Part shown: positions 1 through 64,000 of the stretch, piece by piece
Layout of the letters: every line of letters begins with the position of its first letter
Position numbering within the stretch: position 1 is the first letter of the stretch
DNA from: Azolla caroliniana
Taxonomy: Eukaryota > Plantae > Polypodiophyta
DNA length: 64,000 nt
Assembly (NCBI GenBank): GCA_043228905.1
Contig: JBHGNT010000005.1
Location: 24,428,001 to 24,492,000, forward strand
Direction: 5' to 3'
Notes under the pieces: generated by a model
Told to the model about the DNA's origin: nothing
Seen by the model: the letters and a program-made list of their open reading frames with translations, nothing else
The model's database searches: none
Made by a program: the position numbers and the translations under genes

Positions 1-242
1 AGAAGTTTGACAACGTCATCCAATCGGTCGGCTTCTTCAAGAGCGATGAGGACCACTACCTAGGGTTGAAGATAACTCAGATTCAAAATCGACGACAATT
101 ATTTCTCTGTCAAGTTAACTATATTGGACGTGTTGTAGAACGCTTCAACATGCAATCAACCAAATATGTTTCAACCCCACTCCCAATTAGTCTTCGGTTG
201 TCTTAGCGACACTACCCAACATCTAGTCCAGAGGGGGAAGAT
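1..242 (+). pseudogene. Deleted Ty1/copia RT fragment ending in a PPT (a 3' LTR probably starts at ~243)
   Basis: 1-60 closely matches the copia RT segment at ~50096-50158. ~124-183 reads IGRVVERFNMQSTKYVSTPLP (copia RT 'RFNM..KPVSTP'). GAGGGGGAAGA is followed by tTGTTAG at 231-248. Confidence 0.6.
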
Positions 243-672
243 TGTTAGATGGTCAAATGCCAAGAAGGTTAGATTATTCAACAAAAGGGATGGGAGGTGT
301 TCAAAAGGTAGATATAGGTAAGAGGGATCCAATAGCAAAATTTCTCTGTGGGTCGAGCCAATTGTGAGAATTAGGCTTGAGATCAAGTGGTGGAGGTTGT
401 AACACATATTACGTTGTGCAACATGGATTGCCATTGAAATACATTTGCTCGTCAAGTATGCTTCTTATGACTCAATTACGGTGAATGAACGTGATTTGAA
501 TGTGCCGGTTGAAGTTTACACGAAAGTGCCACGATACAGTGACATAAAATACATAGTTAGTGAGGATTGAACCTGTAACCTCACAACAAAAATATATCAT
601 GCTCAATCATTTTAATATAAGAATGTATTTGTATGTAATGTATTTGATCTAGAAATACTCTTTAGTCCTCTA

Positions 673-752
673 GAAAGTTCTAGAACTAGAGGGTTCTAGA
701 ACATCCTTCAGAATATTCTAATGAATGTACTTCAACTCACGGTATAAATGCT
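673..752 (+). promoter_or_regulatory. Heat-shock-element cluster and TATA box in N1 5' LTR (second copy ~2456-2545)
   Basis: GAAagTTCtaGAA (673-685), TTCtaGAA and GAAtaTTC match alternating nGAAn units, with TATAAAT ~25 nt downstream. Confidence 0.55.
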
Positions 753-1392
753 TGTAATAAGTTCCTAGCCTCATCACTTCCAGTTCCATGTTTGTAGCCT
801 TATCGGTCGTAACCTTGTCATCCATGCTTTGTCATAGTCCATGGTTAGTGTGTCCATGATAGTTTGAATCTCTTCTGCTGGAAGCATCACATGTATTCTT
901 CATCACCCTTGCTTCCAGAGTTACCATCGTCATCGTCCTTGTTTCTAGTGTTACCATCATCAACATCCTAAGTTGGTTTTAAAGACATAGTTGTCACAGT
1001 TGTTGTTACTTCTAGAGATGCCATCGTCACCATAGTCACAATCGTTACTTCTGGAGACGCTTCCTCATCATCATCGTCTTCATTGCCTTGTCTTCGACGT
1101 CATCATTTTCAGCACCTCTTGTTGTCTTTATCAACGCTACTTTGCCCAACCTTCATTGTCGTCAACACTACCTTGCATGGTCTTTCATTATCATCATTGT
1201 TTCACCCTCTTCATTGTCGTTGTCATCATCTACCTCAATTCTGGGGGGGTTATGATCGCTCACCTTCTTGGTGGGGATTGCGTCAGCTACCAGCTTATGC
1301 TACCATTTGTGTTGCGTTTTGGGTCAACCTCGACTATTTATCCTTTCATGATCGAAAACTCTGAGTTGAACGTTTCGTGTACACTCCTTCGC

Positions 1393-2303
1393 TTGTTGGT
1401 GTTCAAGTTCCCAATGAGAACCGCACATGGTCACTTAGGCTTGTTCAAGTTCGAGTTCCCAGCGAGGATCGCACATGGTCGCTCGTGCCTGTTGGTGTTC
1501 ATGTTCCCGACGAGGACCGCATGTGGTCTCTCACGCCCGTTGGTGTTCGTGTTCCCAGTGAGTATCGTACATGGTTGCTCATGCTCGTTGGTGTCGTTGG
1601 TGTTTCGGTCTCCGATGAGGATCATGCATGGTCGCTCACGCCCGTTGGTGTTCATGTTCCTGACGAGGATCACACGTGGTCGATCATGCCTGTTGGCGTT
1701 CGTGATCCTGGTGAGGACTGTACATGTTCAGGCACGCTCGTTGGTGTCGTTGGTGTTCCAGTCTCCGATGAGTATCGTGCATGGTCACTCATGCTCGTTG
1801 GTGTTCGTGTTCCCGACGAGGACCGCACGTGCTCGCTCACTCCCGTTGGTGTTCGTGTTCCCGGTGAGGACTGTACATGGTCGCTCATGCTTGTTGGTGT
1901 CGTTGGGTTCCAATCTCCGGTGAGGATCGCGCATGGTCGCTCATGCCCGTTGGTGTTCGTGTTTTCGGCGAGGACCGCATGTGGTCGCTCATACCCGTTG
2001 GTGTTCGTGTTCTCAGTGAGGACCGTACATGGTCACTCGCGCCTGTTGGTGTTCGTGTTCCTAGTGAGGATCGTACATGGTCGCTCATGTTCGTTTGTGT
2101 TCATATCTCCTATGAGGTCTGCACATGGTTGCTCACGCCCATCGGTGTTCTAGTTCCCGGTGAGGACCGTACATGGTCGCTCACGTCCGTTGGTGTTCGT
2201 GTCTCTAGTGAGGTCCACACATGGTTGCTCACGCCCATTGGTGTTCCAGTTCTCGGTAAAGACCGTACATGGTTGCTCACGTCCGTTGGTGTTCCAGTCT
2301 CCA
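1393..2303. repeat. Tandem minisatellite, 48-bp unit (~18 copies) with 57-bp variants
   Basis: Consensus approx. GTTGGTGTTCGTGTTCCCGGTGAGGACCGTACATGGTCGCTCACGCCC. Units with an extra GTTGGTGTC occur at 1587, 1740 and 1893. Confidence 0.95.
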
Positions 2304-5300
2304 CTCACCCCTACACTACGCTTTCAAAAAAGGCGGCCATAAAGGGGAGGATAATGTCACAATACAATGACATAAAAATACATAGTTGGTGAGGACTGAA
2401 CCTGCAACCTCATGTCAACAAGATGTCATGCTCGACCATCTTGATATGAGCACGTAGAAAGTTTTAGAACGAGAAGGTTCTAGAGGGTTCTAGAATATTC
2501 TCTAGAATATCCTAATGCATGTACTTAAGCTCATAGTATAAATACTTGTAACCTCCTTGGTTTCAAAAGAGCATGAACGTATCCATGATTTGTCATAAGT
2601 TCAAGTAACTTTTTGGACAACTTCCTCAACTATGAGCTTATTGGCTCATCAAAGTCTCTCTTCTTCACAAGGGGGGTGGATTTGAAATACAAATATGGCT
2701 CGGTGTCCTCACAGAAGATGATGGTGTACCAAACGGTATCATTGCAAATTGGATGGTGGTAAAAAGTACATGCATTTTTTTCATTAAACAATTATCATGG
2801 AATGATGATATTCAAGTTCATGTCATGGCCCTTTGCTCTATTACTCGTGGGGTCTAAACATTGTGGTTCTTCTTGGTTTGACAAACAATTAAATAATTGA
2901 ATTTGCAACACTCGCATTCTTAGGCTCTGGTCATTGGCCCTTTTTCAATCAATTGTGAACCTCCACACGGATTTGCCGCAATTAGAACCTTCCTCTCCAT
3001 TAGAGCATCTAGTGGAGCATGTTGGCAATTGGATGCATGACGTGTATTTCGGGTAAATATGACACATGTGTCCAACAATATAAATCCCTAAAACTACAAA
3101 ATAGTTAAGCAAGGGTTATATAGGGTATTTCACAAACATGAAAACTTGGGATCAAGATGCCTATTAATTACTTGAAGTATGATGTGATTGGAGCATAATG
3201 TCAAAGGCCATGTCCAAAATGAAGTTATGTGAGTAAAGGAGTGGTTTTATGAGAGAGGCTCGTTTGCAACCTCTCCCTCTCATCCATATCCAAACCTTAG
3301 TTTTGGGTTTGAAAGATTGTTTTGTGATGGTATTCCTTAAGTCATTATATTAAGTGAAAGCAACCCTAATGTTAAACTCACTTTCAGATGAACTAGAACT
3401 GTTTCCTATTCTCCCCCTTGTATCTTTCCATTTCATTAACGAAAACTTAAGTTGATTGATTATATGTGCATTTTCTATCATTGAGCCTGGGATACTTGTA
3501 GGAAAGTGGGGGGATTGGCAAAATAATAAGAGAGCTTAAATTTGCTTAGGTGACGAGGGATGATGGTTGTTACGAGCATAATTGTAACCGTAGTTGTGGG
3601 CTAAATTGCAAGGATGAAGGGTGATGATTGAGTTAGATGCCAACACTCGAAAAGAGAACCCACATCTTGAATCATTGGGATTAGATGCTCCCTCTTGTGC
3701 AATGCTTGCCTTGCCTTGTGTTAGACTCCACAAGAGAGTTAACCAGTGTAGTTTACATATAGATATTTGTAAGTGGGTTGGTTTGGTTTTATTTCAGTCT
3801 TTATTGCAAAATCGCTACTTAACTAGTTGTTGCACGTATAATTTTTGTCTATGGTTTGGTTTGATTTTATTCGAGTCTTTATCAACTATATAGTACTTAA
3901 AATTTTGGGGATTTTTTTTGAGGTATTTATGAAATATATTAATTAACTTATTACATATAATAAGTTAATATGAATACGAAGCTTTAACTTTATTAATTTC
4001 TTTCTTGAAAGGTTGAAAATTGAGTGTACAATCACCAATATTTTAATTTCAATTGAAACCAACCTATGAATTTGTGCTTAACGTTTTGTAGATCACCTGA
4101 ACTGTTTGGTTTGAATTGAAAAAATCATCAAACAGTTTGGTTTGAATAGATTCATGTTTGGTCTAGTTTAAGTTTTAGAAAATTGAAGTGATTTGGTTTG
4201 AATTAGTTTGAGTTTGACACTTCCAAATTGTTGTCGATTAGGACACAAGAGGATCCACAAGATCACTTGTGGTCAACTTACGATAAAAAACTTAGAGATT
4301 TCCACAATGGACATTTGGTTCCATACAACCCTAAAGAGTTACCCCATGGATATCTCACCACAATAGAACTCATTGAATTTCATCATGTGGAGGTCACCGT
4401 GAGTTCTATAGTGTAGAGTTGCACTACTCAATTTGATGGTTCACACCTCTAAAGCCTTCCTTTTCATATTACCAACACACACAAACCTCGAGTACATGCT
4501 CTAGGTTAAAAAGAAAACTCATCGATTTTCTAGGATTGCATGGAAAGCAAGTAAAGATTTCAAAAGACACATAGAGAGCAGAATTGTGAGTTCTCAATAT
4601 GGAAAATATAAAGATTTTCTTTGGAAAATAGATGCATCACATCTTCATGTCGTCCTCCACCAATGAGTTTATTTTGCATTGCCGATATATTAGAGTTTGG
4701 GAAAGATATCAAGGTTCACATTTCAAACATTATATTTCATATGTTGCACCAAACAACAAAACCATATTCATCTTTGTATGAGGAAGTTGGATACACCAAT
4801 ACATGCTAGAGCTCATCGCATTCTCTGCCATCCATGCCATTGCTTCAATACAACGTAACACATGTTCTCTTCGATGTGAGACAACACATTGGGGCATAAC
4901 TGAGGAGACTCTTTGAGTATGTATATTTTTCTTTGAACAAGTGTCGGAGTCTGAGTACCATATGTACTTCACTACAATGTGCTACAATTGATCATTCTCC
5001 TATTTGCTTTCCATACATTGTCAATACATACCATTCCATGCACACATTCCTTTCACAATCACAATGTGCACACAAGATTGTAACGTTCATTAGTAAAACT
5101 TTTGAAAATCAAGAGTCACTACTCAATTCCCCACCTTTTATGTAAAAATGATCAAATGTTGGTCCCATATTTCATATTTGAGGCCCGCGGATGATCAATA
5201 AAATCTATATTAGGTTGTATTCTTAAAGCTCCCCTCTTCTTACATATTTTCTAATGTCCTAAACACAAACGTTTGCACACACAAACATACAAATACAAGC

Positions 5301-7488
5301 CTCAACAATACAGACACAAATATATTTATGTGTAAGCACATTCACTTGTGACACGTTAGTAAATGCCTCTATGCACATCGAGAAGGAATATTGTTGCATG
5401 CCCACATGCCAACTTACAGACTCAACTTCCACAAACATTATCAAGGAGTCAACTGCATGAAGCCCATCTTCGTTGGTCCAAAAACTCAATGGCATTGCTC
5501 ACATTTCATATGCAAGGACAAATTACATGGAGGATGTTAAGTGAGAGGATTCAAGCCATATTCTAGTAAAACACTACAATAATTAAAGTCAAACACGAGG
5601 CAAAGAGCCCAAACATGTGGGAAGTAGACTTCCGACAAACAATTGTGAAGGCCATAGAAAATGTTAAGCTTTGAAAGGAAGAGGTAATAGTGGCAGAGGA
5701 ATGAGTCTAGATTGTGGTTGGGTAGCTAGACCCCATAGAAAAGAAAAGAGGAAGAGAGAGAAGGAAAATGTTAGCCCACCCAAGAAACATGCACAAAAAA
5801 AGAAAGGAGAAGGTAGGGTCAACTTTACAACTATGCTTAGGGACAGAACAAACCACAACCCAGAGACATGAGCTGGAATAAAGAATTCTTAATTGCGGCA
5901 TAGATTTCACCCTACGATGGGCGCAGGGTGTACAGAAAAGTAATGGATAAGGTAAGGTCGAGTTTCAAACTATGCTTATTATAGATAGAACAAACTACAC
6001 AACCTTGAGATGTGTACTGGAAGAAAGAATTCTCAACCACTCGTAGACGTCACCCTACGAGAAGTTCTCAACTACAAGACATGCCATGGAAGAAGTCTCA
6101 TTTGATGACATAATCAAGGAAATGGAGAGTGTCATCATCTCAAACATTCTTAGTGCATGGGCGATTTTGATAAGACCCACCACTATGTACGTCGCCATCA
6201 ACAAATGCAAGCAAAGTGTTGTGGTGAGCGATGTCAAAATCAATACAAAATATAATACCATGGATAGGAAGGTGAAGCCAATGGCTTCCTTGAAAAAAGA
6301 TCACCAACATATATAAAGGAAGTAGCGGCTTATCCTAGCCTAAAAGATGCAAATAATATTCAAGTATATCACAACGGTGTTAGCCATACAAAGAGTATAC
6401 TACATATCACAAAGGTGTTAGAAACAAATGCTTGCCCTATAGAGGTGCTAACATGCAAAGAGTACACAAGTACATGACAAAAGTCAAGAATATGCTTGAT
6501 CACATGTTGCCAAAACATGGTGGGAAGATAGGAGGCAAGGTGCAAAAACTAATAAGGGAAAAATCCTCTCGTAAAAATGGGGATAAGAAGATTGATTCTA
6601 GCTCTTTGATGATGTTGTGAAGTATGTGATCATCAAGCAAAGTTGTTTGGATTATCGACATCATAAAATGGTTTAAAAAGATGGGAACTCAAAGATCGAT
6701 TGGAGCTTTCCTTTGATGCTATGAAGTATGTGATTATTGAGCATAGACTACTAGAAACACCAAGGATGAAGTGGCAAAATGCAAAAACGACAAATTTGGA
6801 ATATTATATTACAAATGTTAACACTCAATGTGGCCCCAATAGAAAGGTAGGAATGTTGGAACATATCCAATCGCATCTTACTATACCCATGAGCCTTGGC
6901 TCTAAGGGCACCGTTTCACTTCTTTGAAGTGGCTTACACAAATCAAGTGTTGAGATAGCATCATTGCATCATCACCCCATTATGAAGACATGTGATATAG
7001 ACCTAATAGAGGATAAGAATCACTTACTTCTCGCATGCTCAAAATATAATGTACTTCATGATGAGTAGATGACGTATTACGGGCATTGATTAAGTGCCAT
7101 AATCAAAACTCCACCAAAAATAGCGAGCACATATGGGCATGCTTTAGAGAGGTTTTACTACGAAGTAGTAAACACCTTTCTTAGAAAAGAGTCACATAAA
7201 ACATATGACCTTATGTGTCCATACCAACTGAGTTACTGTTGTGTATGCACTCTTTCTTTTAGCTCCAACGTGTATATAATAGTTGAATTTGTTTGTATCT
7301 TGAGGCAAACTATTACATGATTTGGAAAATACCCATTTTCAACAAATAGCCATTATTATTAAGTAGATAAGGACCATCAAGCATGATCTAGTTAGCCATT
7401 AAAAAAGCACAAGAAACATTTCATATGAAACTTACATGGAAGCCCTCTTGCAATGAGCCAAAAAAAAAAAGTGCCAATTCTTCTAGTC

Positions 7489-8628
7489 TCAATCGGTCAT
7501 ATCGCGCTCTAAGCATGCCCTTGGCGTGACAACCATGCTACAACATACCACTCGGTCGAACCGAGGCGGAGAAGGCAAAGATGGAAGTTGTTTCCACACA
7601 TATTCTCCCTCGCTTAATTCGCACATACAAACTGGGTAACCGCTGTACACGCATTCGCTATATACATAGAAAGCGGTACCTGAGCCCACGCACTTGAGGC
7701 TAGCTTGCATGTGATCGTCCGCGTTTTCGAAGTGTGAAAAGAGATGGGGCGGCATGGTGCTCACCTCATGCCAATCCATGGTGACCTCGTCGACCTTGAA
7801 CACTTTGAGGCACTCTTGGGAGTGGTTAGGGCGGCATACTACGGCAGCATGAAGGCGGCCACCGCACGCCAGTATGAAAAGGGACACGAGGTTCGGGACA
7901 CTTAGGCTCAAGACTTTGCTCCATGTTTTCGTGTGGGTGTCGAAGGACGCAACATCCCCGTAGTAGTCGGCCACATAGAACTTGTGTCCGAGGACCGCGG
8001 ACGACATCCAGTGGCACGAGACCGTGTCTCGGAAGCCGGCGGACGGGAGGGGCTGGCATGCCTCCCACTCGTGGGACGCCGACCTATACATCTCGACCGA
8101 ACGTTGGTCGCCACCATCGAGGACGCCCCCGACCACGACCAATGAGAAGGAGGAGGCCGAGGAGTGCGGGTCTCCGATGGCACCCATTAGGGCATAGCAG
8201 CGTGTGGATGAAGCAGATGTGGTCTCTTTCCAGGACATCTTGGTAGGGTTTGTGGCGAAGCAGACTTTGGAGCCGGAGAATGCGAAGAAAAGGCCATGGC
8301 AGCCGGTGAGCGAGGTGCGGTTGAAATCCGGTGGACGGAGGGTAGGGACACGGAACCAGCGGCCGAGGGTGGGATCGAATGCGAAGGCCACACTCCTGTT
8401 GTGGATTAGCTCATTGATGCCCCACAGGCAGAACCAAGGCTTCCTGCCAGAAGGTAGGTGGGCCAATTGAGATGAGAAAGAGTGGGAGGAGATGATGGAC
8501 CTCCATCGCTTGCAGACGGATGCGGATCGGATGGCCGTGCTCACCGGCAGCTGAAGCAAGATCTTCTCTTGAAGATCGCCGCTCAGGAGCTCCCATTGAT
8601 TCTTCATTGTGGGTGGCTCATCAGACAT
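7489..8628 (-). CDS. F-box/kelch-repeat protein, intronless, ~379 aa (resembles the Arabidopsis At3g24760 type)
   Basis: N-terminal F-box WELLSGDLQEKILLQLP...SVCKRWRSII. PWF...AFAFDP..RWF, LVVVGG, VEMY...WE and FD...TWS are kelch-like blades. ATG at 8628 lies inside the ORF called 7489-8706. Confidence 0.9.
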   Translation of the reverse strand: MSDEPPTMKNQWELLSGDLQEKILLQLPVSTAIRSASVCKRWRSIISSHSFSSQLAHLPSGRKPWFCLWGINELIHNRSVAFAFDPTLGRWFRVPTLRPPDFNRTSLTGCHGLFFAFSGSKVCFATNPTKMSWKETTSASSTRCYALMGAIGDPHSSASSFSLVVVGGVLDGGDQRSVEMYRSASHEWEACQPLPSAGFRDTVSCHWMSSAVLGHKFYVADYYGDVASFDTHTKTWSKVLSLSVPNLVSLFILACGGRLHAAVVCRPNHSQECLKVFKVDEVTMDWHEVSTMPPHLFSHFENADDHMQASLKCVGSGTAFYVYSECVYSGYPVCMCELSEGEYVWKQLPSLPSPPRFDRVVCCSMVVTPRACLERDMTD

Positions 8629-8747
8629 GGCGAGTAAGAAGGGTTTGGGATTGGGGGAAGGAGGAAGGAGGAAGGAGGAACCCCCCAAAAAAACACGAGA
8701 AATCACAGAAATAATGAAGAAGTCATCTCTCTTTATCTCTATCTCTC

Positions 8748-8751
<4 letters not shown>

Positions 8752-8789
<38 letters not shown>

Positions 8790-8870
8790 CTGCCTTCCTT
8801 GTCTTCCTTCCCTCATCTTTCTGTCTTCTTCCTCGCAGAGATAGGCTTGGGGTTTTGTTTATTTATAAAG
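8752..8870 (-). promoter_or_regulatory. (GA)n tract and TATA-like box upstream of the F-box gene
   Basis: (TC)~16 on + at 8752-8784; minus-strand TATAAATA at ~8860-8867. Confidence 0.45.
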
Positions 8871-11679
8871 TTGGCCTCTCCTCTTCCTTCCAATTCCATT
8901 TCTCTTTTTTTTACTCATTTAAACATTCTACTGTAAATTCTTTATTGTGAGTCACATGTACATATGTACTTGTACCTAACAAGGCCACACCTAACACCTA
9001 ACACCCTTGCAAAGTCTACCGACTGACACCCGTGACATGGCCACCTGTCTCCACAACTCAGAAAGAGAGATCATCCCTCGAATTGGCATGTATCGATACT
9101 CTCCGCACGATTATGGCTCATGTCAATAGATCTCTCCCAGAGGAAGGCGTGATCTGCTTGGTCACATGCCCTAGGGAGAACATGTGAATGTGAGAGGAGG
9201 TTCCTTGCTCCTTAGGGTGGGTTCTCTTGTTTATTCCCTCCCTTTGTACACTTGTGCGCCCACAAGCACGCATGTGAAGCATCATATAGTGCATAACCAA
9301 AGCGTGGGTGTAACGAACAACACCACCACCCTCATGTTGTTATAGTGTTGGCCGAAATTGGAATGCACACTTTTTGGGGGTGAGACGATAAACCATGCAT
9401 GTGTATGGTGCACAACAATGGCACGATATGGGGTAATTACAAGTTTTTCAATGCATGTTTGACGGTGTTTGTCAACTACTTTTTGATATAGATGAAGAAA
9501 TATGACCAATTTTGCAAGACTTACAATATATTATGACACTTTTGTCATTATCCGTGCAAACAATGGCCTCTTTTATGCGAGCCCTTGTTATTATTATAGT
9601 TGTTCTTCCTTACAATATATCCCTCTAGCTTGTTGAATAAATTACCAACTATGTATTGTAACTTAAGCAAAAAAGGATTTACTTAATAGTTCATTTGGAC
9701 GCATGTGTGACGTGTAACAAGAAATTTCGTGACAAAATGTTGCATTTATACAGGAATGAAGAAAAATGAATAATATCCAAGTAATGTTGGTAGATAATAT
9801 CATTGAGCGATGAGAAGTCATTCATTGATAGGGATACAAGATTTACATGGGTATAGATGATGGAAGGAAACAATAGGAAAGAAGAATTAATTTAGCATAA
9901 TGATAAACCATATTTAGGTTATTGGCAATATAGGTTGCCTATTCTTGCACGGGATATATAAATTGAGCATAAAAAACACGTAAATCATGGTGAACGGAGT
10001 TGGGGACATATGCGTATGGATTGTTTAGTATGCAAATGACATGACTATTGTGTGTGCATTTGGATATGAATGGACATCTATGATACAAACAATGTTTGTG
10101 CACATGTTTGATAATATATAGACTAACAAGATAGGAAAGGCTTCCCAAATCATCCATGAAGGTGTAAAATCATGAATGCCATCAATGCATAGTAGCATGT
10201 ATACATGCACGTACATATGTATGAGATATAATTATTTAAGATATTGAAAAATGTTTGTGTTCTTGATAGTGTGTAATAGTATAGCATGTATAGGCACATG
10301 GGGCTTGTAGCACCCAAATTCTACATGAGGAAGGGTGGCAAGTTTTGTAAGAACTTTGAAATATCCGAAACATGCGAAATATCTCGTTTTCGTACTAGAC
10401 TTCGTAGGGTGATTGGACGGATTATTATGAGATATGTGGAATTTCAAGTACATATTTACTAGCTCAAAAATGCCCAAAGTTGGGAACCTTTTCATCTGTT
10501 GGAGTTATAATATTATGATAATACTTGCCTCCAATTCCTCTCACAACATCATTCAACTATTATGCCAAAGAATAATGCTGGGTGATGGTGGTTCCTAACC
10601 CCTCTTTTTCTCGCTCATCGTAATGGGATTTTAAGTATGTGTTTAATGGGTAGTTAAGTGCATGCATAGCTAGTTCAACAATCAATGTAGGGTGTATGGC
10701 ATGTTAGGACTTCCTAACCATCTCCCTTCTTTATTATACTTTCATTCTACAGGAACTTTGATTTGTGGAATGTGGATTTGGTAAAGAAATTTTGAAGAGC
10801 AATTCGTGTGTGTGGTCTCAAACAAAAGACATGAATAATTTGAACTTTTATTGTGAGTGCACTTTCAAACCCATTACCGAAACTGGAACCCACAATCATA
10901 AGTTTGCATCTTTATCAATACACCATGCTTACATATTCAATATATATGTTTTATGCTTTATACAAATTAAAATACCATATTTTAGCCATTCATCTATATA
11001 CAATAACTCGATGATGTTAACATGTAATTTTTTATTCCATTACTAGTTTGATCACTCGTTCATCGTGACCTATGACTGAACAAAACCACACATACCTTCT
11101 AGCTAACTCAATAGCAATGCACACATCTTGTTGATTTAATAGTTCTAACAAAACTGTTTTGTTAACTCAACACAAGCATGTTGTGGGGTTGTCCTTAGCA
11201 ACATGAATCATGGAATTATCAAGAAGCATCATCCATTTCCTCTCTTTTCTCTTCTTGATCAAGATTCTACTTAACGTCATCCCTTCATGAAACACACAAA
11301 TGATAATGTTGTTTGTACACACAAAATTGTTGAAAAGATTGAAGTGCTTGATAAGTCATCAAATAATGATGATGAATATTGAGATGTATTTTTTCCTTGT
11401 CGAGCATACCACTTTTCTACAACAAGTTGACATTGTCCACTAGACCATGATATGAAAGCATTGCATTTACACCTCTTTATACATAATCACGTGATATTTT
11501 AGAATGTGTCCATGACTTAATGTACATTCACATTTGATATTATTGAAACTCTCAGATTGTCATGTTTCATAAATACTGTAAAACCTCTTCACTATTTTAG
11601 TTTGAGACCACACACACAAAATAGTCCAATTTTAGAGTAGGTCAACAAGAAGTAAAGTGAACTCCTCTCACATGGTACA

Positions 11680-14060
11680 TGTTGTGAGATTCCCAGCATG
11701 ATAAGTGTTAGAGTTATGGTCTAACGTAAGCATGAGATAAGGATACAATATAGATAAACATAAGAAAGAAGAGAGAGAAAGAAGGGTGTCGATCCACCCA
11801 ACCACCCCCGAGCGATGGGATCGAGATGGACTCGAGCCTTGATCAGCATCCCATACCACCGTCGTGGTGTCGAGTCGTACCTGTTGCTTGTGCGCTCGCT
11901 ACAAGAGTTGACCCACCACGAAACACAGTCTCAATGTAGTCAATATATGATCAAATGAGGGTAGTTAGGCCTCCTATTTATAGCGATACCCAAGGCCCCC
12001 AGGCAAGTTCACACTTGGCCTAATGGGTTGTCTCAATCATGAGGATTAAAAGTAATTCTCCCCTTCTTTACAATCTTGTTTAACCCTCACACTTATCCAT
12101 GTGTATAGAATACTACAGTAAATTCTCACCACGAGATATTATATGGTCATGCCTGTAACATACTCCCCCTCTTTAAAACATTGCACTCTTGCAATGAAAA
12201 GTTAGGGAAGTTAGTTCTAAGAGTATTTTCACGTTCCCATGTGGCATCTTTAATAGATTTATCTATCCCTTTAATTTTAAATTGTCAGATTATTTTAGTA
12301 CGCAGATTTTTTGTTTTAAAATCGAGAATTCTTTATGGTACATGTGGTTTAGAAGAAAATTCTTCAAAAGTAACCAGAGTTTCGATTGTAATTGTATTGT
12401 CGCTAGAACCTAGAAGTTCTTTTAGAAGAATTACATGAAAAACTGGATGAATTTCAATGCCATTAGGAACAACGAGATGATATGTTGATGAACCAATGCG
12501 TTTGAGGACTTGGAAAGGTCCACATAACGGTGGGGCTAACTTAGCGCACTTACCTGTAGACAATGTCTTAGAATTGTGAGGTACACGTAAAAATTCCTTC
12601 TGTCCAGGGTTGAATACACGAGGTTGCCTATTATGATCGGCGTAAAAACACACTCTATCTTGAGCTGTTTTTATATTATCTCGTGCAATATGCAACATAT
12701 CTTGCATATCCCGAAGAAAGTTTTGCGTACTTCGCATCTCATCATGATGTATATTAACATCAATCGGGGCTCGTGGTTGAAAACCATACATCAACATAAA
12801 AGGACTATATCCCATCGACGTATGCTTGGAGCTATTATAAGCAAACTCCAAATTTGGGAGATAACGTTCCCATTTTGTTGGTTTTGCATCAACTTATGCT
12901 CGAAGCATGTCCTCGATAATTTGATTTACTCGTTCTGTCTACCCATGAGATTGAGGATGATCCGTGGAGCTCATGCTCAATGTAGTTTCTAACTTCTTAA
13001 AGACTTGCGTCCAGAAGTCACTAGTAAACTTTGGATCTCGATCACTCACGATATCCATCGGTAACCCATAAAAACGAAATAACTCGTCAACGAATTGGTA
13101 ATCCAATCCAGGAGTTGTTATCGTGGTTTTAGTAGCAATAAATATGGCCATTTTAGTTACTTTATCAACCACAACCCAGATGGCATCATGGCCTTTTTGG
13201 GTGTGAGGAAGGTTAACAATAAAATCCATGGATATACTTTCCCACTTATTATTGGGAATGTCCAAGGGATGTAAAAGTCCTACGGCTTTAAGTCGCTTGA
13301 CTTTGTTAACCTGACATTGGTGACATTTAGTCACATAGCTATGTATGTCAGGACCCATCTTAGGCCAATAGAATTGAGCGGAGATGAGAAAGAGTGTACG
13401 ATGTATTCCAGGGTGCCCTACTAAGGGTGCATCACAACATTCAAACAAAATTCTCTTTTTGACCTCAGGCAAATCTGGAACACAGACCTTCCCATTACGG
13501 TAGAGCAGAACGTTAACAATGTGGAAGGATTCCTTCGAGGATGTGGTGGTGTCTATTCCAGACTCAACTCTTGCCCAATATATCACAAAATAACTGCCAT
13601 CAGGATACTTTCCTCGAAGGTGATCATAAAGATATGATGTTATTTCAGTGAAGCTAAGCATGTTAACTTCACGGATGCGACTTAGTGGATCAACGACAGT
13701 ATTCATGGAACCTTTACGATATCGTATGGAAAAATAAAAGTCCCGGATGAGATCAACCCATCGTGCCTTATGACCTTTCAGGTCTTCTTGGTCATAGAAA
13801 TATTTCAAGGACCCGTGGTACGTAGTTACCACAAAACGATTTCCATAAAGATAATGGCACCATGTTTTGAGCGCCATGTATAACTGCAAATAATTCCTTT
13901 TCTTGAACCATATACCGAGATTGAGCAGACTCAAGTTTCTTACTCTCGAATGCTATTGGTTTAGCATCTTGATATAAGACATCAACTATAGCATAATCGC
14001 TTGCATCAGTTTTAACCTCAAAAGTTTTTGAAGGATCGGCTAAAAGAAATGAAGGAGCCT
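11680..14060 (-). mobile_element. G1: 3' part of a degenerate Ty3/gypsy chromovirus (RNase H, integrase, chromodomain, PPT, 3' LTR ~11680-12160)
   Basis: FEVKTDASDYA, GHPG...CHQC, WESISMDFIV and GPF motifs; decayed chromodomain (DATWE) near 12240; PPT at 12161-12175 next to the LTR start TGTTACA. Several stops and frameshifts. Outer LTR end is approximate and the 5' half was not found. Confidence 0.8.
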
Positions 14061-17000
14061 TGCACACCAGGTGGGACCGCAGGGGCCCTGAACCGAGGAG
14101 CGTGAGAGATGAGAGGGAGAGAGACTCGCAGAAAACACAGAGATACAAAAATGAGAGAATCAAATCCAAATCAGTATAGATTACAGAGCTTGCAATGTTA
14201 CAACTGGCAAGCCGGTGACAGACTCAACACAGACGAATACACGCACTGAAATATGCAGTGGAGCCTCTACCAGAAGCACACAGGCTTTCACGTGGCAGAG
14301 GCAGCCAACTTAACCCAAAATCCATGTAGAAACAACAACGATGGTGGAGGAGAGAGCTCGGTTCCCAGTCCGACAACACTTCGTCCTCTCAAAACATGCG
14401 ATCCCCCCCTTTATAGCACAGGGAGAGAGAGCTGTTTACAGACCGTTAAATCACTGTTATTCTCTGCCCTTTTGGACAGAGATCCTCTTCGATTTCCTAC
14501 CTAACGAATTCGTGCTACCTAGGATAATTACATCGCCGACTTGTACTATCAAATATGTGCCCGTGTGTAAGGGCCGGTTCACGCACACTATCCACCAATT
14601 CCTCCTAGGGACAGTTTTCTCCACGACATCCGTCCCCACCTAGCCGCGCATACTCCGATATGTGCCAAAATAGCCTTCCGCCGGAGAAGACCGGCCCACG
14701 ATTATCTTTCGCTCTCCGGTTCGCCACCCGCTCCGCGCCGGTCATCGTCGCCATCCATGCCCTCTAGGTCCAGTTCGTCATCGTGCCTCTTCTTGAACGC
14801 TTTGATCCTCTTCCCGGCCACCAACACAACTATTCTCATTCCGTCGAGTTCCGCGAGGTGGTAGGTGCCGTTGTCGTTGGCGCTTGTCACCGCATAAGGT
14901 TCGAACCACCTCCTCACAAACTTTCGCATTGCCTTGTGCTAGTTGTCGAGGCTGTTGTCGTAGAGCAGAACCCAATCGCCTTCCTCGATTTTCCTCGGTC
15001 GTAGTCGGTGAGTCTAGTCGAATCTCCCCTTCTTCTTCGTCCTTGTTGCACATAGCTTCGCCGTTGCTCGTTCCACGTCCTCCGGTCTTCGCTCGAGTTG
15101 TCGGATCCACGCCGCTAACAACTCCTCCCGGCTCATCTCATCTCTCTAGTCCACCACGGCCCACGAGGAGATCGTTTTCTCCATCGGCATGATCGGCTTT
15201 TGCCCATACATAAGATCCATCGGCATGAACCTGGTTAACGAACTGTGTGTGGTTCGGTCTGCCCACAATGCGTAGGGTAGGAGTTGCGACCAATTCCCGA
15301 CTTGGCCTCCGCAGGCCCGTACCAACGCTTTTACGATTGGCCCGTGTCCGCGTTCCACCTTCCCGTTTGCCTCCGGATTGTACGCCGTGGTGAGCGAGAG
15401 TTTAACCCCTAGCCGTTCAAACAGCTCTTCGACCTCTTGTGCATCCAGTTCTCCACGGTCTACTATGATCTTTCCTCGATTAAGAACCGGCACACGGTCG
15501 TGGTCGTCTTGTTTGGTAATGCTCGACCCTCCACTTGGTTCGTCAAATCCTCTCGTGCCAGCACCAGGTATCGCATCTGCCCTACTCCCATCGGCATCGT
15601 CACAAGATCCACCATCCACTTGAAGTGGACGATCGGTGGGTAAGTCGGGTGCAACTCGTCCCGATGTCGGATTATGGAATGCATCTGACAACTTTCGCAA
15701 GTCGTTACAAACCGATGCACGTCCCGGTATAGTCCCGACCACCAGTACTTCTCCTTCAGCTTCTCGAACGTGGCCCATGTCCCCCGGTGTTCGGCCCAGG
15801 TACTCTCGTGGTACGCCGTTAGCAATGCTTCATGCTCCTCCTTCCTTGCCACCACTCGGAGTGGGACTCTGTCTCGCTTCTTCGGGTGCTTCCATATGCT
15901 TCTGTCCCGTAGAAAGAATCAGTACGCTTTCTTCTGGTCCGGTTAGCCTCTTCCCTTGTCCGCGCCGCTCCCGGCATCATCGTCTTCAGGAACCCACCGA
16001 TTTGGAGCCACTCCCTGTCGTACTTGCTCTCGTCGAACTCGTTAAGCACAAGAGTGCTCCCAGCCCTCGCCGCTATGTGAGCTGACTCGAGGAAGTCCTC
16101 ACCAACTTCTTCATTCTCCGAAACCATGTCGTCTTCGTCGTCGAACCGTGCTCTTGAAAGCATATCGGCCATGGGGTTGTCTTTACCGGAGATGTGTCGT
16201 ATCTCCGTATTTAGAGACTTGATGTACGCGATCCATCTGAGCATTGCCAGGTCCGGAGTCACACATCCGGAAACCGTACTGAGAATTGGTAGGCAGTCCG
16301 TCTCAATTATTACTTCCATCCCGATTAGATAGTCCTTGTCGGCCTTGACTGTCGAAACGATACCCCATAGTTCACGCTTGACTTGGGCGTATCCTCGTTG
16401 TCGCTCGCTCAATACCGTCGCCCCGAACCGGATCGGGAACCACGCGTCGCTCTCGTCCTCCTGATTGATCACCCATCCGATCCCGGTCGGGCTTGTGTCT
16501 ATGGTTACGTAGACGGGGACCTCCTTGCCGTAGACCGCTTTCCGGAGAGCCGGTGCCGCGGTAAGCGCCTCCTCCTTTAATCTCCGGACCGATTCCGTAT
16601 GTTCGTTACTCCATTCGAATTTTCGCCCTTTCTTTAGCAACTCGTAGAGCAGTTCCACGACATGTGCGTAGTGCGAGATCCAAATGTGATAGAATGCGCA
16701 TGCCCCCAGGAACCTCTGCACCTCCGTGACCGACTTGCATTCTTCCTTCATATCGGAGATGGTCTCTACCTTTGCCGGAGACGGTTTCCGGCTGTAAGGC
16801 CCGTATAGGTGACCGACCACAAGAATCTTTGACTGCCTGAAAGCCGACTTCTCTCCGGAGAGGGTGAGTCGCGCACCCTCTAGTCTTTGCAGTACTTTCT
16901 CGCAGTCGTCAATGTGGTGCACCACGAATCTCCGACATCTATCCGGCCCAACCATTTCATCCTTATCCTCCATCGGGCCCCCCTTTATCGGTATATCTTC

Positions 17001-17696
17001 CAGAAATGGCATGGTGATGTCTGGGATGCAGTCCCTCAGCACCTTGTTCATCGCATTCACCATGTGCGCCACTGAGTTTGTCCCTCCTTGCGGCAGGGTA
17101 CACATCCGCACTAAGCCGAGAGGTGTCTGCATCGTCGTGACATCCCTGCTCTCCTCGGCTAGTTGGAACTGGTTGTACCTGTTACCGATTAGGAACACGG
17201 TCTACAGTCAGTCCTTCGACCTAGACCTCAAAGTGACTGCGTTGCAACGAATGGTACCGCCGTACCGTAATATGTAATGGGATACCTCCCCGTATCCCAG
17301 TAGCGTATAAGGGAGACAACTACAACCGAACTCCTTAGACAATGCACTAGTAACAACACTCGCACTCACGCCTACGCTCTTACGATTACAATACGCCACC
17401 AAGAATCATAGAAACACAGTAGGTTAACCACAGATATGCACAGGGATTAGAGAAGATAGAACTCTATTAAGATAACGCTCTATGCATCAAAATTTACATG
17501 CTACCTCTTATAGAGGATTTCTGCCCTTTATATACATAGGGTCTTTTAGCCGTTCACGCTTCCCGCGTGAACCGTTACATGCGTTTGGTTTTTACTATAT
17601 TCTATATTTCTGCGCTCCTATCCGTCGGTTACTATTCCAACGGACAACACCTGGCACACATGTGGGACAGTGCCATGGCATGTCGGATCCACCCCT

Positions 17697-20330
17697 TTAA
17701 TCTTCCTCCAAAATGGCCTGAGTGTTTGGTTCCGCCCCGGTGTCCAGGTTCGGGGACGACGTAGTGTCCGTAGGCGCGTCATTGCGTGGTTCCAGTACTT
17801 GCTCGATAGGACTTTCCATGGTGCCGCTAGCTTCCTGTGTGGGCGGTCCGGGCTCCGCTGGATCATCCTGTTCTATTGTGGTTGGCGCAGTCGTCGGTGG
17901 GCTCTCGGTAGGTCGAGGTTCTGGTTCCTTCGAAACTTCCTCGATGGTGCCAACCGTAGTTGTACGCTCCGGTGAATGGGGCTGAGGTTCCTCCTGGTCA
18001 GTAGTCTCACTTTCTGGTATCGCGGGGGGCTCCTCTTGTTGTTCTGTGTTGCCCATCGTAGTGGTTAATTCCGATGACGTGGGCTGAGGTTCCTCTCGTT
18101 CGGCAGTATCCTTTAGTATCGCGATGGATTCCGCGTTAGGTCGCGTGCTGCCGGCTTGCATGATTTGGTGAAACAGGCCCTCCTGACTTTCGCCAAAATT
18201 GTCTAGTAGCTGCGCAAGTTCTTCGGAATGTTGGTCCGCTAGCGTGCGATAATCCTGCGCTAGGTCCTCGCATACTGTCGTAATGCTTTCCTCATTGAGT
18301 TTGTAGAATCCTCGGCCATCTTTTCTTCGGTTCTCCTAGTCCGCCCGGTACGTATGTAACTCCGCCACTTCTGTAGCCCACGCCATCCAGCATTTGTCTA
18401 ACGCCGCTTGTAATTGCGCCGTAAACCTCTCCCGATTTGTTTGGAGACATATGCGCACGTTGTCGGTTATTGCTTGGCAACGGTTGCGTGATTCTTCTAT
18501 GGTTTTCTTGAGGTTTTCGATTTCTTGTTTACTGACCGCCGCCGCTTCCTCATAATTGCTCCTCATTCCTGCCCATAGTTGAGATTCCTTCAAATGTAAT
18601 TCTTCCGGCTTTCCCATTTTATTGTTCAAGCGGATTTCGAGCTGATGCCTTTTGTCCTGTTCCCATACAAGCTGCTTGTCGAACCATGCTTTCTTCTTTT
18701 CCAATAACGCCCGAAGTCCCGTGATCGTTGTTTTCGATTTTTGCGCTTCCTCCCGTAGTTTGGTGTTTTCTTCTTTCGTACGGGTGTGTTGTGCTGCCTC
18801 CGCTACGAGTTTCTCTTCAATGGTCTTAACTGCCTTTTGGCCTTTGGCCCAGATGTCCGTTTCTCTGTCTGAGGAGTTCAGAGCGGAGGCGATCAATCTC
18901 CGATTCCACCAGTTGCATGACCCTTTTTGCTTTCGAGGCGATGGCGGTCTGTGCTTCAATATCTTTTCTTAGGGCCTCAACGGTGTTGTTTGTTGGTTGA
19001 GCTGCCTGCTGCATCGTAGTCGCGTTACGTTCCAACTCCGTGATGCGTTCGTTGGCCTTTTGTAGCTCAGCTTGGGTCAGTTTAACCGTTTTCCAAGCAT
19101 TTTTATTTTCAATCGCCATAGCCTTGGTGCCAATACTAACCTTAGCTAGTTCCCTATGAACCTCGATGAGGGTTGCGTTTAATGGGAGTAGTTCCATCCC
19201 CATTCGGCGTATGCTGACGTTTCGTTGTCTGCCAACTCTGGCTAGCTACTCCTCATCATCGCTTTTTGCTGTTTGTGTTAGCGCGCGCTCGATCATTTGT
19301 CGCTCCGCGTGCTCCTCGACCATTCGTCGGGAGACTTTTATTTGTTGTGTTGCCAAAAATTCCATGAGGTCAAAAGTAGTTCCGAACTGTAATAGGGCGC
19401 CGAACTCATGGGCCGTGTCTGGAATGTCCGGATACGCCAGGACCTCGCTTTCCGCCGTAAATACGCCTTTCCCCCACTGTGACTGGGCCAAAATAATCTG
19501 TTGTGGTTCCCGGATTACTTCGAAGGTGGTGTTGGGCTCCGTAGCTATGGAGTTGTCGACCACGGTGGTCGTCTCTGTGGTCGCGCGTGTGTCTTTAACT
19601 AATCCGTGCCCATCCTTCCCTTCCAGCCTCCGCCGTTTCGGCCTCGGGCTACCTTGATGTTGCTCGGCTTCCAGCTCCTCCGGAGCTTCCTCCCTATGCT
19701 CCGCCCGTTCCTCCTGTGTTGTTCGCGTGCTGGGCTGGGTTGATTGGGGTTCATCCTCCCATTCTATGGTGGCCAACTCCGCTAACCTTCGTCTCGTGGA
19801 ATGTGGCGACAGCATGGGTTTGTTGGGCTGTGGTGCGGGCAGTTCGCGGGGCAGAAATAGTATCGTCGGATATTGTTGTATGATTGGTCGTAGCTTTTTG
19901 CCGCCTTGAAACGCGTGCAGGCCTTCCCGCAACGCTGGTCTCTTAGTGAGCCCCCAATCAACCGTGCGCCTTGGGCATCCCAGAGGCATTTATATGCACG
20001 CATCCGACCTCCAACAGGAACTTGGCTATTTCGCGAAAGAAGGGGTCGGGGATTTCCTTCGTCTTGTATGCCTTGGCAGACGCCGAATAGGGCCCGAAAT
20101 ATCTCTGCAAAGTTTTCGCAGGAGGGATTTCGAAATGTCTTTCTCCCAGCGATGACAGGTCAAGCTTCTTCTGGATGGATGTGTTGGTGACCGTGTCGAT
20201 ATTCAGCTTCCTAGCAATGTCCAGGGCTTCAGGGTGAGGGGGTGCCTCAACGACTTTGATGTATCCATCCAGGCGTTTCTCGATGAGCCATCGACGCAAG
20301 GCGGTAGAAATAGGGATCAACATAGTAGGA
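17697..20330 (-). pseudogene. Extra 3' ORF of G3, broken by frameshifts: globular N-terminus, coiled coil, P/T/E-rich tail
   Basis: Consecutive same-strand ORFs 19958-20521, 19246-19989, 18826-19203, 18336-18959 and 17697-18161 lie between integrase and the 3' LTR, with heptad-like E/K/Q/L content. Confidence 0.6.
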
Positions 20331-22926
20331 GGGTGAGACTCGTGGCTAGTGGGCGAGGACTGCCGGCTATGGCGAACTCGAGCTCTGTGGTGGGATGGAG
20401 AAGAGGGTGAGTGAGGGTAGTGATGAGAGCAATGAGAGTTAGAAGGTTGGTTTCTGTACTGTGTAGAAAACCTTCTATTTTCTTCTTTTTGTGGCCTAGG
20501 GTTCATTGGTCGGTGATCCATCGTGGTGCCGTGTGTTCTTGGCGTAGAAGTTTGTGCATGCCTTAAGTCCTTTTAATAGCGTCGCTACCTTCTCTCTTTT
20601 TTTATTTTTTTATTTTATTTTTTTCATTTTGTAACGGTTACATACAATATTATTTTTACTCTATAGTACAAGTAGGTTTCTCTACTTACTCCGCGGATTC
20701 CCCGACTTTGTCATGTCCGGTGGGGAACGGGTTAGGTGACGTAGGTCCCAGGTAAGGTTTAAGGCGAAATCCATTCACCTTTTGTCGTAACACTTCCCCG
20801 GCCAAAGTGCCAAGTTGAAACGTGCCATGTTCCGCTCCCACTATCCAATACGGGCCCGTCCAACGGAATTTTAATTTTCCAACTATCCCATGCGTGTTTG
20901 AAAAACTAATACCGCTTTCCCAACCGTAAAATCCTTTTCACACGCATGTGATGTCGGTCCACGAATGCTTTGCGCCGCCGATGTTCCTGTTCCAATATGG
21001 CCATACTGCGTACCCTTGTTTCGCCTAGTTCTAGCAGTTGTTGTAGCCGTATTTGTTCGGATTTGCCCTCTAGCAGCCGGGCTCATACTTGAATCCGCAA
21101 ACTGGGTACCTGGAATTCGACGGGCATCACGGCCTCCGGCCCAAATGCTAGCCTAAAAGGCGTGGATTGTATGCTGGTCTTATAGCTGGTTCGATACGCC
21201 CATAATACACTGTGCAATTTGGTATCCCAATCTGTTCTATTCTCATTGACTATCTTTTTGAGGATAGTTTGTAATGTTTTGTTTGTGGCTTCGACCAAGC
21301 CATTTGCCTGTGGGTAATACGACGTACTCTTTTTGTGAACCACAACGTAGTGTTGGGTTAGCTCGCTAATGATTGTATTCAGAAAGTGACTCCCCTGGTC
21401 ACTAATGAGCTCAATAGGGCAGCCGAAATGACACTAGATGTGTTCGTAAAGGAATTTCGTCGTGACTGCCGCAATATTTTCGCGTAGTGGTTTCGCTTCT
21501 ACCCACTTGGTGCAGTAATCCGTAGCCACCAGGATATACTTATTGTCTGTTCGAGCAACTGTTAGGGTAAAGGGTCCCACAAAATCCAACCCCCACTTTC
21601 GGAAAGGATCCAACGGCAACACCGGTTGATGTGGCATTCTCGCGACCTCCGTGGGCTGGCCCAGCCGTTAGCATAAATCGCATTGTTTGCAATATTCATA
21701 CGCATCCTTTTGCGTAGTCAGCCACCAAAGTCCTGCTTGCCAGATTTTCCGGGCCGTAACATCGCATGCGTAATGTCCTCCCGTTGTACCACAGTGGGCT
21801 TCTCGTAAAACCGCAACCTTCTCATCCTGCCGTATTCTGTGCCTCCAGATGTCGTCACTACCTTTGTGATATAGGACGTCGTCGACTAAACATAAATTAT
21901 GACTCCGTACGACCAACCATTTTTTCTCGTCCGTCCTTAATTGGGGTGGCGGTAACCCCGTGGTCAGAAAGTAGGTCATTTCCATCAACCACCGATCCAG
22001 GAAAGTCTTTTCTGTTCTTTCTGCTAAAGTTGCTATACGCAGAATGTCCGCGTCCGGAAAGTCGTCGTCATCTTTTTGAGCCGTTTCTCCATTATCTAGT
22101 CTGCTCAAGAAATCCGCTACCATGTGTTGCATCCCCGGTTGGTGCTTAATTACAAAGTCGAATTCTAGGAGCAATAACATCCATCTGGCCAATTTTCCCG
22201 TCAGTGCCTGTTTCCCCACCAGATATAGCAATGCCGTATGATCCACATGAAACGTGAATTTCAACCCTAGCAAATAGTGCCAGAATTTATTGATGTTGTA
22301 GATCATACCCAACGCTTCACGTTCCGTTGTGGAGTAGTTACGCTGTCGTGAAGATTTCTGGCTATAGTGTGAAACCGGGGGTGGAATGGGCAAGTCGGTG
22401 GTGTGCAACATGTGCACATGTATACTAGGATAGGGTGTATAGAAAGAGAGGGGAAATTTTTGTCCCACATTGTAAGGTCCTTCCCTCCTTGGGCTATAAA
22501 AGGAAGGGAGGGGTCACTTATGAAGGGGTTGCCTATTTTGTGCGAGTAAGGTATACCACTTAGTCTAGGGTTCTCCCTCTTCCCATTTCGTTTTAGGGTT
22601 AGGGTTTCGGTTAGGGTTTTCTTCTTGGGTTTCCCTTTAGGGTTTTCGGATAGTCATTTTGGTGCGGCGATGGCGGCCACCACTGTTGTAACCGTTCGTT
22701 GTTTTAACATAACTTGTTGAACATCTTGCCTCCGCGGATCTCTCCTTCGATGTCGTGGTCTTATTCTTTCCTCTTCTCCTCTTGAGCTAAGCCTCCATAT
22801 CGTGTCCTATTCTTTCTCCTCCACTCCCTAGTCCAAGACCCCCGCGGTCCCGCCCCTTCTACATGCACGCGCGTAACAACGCGACATCTTTGGTGAACCC
22901 GACGTGAAGAAGGGCGGCAAGGGAGC

Positions 22927-23802
22927 ATGGAGATGGAAGAAGACTTGGACTTCGAGGAGATGATGGCAAAAATCGTGATGGAAGCCGGACGGAAGATGGC
23001 GAAGCGAGATGCGGCTCAACAAGCCGTCGAAAGGGTGGTTGATCGAGTCAGCCGATTCAACGGGGACGATGTCCCGAGGTTCTTGGAAGCGTACGAGGCC
23101 GAGATGGCGAAAGGGGGCGTGGACGAGGAGATGTGGCTAGAGTATTTTCCTCGAGTGGCGGCCGCATCGGTGCACAAGGAGGTCAAGGAGCTACGAGAAG
23201 CTCACGGGTCGTGGGTGTCCTTGAAGGTAGCCCTATTGGAAGCGTGCGGATACGCGAAACCGGAGTGGGTATGCCGGCAACCCGTTGGGGAGCGGTCGGC
23301 AACAACGTGGCTCGCGAGCGGCAGAGAAGAGAGAGTGGCGAGTGCGTACGCACTACCACCGGAAGAGAGCTCAACGCAAAACGGTTCGGAGGAGCTCGAC
23401 CTAGAAGCGCTAATACGAGAGGCATGCGAGCTTGTGAAGGCGAAAATCGGAGCTGAAGAAGGGCTTATTATGGAGTCGGGCCGGAGGCGATCGGAGGATA
23501 CGGAGGAAGAAGCCTCCCTAAGCGTAGAAGACGGGGCCTATACGGAGGCCAGAAGAGCGTACGACGGCGACATGGGAGAGGGTGCGGAGCAAGCGACCCT
23601 CTTGCCTTGCGGAGAAGGGACGACCATGGAGGCCGATAACTACGGATTCGGGACATGGCGGCCCGAAACATCGAGTGGGGAGGAGACAAGCGGCAGTGCC
23701 GGGTCCTTACCCACACCGGTTCTAGAGGCTTCGACGGTCGGCCCGAGAGCCGGTGTGAGACCTAGAGTGACGGACGGTGGCGGCGGCAAGGCGGGCAACT
23801 GA
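22927..23802 (+). CDS. Gag-like protein of G4 with an acidic repetitive tail
   Basis: AVERVVDRVSRFNGDDVPRFLEAY resembles the G2 gag segment AIEAIVNTIGRFDGKDAT; it starts just after the PBS. Confidence 0.65.
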   Translation: MEMEEDLDFEEMMAKIVMEAGRKMAKRDAAQQAVERVVDRVSRFNGDDVPRFLEAYEAEMAKGGVDEEMWLEYFPRVAAASVHKEVKELREAHGSWVSLKVALLEACGYAKPEWVCRQPVGERSATTWLASGREERVASAYALPPEESSTQNGSEELDLEALIREACELVKAKIGAEEGLIMESGRRRSEDTEEEASLSVEDGAYTEARRAYDGDMGEGAEQATLLPCGEGTTMEADNYGFGTWRPETSSGEETSGSAGSLPTPVLEASTVGPRAGVRPRVTDGGGGKAGN

Positions 23803-24448
23803 GACGACGGCATGGGAGAGATGGTGGCAAGCGTAATCGAGGCTTGCGGAATCGGAGATGGCGTAGCCGCGGACAACGACGACCGAACGGAAGCGGCTAC
23901 TGACACAACGAGTGGCGGTGCCGGGTCCTTACCCACACCGGTCCTAGAGGCTCCGGCGGCCGGCCCGAGTGCCGGCGTGAGACCTAGAGCGACGGGCGGT
24001 GGTGTCAGGAATAGTACTAAAACAGAGATTGAATTAGTACTAAGAAGAGTAGTACTATTAGTACTAAGAGGACGGGACTGCGTAAGATTCCCGAGAGAGA
24101 GGAAGTGAGAAGAGGAGAGAGAGAGAGAGAGGGAAATAGGATGATGACAGCAGCTCTTATATTATATGAAAGATAAGTACAAATCGACTAAGAGGCTTAA
24201 GACTGGTGTTGAACCAATTTGGTTCAACATAATGCTTAGTGCCTTCTTTTATAGTGTTCTCAGGAATAATCCTGAAGCTTCTAGAATGTTCCAGAGAAAT
24301 CTGGAATATACATTACTTTCTTATAATAAAACATAAATGAAAATAATATTCTATGAATTACAATAGATGGTGAGATGGTTAAGAGCTCGACCCATATACC
24401 ATAAGGTCATGGGTTCGAGTCTTGCCATCTCATGACACTATCTCCCCC

Positions 24449-27400
24449 TTAAAGACGACGAGTGGAACGAGTCAGCGCTACTTGCGGACCGGGTTTGTCC
24501 GGATACTTTCGGTGGAAATCAGCAAGAAGATCTTGTGCATTGGCAACATTCTCGACGGGTTCCCAAGTACGTTCGCTCGGACTATAACCGAGCCAATCGA
24601 CCAAGTAATAGAGTTTGTTGCGAACAAGTTTGGAATCGAGGATGGCAGCAACTTCGTACTCCGGGCCGGCGTCCAACTCCAGTGGGGGCGGCGGTGGTGT
24701 CACGCGATCGGGAATGGTGTTTGCTTGATAGGGTTCAAGAAGAGAACAATGGAAAACCGGATGTATCTGAAGCTGCGGAGGGAGATCAAGGCGGAAGGTG
24801 ACATCATTAATCTTCCCCGTAATACGGAAAGGACCGAGTCGTCGATAATCCAACTTGTCGCACGGTCGAGTAGTCTTGATGTGACGACGTAAGAGCCATA
24901 CTCGATCTCCGATGGCAAAAGAGGAGGGAATCCGATGACGATCCGCATAAGTCTTCTGTGTGTGTTGAGCATGACGAAGGTGAGTAGAGAGATCCATCTG
25001 GATCTTGCGTAGCCTCTCCAAATGATCCTCGGCACGAGGGTTGGTAGGTAGCTCCGGAGTGTCGATCACCGACCAGCGAGGATGGAAACCGGTATAAGCG
25101 AAAAATGGGGAGACCCGAGTCGAGGAGTGAATAGCATTATTATACGCAAACTCTGCAAAGTGGAGAATCTCGGCCCAATCGTCCTGTTGATAACTCAGGA
25201 AACACCGGAGATATTGCTCCAGCGTTTGGTTTGTTCGTTCCGCCTGTCCGTCGGTCTGAGGATGGTAGCCGGAGGAGAGGTTGCAGGAGACCTTGAGCAT
25301 CTTGAAGAGATGCTGCCAAAATTTGGAGACAAATTGCGGGCCTCGGTCACTGATAATACTGTCTGGGAGGCCATGATGCCGAAAAACCTCACGCATAACA
25401 AGAGCGGCGGTTTCCTCGCTAGTGATGGCTTTAGTACATGGCACAAAATGTGCCATCTTCGTATATCGATCGACGACGGTTAGGATAGCATCGAACCCTT
25501 TCGAGACCGGCAGATCTGTGATAAAATCAAGACAAATAGACTGCCATGGCTTACTTGGAATTGGTAAAGGTTCCAACAAGCCATATGGATGGTGTCGTGG
25601 CATCTTTGCTCGGCAGCAAGCATCACAGGTCCGAACGTAGTCGTCGACAAAACGGCGCATGTGGGGCCACCAAAAAGATCGCTGCACTAGCTCCAACGTC
25701 TTAGTACTACCGAAATGTCCCGCCGTATGGGTGTCGTGACAATGTTGGACAATTTGAAGGCGACAGGAGCAATCGGGGACATATACACGCTTTTTAAAGA
25801 ATAACAAACCATCATGATATTCGAATTGTCGGTAGTCAATACCTGGTTGTTGAGACTGAGAACAGGATGCCCGAGAAGTATCAATGTGCGCCAGGATGTC
25901 TTGAGCAAAACTATCCGTCTTCAAGGTTGCACGTATGCCATCAGTAATCCGTGAATCCATCGGGGTGTGAAAAATCCGCGTCGTGTGCAATCGTGTTGGT
26001 CCCAAGATTACTTGCTTTTGATTATCAAATGTTGCTTCACCAGGACGAGGTGCAAGATATGAACGTCGTGATAGTGCATCTGCTTTTCCTTGCTGCTTCC
26101 CCGGTCGATATGTGATTTTGAAGTCGAAACGCGTGAGGAATTGCGCCCACCGAGCTTGCCGTCGATTTAGTACGCGAGCGTTCTGAAAATAAGCAAGATT
26201 TTTATGATCGCTGAAGACAATGACCTGATGTGGAGAGCCCTCTAAGAAATGCCGCCATTGTACAAATGAATCCACGATGGCTAATAACTCCTTGTCATGT
26301 ATTTCGTAGTTGATTTCTGCGACATCGAATTTGCGCGAATGGAAAGCCACCGGATGCAACTCTTCTTTATCACCTTGTTGAGAAAGGATGCTACCGAGGG
26401 CGAAATCTGATGCGTCGGCCTCCATGATGAATGGTTTGCTTGTATCCACATGAGCTAGAATCGGTGCTGATGTAAAGGCTTTCTTAAGATGCCGAAAAGC
26501 CATATCTGCTTCAATGGACCAAAGAAATGCTTGGCCCTTCTTCGTAAGTTGTGTGAGAGGTAAAATAATCTTCGAGTAATCCTGTATAAACTTACGGTAG
26601 AAGTTAGCAAAACCTAGAAAACATTGTACATCTCGTACCGACCGTGGAATTTGCCACTCTAGTACAGTTTGGATCTTAGCTGGATCCATGGCGATGCCCT
26701 TTGAGGAGATGACGTAGCCTAGAAATTCCACTTGCTTGCAGTCAAAGCTACATTTTTCTAGCTTGGCATAAAGACCATTCTCGCGGAGTCGCTTTAGTAC
26801 TAATAGTACATGAGAGTCGTGCTCTTCCTGGGTCTTCGAATAAATCAACAGATCATCCAGATAAATGATCAAACAGATATCCAAGAGGTCTCTGAATATA
26901 TCATTTGCCATGTGTTGGAAGACTGCGGGTGCATTGGTTAGGCCAAACGGCATAACAGTATACTCAAAATGCCCATACCGCGTGCGAAAAGCGGTCTTCC
27001 ACTCATCTCCCGGTCGGATCCGCACGAGATTATACGCTCCGCGTAGGTCGATTTTAGTAAAAAACTTGGCACCATTAACTCGCTCTAAAAGACTTGATAT
27101 AAGAGGAAGTGCATACCTATTCCGGATGGTGACTTTATTTAATCCGCGGTAATCAACGACAAGACGAAGTGAGCCATCTTTCTTCTTGACAAAGAAGATG
27201 GGTGCACCGGCCGGAGATTTCGAATGACGGATGAACCCGCTTGCCAAGTTCTCCTCTATGTAGGCTCGAAGGACTTCTAACTCGGTGGGTGACAGGTTGT
27301 AAATTGGTCCCCATGGTGGCTCGGTTCCTGGTTGTAAATCGATGGGACAGTCATAGGGACGGTGATGAGGAAGGGTACCGGCTTTTACCTTGTCAAATAC

Positions 27401-28021
27401 ATCGGCATAGGGATGATATTTTGCCGGAAGTTGTACTGAGGAGTCCTTCTTAATAGTGCTGGAAGGATGTACTGATATGGAAAATAGGAACATTGCCTCC
27501 TTGGGTCCTTCTTCGCGTAGTTGATGGAGTGAAATGGTCGAAACTCGGCGAGTTGATTCTTGGGGTGGTCGATATCGGACTTCTCTTGTTCTCCAATCTA
27601 TGGCTGGATTATGTAACTCAAGCCAAGGTAATCCTAGGACAATGGGATGCTCTGGACTACTAATTATATTAAATGATATTATACACACAAAACTACCTAG
27701 GACAACTTGAATGGGTTCTGATTCTTCTACAATATTCCCGGAAGCAATGGGACGACCATCAATGACCACTACAGATGCGGGACAAGGAAGTTTTCTTAAG
27801 GATATCTGAGAAGCTTGGGCAAAATTTCGATCCATGAAACAGGAATTAGCTCCGGAATCTAAAAGTGCTAGGACGGGTACTGGGGGAGTACTTTTAGTAC
27901 TAACAATGACTTGGGCTAGGAACACATTGCTAACTTGCTTGGAAGGAATGGAACCACTAATGGGCTGTACAGATCTAGGGCTGCTGTCCAACCAAATGGC
28001 TCCTATTTTGGCTGGACTCAA
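24449..28021 (-). CDS. G5 Pol: protease, RT, RNase H, integrase, chromodomain; probably made by -1 frameshift
   Basis: [27 protein letters not shown]...[24 protein letters not shown], and chromodomain YEVAAILDS...YLVDWLGY...TWEP. The ORF opens at TTG, not ATG. Confidence 0.95.
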
Positions 28022-29176
28022 TCGTTTAACTCTTCATCTAATTGACTAAGGATTTCAAATTTATTTGAGATACTTGGGCTATTAGTACTATGAATACTAT
28101 CTGACACTCTATTAGTACTATTACTACTATCAGACACTCCGAAGGGAAGAATTGACTCAGGTTTAGTACAGGCGACAATTTGATTTACCTGTCTTCTTGG
28201 CCTATGGGGACAATTGATGGCGATATGTCCTGGTCCACCGCAATAAAGGCATAATCGATTGGCACGTCGTCGTTGCTTTTCTTCTTCCGATAACGGGCCG
28301 CGTCGACGCATGGTATCGATCTCCATCGGTGTCGAAGTATTTGCTTGAGGTATGTCTCGTGCAAACGGTTTAGCCGCGACTGCGGCGTAAGTGGGCTCTG
28401 GCCTAGAGCGTGGTATCTGTAATTGACGTTCTGAACGCCGTTCAAAAAAGGCGGTTGTCACATCGAACTGCTCGACTGATTGCCTCCGTAAGAGACTTTG
28501 GTTCTTTGGGGAAAGTTAGAAGTAGATCTTTGACATCGTTTCGCAAGCCATAGCGAAACTGCTCCATTAGTGCTTGATCATCCCAGGGTATATCTGAAGC
28601 AAGTAGGCGGAAATCCGCCGCGTAGGCAGAGGCTGGACGATCGCCTTGACGCAATCGCCGGATCTTGTTGATCGCCGTCCTGATGCTGTCGGTGTCTCCA
28701 AAGCAGGCTTTAAACTCACCAATAAAATCTTCAAAGTTATTAAGCAAGGGCGATTGTTTTTCTAGAAGCGGAGCGAACCATGCCAAGGCTGATCCGCTAA
28801 GTAGCGTGCCTATTAGGCCGACTCGAGATGCATCAGTGGGATATCGGGAAGGATGCATCTGGATGACTAAGCGTACCTGATTAAGGAATCCCCGAAATTG
28901 CGAACGCGTTCCATCAAATTTCACAGGAAGTCCAATCTTGGGCTCTTTATGAAATCCTTGGGGACTGGATCCTTGTTGTTGCAACGCTGCTTCGAGTTGT
29001 TGTACCCGTAACGCTAACTCCCCATGTTGTTGTTGCGTTTGTTGTTTTTCTAGAGCGATTTGTTGCAGATCCCCTATCAGCCGTTGGTTTTCTTGTTCCA
29101 AGGCAACAAACTTTTCTTTTAGGCACTGTAGCTCGGAGAAAACGGATTGGTATTCTTGGGCGCTAACAGTAGCCAT
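28018..29176 (-). CDS. G5 Gag in two frames (28442-29176 and 28018-28461)
   Basis: Coiled-coil N-terminus, KFDG..QFRGF, LRQG...YAADF capsid motif, PMEID and CCHC knuckle [15 protein letters not shown] +1 frame break lies in a T run at ~28445. Confidence 0.85.
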
Positions 29177-29489
29177 AGTATAGGGGAAAGGGTAGGAGGA
29201 TGAGGGAGAGTGACAAGTAGGCTAGAGGGAAAAATTGGTTCAAACTGTCAGGAATAGTACTAAAACAGAGATTGAATTAGTACTAAGAAGAGTAGTACTA
29301 TTAGTACTAAGAGGACGGGACTGCGTAAGATTCCCGAGAGAGAGGAAGTGAGAAGAGGAGAGAGAGAGAGAGAGGGAAATAGGATGATGACAGCAGCTCT
29401 TATATTATATGAAAGATAAGTACAAATCGACTAAGAGGCTTAAGACTGGTGTTGAACCAATTTGGTTCAACATAATGCTTAGTGCCTTC

Positions 29490-29539
29490 TTTTATAGTGT
29501 TCTCAGGAATAATCCTGAAGCTTCTAGAATGTTCCAGAG
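29490..29539 (-). promoter_or_regulatory. G5 LTR promoter: heat-shock element (29517-29539) ~20 nt upstream of TATAAAA (29490-29496); copy at 24247-24296
   Basis: GAAgcTTCtaGAAtgTTCcaGAG gives four perfect alternating nGAAn units plus one imperfect unit. Confidence 0.75.
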
Positions 29540-29605
29540 AAATCTGGAATATACATTACTTTCTTATAATAAAACATAAATGAAAATAATATTCTATGAA
29601 TTACA

Positions 29606-29675
29606 ATAGATGGTGAGATGGTTAAGAGCTCGACCCATATACCATAAGGTCATGGGTTCGAGTCTTGCCATCTCA
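29606..29675 (+). other. tRNA-like A/B-box cassette and hairpin at the edge of the G5 LTR (copy at 24363-24432); not a functional tRNA
   Basis: TGGTGAGATGGTTAAGAGC ... AGGTC ATGGG TTCGAGT C with tRNA-like spacing; the anticodon arm does not pair. Confidence 0.6.
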
Positions 29676-32184
29676 TGACAGGTGGTGGCAGCAAGGCGGC
29701 CTACCATGGCGATGAAGAGAACGAGGAAGAGATAGCCACGGACCACGGCGTCTGAACGAAGGTGGCTACGATCATGGCATCGGCGAGTAACGGTATCGGG
29801 ACTTTTCCCACACCTATTCTAGAGACTTCGGCAGTCGACCCCGAGAGCCCATGTGAGACCGGAGAGATGGAAGGTGGCGGTAGCAAAGCAGACGATTGAA
29901 ACGACGACGAGGAAGGTCATAGTGGACGGAGGCAAGACCTCTCGACACCGAGACCAGAGACTACGGCGGTTGCGCTCGAATGCCAACATAAGACCGGAGA
30001 GAAGGGCGGTGGCCTGGAGGAGGTGTGGCCCGGAGCGAACACGTACGAAGATGAGGACGCGAGGCCCGGAACGGGCATATACAAGAGGACCGACGGAGAG
30101 GTCGGGAGCGGCAAAGAGGAGAGAGTCGGGAACCGACCTGACCGGAAGATGAACCGGTCGATAATCCGACATGACCGGAAGACGACGCGGAAGAAGATTG
30201 GAGCGGGGTCCGGTCAACCGGGCCCGAACCGAAGAAGAGCCGACAAGGCTGGATTTGTTCGGACAAACATGTACCGGCCGGTTACGATTACGGAAGGGAG
30301 CCGACCAAACCAGGACTCGATCGGCCGAGACCGATCCGGGCAAACGGGCCAAACACTCGGTGGGAGCCGGTGAGCACAAGAAGGAGGCCAAGTATGCACA
30401 AGGAGTACGACTCGGTGGGAGGCCAAGAGTGAGAGGGACCCTCCTCACCTATTCTTGAGACTTTGGCGGCTGCGGTTCGACGTAAGACCAAAGAGACGGC
30501 AGAAGGCGGTGAGGAGTCGGAGACCGGAACGGACGAGGCTACCGGAACGGGTACCCGGTGCGTGAAGGCGGACGGGCACGGCCAAGACGGCAAGCCGGAG
30601 TCAAAAGGGGCTAAGGCAAGAAAGGACGAAGAGACCGACGCGGAGGTCGGGTCTACGACGGATGAGGCGCGTAAAACGGAGCATGCACTACGGCCAGCGA
30701 AGGGCCAAGAAGTAAGCATGCACCCGGAAGAGCGGCAACGGTGGACCGGTCGAGCCTTTGAGAGACAAGCACGTGGCGAGAGACAAAGCCGTAAGGTGCC
30801 GAGATCGGCGGATGGGTGGCGAGAGCGAAGGATGGTGCGCAGAGAACAACGAGGTACACACCGGGAAGAGAAAACGCAGCGGCTTCTCGGAGGACATACA
30901 AGGCCAAACGGGCCAAGAGGGCGCAAGTCGAGGCGAGGTGGTAACGAGAGCCTCGAGGGACACCGACATGGAGGTCGGGATGACGGTACGCTCTACGGCG
31001 AGAGAGCACGACGGGCAAAGGAGAGGCAAGGAACGCGGAATGGGGTCGCCTAAGGGCCAAAGAATGAGCACATATTCGGGGAACAACATCGGCGCACGAG
31101 AAGAGCCTATGGAAGGCAAACGCGGAGCAGGAAGAGTCGACACGCCGAGGTGTTCGGCATGTGGAGACGATAAAACCAAAGGAGGAACATATGCGGCACG
31201 AAAAGGGCGGAATCCGGAGTACGATCGGAGAGTTCAGGAGCGCACCCGGAGGACATACGAGCCTTTGCGAGGAATGCGCGCGGCGAGAGACGGAGCGGTG
31301 AGGTGCCGGTATCGACGGATGATCGACGAGCATGAAAGGCTATGTCTTGAGAACCGGAGGAGGTGCGTGAAGAGCAACGGGCTACGCACTGGGAAGAGGA
31401 AGCACGGCTTCCCGGAAGGCATGCGAGGCCAAGCGGGCCAAGAGGACGAGAGTCGGGATGAAGCGGTAACGGGAGTTGCGAAGGACATTGACATGGTGGT
31501 CGGGATGACGGTATGCTCTACGGCGAGAGAGCACGACGAGCAAGGGAGAAGCCAGGAGCGCGTAATGGGGTCACGTAAGGACCGAAGAACGAGCACGCAT
31601 TCGATGGACGACAACGATGCACGAAAAGTGCCTACGGAAGCCGAGTGCAGAACGAAGGGAGTCGGTACGAGGTGTTCGGGGCGAGGAGAAGGTCGAGCCG
31701 GAGGTGGAACACATGCGATACGCGAGGAGCGGCACCCGACGAGCAATCGAAGTAATCGGGGGACTGACCGGAGGACATGCGCGGTGAGCGAAGGAAGGGA
31801 GACCGGATCGGCAACGGTGTTCGGGATGGCCGGTCAAAGAAGAAGGTGCATGCGCCGGACATGGCGGATCGGATGGAGCCAACGGATCGAGGAAACGCGG
31901 TGGACGTGGTGGATCGGATGGAGTCGGCGGGTCGGGGCCGGCAAGACGGATCGGCGCCAGCAAGGGACTGGCAAGGCGGTTGGGTGTCGGTAAGGCGAAA
32001 GACCCGGTTGATCACCATCGCCGAAATCTCTCACCCTTTTCCTTTCTTGGCACATACCGGTGGATGTGCGGTTTAGTGGGGGTGGATGTCGTGAAGATTT
32101 TCGGCTATAGTGTGAAACCGGGGTGGAATGGGCAAGTCGGTGGTGTGCAACATGTGCACATGTATACTAGGATAGGGTGTATAG

Positions 32185-33131
32185 TAGGGATCGGCAACGG
32201 TTCGGTTTAGGCTTAGCCGGTTTGGCCTGATTCAAGCCAAACCGGCTAAGCCTAAACCGTTTACAGGATCTCAAACCTGAGCCGAGCCGAGCCGAGCCGG
32301 TTCACAAACCGGTTTAGGCTAAACCGGTTTATGCTAAACCGGTTTGTGAACCGGCTTGGTAAACGGCTTGTAAACCGGTTTCCAAACCGGCTTGGAAACC
32401 GGTTTAGAAACCTCTGTCTCTCTCTCTCTCTCTCTCTCTCCCTATCTCCCTCTCTCTCTCAGATGATCCCTCCCACTCTCTCTCACTTCTGTGGTCTCGA
32501 CTCTCTCTCCCTCTCCCTCTCTCTCCCCTCTATGTAAATCCTCTCTCTCTCCCCTCTATGTAGTTCCTCTCTCTCTCTCTCTCTCCCCTCTGTGTAGTCT
32601 CTCTGTCTCTCCCCTCTATGTAGTTCCTCTCTCTCTCTCTCTCTCTCCTTATATGTTGTCTCCCTCCCTCTCTCTCTCTCTCCTCGTTTGTGTAGTCTCT
32701 CTCTCTCTCTCTCCTTATATGTTGTCTCCCTCCCTCTCTCTCTCTCTCCTCGTTTGTGTACTCTCTCTCTCTCTCTCTCTCTCCTTATATGTTGTCTCCC
32801 TCCCTCTCTCTCTCTCTCTCCTTATATGTTGTCTCCCTCCCTCTGTCTCTCTCTCCTCCTCTATGTAGTTCTCCCTCCCTTTCTCTCTCTCTTTCCCCTT
32901 GTCTGTTGTCTCTCTCCCCCTCTCTAAAGTTTATAAACGGCTTAAACGGTTTAGCCGGCTTAGCCGGCTTGAGCCGGTTTGGCGAGGCTCAAGCCAAGCC
33001 GAGCCGAGCTCAAACCGTTAAGGCAAGTTCAAGCCTAAACCGAGCCGAGCCGAGCCGCTAAGCCGCTAAGCCGTTTTCAAGCCGGCTAAGCCAAACGGTT
33101 TAGGCTTGAGCCAAGCCGTTGCCGATCCCTA
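32185..33131. mobile_element. Non-autonomous hAT element (MITE), 947 bp, inserted in the G4 3' LTR
   Basis: 16-bp TIR TAGGGATCGGCAACGG / CCGTTGCCGATCCCTA; 8-bp TSD GTGTATAG; many subterminal AAACCGG, AAACGG and GAGCC repeats; absent from the 5' LTR. Confidence 0.95.
32412..32925. repeat. CT-rich compound micro/minisatellite inside the hAT MITE
   Basis: (CT)n runs alternate with CCCCTCTATGTAG, CCTTATATGTTG and CCTCGTTTGTGTA spacers. Confidence 0.9.
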
Positions 33132-33589
33132 GTGTATAGAAAGAGAGGGGAAATTTTTGTCCCACATTGTAAGGTCCCTCCCTCCTTGGGCTATAAAAGG
33201 AAGGGAGGGGTCACTTATGAAGGGGTTGCCTATTTTGTGCGAGTAAGGTATACCACTTAGTCTAGGGTTCTCCCTCTTCCCATTTCGTTTTAGGGTTAGG
33301 GTTTCGGTTAGGGTTTTCTTCTTGGGTTTCCCTTTAGGGTTTTCGGATAGTCATTTTGGTGCGGCGATGGCGGCCACCACTGTTGTAACCGTTCGTTGTT
33401 TTAACATAACTTGTTGAACATCTTGCCTCCGCAGATCTCTCCTTCGATGTCGTGGTCTTATTCTTTCCTCTTCTCCTCTTGAGCTAAGCCTCCATATCGT
33501 GTCCTATTCTTTCTCCTCCACTCCCTAGTCCAAGACCCCCGCGGTCCCGCCCCTTCTACACGCACGCGCGTAACAACGCGACAACGCTC

Positions 33590-36500
33590 TGTAGAAAGTA
33601 GCGTGCGGAAGCAAGTATGAAGACGGAACAGAAGGAAGGAAAAAACAGGTTCAATGGAGAGCTTGAGCTTACACGGTATACGCGGGAGAGACAGAGAGAG
33701 AGTAAGAGAGAAGACACAAAAACTATATTCAACAATAATACTCAATCTGTACATAAGACGTGCTCAGTGAGCACTTTTATACAAGTCCTACAAGGATTGA
33801 CCGAAGTACTTCAATGCTCATCAAGAGCTCCTACACTAACTCCCAAATATATTCCTCACGGAATATCTTTCCTAACGACCTCCCGGTTTACGCACTCGGC
33901 CTAACCGATCGGTCCCAACCGATCCGGTCCTCGGCTTCTTCAGCCGATCCGGCCGATGTTGAGCTTGTCTCTCAACACTCCCCTTCAAGCTCAACTTGAG
34001 GCTCTTCGGGATCTTCACAGCACTGGTTCCTCCTGGCTTCTCGCCTCGCTCGCGCTCCTCGACCTGTTCGACTCCGCGCGCTTCGACCCTTCCGGTCGGC
34101 TTGTCTGCTCATGTGGCCCTCATCAGCTCTTCTGTTGTTGCGGTGTTGACGCTTCTTTTGCTGCATTTTCTTCCGCTTGGGCCTTGGTTGATTCAGCGTG
34201 TCTGAATCAAACATCCGAACCGACTCGGCTACCTCCGATCGGTTTTCGCTCTCGTCCGAGTTGGCTGTCTCCAACTCGTCTTCGGTCTTCTCGCCCTCGA
34301 TGGCGTCATCCTCCTCATGCATGGTTGGCTTCGGCTCTCTCCTTCGGTTGCTCCCCTTCTGTCTGCTTCCGAACTTTTCCGCGGGTCCGCCCTCGGCTTC
34401 TTCAGCCGATCTGATGTCGAACTTGTCAACCGAGTCTACCGACTCAGACTCGGTGTCACGGTCTCCGCTCCTTTCCTGCTGCCTTGCTTGGTCGTTCGGG
34501 ACTGTTCTCCCCCTCAAGTTCGGCACGTCAAGGTGACGCAATCCGAGCGCACCTGAGAATTGCCGCAACTTGTCCAGACCAAGTGGCATGGTGAAGATGT
34601 CGGCAGCCTGCCGATCCGTCGGAACGTACTGAAGTTCGACTTCACCGGAAAGGACACGCTCACGAACGAAATGGTAGTGCACCTCAATGTGCTTGGTCCG
34701 TGCGTAGAAAACGGGGTTTTTCGCGAGCTGGATGCTGCTAAGGTTGTCACAGTAGATCGTCATCGGATCGGACACCTCCTCTTGCAGGTCCTTAAGTAGC
34801 CGCTTTAACCATATGGCTGCACATGTCGCGACAGCCGCTCCTCGGTACTCAGCTTCGGTGCTCGACAGTGCAACTGTCAGCTGCTTCTTACTGCTCCATG
34901 CGATCGCGGCACTCCCGAGGGAGAATGCGTATCCGGACATGGATCGGCGATCGGCGGTGTTGCCAGCCCAATCAGCATCGGTGTAGCCGACTAACCACGT
35001 GGCTGCACCGGTCCGATATAGCAGTCCCCGGTCCTTAGTGTCGTTGACATACCGAAGTATGCGTTGCGCACACTGAAGGTGCTCCTCGATAGGTCGCGCC
35101 ATGAACTGACTGATCACCCCGACCGGATAACTGAGGTCGGGTCGGGTGATGGTCAAGTATATGAGGCTTCTGACAATTTGTCGGAACCTCGTCAGGTCGC
35201 ATACCTTTCCCGTATCGGGACGAAGCTTGACGGTTCTGTCCAGGGGAGTCGAGACGGACTTACAGTCGGCCATCCCGAATTTGAAGAGCATACTCAACAC
35301 GTAATGACGTTGGCTGATCAATATGCCTTCGGGGGTACGGATCACTTCGATCCCGAGGAAGTAATGAAGGTTCCCCAGATCCTTCATGTCGAATGATGCC
35401 GCAAGCTAGAGCTTCACGTGGTCGATTTCACCTAGGTCAGCGCCGGTGATGACCAAGTCATCAACATATAGTAGAATACTAACCGGTCCGAGTCGACCTT
35501 TCCGGATAAACAGGGAACAGTCCGATTTTGACTTGACGAAGCCTATCCGACGCAGTTGTTGCGTGATCTTCGCGTTCCAGGCACACGGGGCTTGCTTCAG
35601 TCTGTAAAGGGACTTCTTCAGTCGGCATACTGCCGAGGAGTTTGTTCCAGAGTGAAATCCGGGGGGTTGTACCATGTACACCTGTTCCTCAAGGTCACCT
35701 TGCAGGAATGCATTCTTTACATCCATCTGATGTAAGTGCCACCCCTTGGCCACGGCTACTACCAGCAAAACACGGACGGTCGTCATTTTCGCGACCGGCG
35801 CAAACGTCTCATCGTAGTCGATGCCGTGTTTCTGCGTGTAGCCCTTTGCCACTAGCCGAGCCTTGTACCGGTTGACCGAGCCATCGGTGTTGTACTTGAC
35901 TTTGTACACCCATCTACAACCGATCGGCTTCACACCCTTCGGTGCGTCAACCAGGTCCTAGGTCTCGTTCTCTGCTAATGCGTGCATCTCTTCCTCCATC
36001 GCGGCACGCCAATTCGCGTCTTTCGCCACTTCTGCGTAGCTCTCCGGCTCACGCACTTCCGCTACACGGGTCATGTACGCATAATGATGCGCCATGTACT
36101 CGTTGTATCCGAATTGCAAAATAGGATTCTTCTGGCGGGTAGATCGGCGTAATCTCACATTAACCGATGTCGAGGCCTTCTCGGTCGACGCAGTCTTCAT
36201 CTTTAAAGACCCGTCACCGGTTCCCTCGGAGTCGGACTCGTGTCAGTCTGACTCGTTCCTTTCCGTGCGGGAATGTGACACCTTCTTCTTCCCTTTCTCT
36301 TTGCGCGTAAGCCGTCTCCTCGGCTTCCTGCGCGGGGAATGCATGGTTGAGTCTCCACTACTCGCCGGCTCTTCATCGGACTGGTCGTACCGACTCAGTC
36401 GTCCAATCGGTCCACTTAACCGGAGTGAAATTGGACTCTCTTCGCGGGTCTCGATTTTGGGCTCATCCGGAGGCATCTCGGCCTCGCTGACCTCATCGTC

Positions 36501-39277
36501 AGAGCTCGTATTGGAGTCGGGGTTCCGAGTCGGGGGGAGGTGCCAGGACGCGGACTCGTCAAACACCACGTCGCGGCTGACACGCGCTTGTTTGGTGCGA
36601 GGATTATAGCACTTATAACCCTTCTGCTCGTCCGAGTAACCGACCAAGATGCACTTCTCGGCCTTTGCGTCCAACTTCCTCCTTTTCTCCTTCGGTACAT
36701 GCACATACGCAATGCTACCGAACACCCTCAAGTGTCGCAAGTTCGGCTTCGTTCCGAAATATAGCTCGTGCACCGACACTTTATCTCCGATCCGGTTCTG
36801 GATGTATACCGCGGTCCTTACCGCCTCGGCCCAATAGAACTTGGGCAAGCTCTTCTCCTCCAGCATCGTCCGTGCCGCTTCCACAATCGACCGATTCTTT
36901 CTCTCGGCCACGTCGTTCTGCTCCGGCGTGTATCTACAACTGAATTCGCGGCGAATTCCCATTTGTTGTAGATAACCGTTGAATTGATCGGAAAAGTACT
37001 CTTTTCCGCCATCCGACCGCAGGCACTTGATCTTTCGACCCGTTTCGGCTTCCACGAACCCTTTGAGGTCCCGGAAACAGTCGAAGATTTCGCTCTTCCT
37101 CTCAATAAGGTACATCCACGTGTGCCGCGTGTGGTTGTCGATGAAGGAGACGAAATATCGGCTCCCGCCAAGACTAACGTTTTGTGCCGGCCCCCATACA
37201 TCGGAGTGTGTAAGGTCGAGCTTGTTCCAGCTCCGATTTCGCTCGTTGGGGAAAGGAAGTTGGTGTTGGTTCCCGAGCTGGCAGGTTTCACAAATCTGTG
37301 CCTTTCGGCCACTAAATTTGGGCAATCAGAACACTGCCTGTTTCGATTGCAGATCTTGAAGCCGTTGGTGGTTGACGTGGCCTATCCGCTTGTGCCACAA
37401 GTCGATGTCCGACTCGGTCTTTTGTCCCTTCGCGAACATTGCGGTGCCTCCGTCAGTGGAGTCGAGGATGAACATCCTCCCGTCTCTGCGCCCTTGCGCA
37501 ATCACACGGCCTTCTTCCTCAATGAAGCACCCGAGGTGTGTAAACCGAACCTCCATCCCTTGGTCGACGATCTGTCCGACCGAGACCAAGTTTTTCGTGA
37601 TTGTCGGAACGTGCAACACATTCATGAGTTTCCCTTTCTGCCCGACATGGCTAAGGGGAACTTCTCCGACATTCGCGATCAGATGCGGAGTGTCGTCTCC
37701 TGTTACGACTACTCCAGGTTGTATCGGTTTTTCAAGGTACGAGAACCACTCCTTATGGCTCGTCATGTGGTTTGACGCGCCGGAGTCTACGTACCACACC
37801 TCGTCCGATCTCGGGGTGGTCTGCTTCATTGAGTTTGCTTCGTGTCTCGTCACGAAGGCATTCCCTTCTCCGGCTCTCCCGGAGTCTTCGGCGTAGTGCG
37901 ATCGCTGCCGATTTCCCTTGTTGGTATGTCTGGAGCCGTTCCCGGAACCAGTTCTCTCCGAATCGGCGCGCTTCTTCCAGCACTCACTTTCCTTGTGGCC
38001 TTTCTTGCCACAGTACTAGCACTCCGCGATGGACTTCCCTTGCCGGTTCTCATCGCTTCGACTCCCCCTGTTTCCGGAGGGTCCGGAGTTGCGGTCGGGC
38101 ATCACTTCGGTGCCTTCTTTCTTGATCTCGTCGGCCGCCTCCATTGCGTGCCGACTCACCTCGTCCTCCATGTCCACGGGGCCTATCTCCCTCCGTGTAC
38201 AACACTTTCTTGTCGGTGTGCGTGCTTGTAGACGCACCCGCGTGGTTCTCCTCTACCAGGAGCATCGACTGTAAGTCGAAAAAGGACGGCGTATTCTCCC
38301 GGGTACACACACCCGTTCGGAACGCTCCAAACTTCGACGCCAAACCTCCGAGACAGATCTGGACCATCTCGCTCTCCTCGATGTTCACCTCTATGGAGGC
38401 GAGGGAGTCGCAGATATCCTTGATCTTCGAGGTATAGTCCGCCACCGATAAGTCGCGTTGTCGTAGGTTGCTCAACTCCTGTCGGAGCTGAAGCTTCCTG
38501 GCTGTGGTGCTCGCGGCGAAAATCTTCTTCAGATTTTCCCACGCACCCTTCGGCGTCTTTGCATCCCGAACATAGCTCAATAGCTGTTCGCCCACACACG
38601 ACGCGAAGCAGTATAATACCCTGCTCGCCGATTGCTCCCACGACGGGAAGTCTCTGTGTGTCGATTCGGGTGCCGCGTCATTAGCTCCTTCGACATAACT
38701 CCAGTAGCCGTGCCCGAGCAGGTACTGGTGCATCTTGTAGGACCAAGACGTGTAGTTGGTTCTGTCGAGCTTCTCTGTTGGAAGCGAGCTCGCCATGCCT
38801 CTATCCATCGTTCTTCTTGTTCTTCTTCGTCAAGCTGTGTCGACTGCAGAGAGGTTCTCAACCCTCGTGCTCTGATACCATGTAGAAAGTAGCGTGCGGA
38901 AGCAAGTATGAAGACGAAACAAAAGGAAGGAAAAAACAGGTTCAATGGAGAGCTTGAGCTTACACGGTATACGCGGGAGAGACAGAGAGAGAGTAAGAGA
39001 GAAGACACAAAAACTATATTCAACAATAATACTCAATCTGTACATAAGACGTGCTCAGTGAGCACTTTTATACAAGTCCTAGAAGGACTGACCGAAGTAC
39101 TGACAGTACTTCAATGCTCATCAAGAGCTCCTACACTAACTCCCAAATATATTCATCACGGAATATCTTTCCTAACGACCTCCCGGTTTACGCACTCGGC
39201 CTAACCGATCGGTCCCAACCGATCCGGTCCTCGGCTTCTTCAGCCGATCCGGCCGATGTTGAGCTTGTCTCTCAACA
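33590..39277 (-). mobile_element. C1: full-length Ty1/copia with several stops and frameshifts. LTRs 33590-33977 and 38881-39277, TSD CGCTC, tRNA-iMet PBS
   Basis: PBS TGGTATCAGAGC at 38869-38880; PPT at 33978-33989; gag [48 protein letters not shown]. The LTRs differ by a few substitutions and a 9-bp indel. Confidence 0.95.
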
Positions 39278-42200
39278 CGCTCAACCGTTGATAGTTTCCG
39301 ACTAGCATAGTACACTGGTCGGTACCAATTCGGCTCCGTGAGCTGCATCAACACACTACCTATTGCTATATCTGAGGCATCCATGAACACGTGAAATGGT
39401 TTTGCCCATACTGGTGGCTGTACGATTTGTGCCTGCGTTAGCATTATTTTTAGCGCATCATACGCCTTCTCTTCCGTTATTTTCCATTTGCAAGGAGTAT
39501 GGTGAATGGCGGCATGTAATGGTGTGGCGAAATCCGCCAAATAGCGTATCATCTGGCTGTGCCATTGTATTTGTCCCAGTAACCGACTTAGTGCTTTCGT
39601 GTTTGTTGGTATTTTTGCGTGGGTGATTGCAGGGATTTTGTTCGGATAGACCGTTATCCCCTCCTTACTGACTAATTGGCTGAGGAGAGCCCCATTGGTG
39701 ACGTTGAAGGCGCATTTGGCGAGAGTCAGGCTTAAGCGTGCAGTTCGGCAACGCTCCAAGCAAAGTTGTAGATGCGTAAAATGGTCGGCTACTGTCCCAT
39801 ATACCGCAAAATCATGTAAAAAGACCTACATGAAGGCAAGTATATATTCCCCAAAAATCTCCGTGATTGTCCGCTAGAATGTAGAGAGCTCCGTCTTTAG
39901 CCCAAACATCATGATGACCGCGACATAAACTCCCCAGTCCGTGACAAACGTCGTCTTCTCTTGGTCATCAGGGTGCATGCGTACTTGATTGTACCCACTG
40001 AAGCCATCTAGAAAGTTGTACATGTCATGCCCTGCGACGACATCCAGTGAAAGGTAAAGGGAACGCGTATGTGATGGTTACGACGTTCAATTTCCGGTAG
40101 TCCACGCATATCCGTATTTTGCCATTTTTCTTTGGTACGATTACTATCGGGCTTAGCCATGTAGCGTGTTTTACTAATCGAATGAATCCGGCCTTGAGCA
40201 GTTTGTCAATTTCTTCTTTTACGCAGGCCGCGTAATTTGGGTTCATGCGATATCGATACTATTGGACCGGTTTCGCATCGGTCGCTAAATTGATCTTATG
40301 TTGATAGAACTTTGGATCTAATCCCTTCATGTCATCGTGGGACCAAGCAAACACATCTTTATACTTCTTGAGTAGTGCTATCATCGCTTCTCTATTATCC
40401 GATAATAATTCTTTTGCCATGGAGAGAAATCGGGGGTGTGACACCGTACCCATGTTTATTTCTTCTAGGGCTGAGGCTGCGACTTGTCGTGAAATTTCCA
40501 TTTCCCTCTCGAACGCAGCCCGTGCTCTGATTAATTCTAATATTGACTCTGGGTCTAGTTCGTAAGCCTCGTCGTGGAGCGTAGTGGGCGTGGTGTACTC
40601 CGCCGCGGTTTCTATGACGTCGATTCAAATAGTGGAATGATCTGGGGGTGCTCGTCTAGGTATACTTCTAATTTTGTATCATCCACCCCAGCCAACATAT
40701 TTATATTTCCCACGTATAACGGTGTTATGCCCTTGGGTTGTGCCGCCATTTCCTTTGTGGGTACGTGAACCTTGGTGAGTCTGCGTCGAAAGCTGATGCA
40801 TTTATGTTGCCAGCTTTGTTTGATATTCACTGAACGAAGCCACGGTCTGCCAAGCAGCATAGGGTACGCTCCTAGGGCATCGAGGGCGAGGACCACCGTT
40901 GAGACGTCGAAGTGGTGTCCGCCAACGATAATACCTAACTTGTGTATTAAGCCTAAAGGCCGTACTGAGTGGGTATCCGCCATGCGAAGCCAAAACGGGC
41001 AAGCTTCCCGTTCTGAAATTCCCAATTGTTCGCATGTCTTCGTGCTAATTACATTGATGCCAGAGCCATCGTCGATTATGCATCTTGTGATTGCCTGACC
41101 GTGTAATATCAACTTAATAGCCGGATTATGGTGATCCACCATTGTTGGTCTGGCGCTGGTGTCTGTAAAGTTGGCGGAGACGCTTACCCCAGGTTTGCCT
41201 GTTATGCGATCCTCCATGGCCTGGTGGAACCGTGGGACTAGTTGAAGTAGCTTCTCCATGGTCAGTGTTATCTCGCAACTTGCCAGTGCTTGCCATAGAG
41301 GATCCGGAGATATCACCTCTTCCGCTAAGGGCTCCACATTGTTCGCGGACTCCTACCGCATGCGTTCCGTATTTGCCGCGTTCGTTTTTTTGACCCATGC
41401 TTGGTCCGTCTGACGTATCTCATCTTGCGTGGCCCAATCCACATTTTTTGTTTGTTGTCTTGTCGTGACTTGCTAAACTTCCGCCATAATCGTATTGACG
41501 GCGGACCCCTTGCCCTTGCGTAGTGGACATTGCGTGGCATAATGTTCGGGTTGTTGGCAAACGAAACAATGGACACTAGATTCGCCTTTCTCGGTAGTTG
41601 GTGGCGTGTTCCGATCCCCAGGTGTGACTTGCTCCTCCCGATCTTGGTTCGTTCTTCTGAGCGTTCGTGGTGGTGGTTGTTGGTCCCGGCGCAACTCCTA
41701 GTGCCGGTCATCGTCTGAACTTTCGTCATACCGCCGTTGGTCCCGATATTGACGATGTTTCCTGCGAGGCCCATTGAAGCCGCCACGTTTGTTCATTAGA
41801 CGGTAATTCTCGTAGCGTCGGCCTCCTTCATTATATCTGTGGTTGCCTTAGTAGTCTTAGTCCTCCAGCTCTTCTTCCTCAAAATCGTTGTTATTCCGGC
41901 GATTTCGGTAGTGCCGGTCATCGATGGGTTCTGATCCGTATACCGGGGTCGTTCTTCGTGGCGCCTTTGCTCATTACGGTGAGGTGGGCGTTGTGTTTCC
42001 ACGCTTCGTACTGTGGGGTTGGATATGTTCACCATATTGTACTCACACTGCTCGACCATGTGTGCTTTTGAGTGACAGATTGGGCAGTGGATTCGCATGT
42101 TGCATTCCACTGTAGAATGCCTCGAATTGAGACAAATTGTGCACTGGATTGCCTGGCAAAAATGTCATTCCTCGTCCTTAGGTAATGCTTGCCGTAATGA

Positions 42201-44735
42201 GGACATGGAAAACCTTTCCTCTTCTTTGTTCAGCTCTAGCTGTAGCGCTCGTTCTATGACCATATCAGTTGTTTCTCCTTATACACTATTGTTGTTGAGC
42301 GTCGTCTGTATCGGTCGTCGTAAAGATGCCAGAAATGTCTCCCGAGCCTCGTCCTCTATCGAGCCCCATTCTAATTTCCGCCGTAGACTTTGGAGGCATA
42401 AACTAAAATCCGCTACAATCTCGGCCAACAGGTGAGCGGGAAATCGTCTTTGTCCCACAAGGCATGCCAAAAGTGTTACCGATTAGGAACACGGTCTACA
42501 GTCAGTCCTTCTACCTAGACCTCAAAGTGACTGCGTTGCAACGAATTGTACCATCGTATTGTAATACGTAATGGGATACCTCCCCGTATCCTAGTAGCGT
42601 ATAAGGGAGACGGCTACAACCGAACTCCTTCGACACTGCACTAGTAACAACACTCGCACTCACGCCTACGCTCTTATGATTACAATACGCCACCAACAAT
42701 CACAGAAACACAATAGGTTAACCATAGATATGCACATGGATCAGAGAAGATAGAACTCTATTAAGATAACGCTCTATGCATCAAAATTTACACGCTACCT
42801 CTTACAGAGGATTTCTGCCCTTTATATACATAGGGTCTTTTAGTCGTTCACACTTCCCGTGTGAACTGTTACATGCGTTTCGTTTTTACTATATTCTATA
42901 TTTCTACGCTCCTGTCCGTTGGTTACTATTCTGGCGAACAACAGTACCCCGAGTATAGATCCCCGACCGAATAGATCGACCTCCCGGCAAAGGCCTTTGC
43001 AAACTTGTCGATTGTCGGTCCGACTCCTACATTCCGAATGGTCACTTTATTGACTGGCTACAGGTTCTGAATGAAGCGCAACATGTCGTTCTTCTTAGGC
43101 ACAGTAAACCACTGATTCGAGTATGGGGCACTCGACGGTTCGAGGATGCCCATCTCCACCTTCTGGTTTAGCAGCTCCATCAACTTCGGGATGTGAGCTT
43201 TGGGTATTGGCATCGGTTTGAGATTCCACGGCACATGCGGTAGCATAAAAATAAGCATCGGCTCAACGACCGTTGGGTCCACTTACCCAATCTCTTCCTG
43301 TGCCTCCCGAGCATTCTCCGAAATTGTTCCTCCTCCGCCGGTAGTAGGAAATGGTATAGGTGTGGGGATCCTCCGGGGTGTCCGGACTATCGTGGCCCCA
43401 CGCCTTGATAGCCCTCTCTAAAAATCCCCTCGCCTTTCGCCGCCGAGGGTCTCGTGGTTGCGGTCATGGTTCGGCCGCACGGTCAGGAATTGGATGGAGT
43501 GTCGTCCATATTGGCTCTTTACGCGTGCGTACGCCGAATCGTTATCTAGCACTTTCGTCTCCATACGCGTTGCCGTAATGTATGGTTCTCCGGGTATCAC
43601 CGGATGTGAGGATGTCTCCTGCACGAAGAAGTGTTGGTCGATCTCGACATCACCGATTTTCACCCGCACATTCGGGCAAGCCCCATGTAGCTCCTTCGTG
43701 GCGTGCGTCGCCGCTTGTATTTTCCACCCGTGCTTGGTGTTGATCGGCCACTTGCCTTTCTTCTAGAAGTCCATAGACATCAGGTTGATCTCCGAACCGT
43801 GGTCTACTAATGCCACCATCGGCTCCTGGACGTCCCCGATCCTAACCGGGGTCTCCGTAGTGGCTCTTGCCCAGTGCAACTTTGAATAGTGGCTTTCCGC
43901 CAACTTGTCTTCCAGGGCCATGTCTTGTAGGTGCGTCGTTCACACCTCCACCGGCCTCTCCGGCTTCGTCTCCGTCGAAAGTCTTTTTCGCTTCACCAAG
44001 TCCACGATGGAGTCATGGAATTCTTTCTTGGCAATCCCAAGCACTTCCCTTAGCGTCAACTCCACCTTGTTGTCGAGGATTCGTTCCTCAAGGACCTTTC
44101 GCAGGTCCGTTGTTCTTTCTATCTCGGTGCTCAACCGATAACCGGCTTTCTTTACTTTATCCGGTGTGCCGGCAGCACCGGTGTCATTTTGCTTCGGCCT
44201 GAACCAGGTCTCGTACCGCTGCGAGGGTTTGGCCCCTCCGGCCTTTCCCGCATGCTTGTCTTCTACCAGAACCTCGTAGTTCTGGCACGCGGCTTCCACA
44301 AAGCCGATCTTTTCTTTGACCGGATCGCTCCACCCAGTGACCTCTCGGACCCGTCTTTCCACACGGTCCGCTTCTTCCCTTCTCAACCACATGCTGACGA
44401 GGCCTTCTAGCACCACTGGCCAGAACCCGGAGTCTTTCATCTTCTGGCCTTCGTCATTGCCAACCCGGATTCCTATCGACGTCGTCGCTTCTTCCATCAG
44501 TCTCTTCATTCCTCCCCGTCCGATATTCAGCTCCAAGGCTCTCCAGGTCTCACTAGCGTGCACCCTCCCGTTCCATAGGTACACCACATGAGCCCTTATT
44601 GCTTCTTCGAAGTCCATGCAGTCCTTCTAGACGTGACCGACCGTGTCACACCACAAGCACCGATGCCCACCCAGAGGCCTTCAGTCGCGGGGCTACTCGT
44701 CGTCGTCCCTCCTTGCTTGTGCAATCTGGAGGTCT

Positions 44736-47700
44736 TGTAAAGAATCAATGGTGATTCTTGTGAAGTGGAATAGGTGTGAACTTTGTGTGTGTGTGTGTGA
44801 GATAGAGAGAGAGAGAGAGAGAGACACACACACACACACACACACAGAGTATACGCAAGGTTAAGTATATTAACAAAGGAGAAAGACACAACACCATACA
44901 AGGTGGGAGGAGGGTGCTTTATATAGTCACCCTCTCTCTTCATTAACTACAAGGCCATGAGCATGGGGAATGTGAAAGCTCATAAGTTATGTGTCATAGA
45001 ATATGTTCTATGACTCATACTAAATGCTAGAATACAAAGTGGTGACATAATGGTGACTCTTGACCGTTGGAGTGTCTATTCACTCTCAAGGTGAGTTCAC
45101 ACACTAGAACAAGTTGAGCTTGATTCTCAACATGCCCCCTCAATGCCGAGGAAGTAGTGGAGCTCCTTCATGTCCGTCATCTCGAACTTGTCGGAAAGGA
45201 GGGATTTGACCTTATTGATTTCGACGAGATGCTCACCGCCAATGACTAGGTCATCCACATATAAGATGATGACAATTGGACTTGCGTGTCCGATTTTGAC
45301 ATATGAAAGCTGATTTGATGAAGATATTGTGTTATCTTCTAATGCCAAGCATGTGGTGCTTGCTTGAGGCCATAGAGTGGCTTCTTGAGTCGGCATACAA
45401 CTTTCAGATGGGTGCTTGAGTTGAAGTCGGGTGGTTGTATCATGTGCACCTCCTCTTCTAATTCGCCTTGTAGAAAGGCGTTCTTGACGTCCATTTAATG
45501 GAGGTGCCACCCTTTCGCCGCAACAAGCGCAATTACGGTCCGTACCGTCGTCATCTTTGCCATCGGGGCAAAGGTCTCTTCGTAGTCGACACCATGCGTC
45601 TGAGCGTATCCTTTCACTACGAGTCACGCTTTGTAGCGGTTGACGGAACTGTCGGTGTTGTACTTCACTTTGTAAATCCATTTGCATCCGATCACATTTT
45701 TGTGCGATGAGGTGGGAACGAGATCCCACATCTCGTTCTTGCGTAGTGCCTGCATCTCCTCGTTCATGGCTTTGATCCATCACGGATCCTTGGCTGCTTC
45801 GGAAAAAGTTTCCGGCTCGCGTACTATCGCCACCTTCATCATAAAGGCATAGTGATATGCCATGTAGTCATGGTAGCCGAATCGGTTGACCGATTCTTTT
45901 CACGGGTGGAGCGACGGAGCTTCTCGTTTGCAGAGATGAGGGCTTTCTTAGCTCTGATTGGTACGTCGAAGCCGCCGAACTCACTGTCGAGTGAGTGAGT
46001 CGACTCATTGTCGTCGAAGCGATCGTCTTCATATTCTGACATTTTCGCCTTGCCTTTGTCCATCTTCGGGCTAGGCCGTGATGTGCTTTGATCGCTCAAA
46101 GGCTCTTGTGGTCCACTCAGTCGGGTCGTGATCGGACTTTCTTCGAACATGCGCGTAAGATGATCTTCATCCTCTATCTCTTGTTTAGCGGATTCCGGGT
46201 CGAGCGGAGTCGGAGTCGAAGTTGTCTCTGGTACGTACCAGGATGCGGACTCGTCAAAAACGATGTCTCGACTTACTCGAGATTTTCGAGTTGAGTGGTT
46301 GTAGCACTTGTACCCCTTTTGCTCCAATGAGTATCCTACGAGGATACATTTCTCCGACATCGGGTCAAGCTTTTGACGCTTCTCGTCGGGGATGTGCACG
46401 TACGCTATCACTCCGAATATGCGTATGTGCGATAAGTCTGGCTTCTTTCCGAAGTAATTTTCGTGCAGAGTGTGTCGGCAAGTGAATTCTCGCCGAATTC
46501 CTTCCTTTCGAAGATACGGCGTGAAATCGTCCGAGAAGTACTCCTTGCCACCATCCGATCGAAGACATCGTACATGTCGGCCCGTGGCTTTCTCGACTTC
46601 ATTCTTGAATTTTTGGAAGTGTTCGAACAGTTTGCTCTTTTTCCGCATCGGGTAGATCCAAGTGTGCCTGGAGAAGCCATCGATGAAGAGCACGTAATAT
46701 CGGCATCCGCCGAATGTAGCTGTCTGCACCAGTCCCCATACGTCGGAATGGATTACGTCGAGTAGACCTTTGCTCATGTTCCGCTCTTTCAGGAATGGGT
46801 GTCGGTGTTGCTTGCTGAATTGGCACGCTTCGCATACACCTTCAATCTCCTTCTCTTTGAATGTTGGGAGTCCGATGACAACTCCTTTCGATTTCATTGC
46901 TTTGAGCTTTTGAAGATTTATATGGCCAATACGCTTGTGCCATAACTCTATGTCGGAGTCGGCTTTCATGCCCTTTGCGAACATGGCAGATTTCATCTTG
47001 TGTGAGTCGAGAATGAACATTCGGCCCTCTCTTCGTCCGCATGCGATGAGTCGGCCCTCTTTTTCAATGAAGCAACCGCCTTGATTAAATCGAACTTGCA
47101 TCCCTTGCTCTACAATTTGGCCGACGGAGACCAAATTCTTCGTAATGGTCGGTACATGTAAGACATTTTTAATGTAATTTTTCTTACCTTCTTTTCCGAA
47201 CAGAACATTGCCGATGTGCCGAATCGGGTGTGTAGTGTCATCTCCGGTTTCGACATAGCCGAGTCGGTCCGGCTCTCGAAGTTCTCAGAACCATTCTTGA
47301 TGCGATGTCATATGGTTCGAGGCACCGGAATCGACGAACCATACATCTTCCGGACTGGAGGCACTAGTTGAGGTAGAGGCCGACATAGAGTTTGCTCTAT
47401 GTTTCATCATGAACATTCCGCCACGGTCGGAGTTGCGTGCATACATTCCGCCACGATCTTCGTAGTCGGAGTTGTTCCCGTACATTCCGCTATACTCTTC
47501 CTAGTCGGAATTGTGTGCGTAATTCGTGAGTTGTCAGCTTGTGGAAGCTGATTCACGCATCTTCTTTCGGCACTCTTCTTCATGGTGGCCGAGCTTTCCG
47601 CAATATCCGCATTCGGTTGCGTTTTGACGGCTCGGGCCGGAGTGGAAGCTCCCCCTTCTTGCGAAGTTTCCTCGTTGGCCTCCGTTTTGCGGCCAAATTT

Positions 47701-48605
47701 GGGAGTTGTTGTCGTAGGTCGGACCTCGTCCGCCTTGTCCTTGGCCGAATCGGCCTCTCGCTCTTCCGCGTCCTCTTCCTCCGTTAGAGTGCGTGTAGAG
47801 CATGTGGCCTTCCGACTCATTGCTCCTTGTACGCACGTGGTTTTCTTTGACCAATAGCATTGATTGGAGCTCGAAGAAGGAGGGAGATTTCTCCCGTGCT
47901 AGAACGGCAGTTCGCATGGCGCCGAACCGTGGTGCGAGGCCACCGAGGCATATTTGCACCATCTCATCATCATCTATACTTACACTTATTGAGCCAAGCG
48001 AGTCGCAAAGCTCCTTGATCTTCAAGGTGTATGTCGTGATGGACATCTCCCTTTGTTGAATGTTGTTCAACTCTTGGCGGAGTTCAAGCTTCCTTGCGGT
48101 CGTGTTGGCGGCGAAAATATTTCGTAGATTTTCCCACGCTTCCTTTGGCGTCTTGGCTTCTCGAATGTAACCGAGCATGTGGTCATGAACACATGTCGCC
48201 AAACAATACATCACACGGCTTGCGGCTTGCTCCCATGTTGCGTATCCGGGAGTCGTGTCGACGGGTCGGTCTTCATGCGCTCCTTTGATGTAGCTCCAAT
48301 AGCCTTGTCCGACAAGGTATTGGTGCATCTTGTACTCCCAAGATGCGAAGTTGTTTCGATCCAACTTCTCGGTAGGGAGAGCACTCCCCATTTGAGTATT
48401 CATTATGTCGATTCTTCTTCTTCTTCTTCTCTCTTCGAATGCGAGCTATGTAGCGAAGCTACGTTAGCGATGAGCCGGTTCTTGGTCGTCGGCGTGGAGC
48501 ACAACACACGATCAAGATGAGGCGAATGAGCTAGATCGAACTACCAAATCGCTCTGATACCATGTAAAGAATCAATGGTGATTCTTGTGAAGCGGAATAG
48601 GTGTG

Positions 48606-48642
<37 letters not shown>

Positions 48643-48966
48643 AGATAGAGAGAGAGAGAGACACACACACACACACAGAGTATACGCAAGGTTAAGTATA
48701 TTAACAAAGGAGAAAGACACAACACCATACAAGGTGGGAGGAGGGTGCTTTATATAGTCACCCTCTCTCTTCATTAACTACAAGACTCATAGAGCATGAG
48801 GAATGTGAAAGCTCATAAGTTATGTGTCATAGAGTATGATTCTATGACTCATACTAAATGCTAGAATACAAAGTGGTGACTTAATGGTGACTCTTGACCG
48901 TTGGAGTGTCTATTCACTCTCAAGGTGAGTTCACACACTAGACCAAGTTGAGCTTGATTCTCAACA
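44736..48966 (-). mobile_element. C2: internally deleted Ty1/copia related to C1. LTRs 44736-45132 and 48563-48966, imperfect TSD GGTCT/TGTCT, iMet PBS
   Basis: Gag is similar to C1 (LPTEKLDRNNFASW). The integrase core is shortened and RT ends at YFLGIE joined directly to the PPT, so RNase H is absent. LTRs contain (GT)n(GA)n(CA)n. Confidence 0.92.
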
Positions 48967-51948
48967 TGTCTCGTACCATCTGCGTCAGTTCCTCCAGAGC
49001 CGCTCCGCCGGACGGGTCCTTGACCACGCCGGACGAGCCTATTTGAAGCCAATCCCGGGTTTCCTCCTTGCGCGTCGGCGGGGGTCCTCGAGGTTTCTTG
49101 CCGCAACTACTCCTGCCCCAACGAGCCCTTGTCGACCCACTCACGTCGTTTGTCGAAACGGTCGCAAACCCCTTTTACCACGACCCAGTCGGTCATCAGC
49201 CCATCGTCCGTCTCCAGCAAGAGACCCACTTACTCCCGATCCCGCACGTCCACAACTTTGATGAATAAAATGACACAGTTCGTGTCCAGTACGGTCATGT
49301 CCAATGCCAAAAGTCGTGGGAAGCGTTCCTCGAACTCCCGGAGGAGCGCCGATGCATTCCTCCCCTTTCTTCGGGTCTCTACCCAATCCATAAAGTCCCG
49401 CTTCGATAACCGAAGCGTGTCATCAAACCCATACCGCTCGAGGAGCCGCGCTTCGAATTCCCCCCTAGGTCCGGCATCCAGCCTACACCTCGAGCACCTC
49501 TGCGTGGATGCTTGGTGTCGCTACAAGGGAAACCCAACTAGACGCCTCTCCTCCGGGATGTCCCTCAGCACCATTTCGGCCCGGCAGGCCACCAAATAAT
49601 CGTGGCGTCCTTCCCATCGAACCGGCCTATTGTGTTGACAATTGCTTCAATGGCCCTATCCAGGGCGCTCGTGCCCTCGCAAGCACTTACTATTCGATCG
49701 AATGCCACATGGCATCTGGCGATGGCGATCGAATCGGTGTGCTCTTCTGTGCAAGTGGGTCTATTGACTAAAAGAGACGTCCGACTCAACCAACCCAAAG
49801 TACAAGGCCAGACTAGTTGTGAAGGGATTTCAACAAGAACATGGCGTCGACTTCGATGAAATCTTTTCACCAATGGTGAAAATGACAACCCTTCGTTTCA
49901 TGCTCACCGTCGTGGTCGTCAACAACTTGGAGCTGATTCAGGTAGATGTAAAAACGACATTCCTCCACGGTGACCTACAAGAGGAAATCTATATGGAGCA
50001 GTCGAAAGGCTTTGTGGCATCCGGCCTGCAACATCTAGTCAGCTGACTCGGGAAGAGTTTATACAGCTTGAAACAGGCACCCCTACAGTGCTACAAAAAG
50101 TTTGACGACTTCATCTAGTCGGTCGGCTTCTCCAAGAGCGATAAGGACCACTGTCTCTTCACCAAAACAACTCAAGACGGGTCTCCCAGATACCAGGTGG
50201 CTGAGTCGGCAGATGCCGATGTTTCTTCGTAAGACGTCGGTTCGCCGGTGTCGGTAAAGAAAATTCCGAGAGAATACCTTTTCGGAGGTTGCGACAATCT
50301 CTCGGATCTTCGATGTATGACTCGACTGGTCACACTGGGTATAGATGTCGGATGGTCGGAAGTCGAGTCACTCGGCTGTGCTAAATCGGTGGATTCAGTG
50401 CGGGAGGTGTTGGTTACCCGTGAAACCGATCTCGTGTTGTGGGTTGGGCCTTCATGAAAGGTTGGCACTTCAGAGAATATTACCCTTTGGACTTCAATAG
50501 GCCTTTCGACCGTTTTATGCATAGCTGACTCATTGAACACGACGTCCGAACTTCGGACAATTTGACTGTGCTCGGGGTCCCAGAGTCGGTATCTGATCTC
50601 GCCGTCGGGTCCATATCCAAGGAAAACACATTTCCTTGATCTTGGTTCGAGTTTCCGGCGGTTGTCTTTCGGTATGAGGGCATACGCCTCGCAGTCGAAG
50701 ATCCTCAGTTTGTCATAATTCGGCTTACTGCCGGTCCATGTTTCCTAAGTTATTTTAAGTCCTAGAGATCTACTTGGCGACATATTTATGATGTGTACTG
50801 CCGTAAGTAGAGCCTCCGCCCAGAAGCCATTCGACAGTTCGGAGTGTTGGAGCATGGATACTATGCGTTCTTGAATTGTCCGATTCATGCGTTCAGCAAT
50901 TCTGTTCTGCTCCGAACTATAGGGTGTCGTATATTCACATTGAATGACGCGTTCCCGGCAAAATTTGACGAATTCTTCAAACTTGAATTCTCCTCCGTTG
51001 TTGGTTCGGAGACATTTCAGTTTCCGACCAGTCTGATTTTCGACCATTGCAAGCCATTCGGAGAAGATTGAGAACACCTGATCTTTGGTTTTGATGGGGT
51101 AAGCCCACACCTTCCGAGTCGAGTCGTCAATAAAACAGAAGAAGTACGAAGCACCGCCAAGAGACTGATGTGGCATCGGGCCACAGACGTCCGAGTGGAC
51201 CAAATCGAGGGGACTCGATTCTCTTGGTGTTGATGTCGGGTGTGATGTGGCTACATGTTTGTCATACTGGCAATGCTCGCAGAGTTGGTGATCCGAGAAG
51301 GAGAGTTTGGGGATGTAACCGACTCTAGATAGGTGCGATATGCCAGCCTTGCTAAGGTGTCCAAGTCGTCTGTGCCATAACAATGACACGGGGATATCAA
51401 CCAAAAATAAGTCACCCTACTTGAGTGTGACATATAAAGGGTACAAAGAATGTACCTTTGGTCCTCAAGCAAGTAGGAGATTGCCTTTGTGGAGTGTCCA
51501 CCCTCCTGATGAGAATCTGGCACAGATGCCGGCTTCGTCAAGATGTCTGACTGAGATCAAGGGGCTTGAGAGCTCAGGAATGTGTCGGACGTTGTGTAGT
51601 ACGAGTGTAGAGCCACCAGGAAGGTTGAGCTCTATGGTGCTGATTTCAATTATAGCATAGTGCTGCGAGTTTCTGACTCGAACTAAGTCGGAGTGCCGGT
51701 CTGAGTATTTCCGAAACTGAGATCGGTGAGGTGTCACATGATACGATGCGCCCGAGTCTAGGAGCCATGTGCTCGATTCCTCAATCGTAAGCAAAACTTC
51801 TTATTCGACTGGGTTCTCTATGGACAATATGTTCGGGTCGATCGTCAGAATTTCAGCTGAAGAGCCGACGTAGTTTACCTCCTCATGTTGGCTACTCTTT
51901 TGATCTGCTCTCTGAGCTTTGTCGGTTTTTGCTTTGAGTGGCTGACAG

Positions 51949-54900
51949 TGTTGAAAAATCGACGCTCCGATTCTCCTTCGCCACTCGGCCACAACCGAGG
52001 AATCGCGAATCAATGCAGCAGAAAATAGGAAACACAGAGAAAGACACGATAACACAGGGATTAACGTGGAAAACCCTATACGGGAAAAACCACGGGAGTC
52101 CTCAAACTCCAACTATCACTATGAACAGAGATGTACAATGGTGAAGCTTCAAGGCAACAACCTTGAGCTCACTGTCTTCGCCACAGGCGGCGGTAATACA
52201 CAGAGGCAACGACCTCTTCGTCTCTCTCTCTCTCTCTCTCTCTCTCGGCTGCTCTCTTCACTCTCTCTCAGTGGAAAAACAGAAAATTGAGTAGCAACAA
52301 AAACTGTTTGCCCTAAGTCATATTTATACACATATGACTTTCGGGCTATTTACAAATATAGCCTCAAGGGCCCTTGGCAAACATATTCACAAATATGTCC
52401 CCGCATCCGGATCTCTCTCCGGGTACATTCGTCATCCGGCTCCGTAGCCGGGGTCTCCATCATCCGGCTCCGTAGCCGGGGTCTCCATCATCTGGCTCCG
52501 TAGCCGGGGTCTCCATCATCCGGCTCCGTAGCCGGGGTCTCCATCATCCGGCTCCGGGCTTGCCGTCATTCATCTCCGGACATCCCATCCGGAGGGACCG
52601 AAATCCCAACAAACTCCCCCTTCACTTCGGCATGGGATGTCTCTCCAATCCGATCCTCTTCCGGCATGCTTCCAGCTTGTCGGGTGTAAGTACCTTGGTC
52701 AGCATATCCGACCCGTTCTCGTCCGTGTGGATCTTCGTCAGCACGAACTCCTTGTCTTCTATCCTTTCCCGGATCCAGTGGTATCTACGCTGGATGTGCT
52801 TCGTCCGGGAGTGATAGGCCGCGTTCTTCGCAAGGTGGATGGCACTCTGATTGTCGCAGTAGAGTCGGTACTCCTCCTGCCGGATACCGAGCTCTCTAAT
52901 GAAGTCCTTCATCCATATTATTTCCTTGCCGGCTTCAACAGCCGCCATGTACTCCGCCTCCGTGGTTGACAACGCAACCGTCTTCTGCAGCCTCGACTGC
53001 CACGAAACAGCTCCCCCTGCATACGTCATCACATACCCTGATGTGGACCGGCTGGTATCAGCATCAGCCGACATATCCGAATCGGTAAAGCCGTCGAGTT
53101 CGGGCTTACCGGAGCCGAATCGGAGGCACACGTTTGCCGTGCCCTTCAGGTATCGGAGTATCCACTTGGCCGCGTTCCAGTGCTCTTTGCCGGGATTGCT
53201 CATGTACCGGCTCACCACTCCGACTGCATATCCTATGTCCGGTCTCGTACACACCATGGCGTACATCAAGCTTCCGACGGCAGAGGCATATGGTACTTTC
53301 ATCATGTCCTCCTTCTCAGCCTTTGTCTTGGGGCTTTGCTTGCTGGACAACTTGCAGTTTGCCGGGAGGGTCGATCCGACCGGTCTTGCTTCCGACATGT
53401 TGAACCGTTGAAGCACCTTTGTCACGTACTTCTCCTGTGACAGCCACAACTGCTTCTTCTTCCGGTCCCGGATGATGTGCATCCCTAGTATTTGCCTCGC
53501 CGGACCCAGGTCTTTCATTGAGAAGGTTCGGTGAAGGGCCTTCTTCAGCATCCGTATCTTGACCTGGTCCCGTCCGACGATCAACATGTCGTCCACGTAC
53601 AGGAGGAGTATTAGAAAGTCTCCTCCTTCGAACTTCTTCACAAACACGCAGTGATCGGACTGCGTTTTGTGGTACCCTTCGTCTGTCATGAAGGAGTCGA
53701 ACTTCCGGTACCATTGCCGGGGAGCCTGCTTCAGACCGTAAAGGCTCTTCTTCAACCGGCATACCAGGTGCTCCTTCCCTTTCTTCTCGAATCCTTCCGG
53801 TTGCTGCATGTAGATCTCTTCTTCGAGGTCACCGTGAAGGAATGCCGTCTTCACGTCCATCTGTTCTACCTCGAGGTCCATGCTTGCCGCTATGCTCAGC
53901 ACCGTCCGGATGGAGGTCATCTTCACTACCGGGGCAAATATCTCGTCGAAGTCGACGCCCTTCTTCTGCTGAAACCCCTTCACCACGATCCTGGCTTTGT
54001 ATCTCGGGGGGTTTCCGGCATCTCCCGGTTTCAGCTTGAACACCCACTTGTTTCGAAGTGCCCGCTTTCCTTTCGGCAACTCCACAAGTTCATATGTGTG
54101 GTTCTCATGCAGGGAATCCATCTCGTCCTGCATGGCACTCAACCACCTGCGGCTCTGGGTGTCGTGCTTTGCTTCTTCAAAGCTCTCCGGCTCCCCCTCG
54201 TCGGTTAGCAGCACGTGCTCTGGTTCCGGAAATCTCCAGGGGGCCCTTCTCTCTCTTAGAGGATATCTCCGTTCCGGAGCTTCGGTAACCGGTTCTTCCG
54301 ATTCTTCTACATCCGAAATCATTTCGGGATCGGGGCCGGTTCCGGTATCATTTTCATCTTCTTCGCCCGGTTCTGTTTCTTCACCGTCTTCGGCCGGATC
54401 CTCGAGTGCTAACCGGTCCCTTGCCGGTCGGGACTGCTCCTCGTAGAGTTGATTCTCACCGGTCGACTTGGAGCTCTTCATCTTCTTCTCCGACTCCCAG
54501 TCGGCGAGTGTCTTGTCCTCCATGAAGATGATATCTCGACTCCTGAATATCTTTTTGTCGACCGGGTCCCATACTCGGTAGCCGAACTCGTCGTTGCCGT
54601 AACCGAGGAATATGCATGGCCGGGTCTTTGGATCTAGCTTTCCTCTCCGGTCCTTTGCCACATGCACATATACGAGACACCCGAACACCTTCAGATGCCG
54701 GTAGGACACTTCCTTACCGGTCCACACTCTCTGTGGCGTGTCTCCATTCAAGGGTACTGAGGGTGATCTATTTATCACGTATGTCGCCGTCGACATTGCC
54801 TCAGCCCAAAACCCCTTGGGCAATTTCGCATGCGCCAGCATACTCCGGACCCTCTCCATTATGGTCCGGTTCATCCTCTCGGCCAGCCCGTTCAGTTCCG

Positions 54901-56997
54901 GCGTCTTCGGCACTGTAGACTCGAGCCGGATTCCCTTCGAACGGCAATACTCCTCAAATTGCCCTCGGTATTCTCCTCCGTTATCCGCTCGTATCGCTTT
55001 CAGCTTCTTGCCGGATTCCCTTTCCACTCTCGCGTGGAGTTCTTTGAAGACGGACAATACTTGGTCCTTTGTCTTCAACGGTGCCGTCCACAGCTTCCGG
55101 CTGTGGTCATCAATGAATGTCACGAAGTACTGGGCTCCGCCATGTGACTTCGTTTCCACTTGACACACATCAGTGTGCACCAACTCCAATGGTGCGCTAC
55201 GTCTCGTCGGTGGCCTTGAGTGGAAGGAGGTCCGGTTTTGCTTACCGGCCAGACAATCGGTGCACTTCTCCAGATGCACATGCTTCACTGGGATAAGGTT
55301 GTCTTCTGCAAGCCTCTTCATCCCCTTCTCACTCATGTGGCACAGTCTCTTGTGCCACAGCTCACCGGCAGTGTCAGCTGCCACGTTCAGCTCTTCCGGA
55401 CATAACCGGGCATTCATCAGGTACAACGTGTTAACTTTCCGGGCCCGAGCCACTATCAGACTCCCCTTGCTGAACTTCATTACGCCGTTCCGGATGCTAC
55501 CTGTGTAGCCTTCATCATCTAGCCTCCCGGCCGAAATCAGGTTCAATCGAACCTCCGGAACGTGTCGGACATCCTTCAGCAGCATTTTGCATCCGGTTGA
55601 GGTTGTTAACCACACGTCTCCTATGCCGGCAATCCGGCATGTACCTTCATTTCCCATCCGGACACAACCATGCTCACCGGCTGTGTAGGATGAGAAGTAT
55701 TTCTTCTCCGGGGTCAGGTGGAACGACGCTCCGGAATCGACCACCCAGGTCATCTCTTCTCCGGCAAGGTTCAGCTCCCTCTCTTCGGTAATGAGCATGA
55801 TCTCCTCTTCACTTGCCGCGAGTGCCGTCGTTCCTTTCCGGTCCTGCCCTCGCCGATCCGGACCTCTCCGGTCCGTGGCTCCCCGGTATGCACCGTTTCT
55901 CTCCAGTGACTTCTTCGAATCGGTGTCGTCGGCTCCGTTGTCCTTTCGGTAATGCCGACAATTCTTCCGGAAGTGCCCCGGCTTCCCACAGTGGAAGCAT
56001 GTGGGTCTTCCTCTTGACTGCGACCGGGTCCCCGACTTCTCCCGTCTTTGTGGACTCCGGTTCCATTGTCTTCCCCGTTCCGATTCGGTAAGCAGCGCCT
56101 TCGAGTCGGAGGCCGGTTCTTTATCTCTCCGACGCGCTTCTTCGTTCAAAATACTTGTCTTTACAGTTTGTAGGGACAAGTTATCTTCCGTGCAGGAGGT
56201 GCTGAGAGTCACCACCAAGTTCTCCCAGCTTTCCGGCAATGTACACATCAAGATGATGGCTTGCATTGCATCCTCCAACGGGAACTTGATCGCCGCAAGC
56301 TGGTTCACGAATCCCATGAACGTGCTTACGTGTTCCACCATACTCTCGCCGTCCCGGTACTTGAGGTTCACTATCTTCCTCATCAGGGAGGTCCGGTTCA
56401 ACGCATTCTTCCTCTCGTAGAGGCCCGACAGCTTCCGCCACATCTCGTATGCGTTGGTGTCGTTCGCCACATGCTGTAGAACGCTCACGTCGACGTATTG
56501 CCGAATGGTAGCAACGGCTTTCCGGTTCAGAAGCCTCCATTCCGACTCAAGTACCCCCTTCGGTATTTCCGACCTGTCAATCGGTTCGTACAGGTCCCGA
56601 ACAATCAGAAGATCCTCCATCTTGATCTTCCAGTCGGCGTAGTTCTGCGCATTCAGCGCCATCATCCCCGGCTGCCCGCTGCTGCCGCCTTCCATTTTCT
56701 GCACTGCCGTCGCTCTAATACCACTTTGTTGAAAAATCGACACTCCGATTCTCCTTCGCCACTCGGCCACAACCGAGGAATCGCGAATCAATGCAGCAGA
56801 AAATAGGAAACACAGAGAAAGACACGATAACACAGGGATTAACGTGGAAAACCCTATACGGGAAAAACCACGGGAGTCCTCAAACTCCAACTATCACTAT
56901 GAACAGAGATGTACAATGGTGAAGCTTCAAGGCAACAACCTTGAGCTCACTGTCTTCGCCACAGGCGGCGGTAATACACAGAGGCAACGACCTCTTC

Positions 56998-57032
<35 letters not shown>

Positions 57033-57339
57033 CTGCTCTCTTCACTCTCTCTCAGTGGAAAAACAGAAAATTGAGTAGCAACAAAAACTGTTTGCCCTAA
57101 GTCATATTTATACACATATGACTTTCGGGCTATTTACAAATATAGCCTCAAGGGCCCTTGGCAAACATATTCACAAATATGTCCCCGCATCCGGATCTCT
57201 CTCCGGGTACATTCGTCATCCGGCTCCGTAGCCGGGGTCTCCATCATCCGGCTCCGTAGCCGGGGTCTCCATCATCCGGCTCCGGGCTTGCCGTCATTCA
57301 TCTCCGGACATCCCATCCGGAGGGACCGAAATCCCAACA
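51949..57339 (-). mobile_element. C4: intact Tnt1/Tork-like Ty1/copia. LTRs 51949-52611 and 56727-57339, TSD GACAG
   Basis: PBS TGGTATTAGAGC (iMet, one mismatch) at 56712-56723; PPT at 52612-52625; LTRs nearly identical apart from repeat copy number. Confidence 0.97.
52622..56695 (-). CDS. C4 Gag-Pol polyprotein, ~1357 aa, uninterrupted
   Basis: CFHCGKPGHFRKNC, VDSGASFH, HTDVC/DNGGEY/ELNGLAER, YKARIVVKG, LYVDDML, FTDSD/YCDNQSA. The first ATG after the PBS is at 56695. Confidence 0.95.
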   Translation of the reverse strand: MEGGSSGQPGMMALNAQNYADWKIKMEDLLIVRDLYEPIDRSEIPKGVLESEWRLLNRKAVATIRQYVDVSVLQHVANDTNAYEMWRKLSGLYERKNALNRTSLMRKIVNLKYRDGESMVEHVSTFMGFVNQLAAIKFPLEDAMQAIILMCTLPESWENLVVTLSTSCTEDNLSLQTVKTSILNEEARRRDKEPASDSKALLTESERGRQWNRSPQRREKSGTRSQSRGRPTCFHCGKPGHFRKNCRHYRKDNGADDTDSKKSLERNGAYRGATDRRGPDRRGQDRKGTTALAASEEEIMLITEERELNLAGEEMTWVVDSGASFHLTPEKKYFSSYTAGEHGCVRMGNEGTCRIAGIGDVWLTTSTGCKMLLKDVRHVPEVRLNLISAGRLDDEGYTGSIRNGVMKFSKGSLIVARARKVNTLYLMNARLCPEELNVAADTAGELWHKRLCHMSEKGMKRLAEDNLIPVKHVHLEKCTDCLAGKQNRTSFHSRPPTRRSAPLELVHTDVCQVETKSHGGAQYFVTFIDDHSRKLWTAPLKTKDQVLSVFKELHARVERESGKKLKAIRADNGGEYRGQFEEYCRSKGIRLESTVPKTPELNGLAERMNRTIMERVRSMLAHAKLPKGFWAEAMSTATYVINRSPSVPLNGDTPQRVWTGKEVSYRHLKVFGCLVYVHVAKDRRGKLDPKTRPCIFLGYGNDEFGYRVWDPVDKKIFRSRDIIFMEDKTLADWESEKKMKSSKSTGENQLYEEQSRPARDRLALEDPAEDGEETEPGEEDENDTGTGPDPEMISDVEESEEPVTEAPERRYPLRERRAPWRFPEPEHVLLTDEGEPESFEEAKHDTQSRRWLSAMQDEMDSLHENHTYELVELPKGKRALRNKWVFKLKPGDAGNPPRYKARIVVKGFQQKKGVDFDEIFAPVVKMTSIRTVLSIAASMDLEVEQMDVKTAFLHGDLEEEIYMQQPEGFEKKGKEHLVCRLKKSLYGLKQAPRQWYRKFDSFMTDEGYHKTQSDHCVFVKKFEGGDFLILLLYVDDMLIVGRDQVKIRMLKKALHRTFSMKDLGPARQILGMHIIRDRKKKQLWLSQEKYVTKVLQRFNMSEARPVGSTLPANCKLSSKQSPKTKAEKEDMMKVPYASAVGSLMYAMVCTRPDIGYAVGVVSRYMSNPGKEHWNAAKWILRYLKGTANVCLRFGSGKPELDGFTDSDMSADADTSRSTSGYVMTYAGGAVSWQSRLQKTVALSTTEAEYMAAVEAGKEIIWMKDFIRELGIRQEEYRLYCDNQSAIHLAKNAAYHSRTKHIQRRYHWIRERIEDKEFVLTKIHTDENGSDMLTKVLTPDKLEACRKRIGLERHPMPK

Positions 57340-58843
57340 GACAGTCGGCTTTGATGTGTCCCGATTTCTTGCAGTAGTTGCAGATTCGGTTGTCCTGGGA
57401 CTTGCTTCGGCTTCGCTGATTGTTCGGTGGTCGGGAAGAACTTCTTCCCCGGTTGTTCGATCGGTCGGTCGAACCTTGTACTATGTAAGCTTCATCTGCC
57501 GAGTCTTTGGCGAAAGACTTTCTCCGAGTTGCTTCAGTCAGGATTGCGCTTGTGACTTCGGAATACTTAACGGCAGCTGTTGAAGCATTGCACACGGTTG
57601 TAACGAATGTTTCCCATGAAGAGGGGAGACTACTCATGAGTATCATTGCTTTGAGTTCATCCTCGATTTCCGTCCCCTGAGACGAGATTTGGGAGCTTAT
57701 GCTTTCGTACTCGTTGAGGTGTGCCTGAACCGAATCTGATTCTTTCATCCGCAAGTTGTAGAGGCGCCGGATTAGATACATCTTTGTCACGACAACCTTC
57801 TTTTCATAAGTTTTCGACAGTGTTTTCCAAAGTTCAAAAGTTGTCATGCATGATTGCACTGTGAAGTACACTGACTCCGACAAATGTATCTGAATCGTGG
57901 TGCGGACGATTCTATTCAGCTTTAGCCACTCGTTTGCCTTGTATGCTTTTGGAGGATTTTCATTCTCAATCGGGTCTATCTGACCCTTGACTATGAGATA
58001 GTCCTGCATTTGTTCCTTCCAGAAGTTCAAGTTTGAACCGTCGAACCTCCTTAGACTCATCTCCGATGAGCCGGATGTTGATGCCATCTGCTTCGGTTTC
58101 GGTTGGTAAGACTCGGTTCGGAGTTGACAACGAACCTTAGTGGGGTGCAGCCGGTCGGCTCACCCGATATCGTTCTAGTCGGTTTGGTTTCGGATACTTG
58201 CTGCTGAACTTGCTCGGAGTGACTCCGGTAACTTGAGGGACAGAACCGGCTAGTCTTCCCGAATGTTGCTGAGTCGGAGTGAGCCTGGTTACCTTCCGAT
58301 TGTATGCCGAATACCGATTACAAGAAACCGATTGTTTGGGCCGATTATGCTTCGGGTGCCTACAATGATGAGAGGGACAGATCCAACTGATCCTCCCGAA
58401 TGTCAATCAGCCGAATTAAGCACGAATTTGGTTGTTGCTAGGAGACCAATCTATAGCGGGTGGTTACAACAAGCGAGTGAATAGCGTCCGGTGACCTATT
58501 CGGATGTCGTTTAACCGAATGAAGCACGATTGGGTCGGGTGTTGCACAGGGAGCTCGCCTCAAGTGGTTACAATCGCAAGAACAGAGTACAGCCGGCTAG
58601 CTTACTCCAATTAGTGATTTAACACAGTGAGATGCAAACTTCTTGTTTGTCTTCTCTCTTCTCTATTCTTCAAGAAGTTACAAAAAATAGAATGTTGTGG
58701 TGTTCGATGACGGCCCGCAGTGGGTTGAAGAACCTCCAACGCTCTGATACCAAATGTTGTGGACAAGGTCGTCAGTGCAGAAGAACAAAAAACATCTGTG
58801 ATGTTGAAGGACCTGTGTATGAGAATGAAACAAGATACACACT

Positions 58844-58887
<44 letters not shown>

Positions 58888-59148
58888 TAGATAGGCACAA
58901 AGAAACATTTTATTTCTCAATAGCAACAGTTACAAAATGACAACCAACCAACCTTTACTAAAGGTTACAAAGTCACTATATATAGTGACTATCCTAGGGC
59001 AACTGCCCTATATGCTATTTATAGAAATAGCCCAAACTTGGGTTGTCCAAAAAGGACAATGTGAATACGGCCATTATACACTCATATTTGACAAAGGGTC
59101 CGACGATGTTGACACAGAGGACGACCTGGATCCCTAGCATGGAGGCGC

Positions 59149-61775
59149 ATGAAGACTCGACTCATGCTAAAAAATGAGCGTGAACTCTACTTAAAGTTGT
59201 TGCCACATCTAAGGGTATCATATGTAGAGCAATGGTGGTCCATCACATTGCACACACATGGGGGGACATCCCATTACCCACTCTCACAAACTCTTAAAGA
59301 GTTGAAGAAACATTGGGCCATGGATCTTCGCAATCATGGAATAGCTAGTTCATACGTAAAAGCACTAATTGACCAATGTGGGTGTTAGATAATACAAAAG
59401 GTGAATTATATTGACATGTTAGGCACAAGTGTAAGTAAATATGATAAGATTACAATGCCCACAAAAGTGATAGAGGTAGAAGCTAGTAAGTTAGACGATA
59501 CTCTAGCGGAGATTCAAATCAAGTATCATACATGCTTGCAGCGAGGAGTCCCAAAAGGCAAGCATGTGACTAGATATGATTGTCATCATGCAGGTGTGCC
59601 TCGACGAGTGGTCGGATGCTCTCGCTTGCGCAAGGGTTCAAAGCGTTCTGGATGTAGTTTTCATTTCAATGTAAGAGTGATTGAAGGGGATAAACATGGG
59701 ATCATGAGCATTTATGTATACGGATGTCATTCAGGTCATGTCTCGGGAACGAGACCTGACATGTACCACTTGCCGGTCCATCCTAATGTATTAGAATGTT
59801 GTAAAGATGACATTTTTTATGTTGGTTGTGCAAGGCATGTTGCACAGATGAGCATGCTAAAAGAAGCATATCACAAGTCCAATGCTACTCCATTAGAACT
59901 TCAATCACTTTTAGATTCTTTATGATACCAAAGGAGGTACATAACATGGCCAATACGTTAAAAATAGGTAGCTCATTGTCGGAATTTGATTGGTCTTTGA
60001 TGATGCAAGATACCTGTGCACTCTGAGATCTAGGCAAAGTGGCACATGTCCAACCATAGTTGCCTGGTCCAAATGGGTCTCCAGCTCGACAACCATTTAT
60101 CTTGATACTTCAAGATAAATGGATGTTAGAAATGTGTGAGCGATTGTCGCAAAACAACTCTTGGGCAATCAACTCCACATTTAAAACTAATCAATTTGGG
60201 CTCCCATTATATGCAGCCGTTGCACCAACTGCCATGGGAATAGGGATCCCACTATGGTATATGATTTGTAGTTCTAATATAAGGCCTCAAATCATGAGCA
60301 AGTGGCATTAGAAACTTGCTTGAAAGTCATATATTGCTAGGAGGCCTAGGGTAAGGCCAAATGCGATAGTCATTGATAAATCTTGGACATCATATAATGC
60401 CATATCTAATGTAATTGCTCAAGATTGTGAATATTGGATTGTCACAAATGGTGAATGCTCACAAACATGTTGTTGTCTTTTATTGTGTTAGTTCCATGCA
60501 AAAAAATCATGGGTTGACAACTTGTTGCCCAAAGTGAGTGTTGTTGAAAGAAACCCCCTCTATCAAAGGATGTGCCAACTCATGCATTGCATTAGCGAAT
60601 CATCCTTCAATGCTATGTGTGAGGAGGTAAGGCAAGAATACTCAAACAAACCTAGAGTTTGGCAATATATCGAAGGTGGATGGTGTGGACAAACTTGTGT
60701 TTGGAGTCTATGGCCCAAGTAAATTGGTAGATTATTCAATTATGGACATGTTGACACTACCAATATTGTGGAGAGACATTGGCAATTTCTCAAGTACACT
60801 GCCTTGAGAGGAAGAATAAATCGTTCTATTACTGATCTTGTGCATGTTTTAATCGGGGACAATGTCTCTGGCACTGGCATCTATGAGACTGTGGTAGAAT
60901 GGTACATGTAACGACAAGAGATATGCGAGAGTGGTAGATTCCAACCCCGTGCAAATTGTAAGGATCAAAGGTCAAGACTTAAAGAAGCCGAGAGGATACG
61001 AGAAAGATATGTGACCGATAGCAACTCAATGCATATTGTGGATGAGGCCCGATATTGGTTTCGAATATTGAGCATGTCCACTCCCAATGTATGGTACAAT
61101 GTCTTAGTCCAATGTTCATATTGTGATTGTCAAGACTTTGCAAGTAAATGTAAGCATTTGCTTGCCATTCAGATGATCGTTGAGAGACATATGCCATCAC
61201 TATGTGGATCATTACCATTTATAGATCATGCAACCCAAATGCGAATGGATGATGCTACACTGGATAGAGAACTAGAGTCGACACAAGAAGGAGAAGTCGA
61301 GATGAATCTAGAAGTTGATGAAAGGGAAGAAATAAAGTTAGAAGCACATCAAACTATGGAAGCACTTCAATTTCTTGAGCAAGGATGGGGAGCAATGAAT
61401 AGTGCAACTCTTGAGCGTTGTCTGCAACTCTTGGTAGATTTTCGAAAGGAATTGCTCTTATCTATGGGTGCATCGGCAACAACCAATATGACATCAGGAG
61501 GTTCAATAAGTCGGAAGCAACAAATTGCTGCGAAAAGAGGAGCCATGCCCAACATTTCACAAGAACTTATTGGTAGCTCCCCAAACACGACCAAAACACA
61601 CACTGGTAGACTACAAAGAGGTGCTCGTTGTGCTAAGAGGCGGTTGCCAAGATGTGACACTGAGAAGGTTCGATGTTTGCATTGTGATGGTTTGACATTG
61701 ACTTCAAGAGACTCCAATGCAAATTGCACAATATATTGTGGGTGTATCTTGCCATCCTTTGAACAAGAACCTTGA
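59149..61775 (+). pseudogene. Decayed Mutator-like (MULE) transposase with a WRKY/GCM1-type finger and a SWIM finger
   Basis: YDCHHAG...SKRSGC...HSGH; INSTFKTNQFGLPLY; IVIDKS; C.FH; TTNIVERHW; SWIM CDCQDFASKCKH. Many stops and frameshifts. Confidence 0.8.
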
Positions 61776-61919
61776 TCTCATAGTTTTTTATTACATTACA
61801 TCATGTGTTTTTTATATGTAAAATTGTGCAATTTTGTATTTTAAAAAATGTCATATTTTTGAGTAATCTTAGCATCTTTTTTTAAAAAACAATGATCTCT
61901 TCAGAAATTTTAATCAGGT

Positions 61920-62185
61920 ACCTAAGTTAGGTGCACGCACCCAGGTTAGGTTCATGTACTGGGGTTAGGTTTAAGTACCTGGGTTAGGTGCACACACCTA
62001 GGTTAGGTTTGTGTATTGGGGTTAGGTTTAAGTACTCGGGTTAGGTGCACGCACCCAGGATAGGTTTAGGTGGATTTAGGTGTTACAGAATAGCTTGTCA
62101 GACCTGGGTTAGGTGTGATAGAGGCTTGTCAATTGTTAGACTCGGGTTAGATGTGACAAAGGCTTGTCAGACCCGGGTTGGGTTT
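61920..62185. repeat. GGGTTAGG-containing tandem repeat (~19-bp subunits, ~57-bp period), possibly MULE subterminal
   Basis: gttaggtgcac.cacc.aggttagg...ggggttaggtttaagtac repeats about 2.5 times, then continues as degenerate copies. Confidence 0.7.
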
Positions 62186-62302
62186 CAGGCGCACGCTTTT
62201 TGTGGATAGAGATTGAACGATGCAGATCACACGCGCCATTCAAAACGTGTCTTGCAACCGTCCGTGTCTGCGATTTCCTCACCAGGCAAATAGAAACGAG
62301 CG

Positions 62303-62422
62303 TATGTATGTATGTATGTATGTAAAGACATTATACATATATGCATAGATTATGTATGTACATATACACATGATATTCATGCATAGAGTATGTATGTATG
62401 TATGTATGTATGTATGTATGTA
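62303..62422. repeat. (TATG)n microsatellites
   Basis: Runs at 62303-62323 and 62389-62422. Confidence 0.9.
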
Positions 62423-64000
62423 TAGACATGACATGAATATGGACAGACATGGGTGGTGATGGAAGTGGTATCCGTTTTGTGGATCGATCGTAGCAGAATG
62501 CGCCAAAGGAGACATTGATGATGATCATCATGTATGTATGTCTCCCTCCTTCCTCTCCATTTCTCTGTGTTTCATTCGTTTTGTATGGTTTTCTATTGCT
62601 TACGCTTGAATAGGCTGTATCAGAATCCCGCTTGCCCAGACATGGAAGAACAAACCATGCCATGTAAAATAGATAAGATACATAAACGTAGGTAAATTGT
62701 ATGGATACATCATTTACGAGAACAAATATCTTAGGATTGACCCACATGATGCCGAACATCAACAATCAAGAACGCAATGTTGAGATTTAATTGGGTGGTA
62801 AACCTCAGCAAACAGCAAACCTAAACTGAGATATGCACAGATTATAATGTCATGGTTTGTGGAGGAGATATCAACAATTTCCATGTTTGTGCTCGGGTAC
62901 TGAGATTCCTTCACCAATATTCCACACCTAGAGAGTTTTTTCTTGCTCTAGTGAGCATAGACTATTTTGTATAACCGTCGCTCTGGACACGGTTTGTGGA
63001 AGTGTGCCTGATGTGGTATTCCCAATCTAGCATGGATTAATCAGGGATTGATGCTTTGTAAGACATTAAAATATAAAAATGTGTATCATAATAAATGATC
63101 TAGCTAGCATTCTTCTGAACATATAATTATTCAAAAGATTATATATGATAAAAATATGCATAAATGTTCATATATGTGAATGTAATGTCATATGGTTTGT
63201 AGCCAAAGAATTGGATATAAAAGAGGTGTTGCATTCATGCTTTATAATTTATCTCTTATGCGATGTTGAGTTGTTGTTCTCGTATATAAAAACAAATAAG
63301 AATGATGTGAATGAAGAGGAAAATGTTGCTGCAGTTATTTCAAGAATGGTTGTGCGTGATTTTTTGCAGTTTCTTTCTGCAGACATAATATTTTCTTCTC
63401 ATGTGGCTGAATGGAAGCCGCCCTTATGGATCCAATGTGAACTCACTTTAAGTGTTGTAAGGCTATGTGATGATGGTGACAACTATTACCAATGAGTTGC
63501 TTCGGACATGTATTCAGGTTGAAACATTTTGCATATTTCGTGATTAAGAAAGAGATTGGTTGTGATCATCATTATGATAATTGAAATGCATGTTGGTAAG
63601 TAGTTTGAAATGAACAAGAAACTGGGCTTTATTCGATGCAAATGTCATAATTGGGATTCCAACCCTTGTTTCTCCTTTCTTTGCTGGAATTTTGCCTTTC
63701 TGCAAAATTAATGTTGATTTTGCAAATGCACATGCCCAACTTAAAACCGTATCATTTAAATAAATAGTGACCACCTTTTCTTGCATTTTTGAAATTCAGC
63801 TGGATGTTGGATCCACAGAACGTCTGGATGAGCGGAAACATGGTATGCCCTTGAAGAATGTCATTCACTTAAACTTCTCTTACAGAGGTTGGTTACATCG
63901 TGTGATTTTGAAATTTGAATTACTATTGGATCATCGCTAATATAATTGTGTTTATAATAAGTCAAAAGAAGTTTTGTAACATTGGTACACTGACCAGTAA

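What the first reader, a model, noticed from the sequence alone, without database searches (positions are those of the whole stretch)
17650..17700. G3 has an inverted tRNA-Arg PBS-like sequence where the PPT should be: possible tRNA-primed plus strand or RNA circularisation
Seen: the 5' LTR is followed by PBS TGGCATGCCTTGTGGGAC (42452-42469, -). At the other end, 2 nt inside the 3' LTR boundary, the opposite strand reads TGGCACACATGTGGGAC (17652-17668, +). The element RNA therefore reads ...GUCCCACAUGUGUGCCA-GG-[LTR], mimicking a tRNA 3' end including CCA. No purine tract abuts the LTR; the nearest (AAAGGGGTGGA) is ~38 nt away. Known: plus strands are normally primed by an adjacent PPT, and TGGCACGCCC(A/G)GTGGGAC is the tRNA-Arg PBS of Ogre/Tat-type elements. 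Inference: a second tRNA may prime on minus-strand cDNA, or the two RNA ends may pair, or a tRNA-mimic fragment may act as primer. I know of no description of this arrangement. The match is imperfect and this copy is old.
Basis: partly seen in the sequence, partly recalled or inferred. Interest (0 to 1): 0.75.

Follow-up and report, generated by a model that had tools for sequence, protein, structure and literature searches.

The report
Retrotransposon with tRNA site replacing PPT
A family of plant jumping genes has no purine tract next to its right-hand terminal repeat and carries a conserved copy of a tRNA's 3' end there instead, so a second host tRNA likely starts the second DNA strand, which would be an exception to how such elements are known to copy themselves.

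Summary
G3 is an old (LTRs 93% alike), minus-strand Ty3/gypsy element with a 5-bp TSD. The inverted PBS-like 17-mer sits 2 nt inside its 3' LTR, with no purine tract adjacent. Eight more 3' junctions, found with an LTR-only pattern, all carry the motif's start at the same 2-nt offset; 7 of 8 keep the 17-mer, in LTRs as little as about 60% alike. Most other copies are closer to the PBS than G3 is, though none restores the 18th base. The match extends to a tRNA T-arm-like 10-mer beyond a looped-out 13-14 nt hairpin. In one subfamily the site keeps tRNA-like bases that the subfamily's PBS has lost, favouring a tRNA as partner over the PBS. Best reading (about 0.5, inferred): a host tRNA primes plus-strand DNA on the minus-strand cDNA. 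Main rivals: an element-encoded tRNA-mimic primer, or the conserved G-tract 38 nt upstream acting as an offset PPT. No priming data exist, the host tRNA was not retrieved, and 'Arg' is recalled. Nine literature searches found no description. This scan reported the same arrangement five times on other pieces of this genome.

The parts
17175..17179 (.). Target-site duplication GTACC (left); repeated at 42944-42948
17180..17649 (-). 3' LTR (470 nt, TG...CA); U3 begins TGTTGTCC at 17649
17650..17651 (-). 2-nt spacer (GG in element sense) between the tRNA-like CCA and the LTR; GG in 8 of 9 junctions, AG in 1
17652..17668 (+). Inverted PBS-like 17-mer: complementary to a tRNA 3' end on the minus-strand cDNA; reads as tRNA nt 59-76 less one base in the element RNA
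17669..17682 (.). 13-14 nt palindromic insert (small hairpin) at the position of tRNA nt 58/59; predicted to loop out when a tRNA arm binds
17683..17692 (-). T-arm-like 10-mer (GTGGATCCGA in G3; GTGGGTCCGA in L002, L006, L009, L011), matching tRNA nt 49-58; overlaps the G-tract
17688..17698 (-). Purine/G tract AAAGGGGTGGA, 38 nt before the LTR; candidate offset or relic PPT
17697..20572 (-). Broken extra ORF(s) in sense orientation after pol, with no Pfam family; homologous ORFs in L002, L005, L006, L008, L009, L011, L012
21083..22343 (-). RNase H end and integrase (broken); interrupted upstream by nested elements at 22344-33583 and 33590-39278
39279..42356 (-). gag-protease-RT-RNase H start (broken); 71% DNA identity to L004
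42452..42469 (-). PBS TGGCATGCCTTGTGGGAC, 4 nt from the 5' LTR
42474..42943 (-). 5' LTR

Best explanation
G3 belongs to a plant Ty3/gypsy family that has a conserved inverted tRNA-binding site instead of a polypurine tract next to its 3' LTR, and a second host tRNA likely anneals there on the minus-strand cDNA and primes the plus strand. Shown: the site, its fixed 2-nt offset, its conservation and the absence of an adjacent purine tract. Inferred steps: (1) a tRNA primes minus-strand DNA at the PBS as usual; (2) after strand transfer, RNase H bares the cDNA just past U3; (3) the same kind of tRNA pairs with the 17-nt site, with one tRNA base bulged, and in most copies also with a 10-nt T-arm segment once a 13-14 nt hairpin loops out; (4) RT extends from the tRNA's CCA through GG into U3-R-U5; (5) RNase H removes the tRNA at the CCA/DNA junction, leaving the 2 extra bases that integrase would trim before CA.
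For: Position: TGGCA starts exactly 2 nt from the LTR in 9 of 9 junctions (G3 plus 8 of the 12 loci; the other 4 are outer LTR ends with unrelated flanks). The search pattern lay wholly inside the LTR. Conservation: the CCA-proximal 8 nt average 94% pairwise identity, against 58% for U3 beyond the pattern and 58-60% for the 60 nt further upstream. Whole LTRs of L006, L009 and L010 are 59-61% alike to G3's. In public contigs from 3 studies, 90-99% of summed depth reads G at 17658 and 84-89% reads C at 17660, both towards the PBS. tRNA nature: a 23-letter pattern built on the block falls inside an ARAGORN tRNA in 22 of 24 hits. Co-folding with one such tRNA arm gives a two-part duplex with the hairpin looped out, clearest in G3, L002, L005, L006, L009 and L011. 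The 10-mer has at most 1 mismatch in 4 of 9 junctions (shuffle p 0.001-0.003) and 2 in G3 (p 0.011). Its one constant mismatch is a U:G wobble in a tRNA:cDNA duplex. Partner test: L004's LTR is 93% alike to L010's, yet L004's PBS leaves the tRNA-like sequence after 14 nt while L010's 3' site keeps GTGGGAC. Controls: 5 of 5 other two-LTR elements in the window have a G-run within a few bases of the 3' LTR. Split tRNA binding with an internal loop is known for the Ty1 PBS (PMC5371799, section 2.1 read).
Against: No biochemical or cDNA-end data. The host tRNA was not retrieved: the proxy was a viral tRNA-Arg(TCT) arm, and only 3 of the 22 tRNAs with this arm are Arg. Every intact site lacks one base, and its middle 2 nt vary (53% identity), with a mismatch there in 4 of 9. 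GTGGGAC is exact in only 6 of 9, and L008 has lost it. The T-arm segment is poor in L005 and L012 (3 mismatches, p about 0.11) and in L008, and is cut by the contig end in L010. The co-fold beat shuffles (at most 13 of 300) in only 5 of 9. A G-tract stays at a fixed 38 nt, and its extra G's are not explained by the tRNA match. The 8 loci come from one series of related assemblies, and L006 and L009 are identical in the block, so they are not independent lineages.
Confidence: 0.5

Rival explanations
1. The element's own RNA supplies the primer: the tRNA-like piece survives RNase H, is cut after CCA and is extended, acting as a non-purine PPT.
For: The RNA reads as tRNA nt 49-76 ending CCA-GG-LTR. 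The GTGGG/CCCAC stem forms in the predicted folds of L002, L006 and L009. The geometry is the same 2-nt offset, and no outside primer is needed.
Against: The G3 block folds no better than shuffles (z 0.06), and the predicted folds differ between copies. The insert destroys the T loop. A change at 17692 that breaks the T-stem but would be a wobble with a tRNA is carried by 26-41% of depth. Known plus-strand primers are purine-rich (PMC5371799, passages).
Confidence: 0.16
2. The G-tract 38 nt upstream is the real PPT; the cDNA end carries 38 extra bases that are trimmed, and the tRNA-like block has another role or is a fixed relic of a captured primer.
For: A G-rich tract sits at this distance in most junctions. 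It resembles the adjacent PPT of nested element B (AGTGGGGGTGGA). The PBS end also has a longer gap than usual (4 nt).
Against: The LTR start is normally set by the primer's 3' end. The G3 5' LTR and 4 of 4 outer ends carry none of the 38 nt, so integration would have to remove 38 bases, which I know no case of (own knowledge). The most conserved unselected part is the CCA-proximal 8 nt (94%), not the tract (71%). Five G's/T of the tract double as the tRNA T-stem.
Confidence: 0.15
3. The block pairs with the element's own PBS, either circularising the RNA or letting the 3' end of the finished minus-strand DNA fold back and self-prime the plus strand.
For: G3's site pairs with G3's PBS over 16 bp (-25.3 kcal/mol), and L010's site pairs with L004's PBS over 11 terminal bp plus some more (-22.3). 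5'-3' bridging is known in Ty3 and Drosophila gypsy (PMC5371799, PMC1635307, passages).
Against: In the L004/L010 subfamily the PBS has lost GTGGGAC but the 3' site keeps it, so the site does not follow the PBS. The T-arm-like 10-mer has no partner at the PBS. Pairing alone explains neither the missing PPT nor the 2-nt offset, and fold-back needs an extra DNA nick. The PBS and the 3' site come from different contigs, linked only by LTR likeness.
Confidence: 0.12
4. The block is a transcription-factor or integrase-recognition element (GGNCCCAC-like and CACG-like motifs, recalled as common in plant promoters), and the tRNA likeness is incidental.
For: The block holds three TGGCAC-like repeats and a palindrome. 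The adjacent U3 end is also conserved.
Against: It matches the PBS-type sequence in register up to CCA, at a fixed 2 nt from the LTR, and plus-strand priming would still need a site.
Confidence: 0.07

Closest known systems
Canonical Ty3/gypsy replication (yeast Ty3; PMC5371799, passages and section 2.1 read)
   Same: LTRs with TG...CA ends, tRNA-primed minus strand, gag-PR-RT-RH-INT order; split tRNA binding is known (Ty1 internal loop, Ty3 5'/3' bipartite PBS).
   Different: Ty3's plus strand starts at a purine PPT just upstream of U3. Ty3's 3' PBS segment is complementary to tRNA on the RNA strand; the G3 site has the opposite polarity and can bind tRNA only on the cDNA.
Drosophila gypsy with two tRNA-Lys2 binding sites (PMC1635307, passages)
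   Same: A second tRNA-related site near the 3' end of the genome.
   Different: The gypsy site binds the anticodon/TPsiC stems on the RNA, bridges the RNA ends and is not needed for cDNA synthesis, and the figure legend still shows a PPT. The G3 site is a sense copy of the tRNA 3' end at the PPT position.
Plant non-chromovirus Ty3/gypsy: Athila, Tat/Ogre/Retand, Phygy, Selgy (PMC6317226 passages and Additional file 5; ATHILAfinder 10.64898/2026.03.20.713144, passages)
   Same: 5-bp TSD, extra ORFs after pol, no chromodomain detected, a few bases between LTR and PBS (3-6 bp in ATHILA). An Arg PBS is typical of Ogre, TatIII and part of Retand. The nearest named RT-RH proteins are from Riccia and Adiantum at 47-56% identity.
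   Different: No archaeal RNase H detected, so not Tat. Brassicaceae ATHILA have a conserved PPT-LTR junction (97%) and an Asp/Asn PBS. Phygy and Selgy have 4-bp TSDs.
Helenus TRIMs with tRNA-like sequence (PMC10886601, passages)
   Same: tRNA-derived sequence inside an LTR element.
   Different: In Helenus it lies within the LTR as a Pol III promoter, both PBS and PPT are kept, and the author excludes a priming role.

Membership tests
Ty3/gypsy LTR retrotransposon | Two direct LTRs with TG...CA ends and a TSD | tested here: met
Ty3/gypsy LTR retrotransposon | Domain order PR-RT-RH-INT | tested here: met
   (L004 has RT-RH-INT start in one frame)
Ty3/gypsy LTR retrotransposon | tRNA PBS after the 5' LTR | tested here: met
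   tRNA-arm nature; identity of the tRNA recalled
Ty3/gypsy LTR retrotransposon | PPT adjacent to the 3' LTR | tested here: not met
   0 of 9 junctions; 6-7 purines in nt -14 to -3
Tat (TatI-III, Ogre, Retand) | Archaeal RNase H domain | tested here: not met
   No such Pfam hit in G3 ORFs; RH and integrase zinc finger lie in one ORF; full polyproteins P0003 and P0007 list none
Athila | Asp/Asn PBS and conserved PPT-LTR junction | tested here: not met
   PBS differs from TGGCGCCGTTGCC given; no adjacent PPT
Athila / OTA | Placement in an RT-RH-INT tree with reference elements | not tested
   No labelled reference sequences were available (the reference FASTA supplement is too large to read)
Phygy / Selgy | 4-bp TSD, Trp or Ala PBS | tested here: not met
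   5-bp TSD GTACC
tRNA-primed plus strand (proposed) | tRNA covalently joined to plus-strand strong-stop DNA | not testable with these tools
   needs cDNA from particles

The most novel reading that the evidence does not exclude
A lineage of Ty3/gypsy elements in a probably non-seed plant has dropped the polypurine tract and primes both DNA strands with host tRNA, the second through a split site on the cDNA (17 nt, hairpin, 10 nt) that mirrors a PBS with its auxiliary T-arm contact.
Probability: 0.5. Interest if true: 0.88.

Novelty: new variant of a known kind. Interest (0 to 1): 0.72.

Why it matters
The reviews read here treat tRNA-for-minus and PPT-for-plus priming as the general rule for retroviruses and LTR retrotransposons. 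A high-copy natural family that primes its plus strand another way would break that rule. It would show that RT and RNase H can start plus strands without a purine tract, and offer a route by which priming signals evolve. It would also explain elements that annotation tools miss or mis-orient because they expect a PPT. Even under the two leading rivals (a tRNA-mimic RNA primer, or a 38-base trimmed cDNA end) the mechanism would be unusual, and mapping cDNA ends tells the three apart.

Tried and rejected
No whole genome is held, and the metagenome loci could not be opened as genomes, so there was no genome-wide count and no host tRNA. No tRNA gene lies in the window and Rfam found none in L001-L012. 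No RNA holder was listed among the sequencing runs. A motif scan of viral and bacterial collections gave 3 hits: L013 was read and lies in unrelated sequence; L014 and L015 are bacterial MAG records that I did not read. All three were dropped as chance. Protein scans of viral contigs gave none or only distant RTs of 40% identity or less. Eight of those 70 (L040-L047) were checked and hold neither the motif nor internal LTR pairs; 62 were not examined. A plasmid search gave one distant hit. The extra ORF has no Pfam family and no convincing Atlas hit. A stable tRNA-like fold of the G3 block was rejected. A similar hairpin followed by a 5-nt T-loop match downstream of the L004/L007 PBS is too short to count. 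Neighbouring host element H is unrelated (23% identity). Literature: 9 searches found no description of an inverted PBS at the PPT position or of tRNA-primed plus strands. Most listed papers were seen only as listings, subscription papers are not covered, and the largest supplements of PMC6317226 (per-element PBS table, FASTA) and the supplements of the bioRxiv preprint could not be read and might bear on lineage or precedent.

Full report
Anatomy. G3 runs from 17180 to 42943 on the minus strand. Its LTRs are 470 nt, 93% alike (K2P 0.075), and are flanked by the TSD GTACC. Two nested insertions (22344-33583 and 33590-39278) split pol; without them the element is about 8.8 kb. The remaining ORFs are broken but show protease, RT-linked RNase H and integrase zinc-finger domains in gypsy order, followed by about 2.9 kb of sense extra ORF without a Pfam family. 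No archaeal RNase H or chromodomain was detected. The nearest named RT-RH proteins are from the liverwort Riccia and the fern Adiantum at 47-56% identity, so the host is probably a non-seed plant (inference). The lineage was not placed in a tree.

The observation. The 17-mer at 17652-17668 (+) lies 2 nt inside the 3' LTR, and the PBS at 42452-42469 (-) lies 4 nt from the 5' LTR. A pattern covering both occurs only at these two places in 64 kb, and in none of 100 shuffles (the pattern was written from the sites). The nearest purine tract ends 38 nt before the LTR. The five other two-LTR elements of the window each have a G-run within a few bases of their 3' LTR, with 10-12 purines in 14 nt against 8 scattered ones in G3.

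Other copies. No genome is held. Public contigs from four runs (three samples, three studies) were laid on the junction. Of summed depth, 90-99% reads G at 17658 and 84-89% reads C at 17660, both towards the PBS; no insertion in the 17-mer is among the 12 best-supported indels shown, with 13 more hidden. Summed depth is not copy number, and 234 substitution rows were hidden. A pattern lying wholly inside the LTR returned 12 metagenome loci. Eight are internal/3' LTR junctions and four are outer LTR ends with unrelated flanks. Counting G3, TGGCA starts exactly 2 nt from the LTR in 9 of 9; TGGCACGC is exact in 7 of 9, the other two differing by one transition at the CpG; GTGGGAC is exact in 6 of 9; L008 has deleted it; no site has 18 nt; none has an adjacent purine tract. 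The CCA-proximal 8 nt average 94% pairwise identity, the rest of the block 69-71% with L008 included, the two middle bases 53%, and flanking U3 and upstream sequence 58-60%. Whole LTRs of L006, L009 and L010 are 59-61% alike to G3's. These loci come from one series of related assemblies and are not independent lineages.

A 23-letter pattern made from these pieces, with T-loop letters that I recalled, falls inside an ARAGORN tRNA in 22 of 24 viral hits, of mixed identity with 3 Arg(TCT). The block is therefore a tRNA T arm plus acceptor strand; the Arg label remains recalled. The insert falls between nt 58 and 59, the usual edge of an 18-nt PBS (own knowledge). Co-folded with one of these arms (RNA parameters, a proxy), the cDNA strand pairs in two parts with the insert looped out as a hairpin. 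This beat shuffles of the upstream part in 5 of 9 junctions (6-13 of 300) and not in L008, L010, L011 or L012. The 10-mer has at most one mismatch in 4 of 9 (p 0.001-0.003) and two in G3 (p 0.011), and is poor in the rest. Much of the apparent purine tract is this T-stem strand, but three or more further G's stay conserved beyond it.

Which partner? G3's own PBS is a full 18-mer and pairs with its 3' site at -25.3 kcal/mol, so G3 alone cannot separate tRNA from PBS. Most copies laid at the 5' end leave G3's sequence within the PBS. The PBSs of L004 and L007 follow the tRNA-like sequence for 14 nt and then diverge. L004's LTR is 93% alike to L010's, and L010's 3' site keeps GTGGGAC, which L004's PBS lacks; their duplex is -22.3 against -31.7 with a full-length PBS. 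The 3' site thus follows the tRNA-like sequence, not the subfamily's PBS. The two are on different contigs, so this link is by LTR likeness only.

Mechanism. The polarity means a tRNA cannot bind the RNA here but can bind the minus-strand cDNA, with its 3' end pointing at the LTR and stopping two bases short of TG. That is the place and offset where a PPT primer normally ends (own knowledge; PMC5371799, passages, places the PPT just upstream of U3). I put tRNA priming of the plus strand at 0.5, an element-encoded tRNA-mimic primer at 0.16, an offset PPT at 0.15, pairing with the element's own PBS at 0.12 and an unrelated role at 0.07. All steps after the sequence facts are inferred.

Known systems. 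Ty1 and Ty3 use split PBSs, and Drosophila gypsy has a second tRNA site near its 3' end, but those sites are complementary to tRNA on the RNA and concern minus-strand priming or RNA bridging (PMC5371799 passages and section 2.1; PMC1635307 passages). Helenus carries tRNA-like sequence in its LTR and keeps its PPT (PMC10886601 passages). ATHILA has a conserved PPT junction and a 3-6 bp gap before the PBS (preprint passages). An Arg PBS is typical of Ogre, TatIII and some Retand, which all have an archaeal RNase H (PMC6317226 passages and Additional file 5). PMC11963269 and PMC11042837 (passages) added only the general rule and that Tf1 cDNA ends can keep primer copies. Nine searches found no description of this arrangement; coverage is limited to open-licence papers.

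Earlier notes. Five unreviewed notes of this scan report the same arrangement on other pieces of this genome. They are not independent evidence; the counts above are my own.

Verdict. A real, conserved, family-wide feature of a Ty3/gypsy element, with a plausible but unproven new way of priming the plus strand. New variant of a known kind; interest 0.72.

Noticed in passing
window 22344-33583 (+): Nested element B has a 4-bp TSD ACGC (fits the NCGN motif given for Phygy), a PBS starting TGGTGAACCCG (recalled as tRNA-Trp type) 4 nt after the LTR, an adjacent PPT, and two ORFs without Pfam families. It looks like a non-autonomous Phygy-like element. Its 3' LTR is split by an inverted-repeat insertion at about 32185-33131.
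   Followed up: partly
window 24003-29680 (-): Chromovirus with 100% identical LTRs, a chromodomain and no TGG-type PBS; likely a very young self-priming Tcn1-type element.
   Followed up: partly
window 14060-14100: A third, weaker match (TTGCACACCAGGTGGGAC, +) lies where the host element H meets a different gypsy fragment. On the minus strand it reads like a tRNA 3' arm with a small hairpin before it. It may be chance, coding sequence or an LTR end.
   Followed up: no
window about 14627-17174 and 42949-44626 (-): Host element H, into which G3 inserted, carries DUF4100, is only 23% alike in RT-RH, and appears to have an ordinary G-rich tract (AGGTGGGGACGGA) before TGTCGTGG at about 14628-14640; its LTR limits were not confirmed.
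   Followed up: partly
run X12, record 9: One contig from a related organism has the LTR end and a G3-like PBS followed directly by sequence resembling the U3 start, as a tandem or circle-junction arrangement would give. Single contig.
   Followed up: no
L004:4290-4340 and L007:550-615: After 14 PBS bases these copies carry a 6-bp hairpin and then a 5-nt match to a tRNA T loop, a faint parallel to the split 3' site.
   Followed up: partly
window 7489-8748 (-): F-box/kelch-type plant gene; a 48-nt tandem repeat lies at about 1347-2340.
   Followed up: no

What the first reader, a model, noticed from the sequence alone, without database searches (positions are those of the whole stretch)
29606..29680. 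tRNA-like Pol III-type cassette that also folds as a long hairpin at the edge of a self-priming retrotransposon LTR
Seen: antisense to the element and 5 nt from the U3 terminus lies TGGTGAGATGGTTAAGAGC (D-arm/A-box-like), then AGGTC-ATGGG-TTCGAGT-C (variable loop and T-arm/B-box-like) at tRNA spacing. The cloverleaf fails, but 62 nt (29614-29675; copy 24371-24432) form a ~26-bp imperfect hairpin: TGAGATGG/CCATCTCA, CTCGA/TCGAG, CCCAT/ATGGG, ACC/GGT around an ATAA loop. Known: Cassandra LTRs carry 5S rRNA Pol III promoters, and TFIIIC-bound B boxes can act as chromatin barriers. Inference: an element that seems not to need tRNA for priming keeps a tRNA mimic in its LTR, perhaps as an insulator for the HSE promoter, an antisense Pol III RNA source or a small-RNA hairpin. 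A similar cassette in N1 suggests a family-level system that I do not recognise as described.
Basis: partly seen in the sequence, partly recalled or inferred. Interest (0 to 1): 0.8.

Follow-up and report, generated by a model that had tools for sequence, protein, structure and literature searches.

The report
Backwards tRNA promoter in retrotransposon ends
Several plant jumping genes carry, back to front at the outer edge of their terminal repeats, the two promoter boxes of a tRNA gene without the tRNA fold, and these boxes likely bind the host's tRNA-gene factor to shield the element's own promoter, whereas the long hairpin seen in this copy is not shared by the other lineages.

Summary
Both observations are real, but they are two different things. 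The element is a young Ty3/gypsy chromovirus (identical 435-bp LTRs, self-priming site). The antisense A/B-box cassette scores 27.7 bits on an independent tRNA profile, best in the window, 0 of 300 shuffles; ARAGORN and Rfam find no tRNA. The same cassette, with the same strand, position and tRNA spacing, lies in N1 and in 3 of 6 related LTRs fetched by protein homology. Across five lineages 43 of 45 tRNA-invariant bases are kept but only 20 of 45 stem pairs, which points to a promoter, not an RNA fold. The hairpin (26 bp, z about -7.5) is confined to this family. Its outer and innermost stems are broken without compensation in most relatives laid, while the A box there is closer to consensus. 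Best reading: a selected TFIIIC/Pol III landing site, likely a chromatin boundary beside the heat-shock/TATA promoter; binding is untested. tRNA-like LTRs are known (Helenus, sense, non-autonomous), and the scan noted similar cassettes in fungal LTRs before. I did not find this antisense form in autonomous plant elements in print.

The parts
29246..29680 (-). 5' LTR (435 bp) of the chromovirus; U3 terminus at 29680
   Evidence: 100% identical to 24003-24437; followed on the - strand by PBS and gag
24003..24437 (-). 3' LTR (435 bp); carries the second copy of cassette and hairpin (24368-24432)
29611..29621 (+). A-box-like motif (tRNA positions 8-19), antisense to the element; this copy has G at the normally invariant A14
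   Evidence: relatives mostly have T at 29616 and A at 29617
29647..29665 (+). variable-loop AGGTC plus B-box-like motif (tRNA positions 44-62; B box 29655-29665), G18 to T54 = 37 nt
   Evidence: no variant at 4% or more listed in 29645-29680 in four runs
29614..29675 (.). 26-bp imperfect hairpin; the core 29624-29666 (B-box region paired with an inverted near-copy) is family-wide, the outer stem and ACC/GGT are not
29560..29610 (+). AT-rich stretch with CAA (29604-29606) upstream of the A box, where TFIIIB would load (inferred)
   Evidence: sequence; plant tRNA upstream features from PMC11700998 passages
29517..29534 (-). heat-shock-element-like array (alternating GAA/TTC units; motif recalled)
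29491..29496 (-). TATA box of the element's Pol II promoter (predicted)
   Evidence: 33 nt before the self-primer; 28-32 nt in L026, L027, L077 by the same count
29452..29463 (-). predicted self-primer at the RNA 5' end, complementary to the PBS
29232..29243 (-). self-priming-type PBS, 2 nt after the 5' LTR
   Evidence: criterion of PMC6317226
28018..29221 (-). gag, in two overlapping frames (capsid 28442-29221; zinc knuckle 28018-28515)
24449..28033 (-). pol: protease, RT, RNase H, integrase, chromodomain with aromatic residues at the HP1 cage positions
24438..24450 (-). polypurine tract
29681..29685 (+). target-site duplication GGTGG (other copy 23998-24002)
2393..2447 (-). cassette in the right LTR of the non-autonomous element N1 (antisense to N1; A58 lost)
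564..618 (-). cassette in the left LTR of N1 (G19 lost)

Best explanation
The first 77 bases of this chromovirus LTR hold, on the opposite strand, the A and B boxes of a tRNA gene without its fold, and they likely act as a DNA landing site for TFIIIC (perhaps with TFIIIB and Pol III) that shields the element's heat-shock/TATA promoter from flanking heterochromatin. Shown: the boxes, their tRNA spacing, antisense strand and place at the U3 edge, here, in N1 and in three other lineages; loss of the stems; position between host DNA and the HSE-like array; an HP1-like chromodomain. Inferred: origin from a captured tRNA or tRNA-derived SINE head; retention by selection; TFIIIC binding; a boundary role, useful because such integrases are thought to target heterochromatin. 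The hairpin is best read as a later, family-limited inverted near-copy of the B-box region (template switching, inferred), lengthened in this copy by two changes that spoil the A box.
For: Profile score 27.7 bits, 0/300 shuffles, best in the window. L026 26.7, L077 23.1, L028 18.7, N1 12.5 and 8.9 bits, all antisense, B-box end 16-38 nt from the U3 end, G18-T54 36-37 nt; the three loci came from a protein search, not from the motif. Outside LTRs only one site (two homologous copies in L026) reached 18.7 bits in 638 kb of 111 loci. Five lineages: 43/45 invariant bases but 20/45 stem pairs counting G-U, against 8.0 of 9 in 389 real tRNAs; mean pairwise identity 0.92 (variable loop), 0.68 (B box), 0.77 (A-box 3' half) against 0.30-0.37 around them, at 51-72% integrase identity. 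Within the family no variant at 4% or more in 29645-29680 in four runs of four organisms (about 4.4 expected from the LTR-wide rate, P about 0.013). Loose ends show A boxes such as TAGTCTAATGG and TAGCTTAATGG. 3-unit HSE-like arrays in 4 of 5 cassette lineages and 0 of 3 without. tDNA barriers work in either orientation in fission yeast (PMC2040200, passages).
Against: No binding, chromatin or RNA data. The cassette is missing in L027 and L029, doubtful in L031 (6.2 bits, 7/300), and not seen by eye in SM-Tcn1 or the first 400 nt of the RLG1 transcript, so it is dispensable. Single box bases are lost in this copy (A14), N1 (A58 or G19) and L077 (G53); the 5' half of the A box is not conserved between lineages (0.32). 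The identity and invariant counts are inflated because rows were anchored on AGGT..TTC and decayed cassettes would be scored absent. Short contigs and the 80% cut-off hide variants, and depth over the A box is a tenth of that over the B box. Fixed spacing and a kept AGGTC are more than TFIIIC is known to need (recalled). The B box holds a CpG and LTRs are usually methylated (recalled). In fission yeast TFIIIC alone did not suffice at the centromeric tDNA barrier. The tree needs at least two gains or losses. L077 has the cassette but no HSE array.
Confidence: 0.45

Rival explanations
1. Passenger relic: a tRNA or SINE head was captured into U3 once or several times (for example by read-through of a tRNA primer in a tRNA-primed ancestor, which would give this antisense order) and now has no function.
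For: Absent from 2-3 of 6 related LTRs and from SM-Tcn1 by eye; patchy on the tree; box bases lost in several copies; separate captures of different tRNAs would explain unrelated middles and exact spacing; in this family the LTR end falls at tRNA position 77 (counted).
Against: Neutral decay would hit boxes and stems alike, yet 43/45 invariant bases stand beside stems at chance level (20/45); same strand and place in all five lineages; B-box side invariant within the family.
Confidence: 0.2
2. The cassette is an active Pol III promoter whose product matters: outward RNA from the 5' LTR into host DNA and antisense RNA from the 3' LTR across the PPT and integrase end would feed self-limiting small RNAs or open the flank.
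For: Complete A and B boxes, AT-rich upstream DNA and a CAA; family A box near consensus.
Against: No terminator in the element: the first T4 is 138 nt out in host DNA for one copy and 1369 nt away for the other, so the RNA would differ from copy to copy. Antisense RNA would invite silencing.
Confidence: 0.13
3. RNA-level tRNA docking: the genomic RNA carries the complement of tRNA T and D arms in U3 and binds host tRNA for packaging, dimerisation or strand transfer, like the 3' half of the Ty3 bipartite primer site.
For: The orientation is the one needed; Ty3 uses U3 sequence that pairs with the T-psi-C and D arms of tRNAi-Met (PMC5371799, passages).
Against: The element has a self-priming PBS; T-stem and anticodon-arm bases, which would give pairing to one tRNA, differ between lineages (identity 0.30-0.37); in this family the hairpin core covers the T-arm complement.
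Confidence: 0.12
4. The hairpin is the functional unit (small-RNA precursor, or an RNA/DNA structure beside the PPT that tunes plus-strand priming or masks the tRNA complement), and the boxes are incidental.
For: z about -7.5; the core of about 14-15 bp persists in four organisms, its listed variants keep G-U pairs or add a pair (29639 A>G, 35-66%); it begins 5 nt after the PPT in the RNA.
Against: Not present in N1, L026, L028, L077; outer stem broken (29616 A>T in 73-100%, 29617 G>A in 44-100% of depth) and ACC/GGT broken (29642), with no compensating change listed; the conserved core is shorter than a 21-nt duplex.
Confidence: 0.07
5. The boxes serve as landing pads for elements that integrate upstream of Pol III genes, as proposed for a fungal lineage in an earlier scan note.
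Against: No insertion upstream of the A box in the two LTRs here, in N1 or in L026, L028, L077; it does not explain why the carrier would keep the boxes.
Confidence: 0.03

Closest known systems
Helenus / TRIMp3 (Kojima 2024, PMC10886601; parts 1-4 of 6 and supplement passages read)
   Same: tRNA-like sequence inside an LTR with conserved A and B boxes and mostly no functional tRNA; one family in a non-seed plant (Selaginella); the paper also says 'not a few LTRs' in Repbase hold part of a tRNA.
   Different: Helenus are 311-1263-bp non-autonomous elements with tRNA PBS, and Helenus-1_SMo has the boxes in sense, proposed to transcribe the element. Here the carrier is a 5.7-kb autonomous self-priming chromovirus with its own TATA promoter, and the boxes are antisense at the U3 edge, so they cannot make the genomic RNA.
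Cassandra TRIM (as described in PMC10886601)
   Same: Pol III internal promoter from a small-RNA gene in plant LTRs.
   Different: 5S-derived, sense, non-autonomous, transcribes the element.
tDNA and B-box (TFIIIC) heterochromatin barriers of S. pombe and S. cerevisiae (PMC2040200 passages; PMC4502379 abstract and start of introduction)
   Same: A/B boxes or B boxes at a boundary between silent chromatin and a Pol II unit; activity independent of orientation.
   Different: Host loci in yeasts, shown by experiment; here a single degenerate cassette carried by a mobile element in a plant, function untested.
Ty3 bipartite primer-binding site (PMC5371799 passages)
   Same: Sequence complementary to tRNA T and D arms in U3 of a Ty3/gypsy element.
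   Different: Ty3 pairs with one primer tRNA; here the element looks self-priming and only tRNA-invariant positions are kept, in whole-gene spacing.
Tcn1 clade / Tf1-Sushi self-priming chromoviruses (PMC6317226 and PMC2864245 passages; SM-Tcn1 supplement)
   Same: Domain order, chromodomain with aromatic cage, self-priming PBS, about 5.7 kb, CAACACCAGT after the primer as in SM-Tcn1.
   Different: No tRNA-like U3 cassette is mentioned in the passages seen; SM-Tcn1 lacks it by eye.

Membership tests
tRNA gene | cloverleaf / covariance-model score | tested here: not met
   ARAGORN 0; no tRNA hit at E<=10 for the query, L026, L077, N1 right LTR; 4 of 9 stem pairs in the query, three of them G-U
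Pol III type 2 (tRNA-type) promoter | A box and B box at tRNA spacing | tested here: met
   27.7 bits, G18-T54 37 nt; A14 is G in this copy but A in 44-100% of depth in relatives
Pol III type 2 (tRNA-type) promoter | downstream oligo-T terminator | tested here: not met
   first T4 138 and 1369 nt downstream, neither inside the LTR
Pol III type 2 (tRNA-type) promoter | TFIIIC/Pol III binding and transcription | not testable with these tools
   needs ChIP or in vitro transcription
Helenus / TRIMp3 | tRNA-like sequence with conserved boxes in the LTR | tested here: met
Helenus / TRIMp3 | short non-autonomous element without coding capacity | tested here: not met
   5678-bp element with gag and an open 1194-codon pol
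Helenus / TRIMp3 | tRNA-type PBS and boxes oriented to transcribe the element | tested here: not met
   self-priming PBS; boxes antisense, sense in Helenus-1_SMo
tRNA-derived SINE insertion | head plus body, tail and own target-site duplication | tested here: not met
   the LTR ends 15 nt after the B box; no tail or duplication seen; no SINE library was available
Tcn1 chromovirus | Ty3/gypsy domain order with C-terminal chromodomain and aromatic cage | tested here: met
   Pfam; Y, W, Y align with the cage positions of CBX1, E 5e-10
Tcn1 chromovirus | self-priming PBS (10 nt or more, 0-5 nt after the 5' LTR, complementary to the LTR) | tested here: met
   12 nt, 2 nt after the LTR; a prediction, not a priming assay
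Tcn1 chromovirus | phylogenetic placement with reference Tcn1 elements | not tested
   no named Tcn1 reference was in the trees
TFIIIC/tDNA chromatin barrier | blocks heterochromatin spread in a box-dependent way | not testable with these tools
   needs a reporter assay
miRNA-like hairpin | conserved duplex of about 21 bp or more giving discrete small RNAs | tested here: inconclusive
   26 bp in this copy, about 14-15 bp family-wide; no small-RNA data

The most novel reading that the evidence does not exclude
Autonomous, heterochromatin-seeking chromoviruses of non-seed plants carry their own portable TFIIIC/Pol III boundary: a stripped-down antisense tRNA promoter at the LTR edge, kept across deeply diverged lineages together with heat-shock elements, that lets each new copy stay inducible inside silent chromatin.
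Probability: 0.3. Interest if true: 0.75.

Novelty: new variant of a known kind. Interest (0 to 1): 0.5.

Why it matters
Elements that integrate into heterochromatin must still be transcribed. A built-in tRNA-promoter boundary at the LTR edge would be a simple answer, would give a testable case of TFIIIC barrier activity in plants, and would spread many Pol III boxes through these genomes. Even without that function, it extends tRNA-derived LTRs from short non-autonomous Helenus to autonomous elements, in an orientation that cannot drive the element's RNA.

Tried and rejected
No whole genome is held for this window, so copies could not be surveyed directly. ARAGORN on the window and 60 loci: no tRNA. 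Rfam at E<=10 on four stretches: no tRNA or relevant family. Sequencing runs: no RNA holder listed; runs X19 and X20 are probably DNA, so nothing is said about expression. Viral contigs gave only distant (33-44%) relatives or one short unrelated match; the HSE-TATA-primer pattern gave 30 loci that I took for chance matches and did not follow. Prokaryote genomes gave 2 loci of no use. Cluster look-up gave no organism names. Monophyly of cassette carriers is neither shown nor rejected (p-AU 0.054). Rejected: functional tRNA (stems at chance); hairpin as a lineage-wide feature; covariation in the hairpin (none listed). A recalled report of an antisense tRNA-like stretch in HIV-1 U3-R was not found and is not used. 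Literature searches (listings, plus passages of PMC9033089, PMC7466625, PMC3648361) showed no description of this cassette; the library lacks most subscription papers and Repbase reports, and the FASTA and main table supplements of PMC6317226 could not be read, so prior description is not excluded.

Full report
1. The element. The finding lies in the 5' LTR of a Ty3/gypsy element on the minus strand. Its LTRs (24003-24437, 29246-29680) are 435 bp and identical, flanked by GGTGG. It encodes gag and a 1194-codon pol with protease, RT, RNase H, integrase and a chromodomain whose Y, W and Y align with the HP1 cage. Twelve bases 2 nt after the 5' LTR are complementary to LTR positions 218-229, 33 nt after a TATAAA. 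This meets the self-priming criterion of Neumann et al. (PMC6317226, passages), who predict self-priming for most Tcn1 elements of mosses and club mosses. I call it Tcn1-like; no named reference was in my trees. The host is probably a moss or other non-seed plant (inference from that paper and from an unchecked scan note).

2. The observation. The hairpin has 26 pairs, z about -7.5, 0 of 200 shuffles. ARAGORN and Rfam find no tRNA. To test the boxes alone I built a profile of tRNA positions 8-15, the D-loop GG and 44-62 from 371 phage and bacterial tRNAs (of 499 called; long, duplicate or unanchored ones dropped; weighted by anticodon; part of them fetched by a consensus pattern; no plant tRNAs). 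The cassette scores 27.7 bits, within the range of real tRNAs (median 37.9, 5th percentile 16.3), above 300 of 300 LTR shuffles, and is the best site in the window; the next unrelated site has 15.0.

3. Other lineages. A protein-based scan of 3 of 64 parts of the metagenome collection gave 79 loci. I read the DNA after the integrase in 29 of them and one genome contig; six (L026, L027, L028, L029, L031, L077; 51-72% identity) have an LTR of this type. Three of the six carry the cassette (26.7, 23.1, 18.7 bits, each 0/300), two do not, and L031 is doubtful (6.2 bits, 7/300). N1 in the window has it in both LTRs (12.5 and 8.9 bits). All are antisense, with the B-box end 16-38 nt from the U3 terminus and G18-T54 at 36-37 nt. 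Five other LTRs of the window lack it, and by eye so do SM-Tcn1 and the first 400 nt of the Physcomitrium RLG1 transcript. In 638 kb of 111 loci only one non-LTR site reached 18.7 bits. Between five lineages the boxes and AGGTC are 68-92% alike and the bases around them 30-37%; 43 of 45 invariant bases are kept but only 20 of 45 T-stem and anticodon-stem pairs, near chance and far below real tRNAs (8.0 of 9). These counts are inflated by anchoring on the motif and by scoring decayed cassettes as absent, but stems at chance beside intact boxes are hard to get by neutral decay. This is the pattern of a DNA promoter, as in SINE heads and Helenus, not of an RNA mimic. On a 10-row tree the carriers form two groups (query with L026; L028 with L077), needing at least two gains or losses; one origin is not rejected (p-AU 0.054). 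Three-unit HSE-like arrays follow the cassette in 4 of 5 carrier lineages and in 0 of 3 others.

4. The hairpin. The first 100 nt of U3 do not fold significantly in N1, L026, L028 or L077 (z -0.6 to -1.9). Contigs of five runs from five coded organisms were laid on the LTR (summed contig depth, not copy number). At 29616 most carry T (73-100% of depth) and at 29617 A (44-100%), with no change listed at the partners 29672-29673: the outer stem is special to this copy or subfamily, and the two bases that make it also spoil the A box. Loose ends show A boxes close to consensus. 29642 is mostly A or G, breaking ACC/GGT. The core (29624-29639 with 29651-29666) persists; its variants keep G-U pairs or add one pair. 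No two-sided change was listed. The 5' arm of the core is a near reverse complement of the B-box region, so I infer a local inverted duplication in this family, later lengthened. No variant at 4% or more was listed in 29645-29680, against about 4.4 expected (P about 0.013); part of this stretch is also the integrase end, and short contigs hide variants.

5. Mechanism. The best reading (0.45) is a DNA landing site for TFIIIC, perhaps with TFIIIB on the AT-rich stretch and Pol III. It sits between flanking chromatin and the HSE/TATA promoter, 75-190 bp away, in an element whose chromodomain is of the kind thought to target heterochromatin (PMC7466625 passage). Yeast tDNA and B-box barriers are the model and work in either orientation. 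Binding and boundary function are inferred, not shown. A defined Pol III RNA is less likely because the element has no terminator. Docking of a host tRNA on U3, as in Ty3, fits the orientation but not the loss of tRNA-specific bases or the self-priming site. A passenger relic remains possible (0.2), since several relatives do without the cassette.

6. Known and new. Helenus and Cassandra show small-RNA-derived Pol III promoters in LTRs, and Kojima notes that not a few Repbase LTRs hold part of a tRNA. Those elements are short, non-autonomous and, in the plant example seen, sense. This element fails the Helenus test on size, coding capacity, PBS and orientation. Seven searches showed no description of an antisense A/B-box cassette in autonomous Tcn1-like LTRs; the library is incomplete. 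Two unchecked scan notes report tRNA boxes in fungal LTRs, one read as a landing pad and one as a passenger, and L018 has sense cassettes, so such captures recur.

7. Verdict. Observation confirmed; interpretation partly supported. New variant of a known kind, interest 0.5. The cross-lineage promoter cassette is the finding; the long hairpin is a family-limited addition.

Noticed in passing
L018:4833-4893 and 5000-5060: A distant chromovirus (36-39% integrase identity; lineage not determined) has two tRNA-like A/B-box cassettes (37.9 and 30.6 bits) in sense orientation in what looks like its 3' LTR U3, without an ARAGORN call; such cassettes may recur in chromovirus LTRs.
   Followed up: partly
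L026:1053 and 6377 (- strand): A 19.5-20.3-bit tRNA-profile hit antisense within pol in both tandem copies; possibly chance.
   Followed up: no
SM-Tcn1 (PMC2864245 supplement): By eye a 14-nt stretch 2 nt after the 5' LTR is complementary to the LTR just before CAACACCAGT, so it has a self-priming site although the paper found none.
   Followed up: partly
window 527-2551+: N1, a non-autonomous element with 48-nt tandem repeats inside and LTRs only 69% alike; its PPT region resembles that of L028 and L077 more than the query's, so it may belong to that lineage.
   Followed up: partly
window 32185-33131: About 950-bp insertion with 16-nt terminal inverted repeats and an 8-bp duplication (GTGTATAG) inside the right LTR of the host element 22373-33583; looks like a non-autonomous hAT-type element, with a CT-rich core.
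   Followed up: partly
window 28018-29221: gag is split over two frames (overlap 28442-28515) although the LTRs are identical and pol is open: a fresh frameshift, an assembly error or recoding.
   Followed up: no
window 17180-57342: Nest of LTR elements: pairs at 17180/42474, 22373/32115-33583, 33590/38881, 44736/48563, 51949/56727; the last three are Copia. None of their LTRs has the cassette.
   Followed up: partly
window 7489-8748 (-): F-box/kelch host gene.
   Followed up: no
L026, L027, L028, L029, L031, L077 and window 29445-29454: CAACACCAGT just after the predicted self-primer is kept in all these LTRs, which otherwise barely align.
   Followed up: partly
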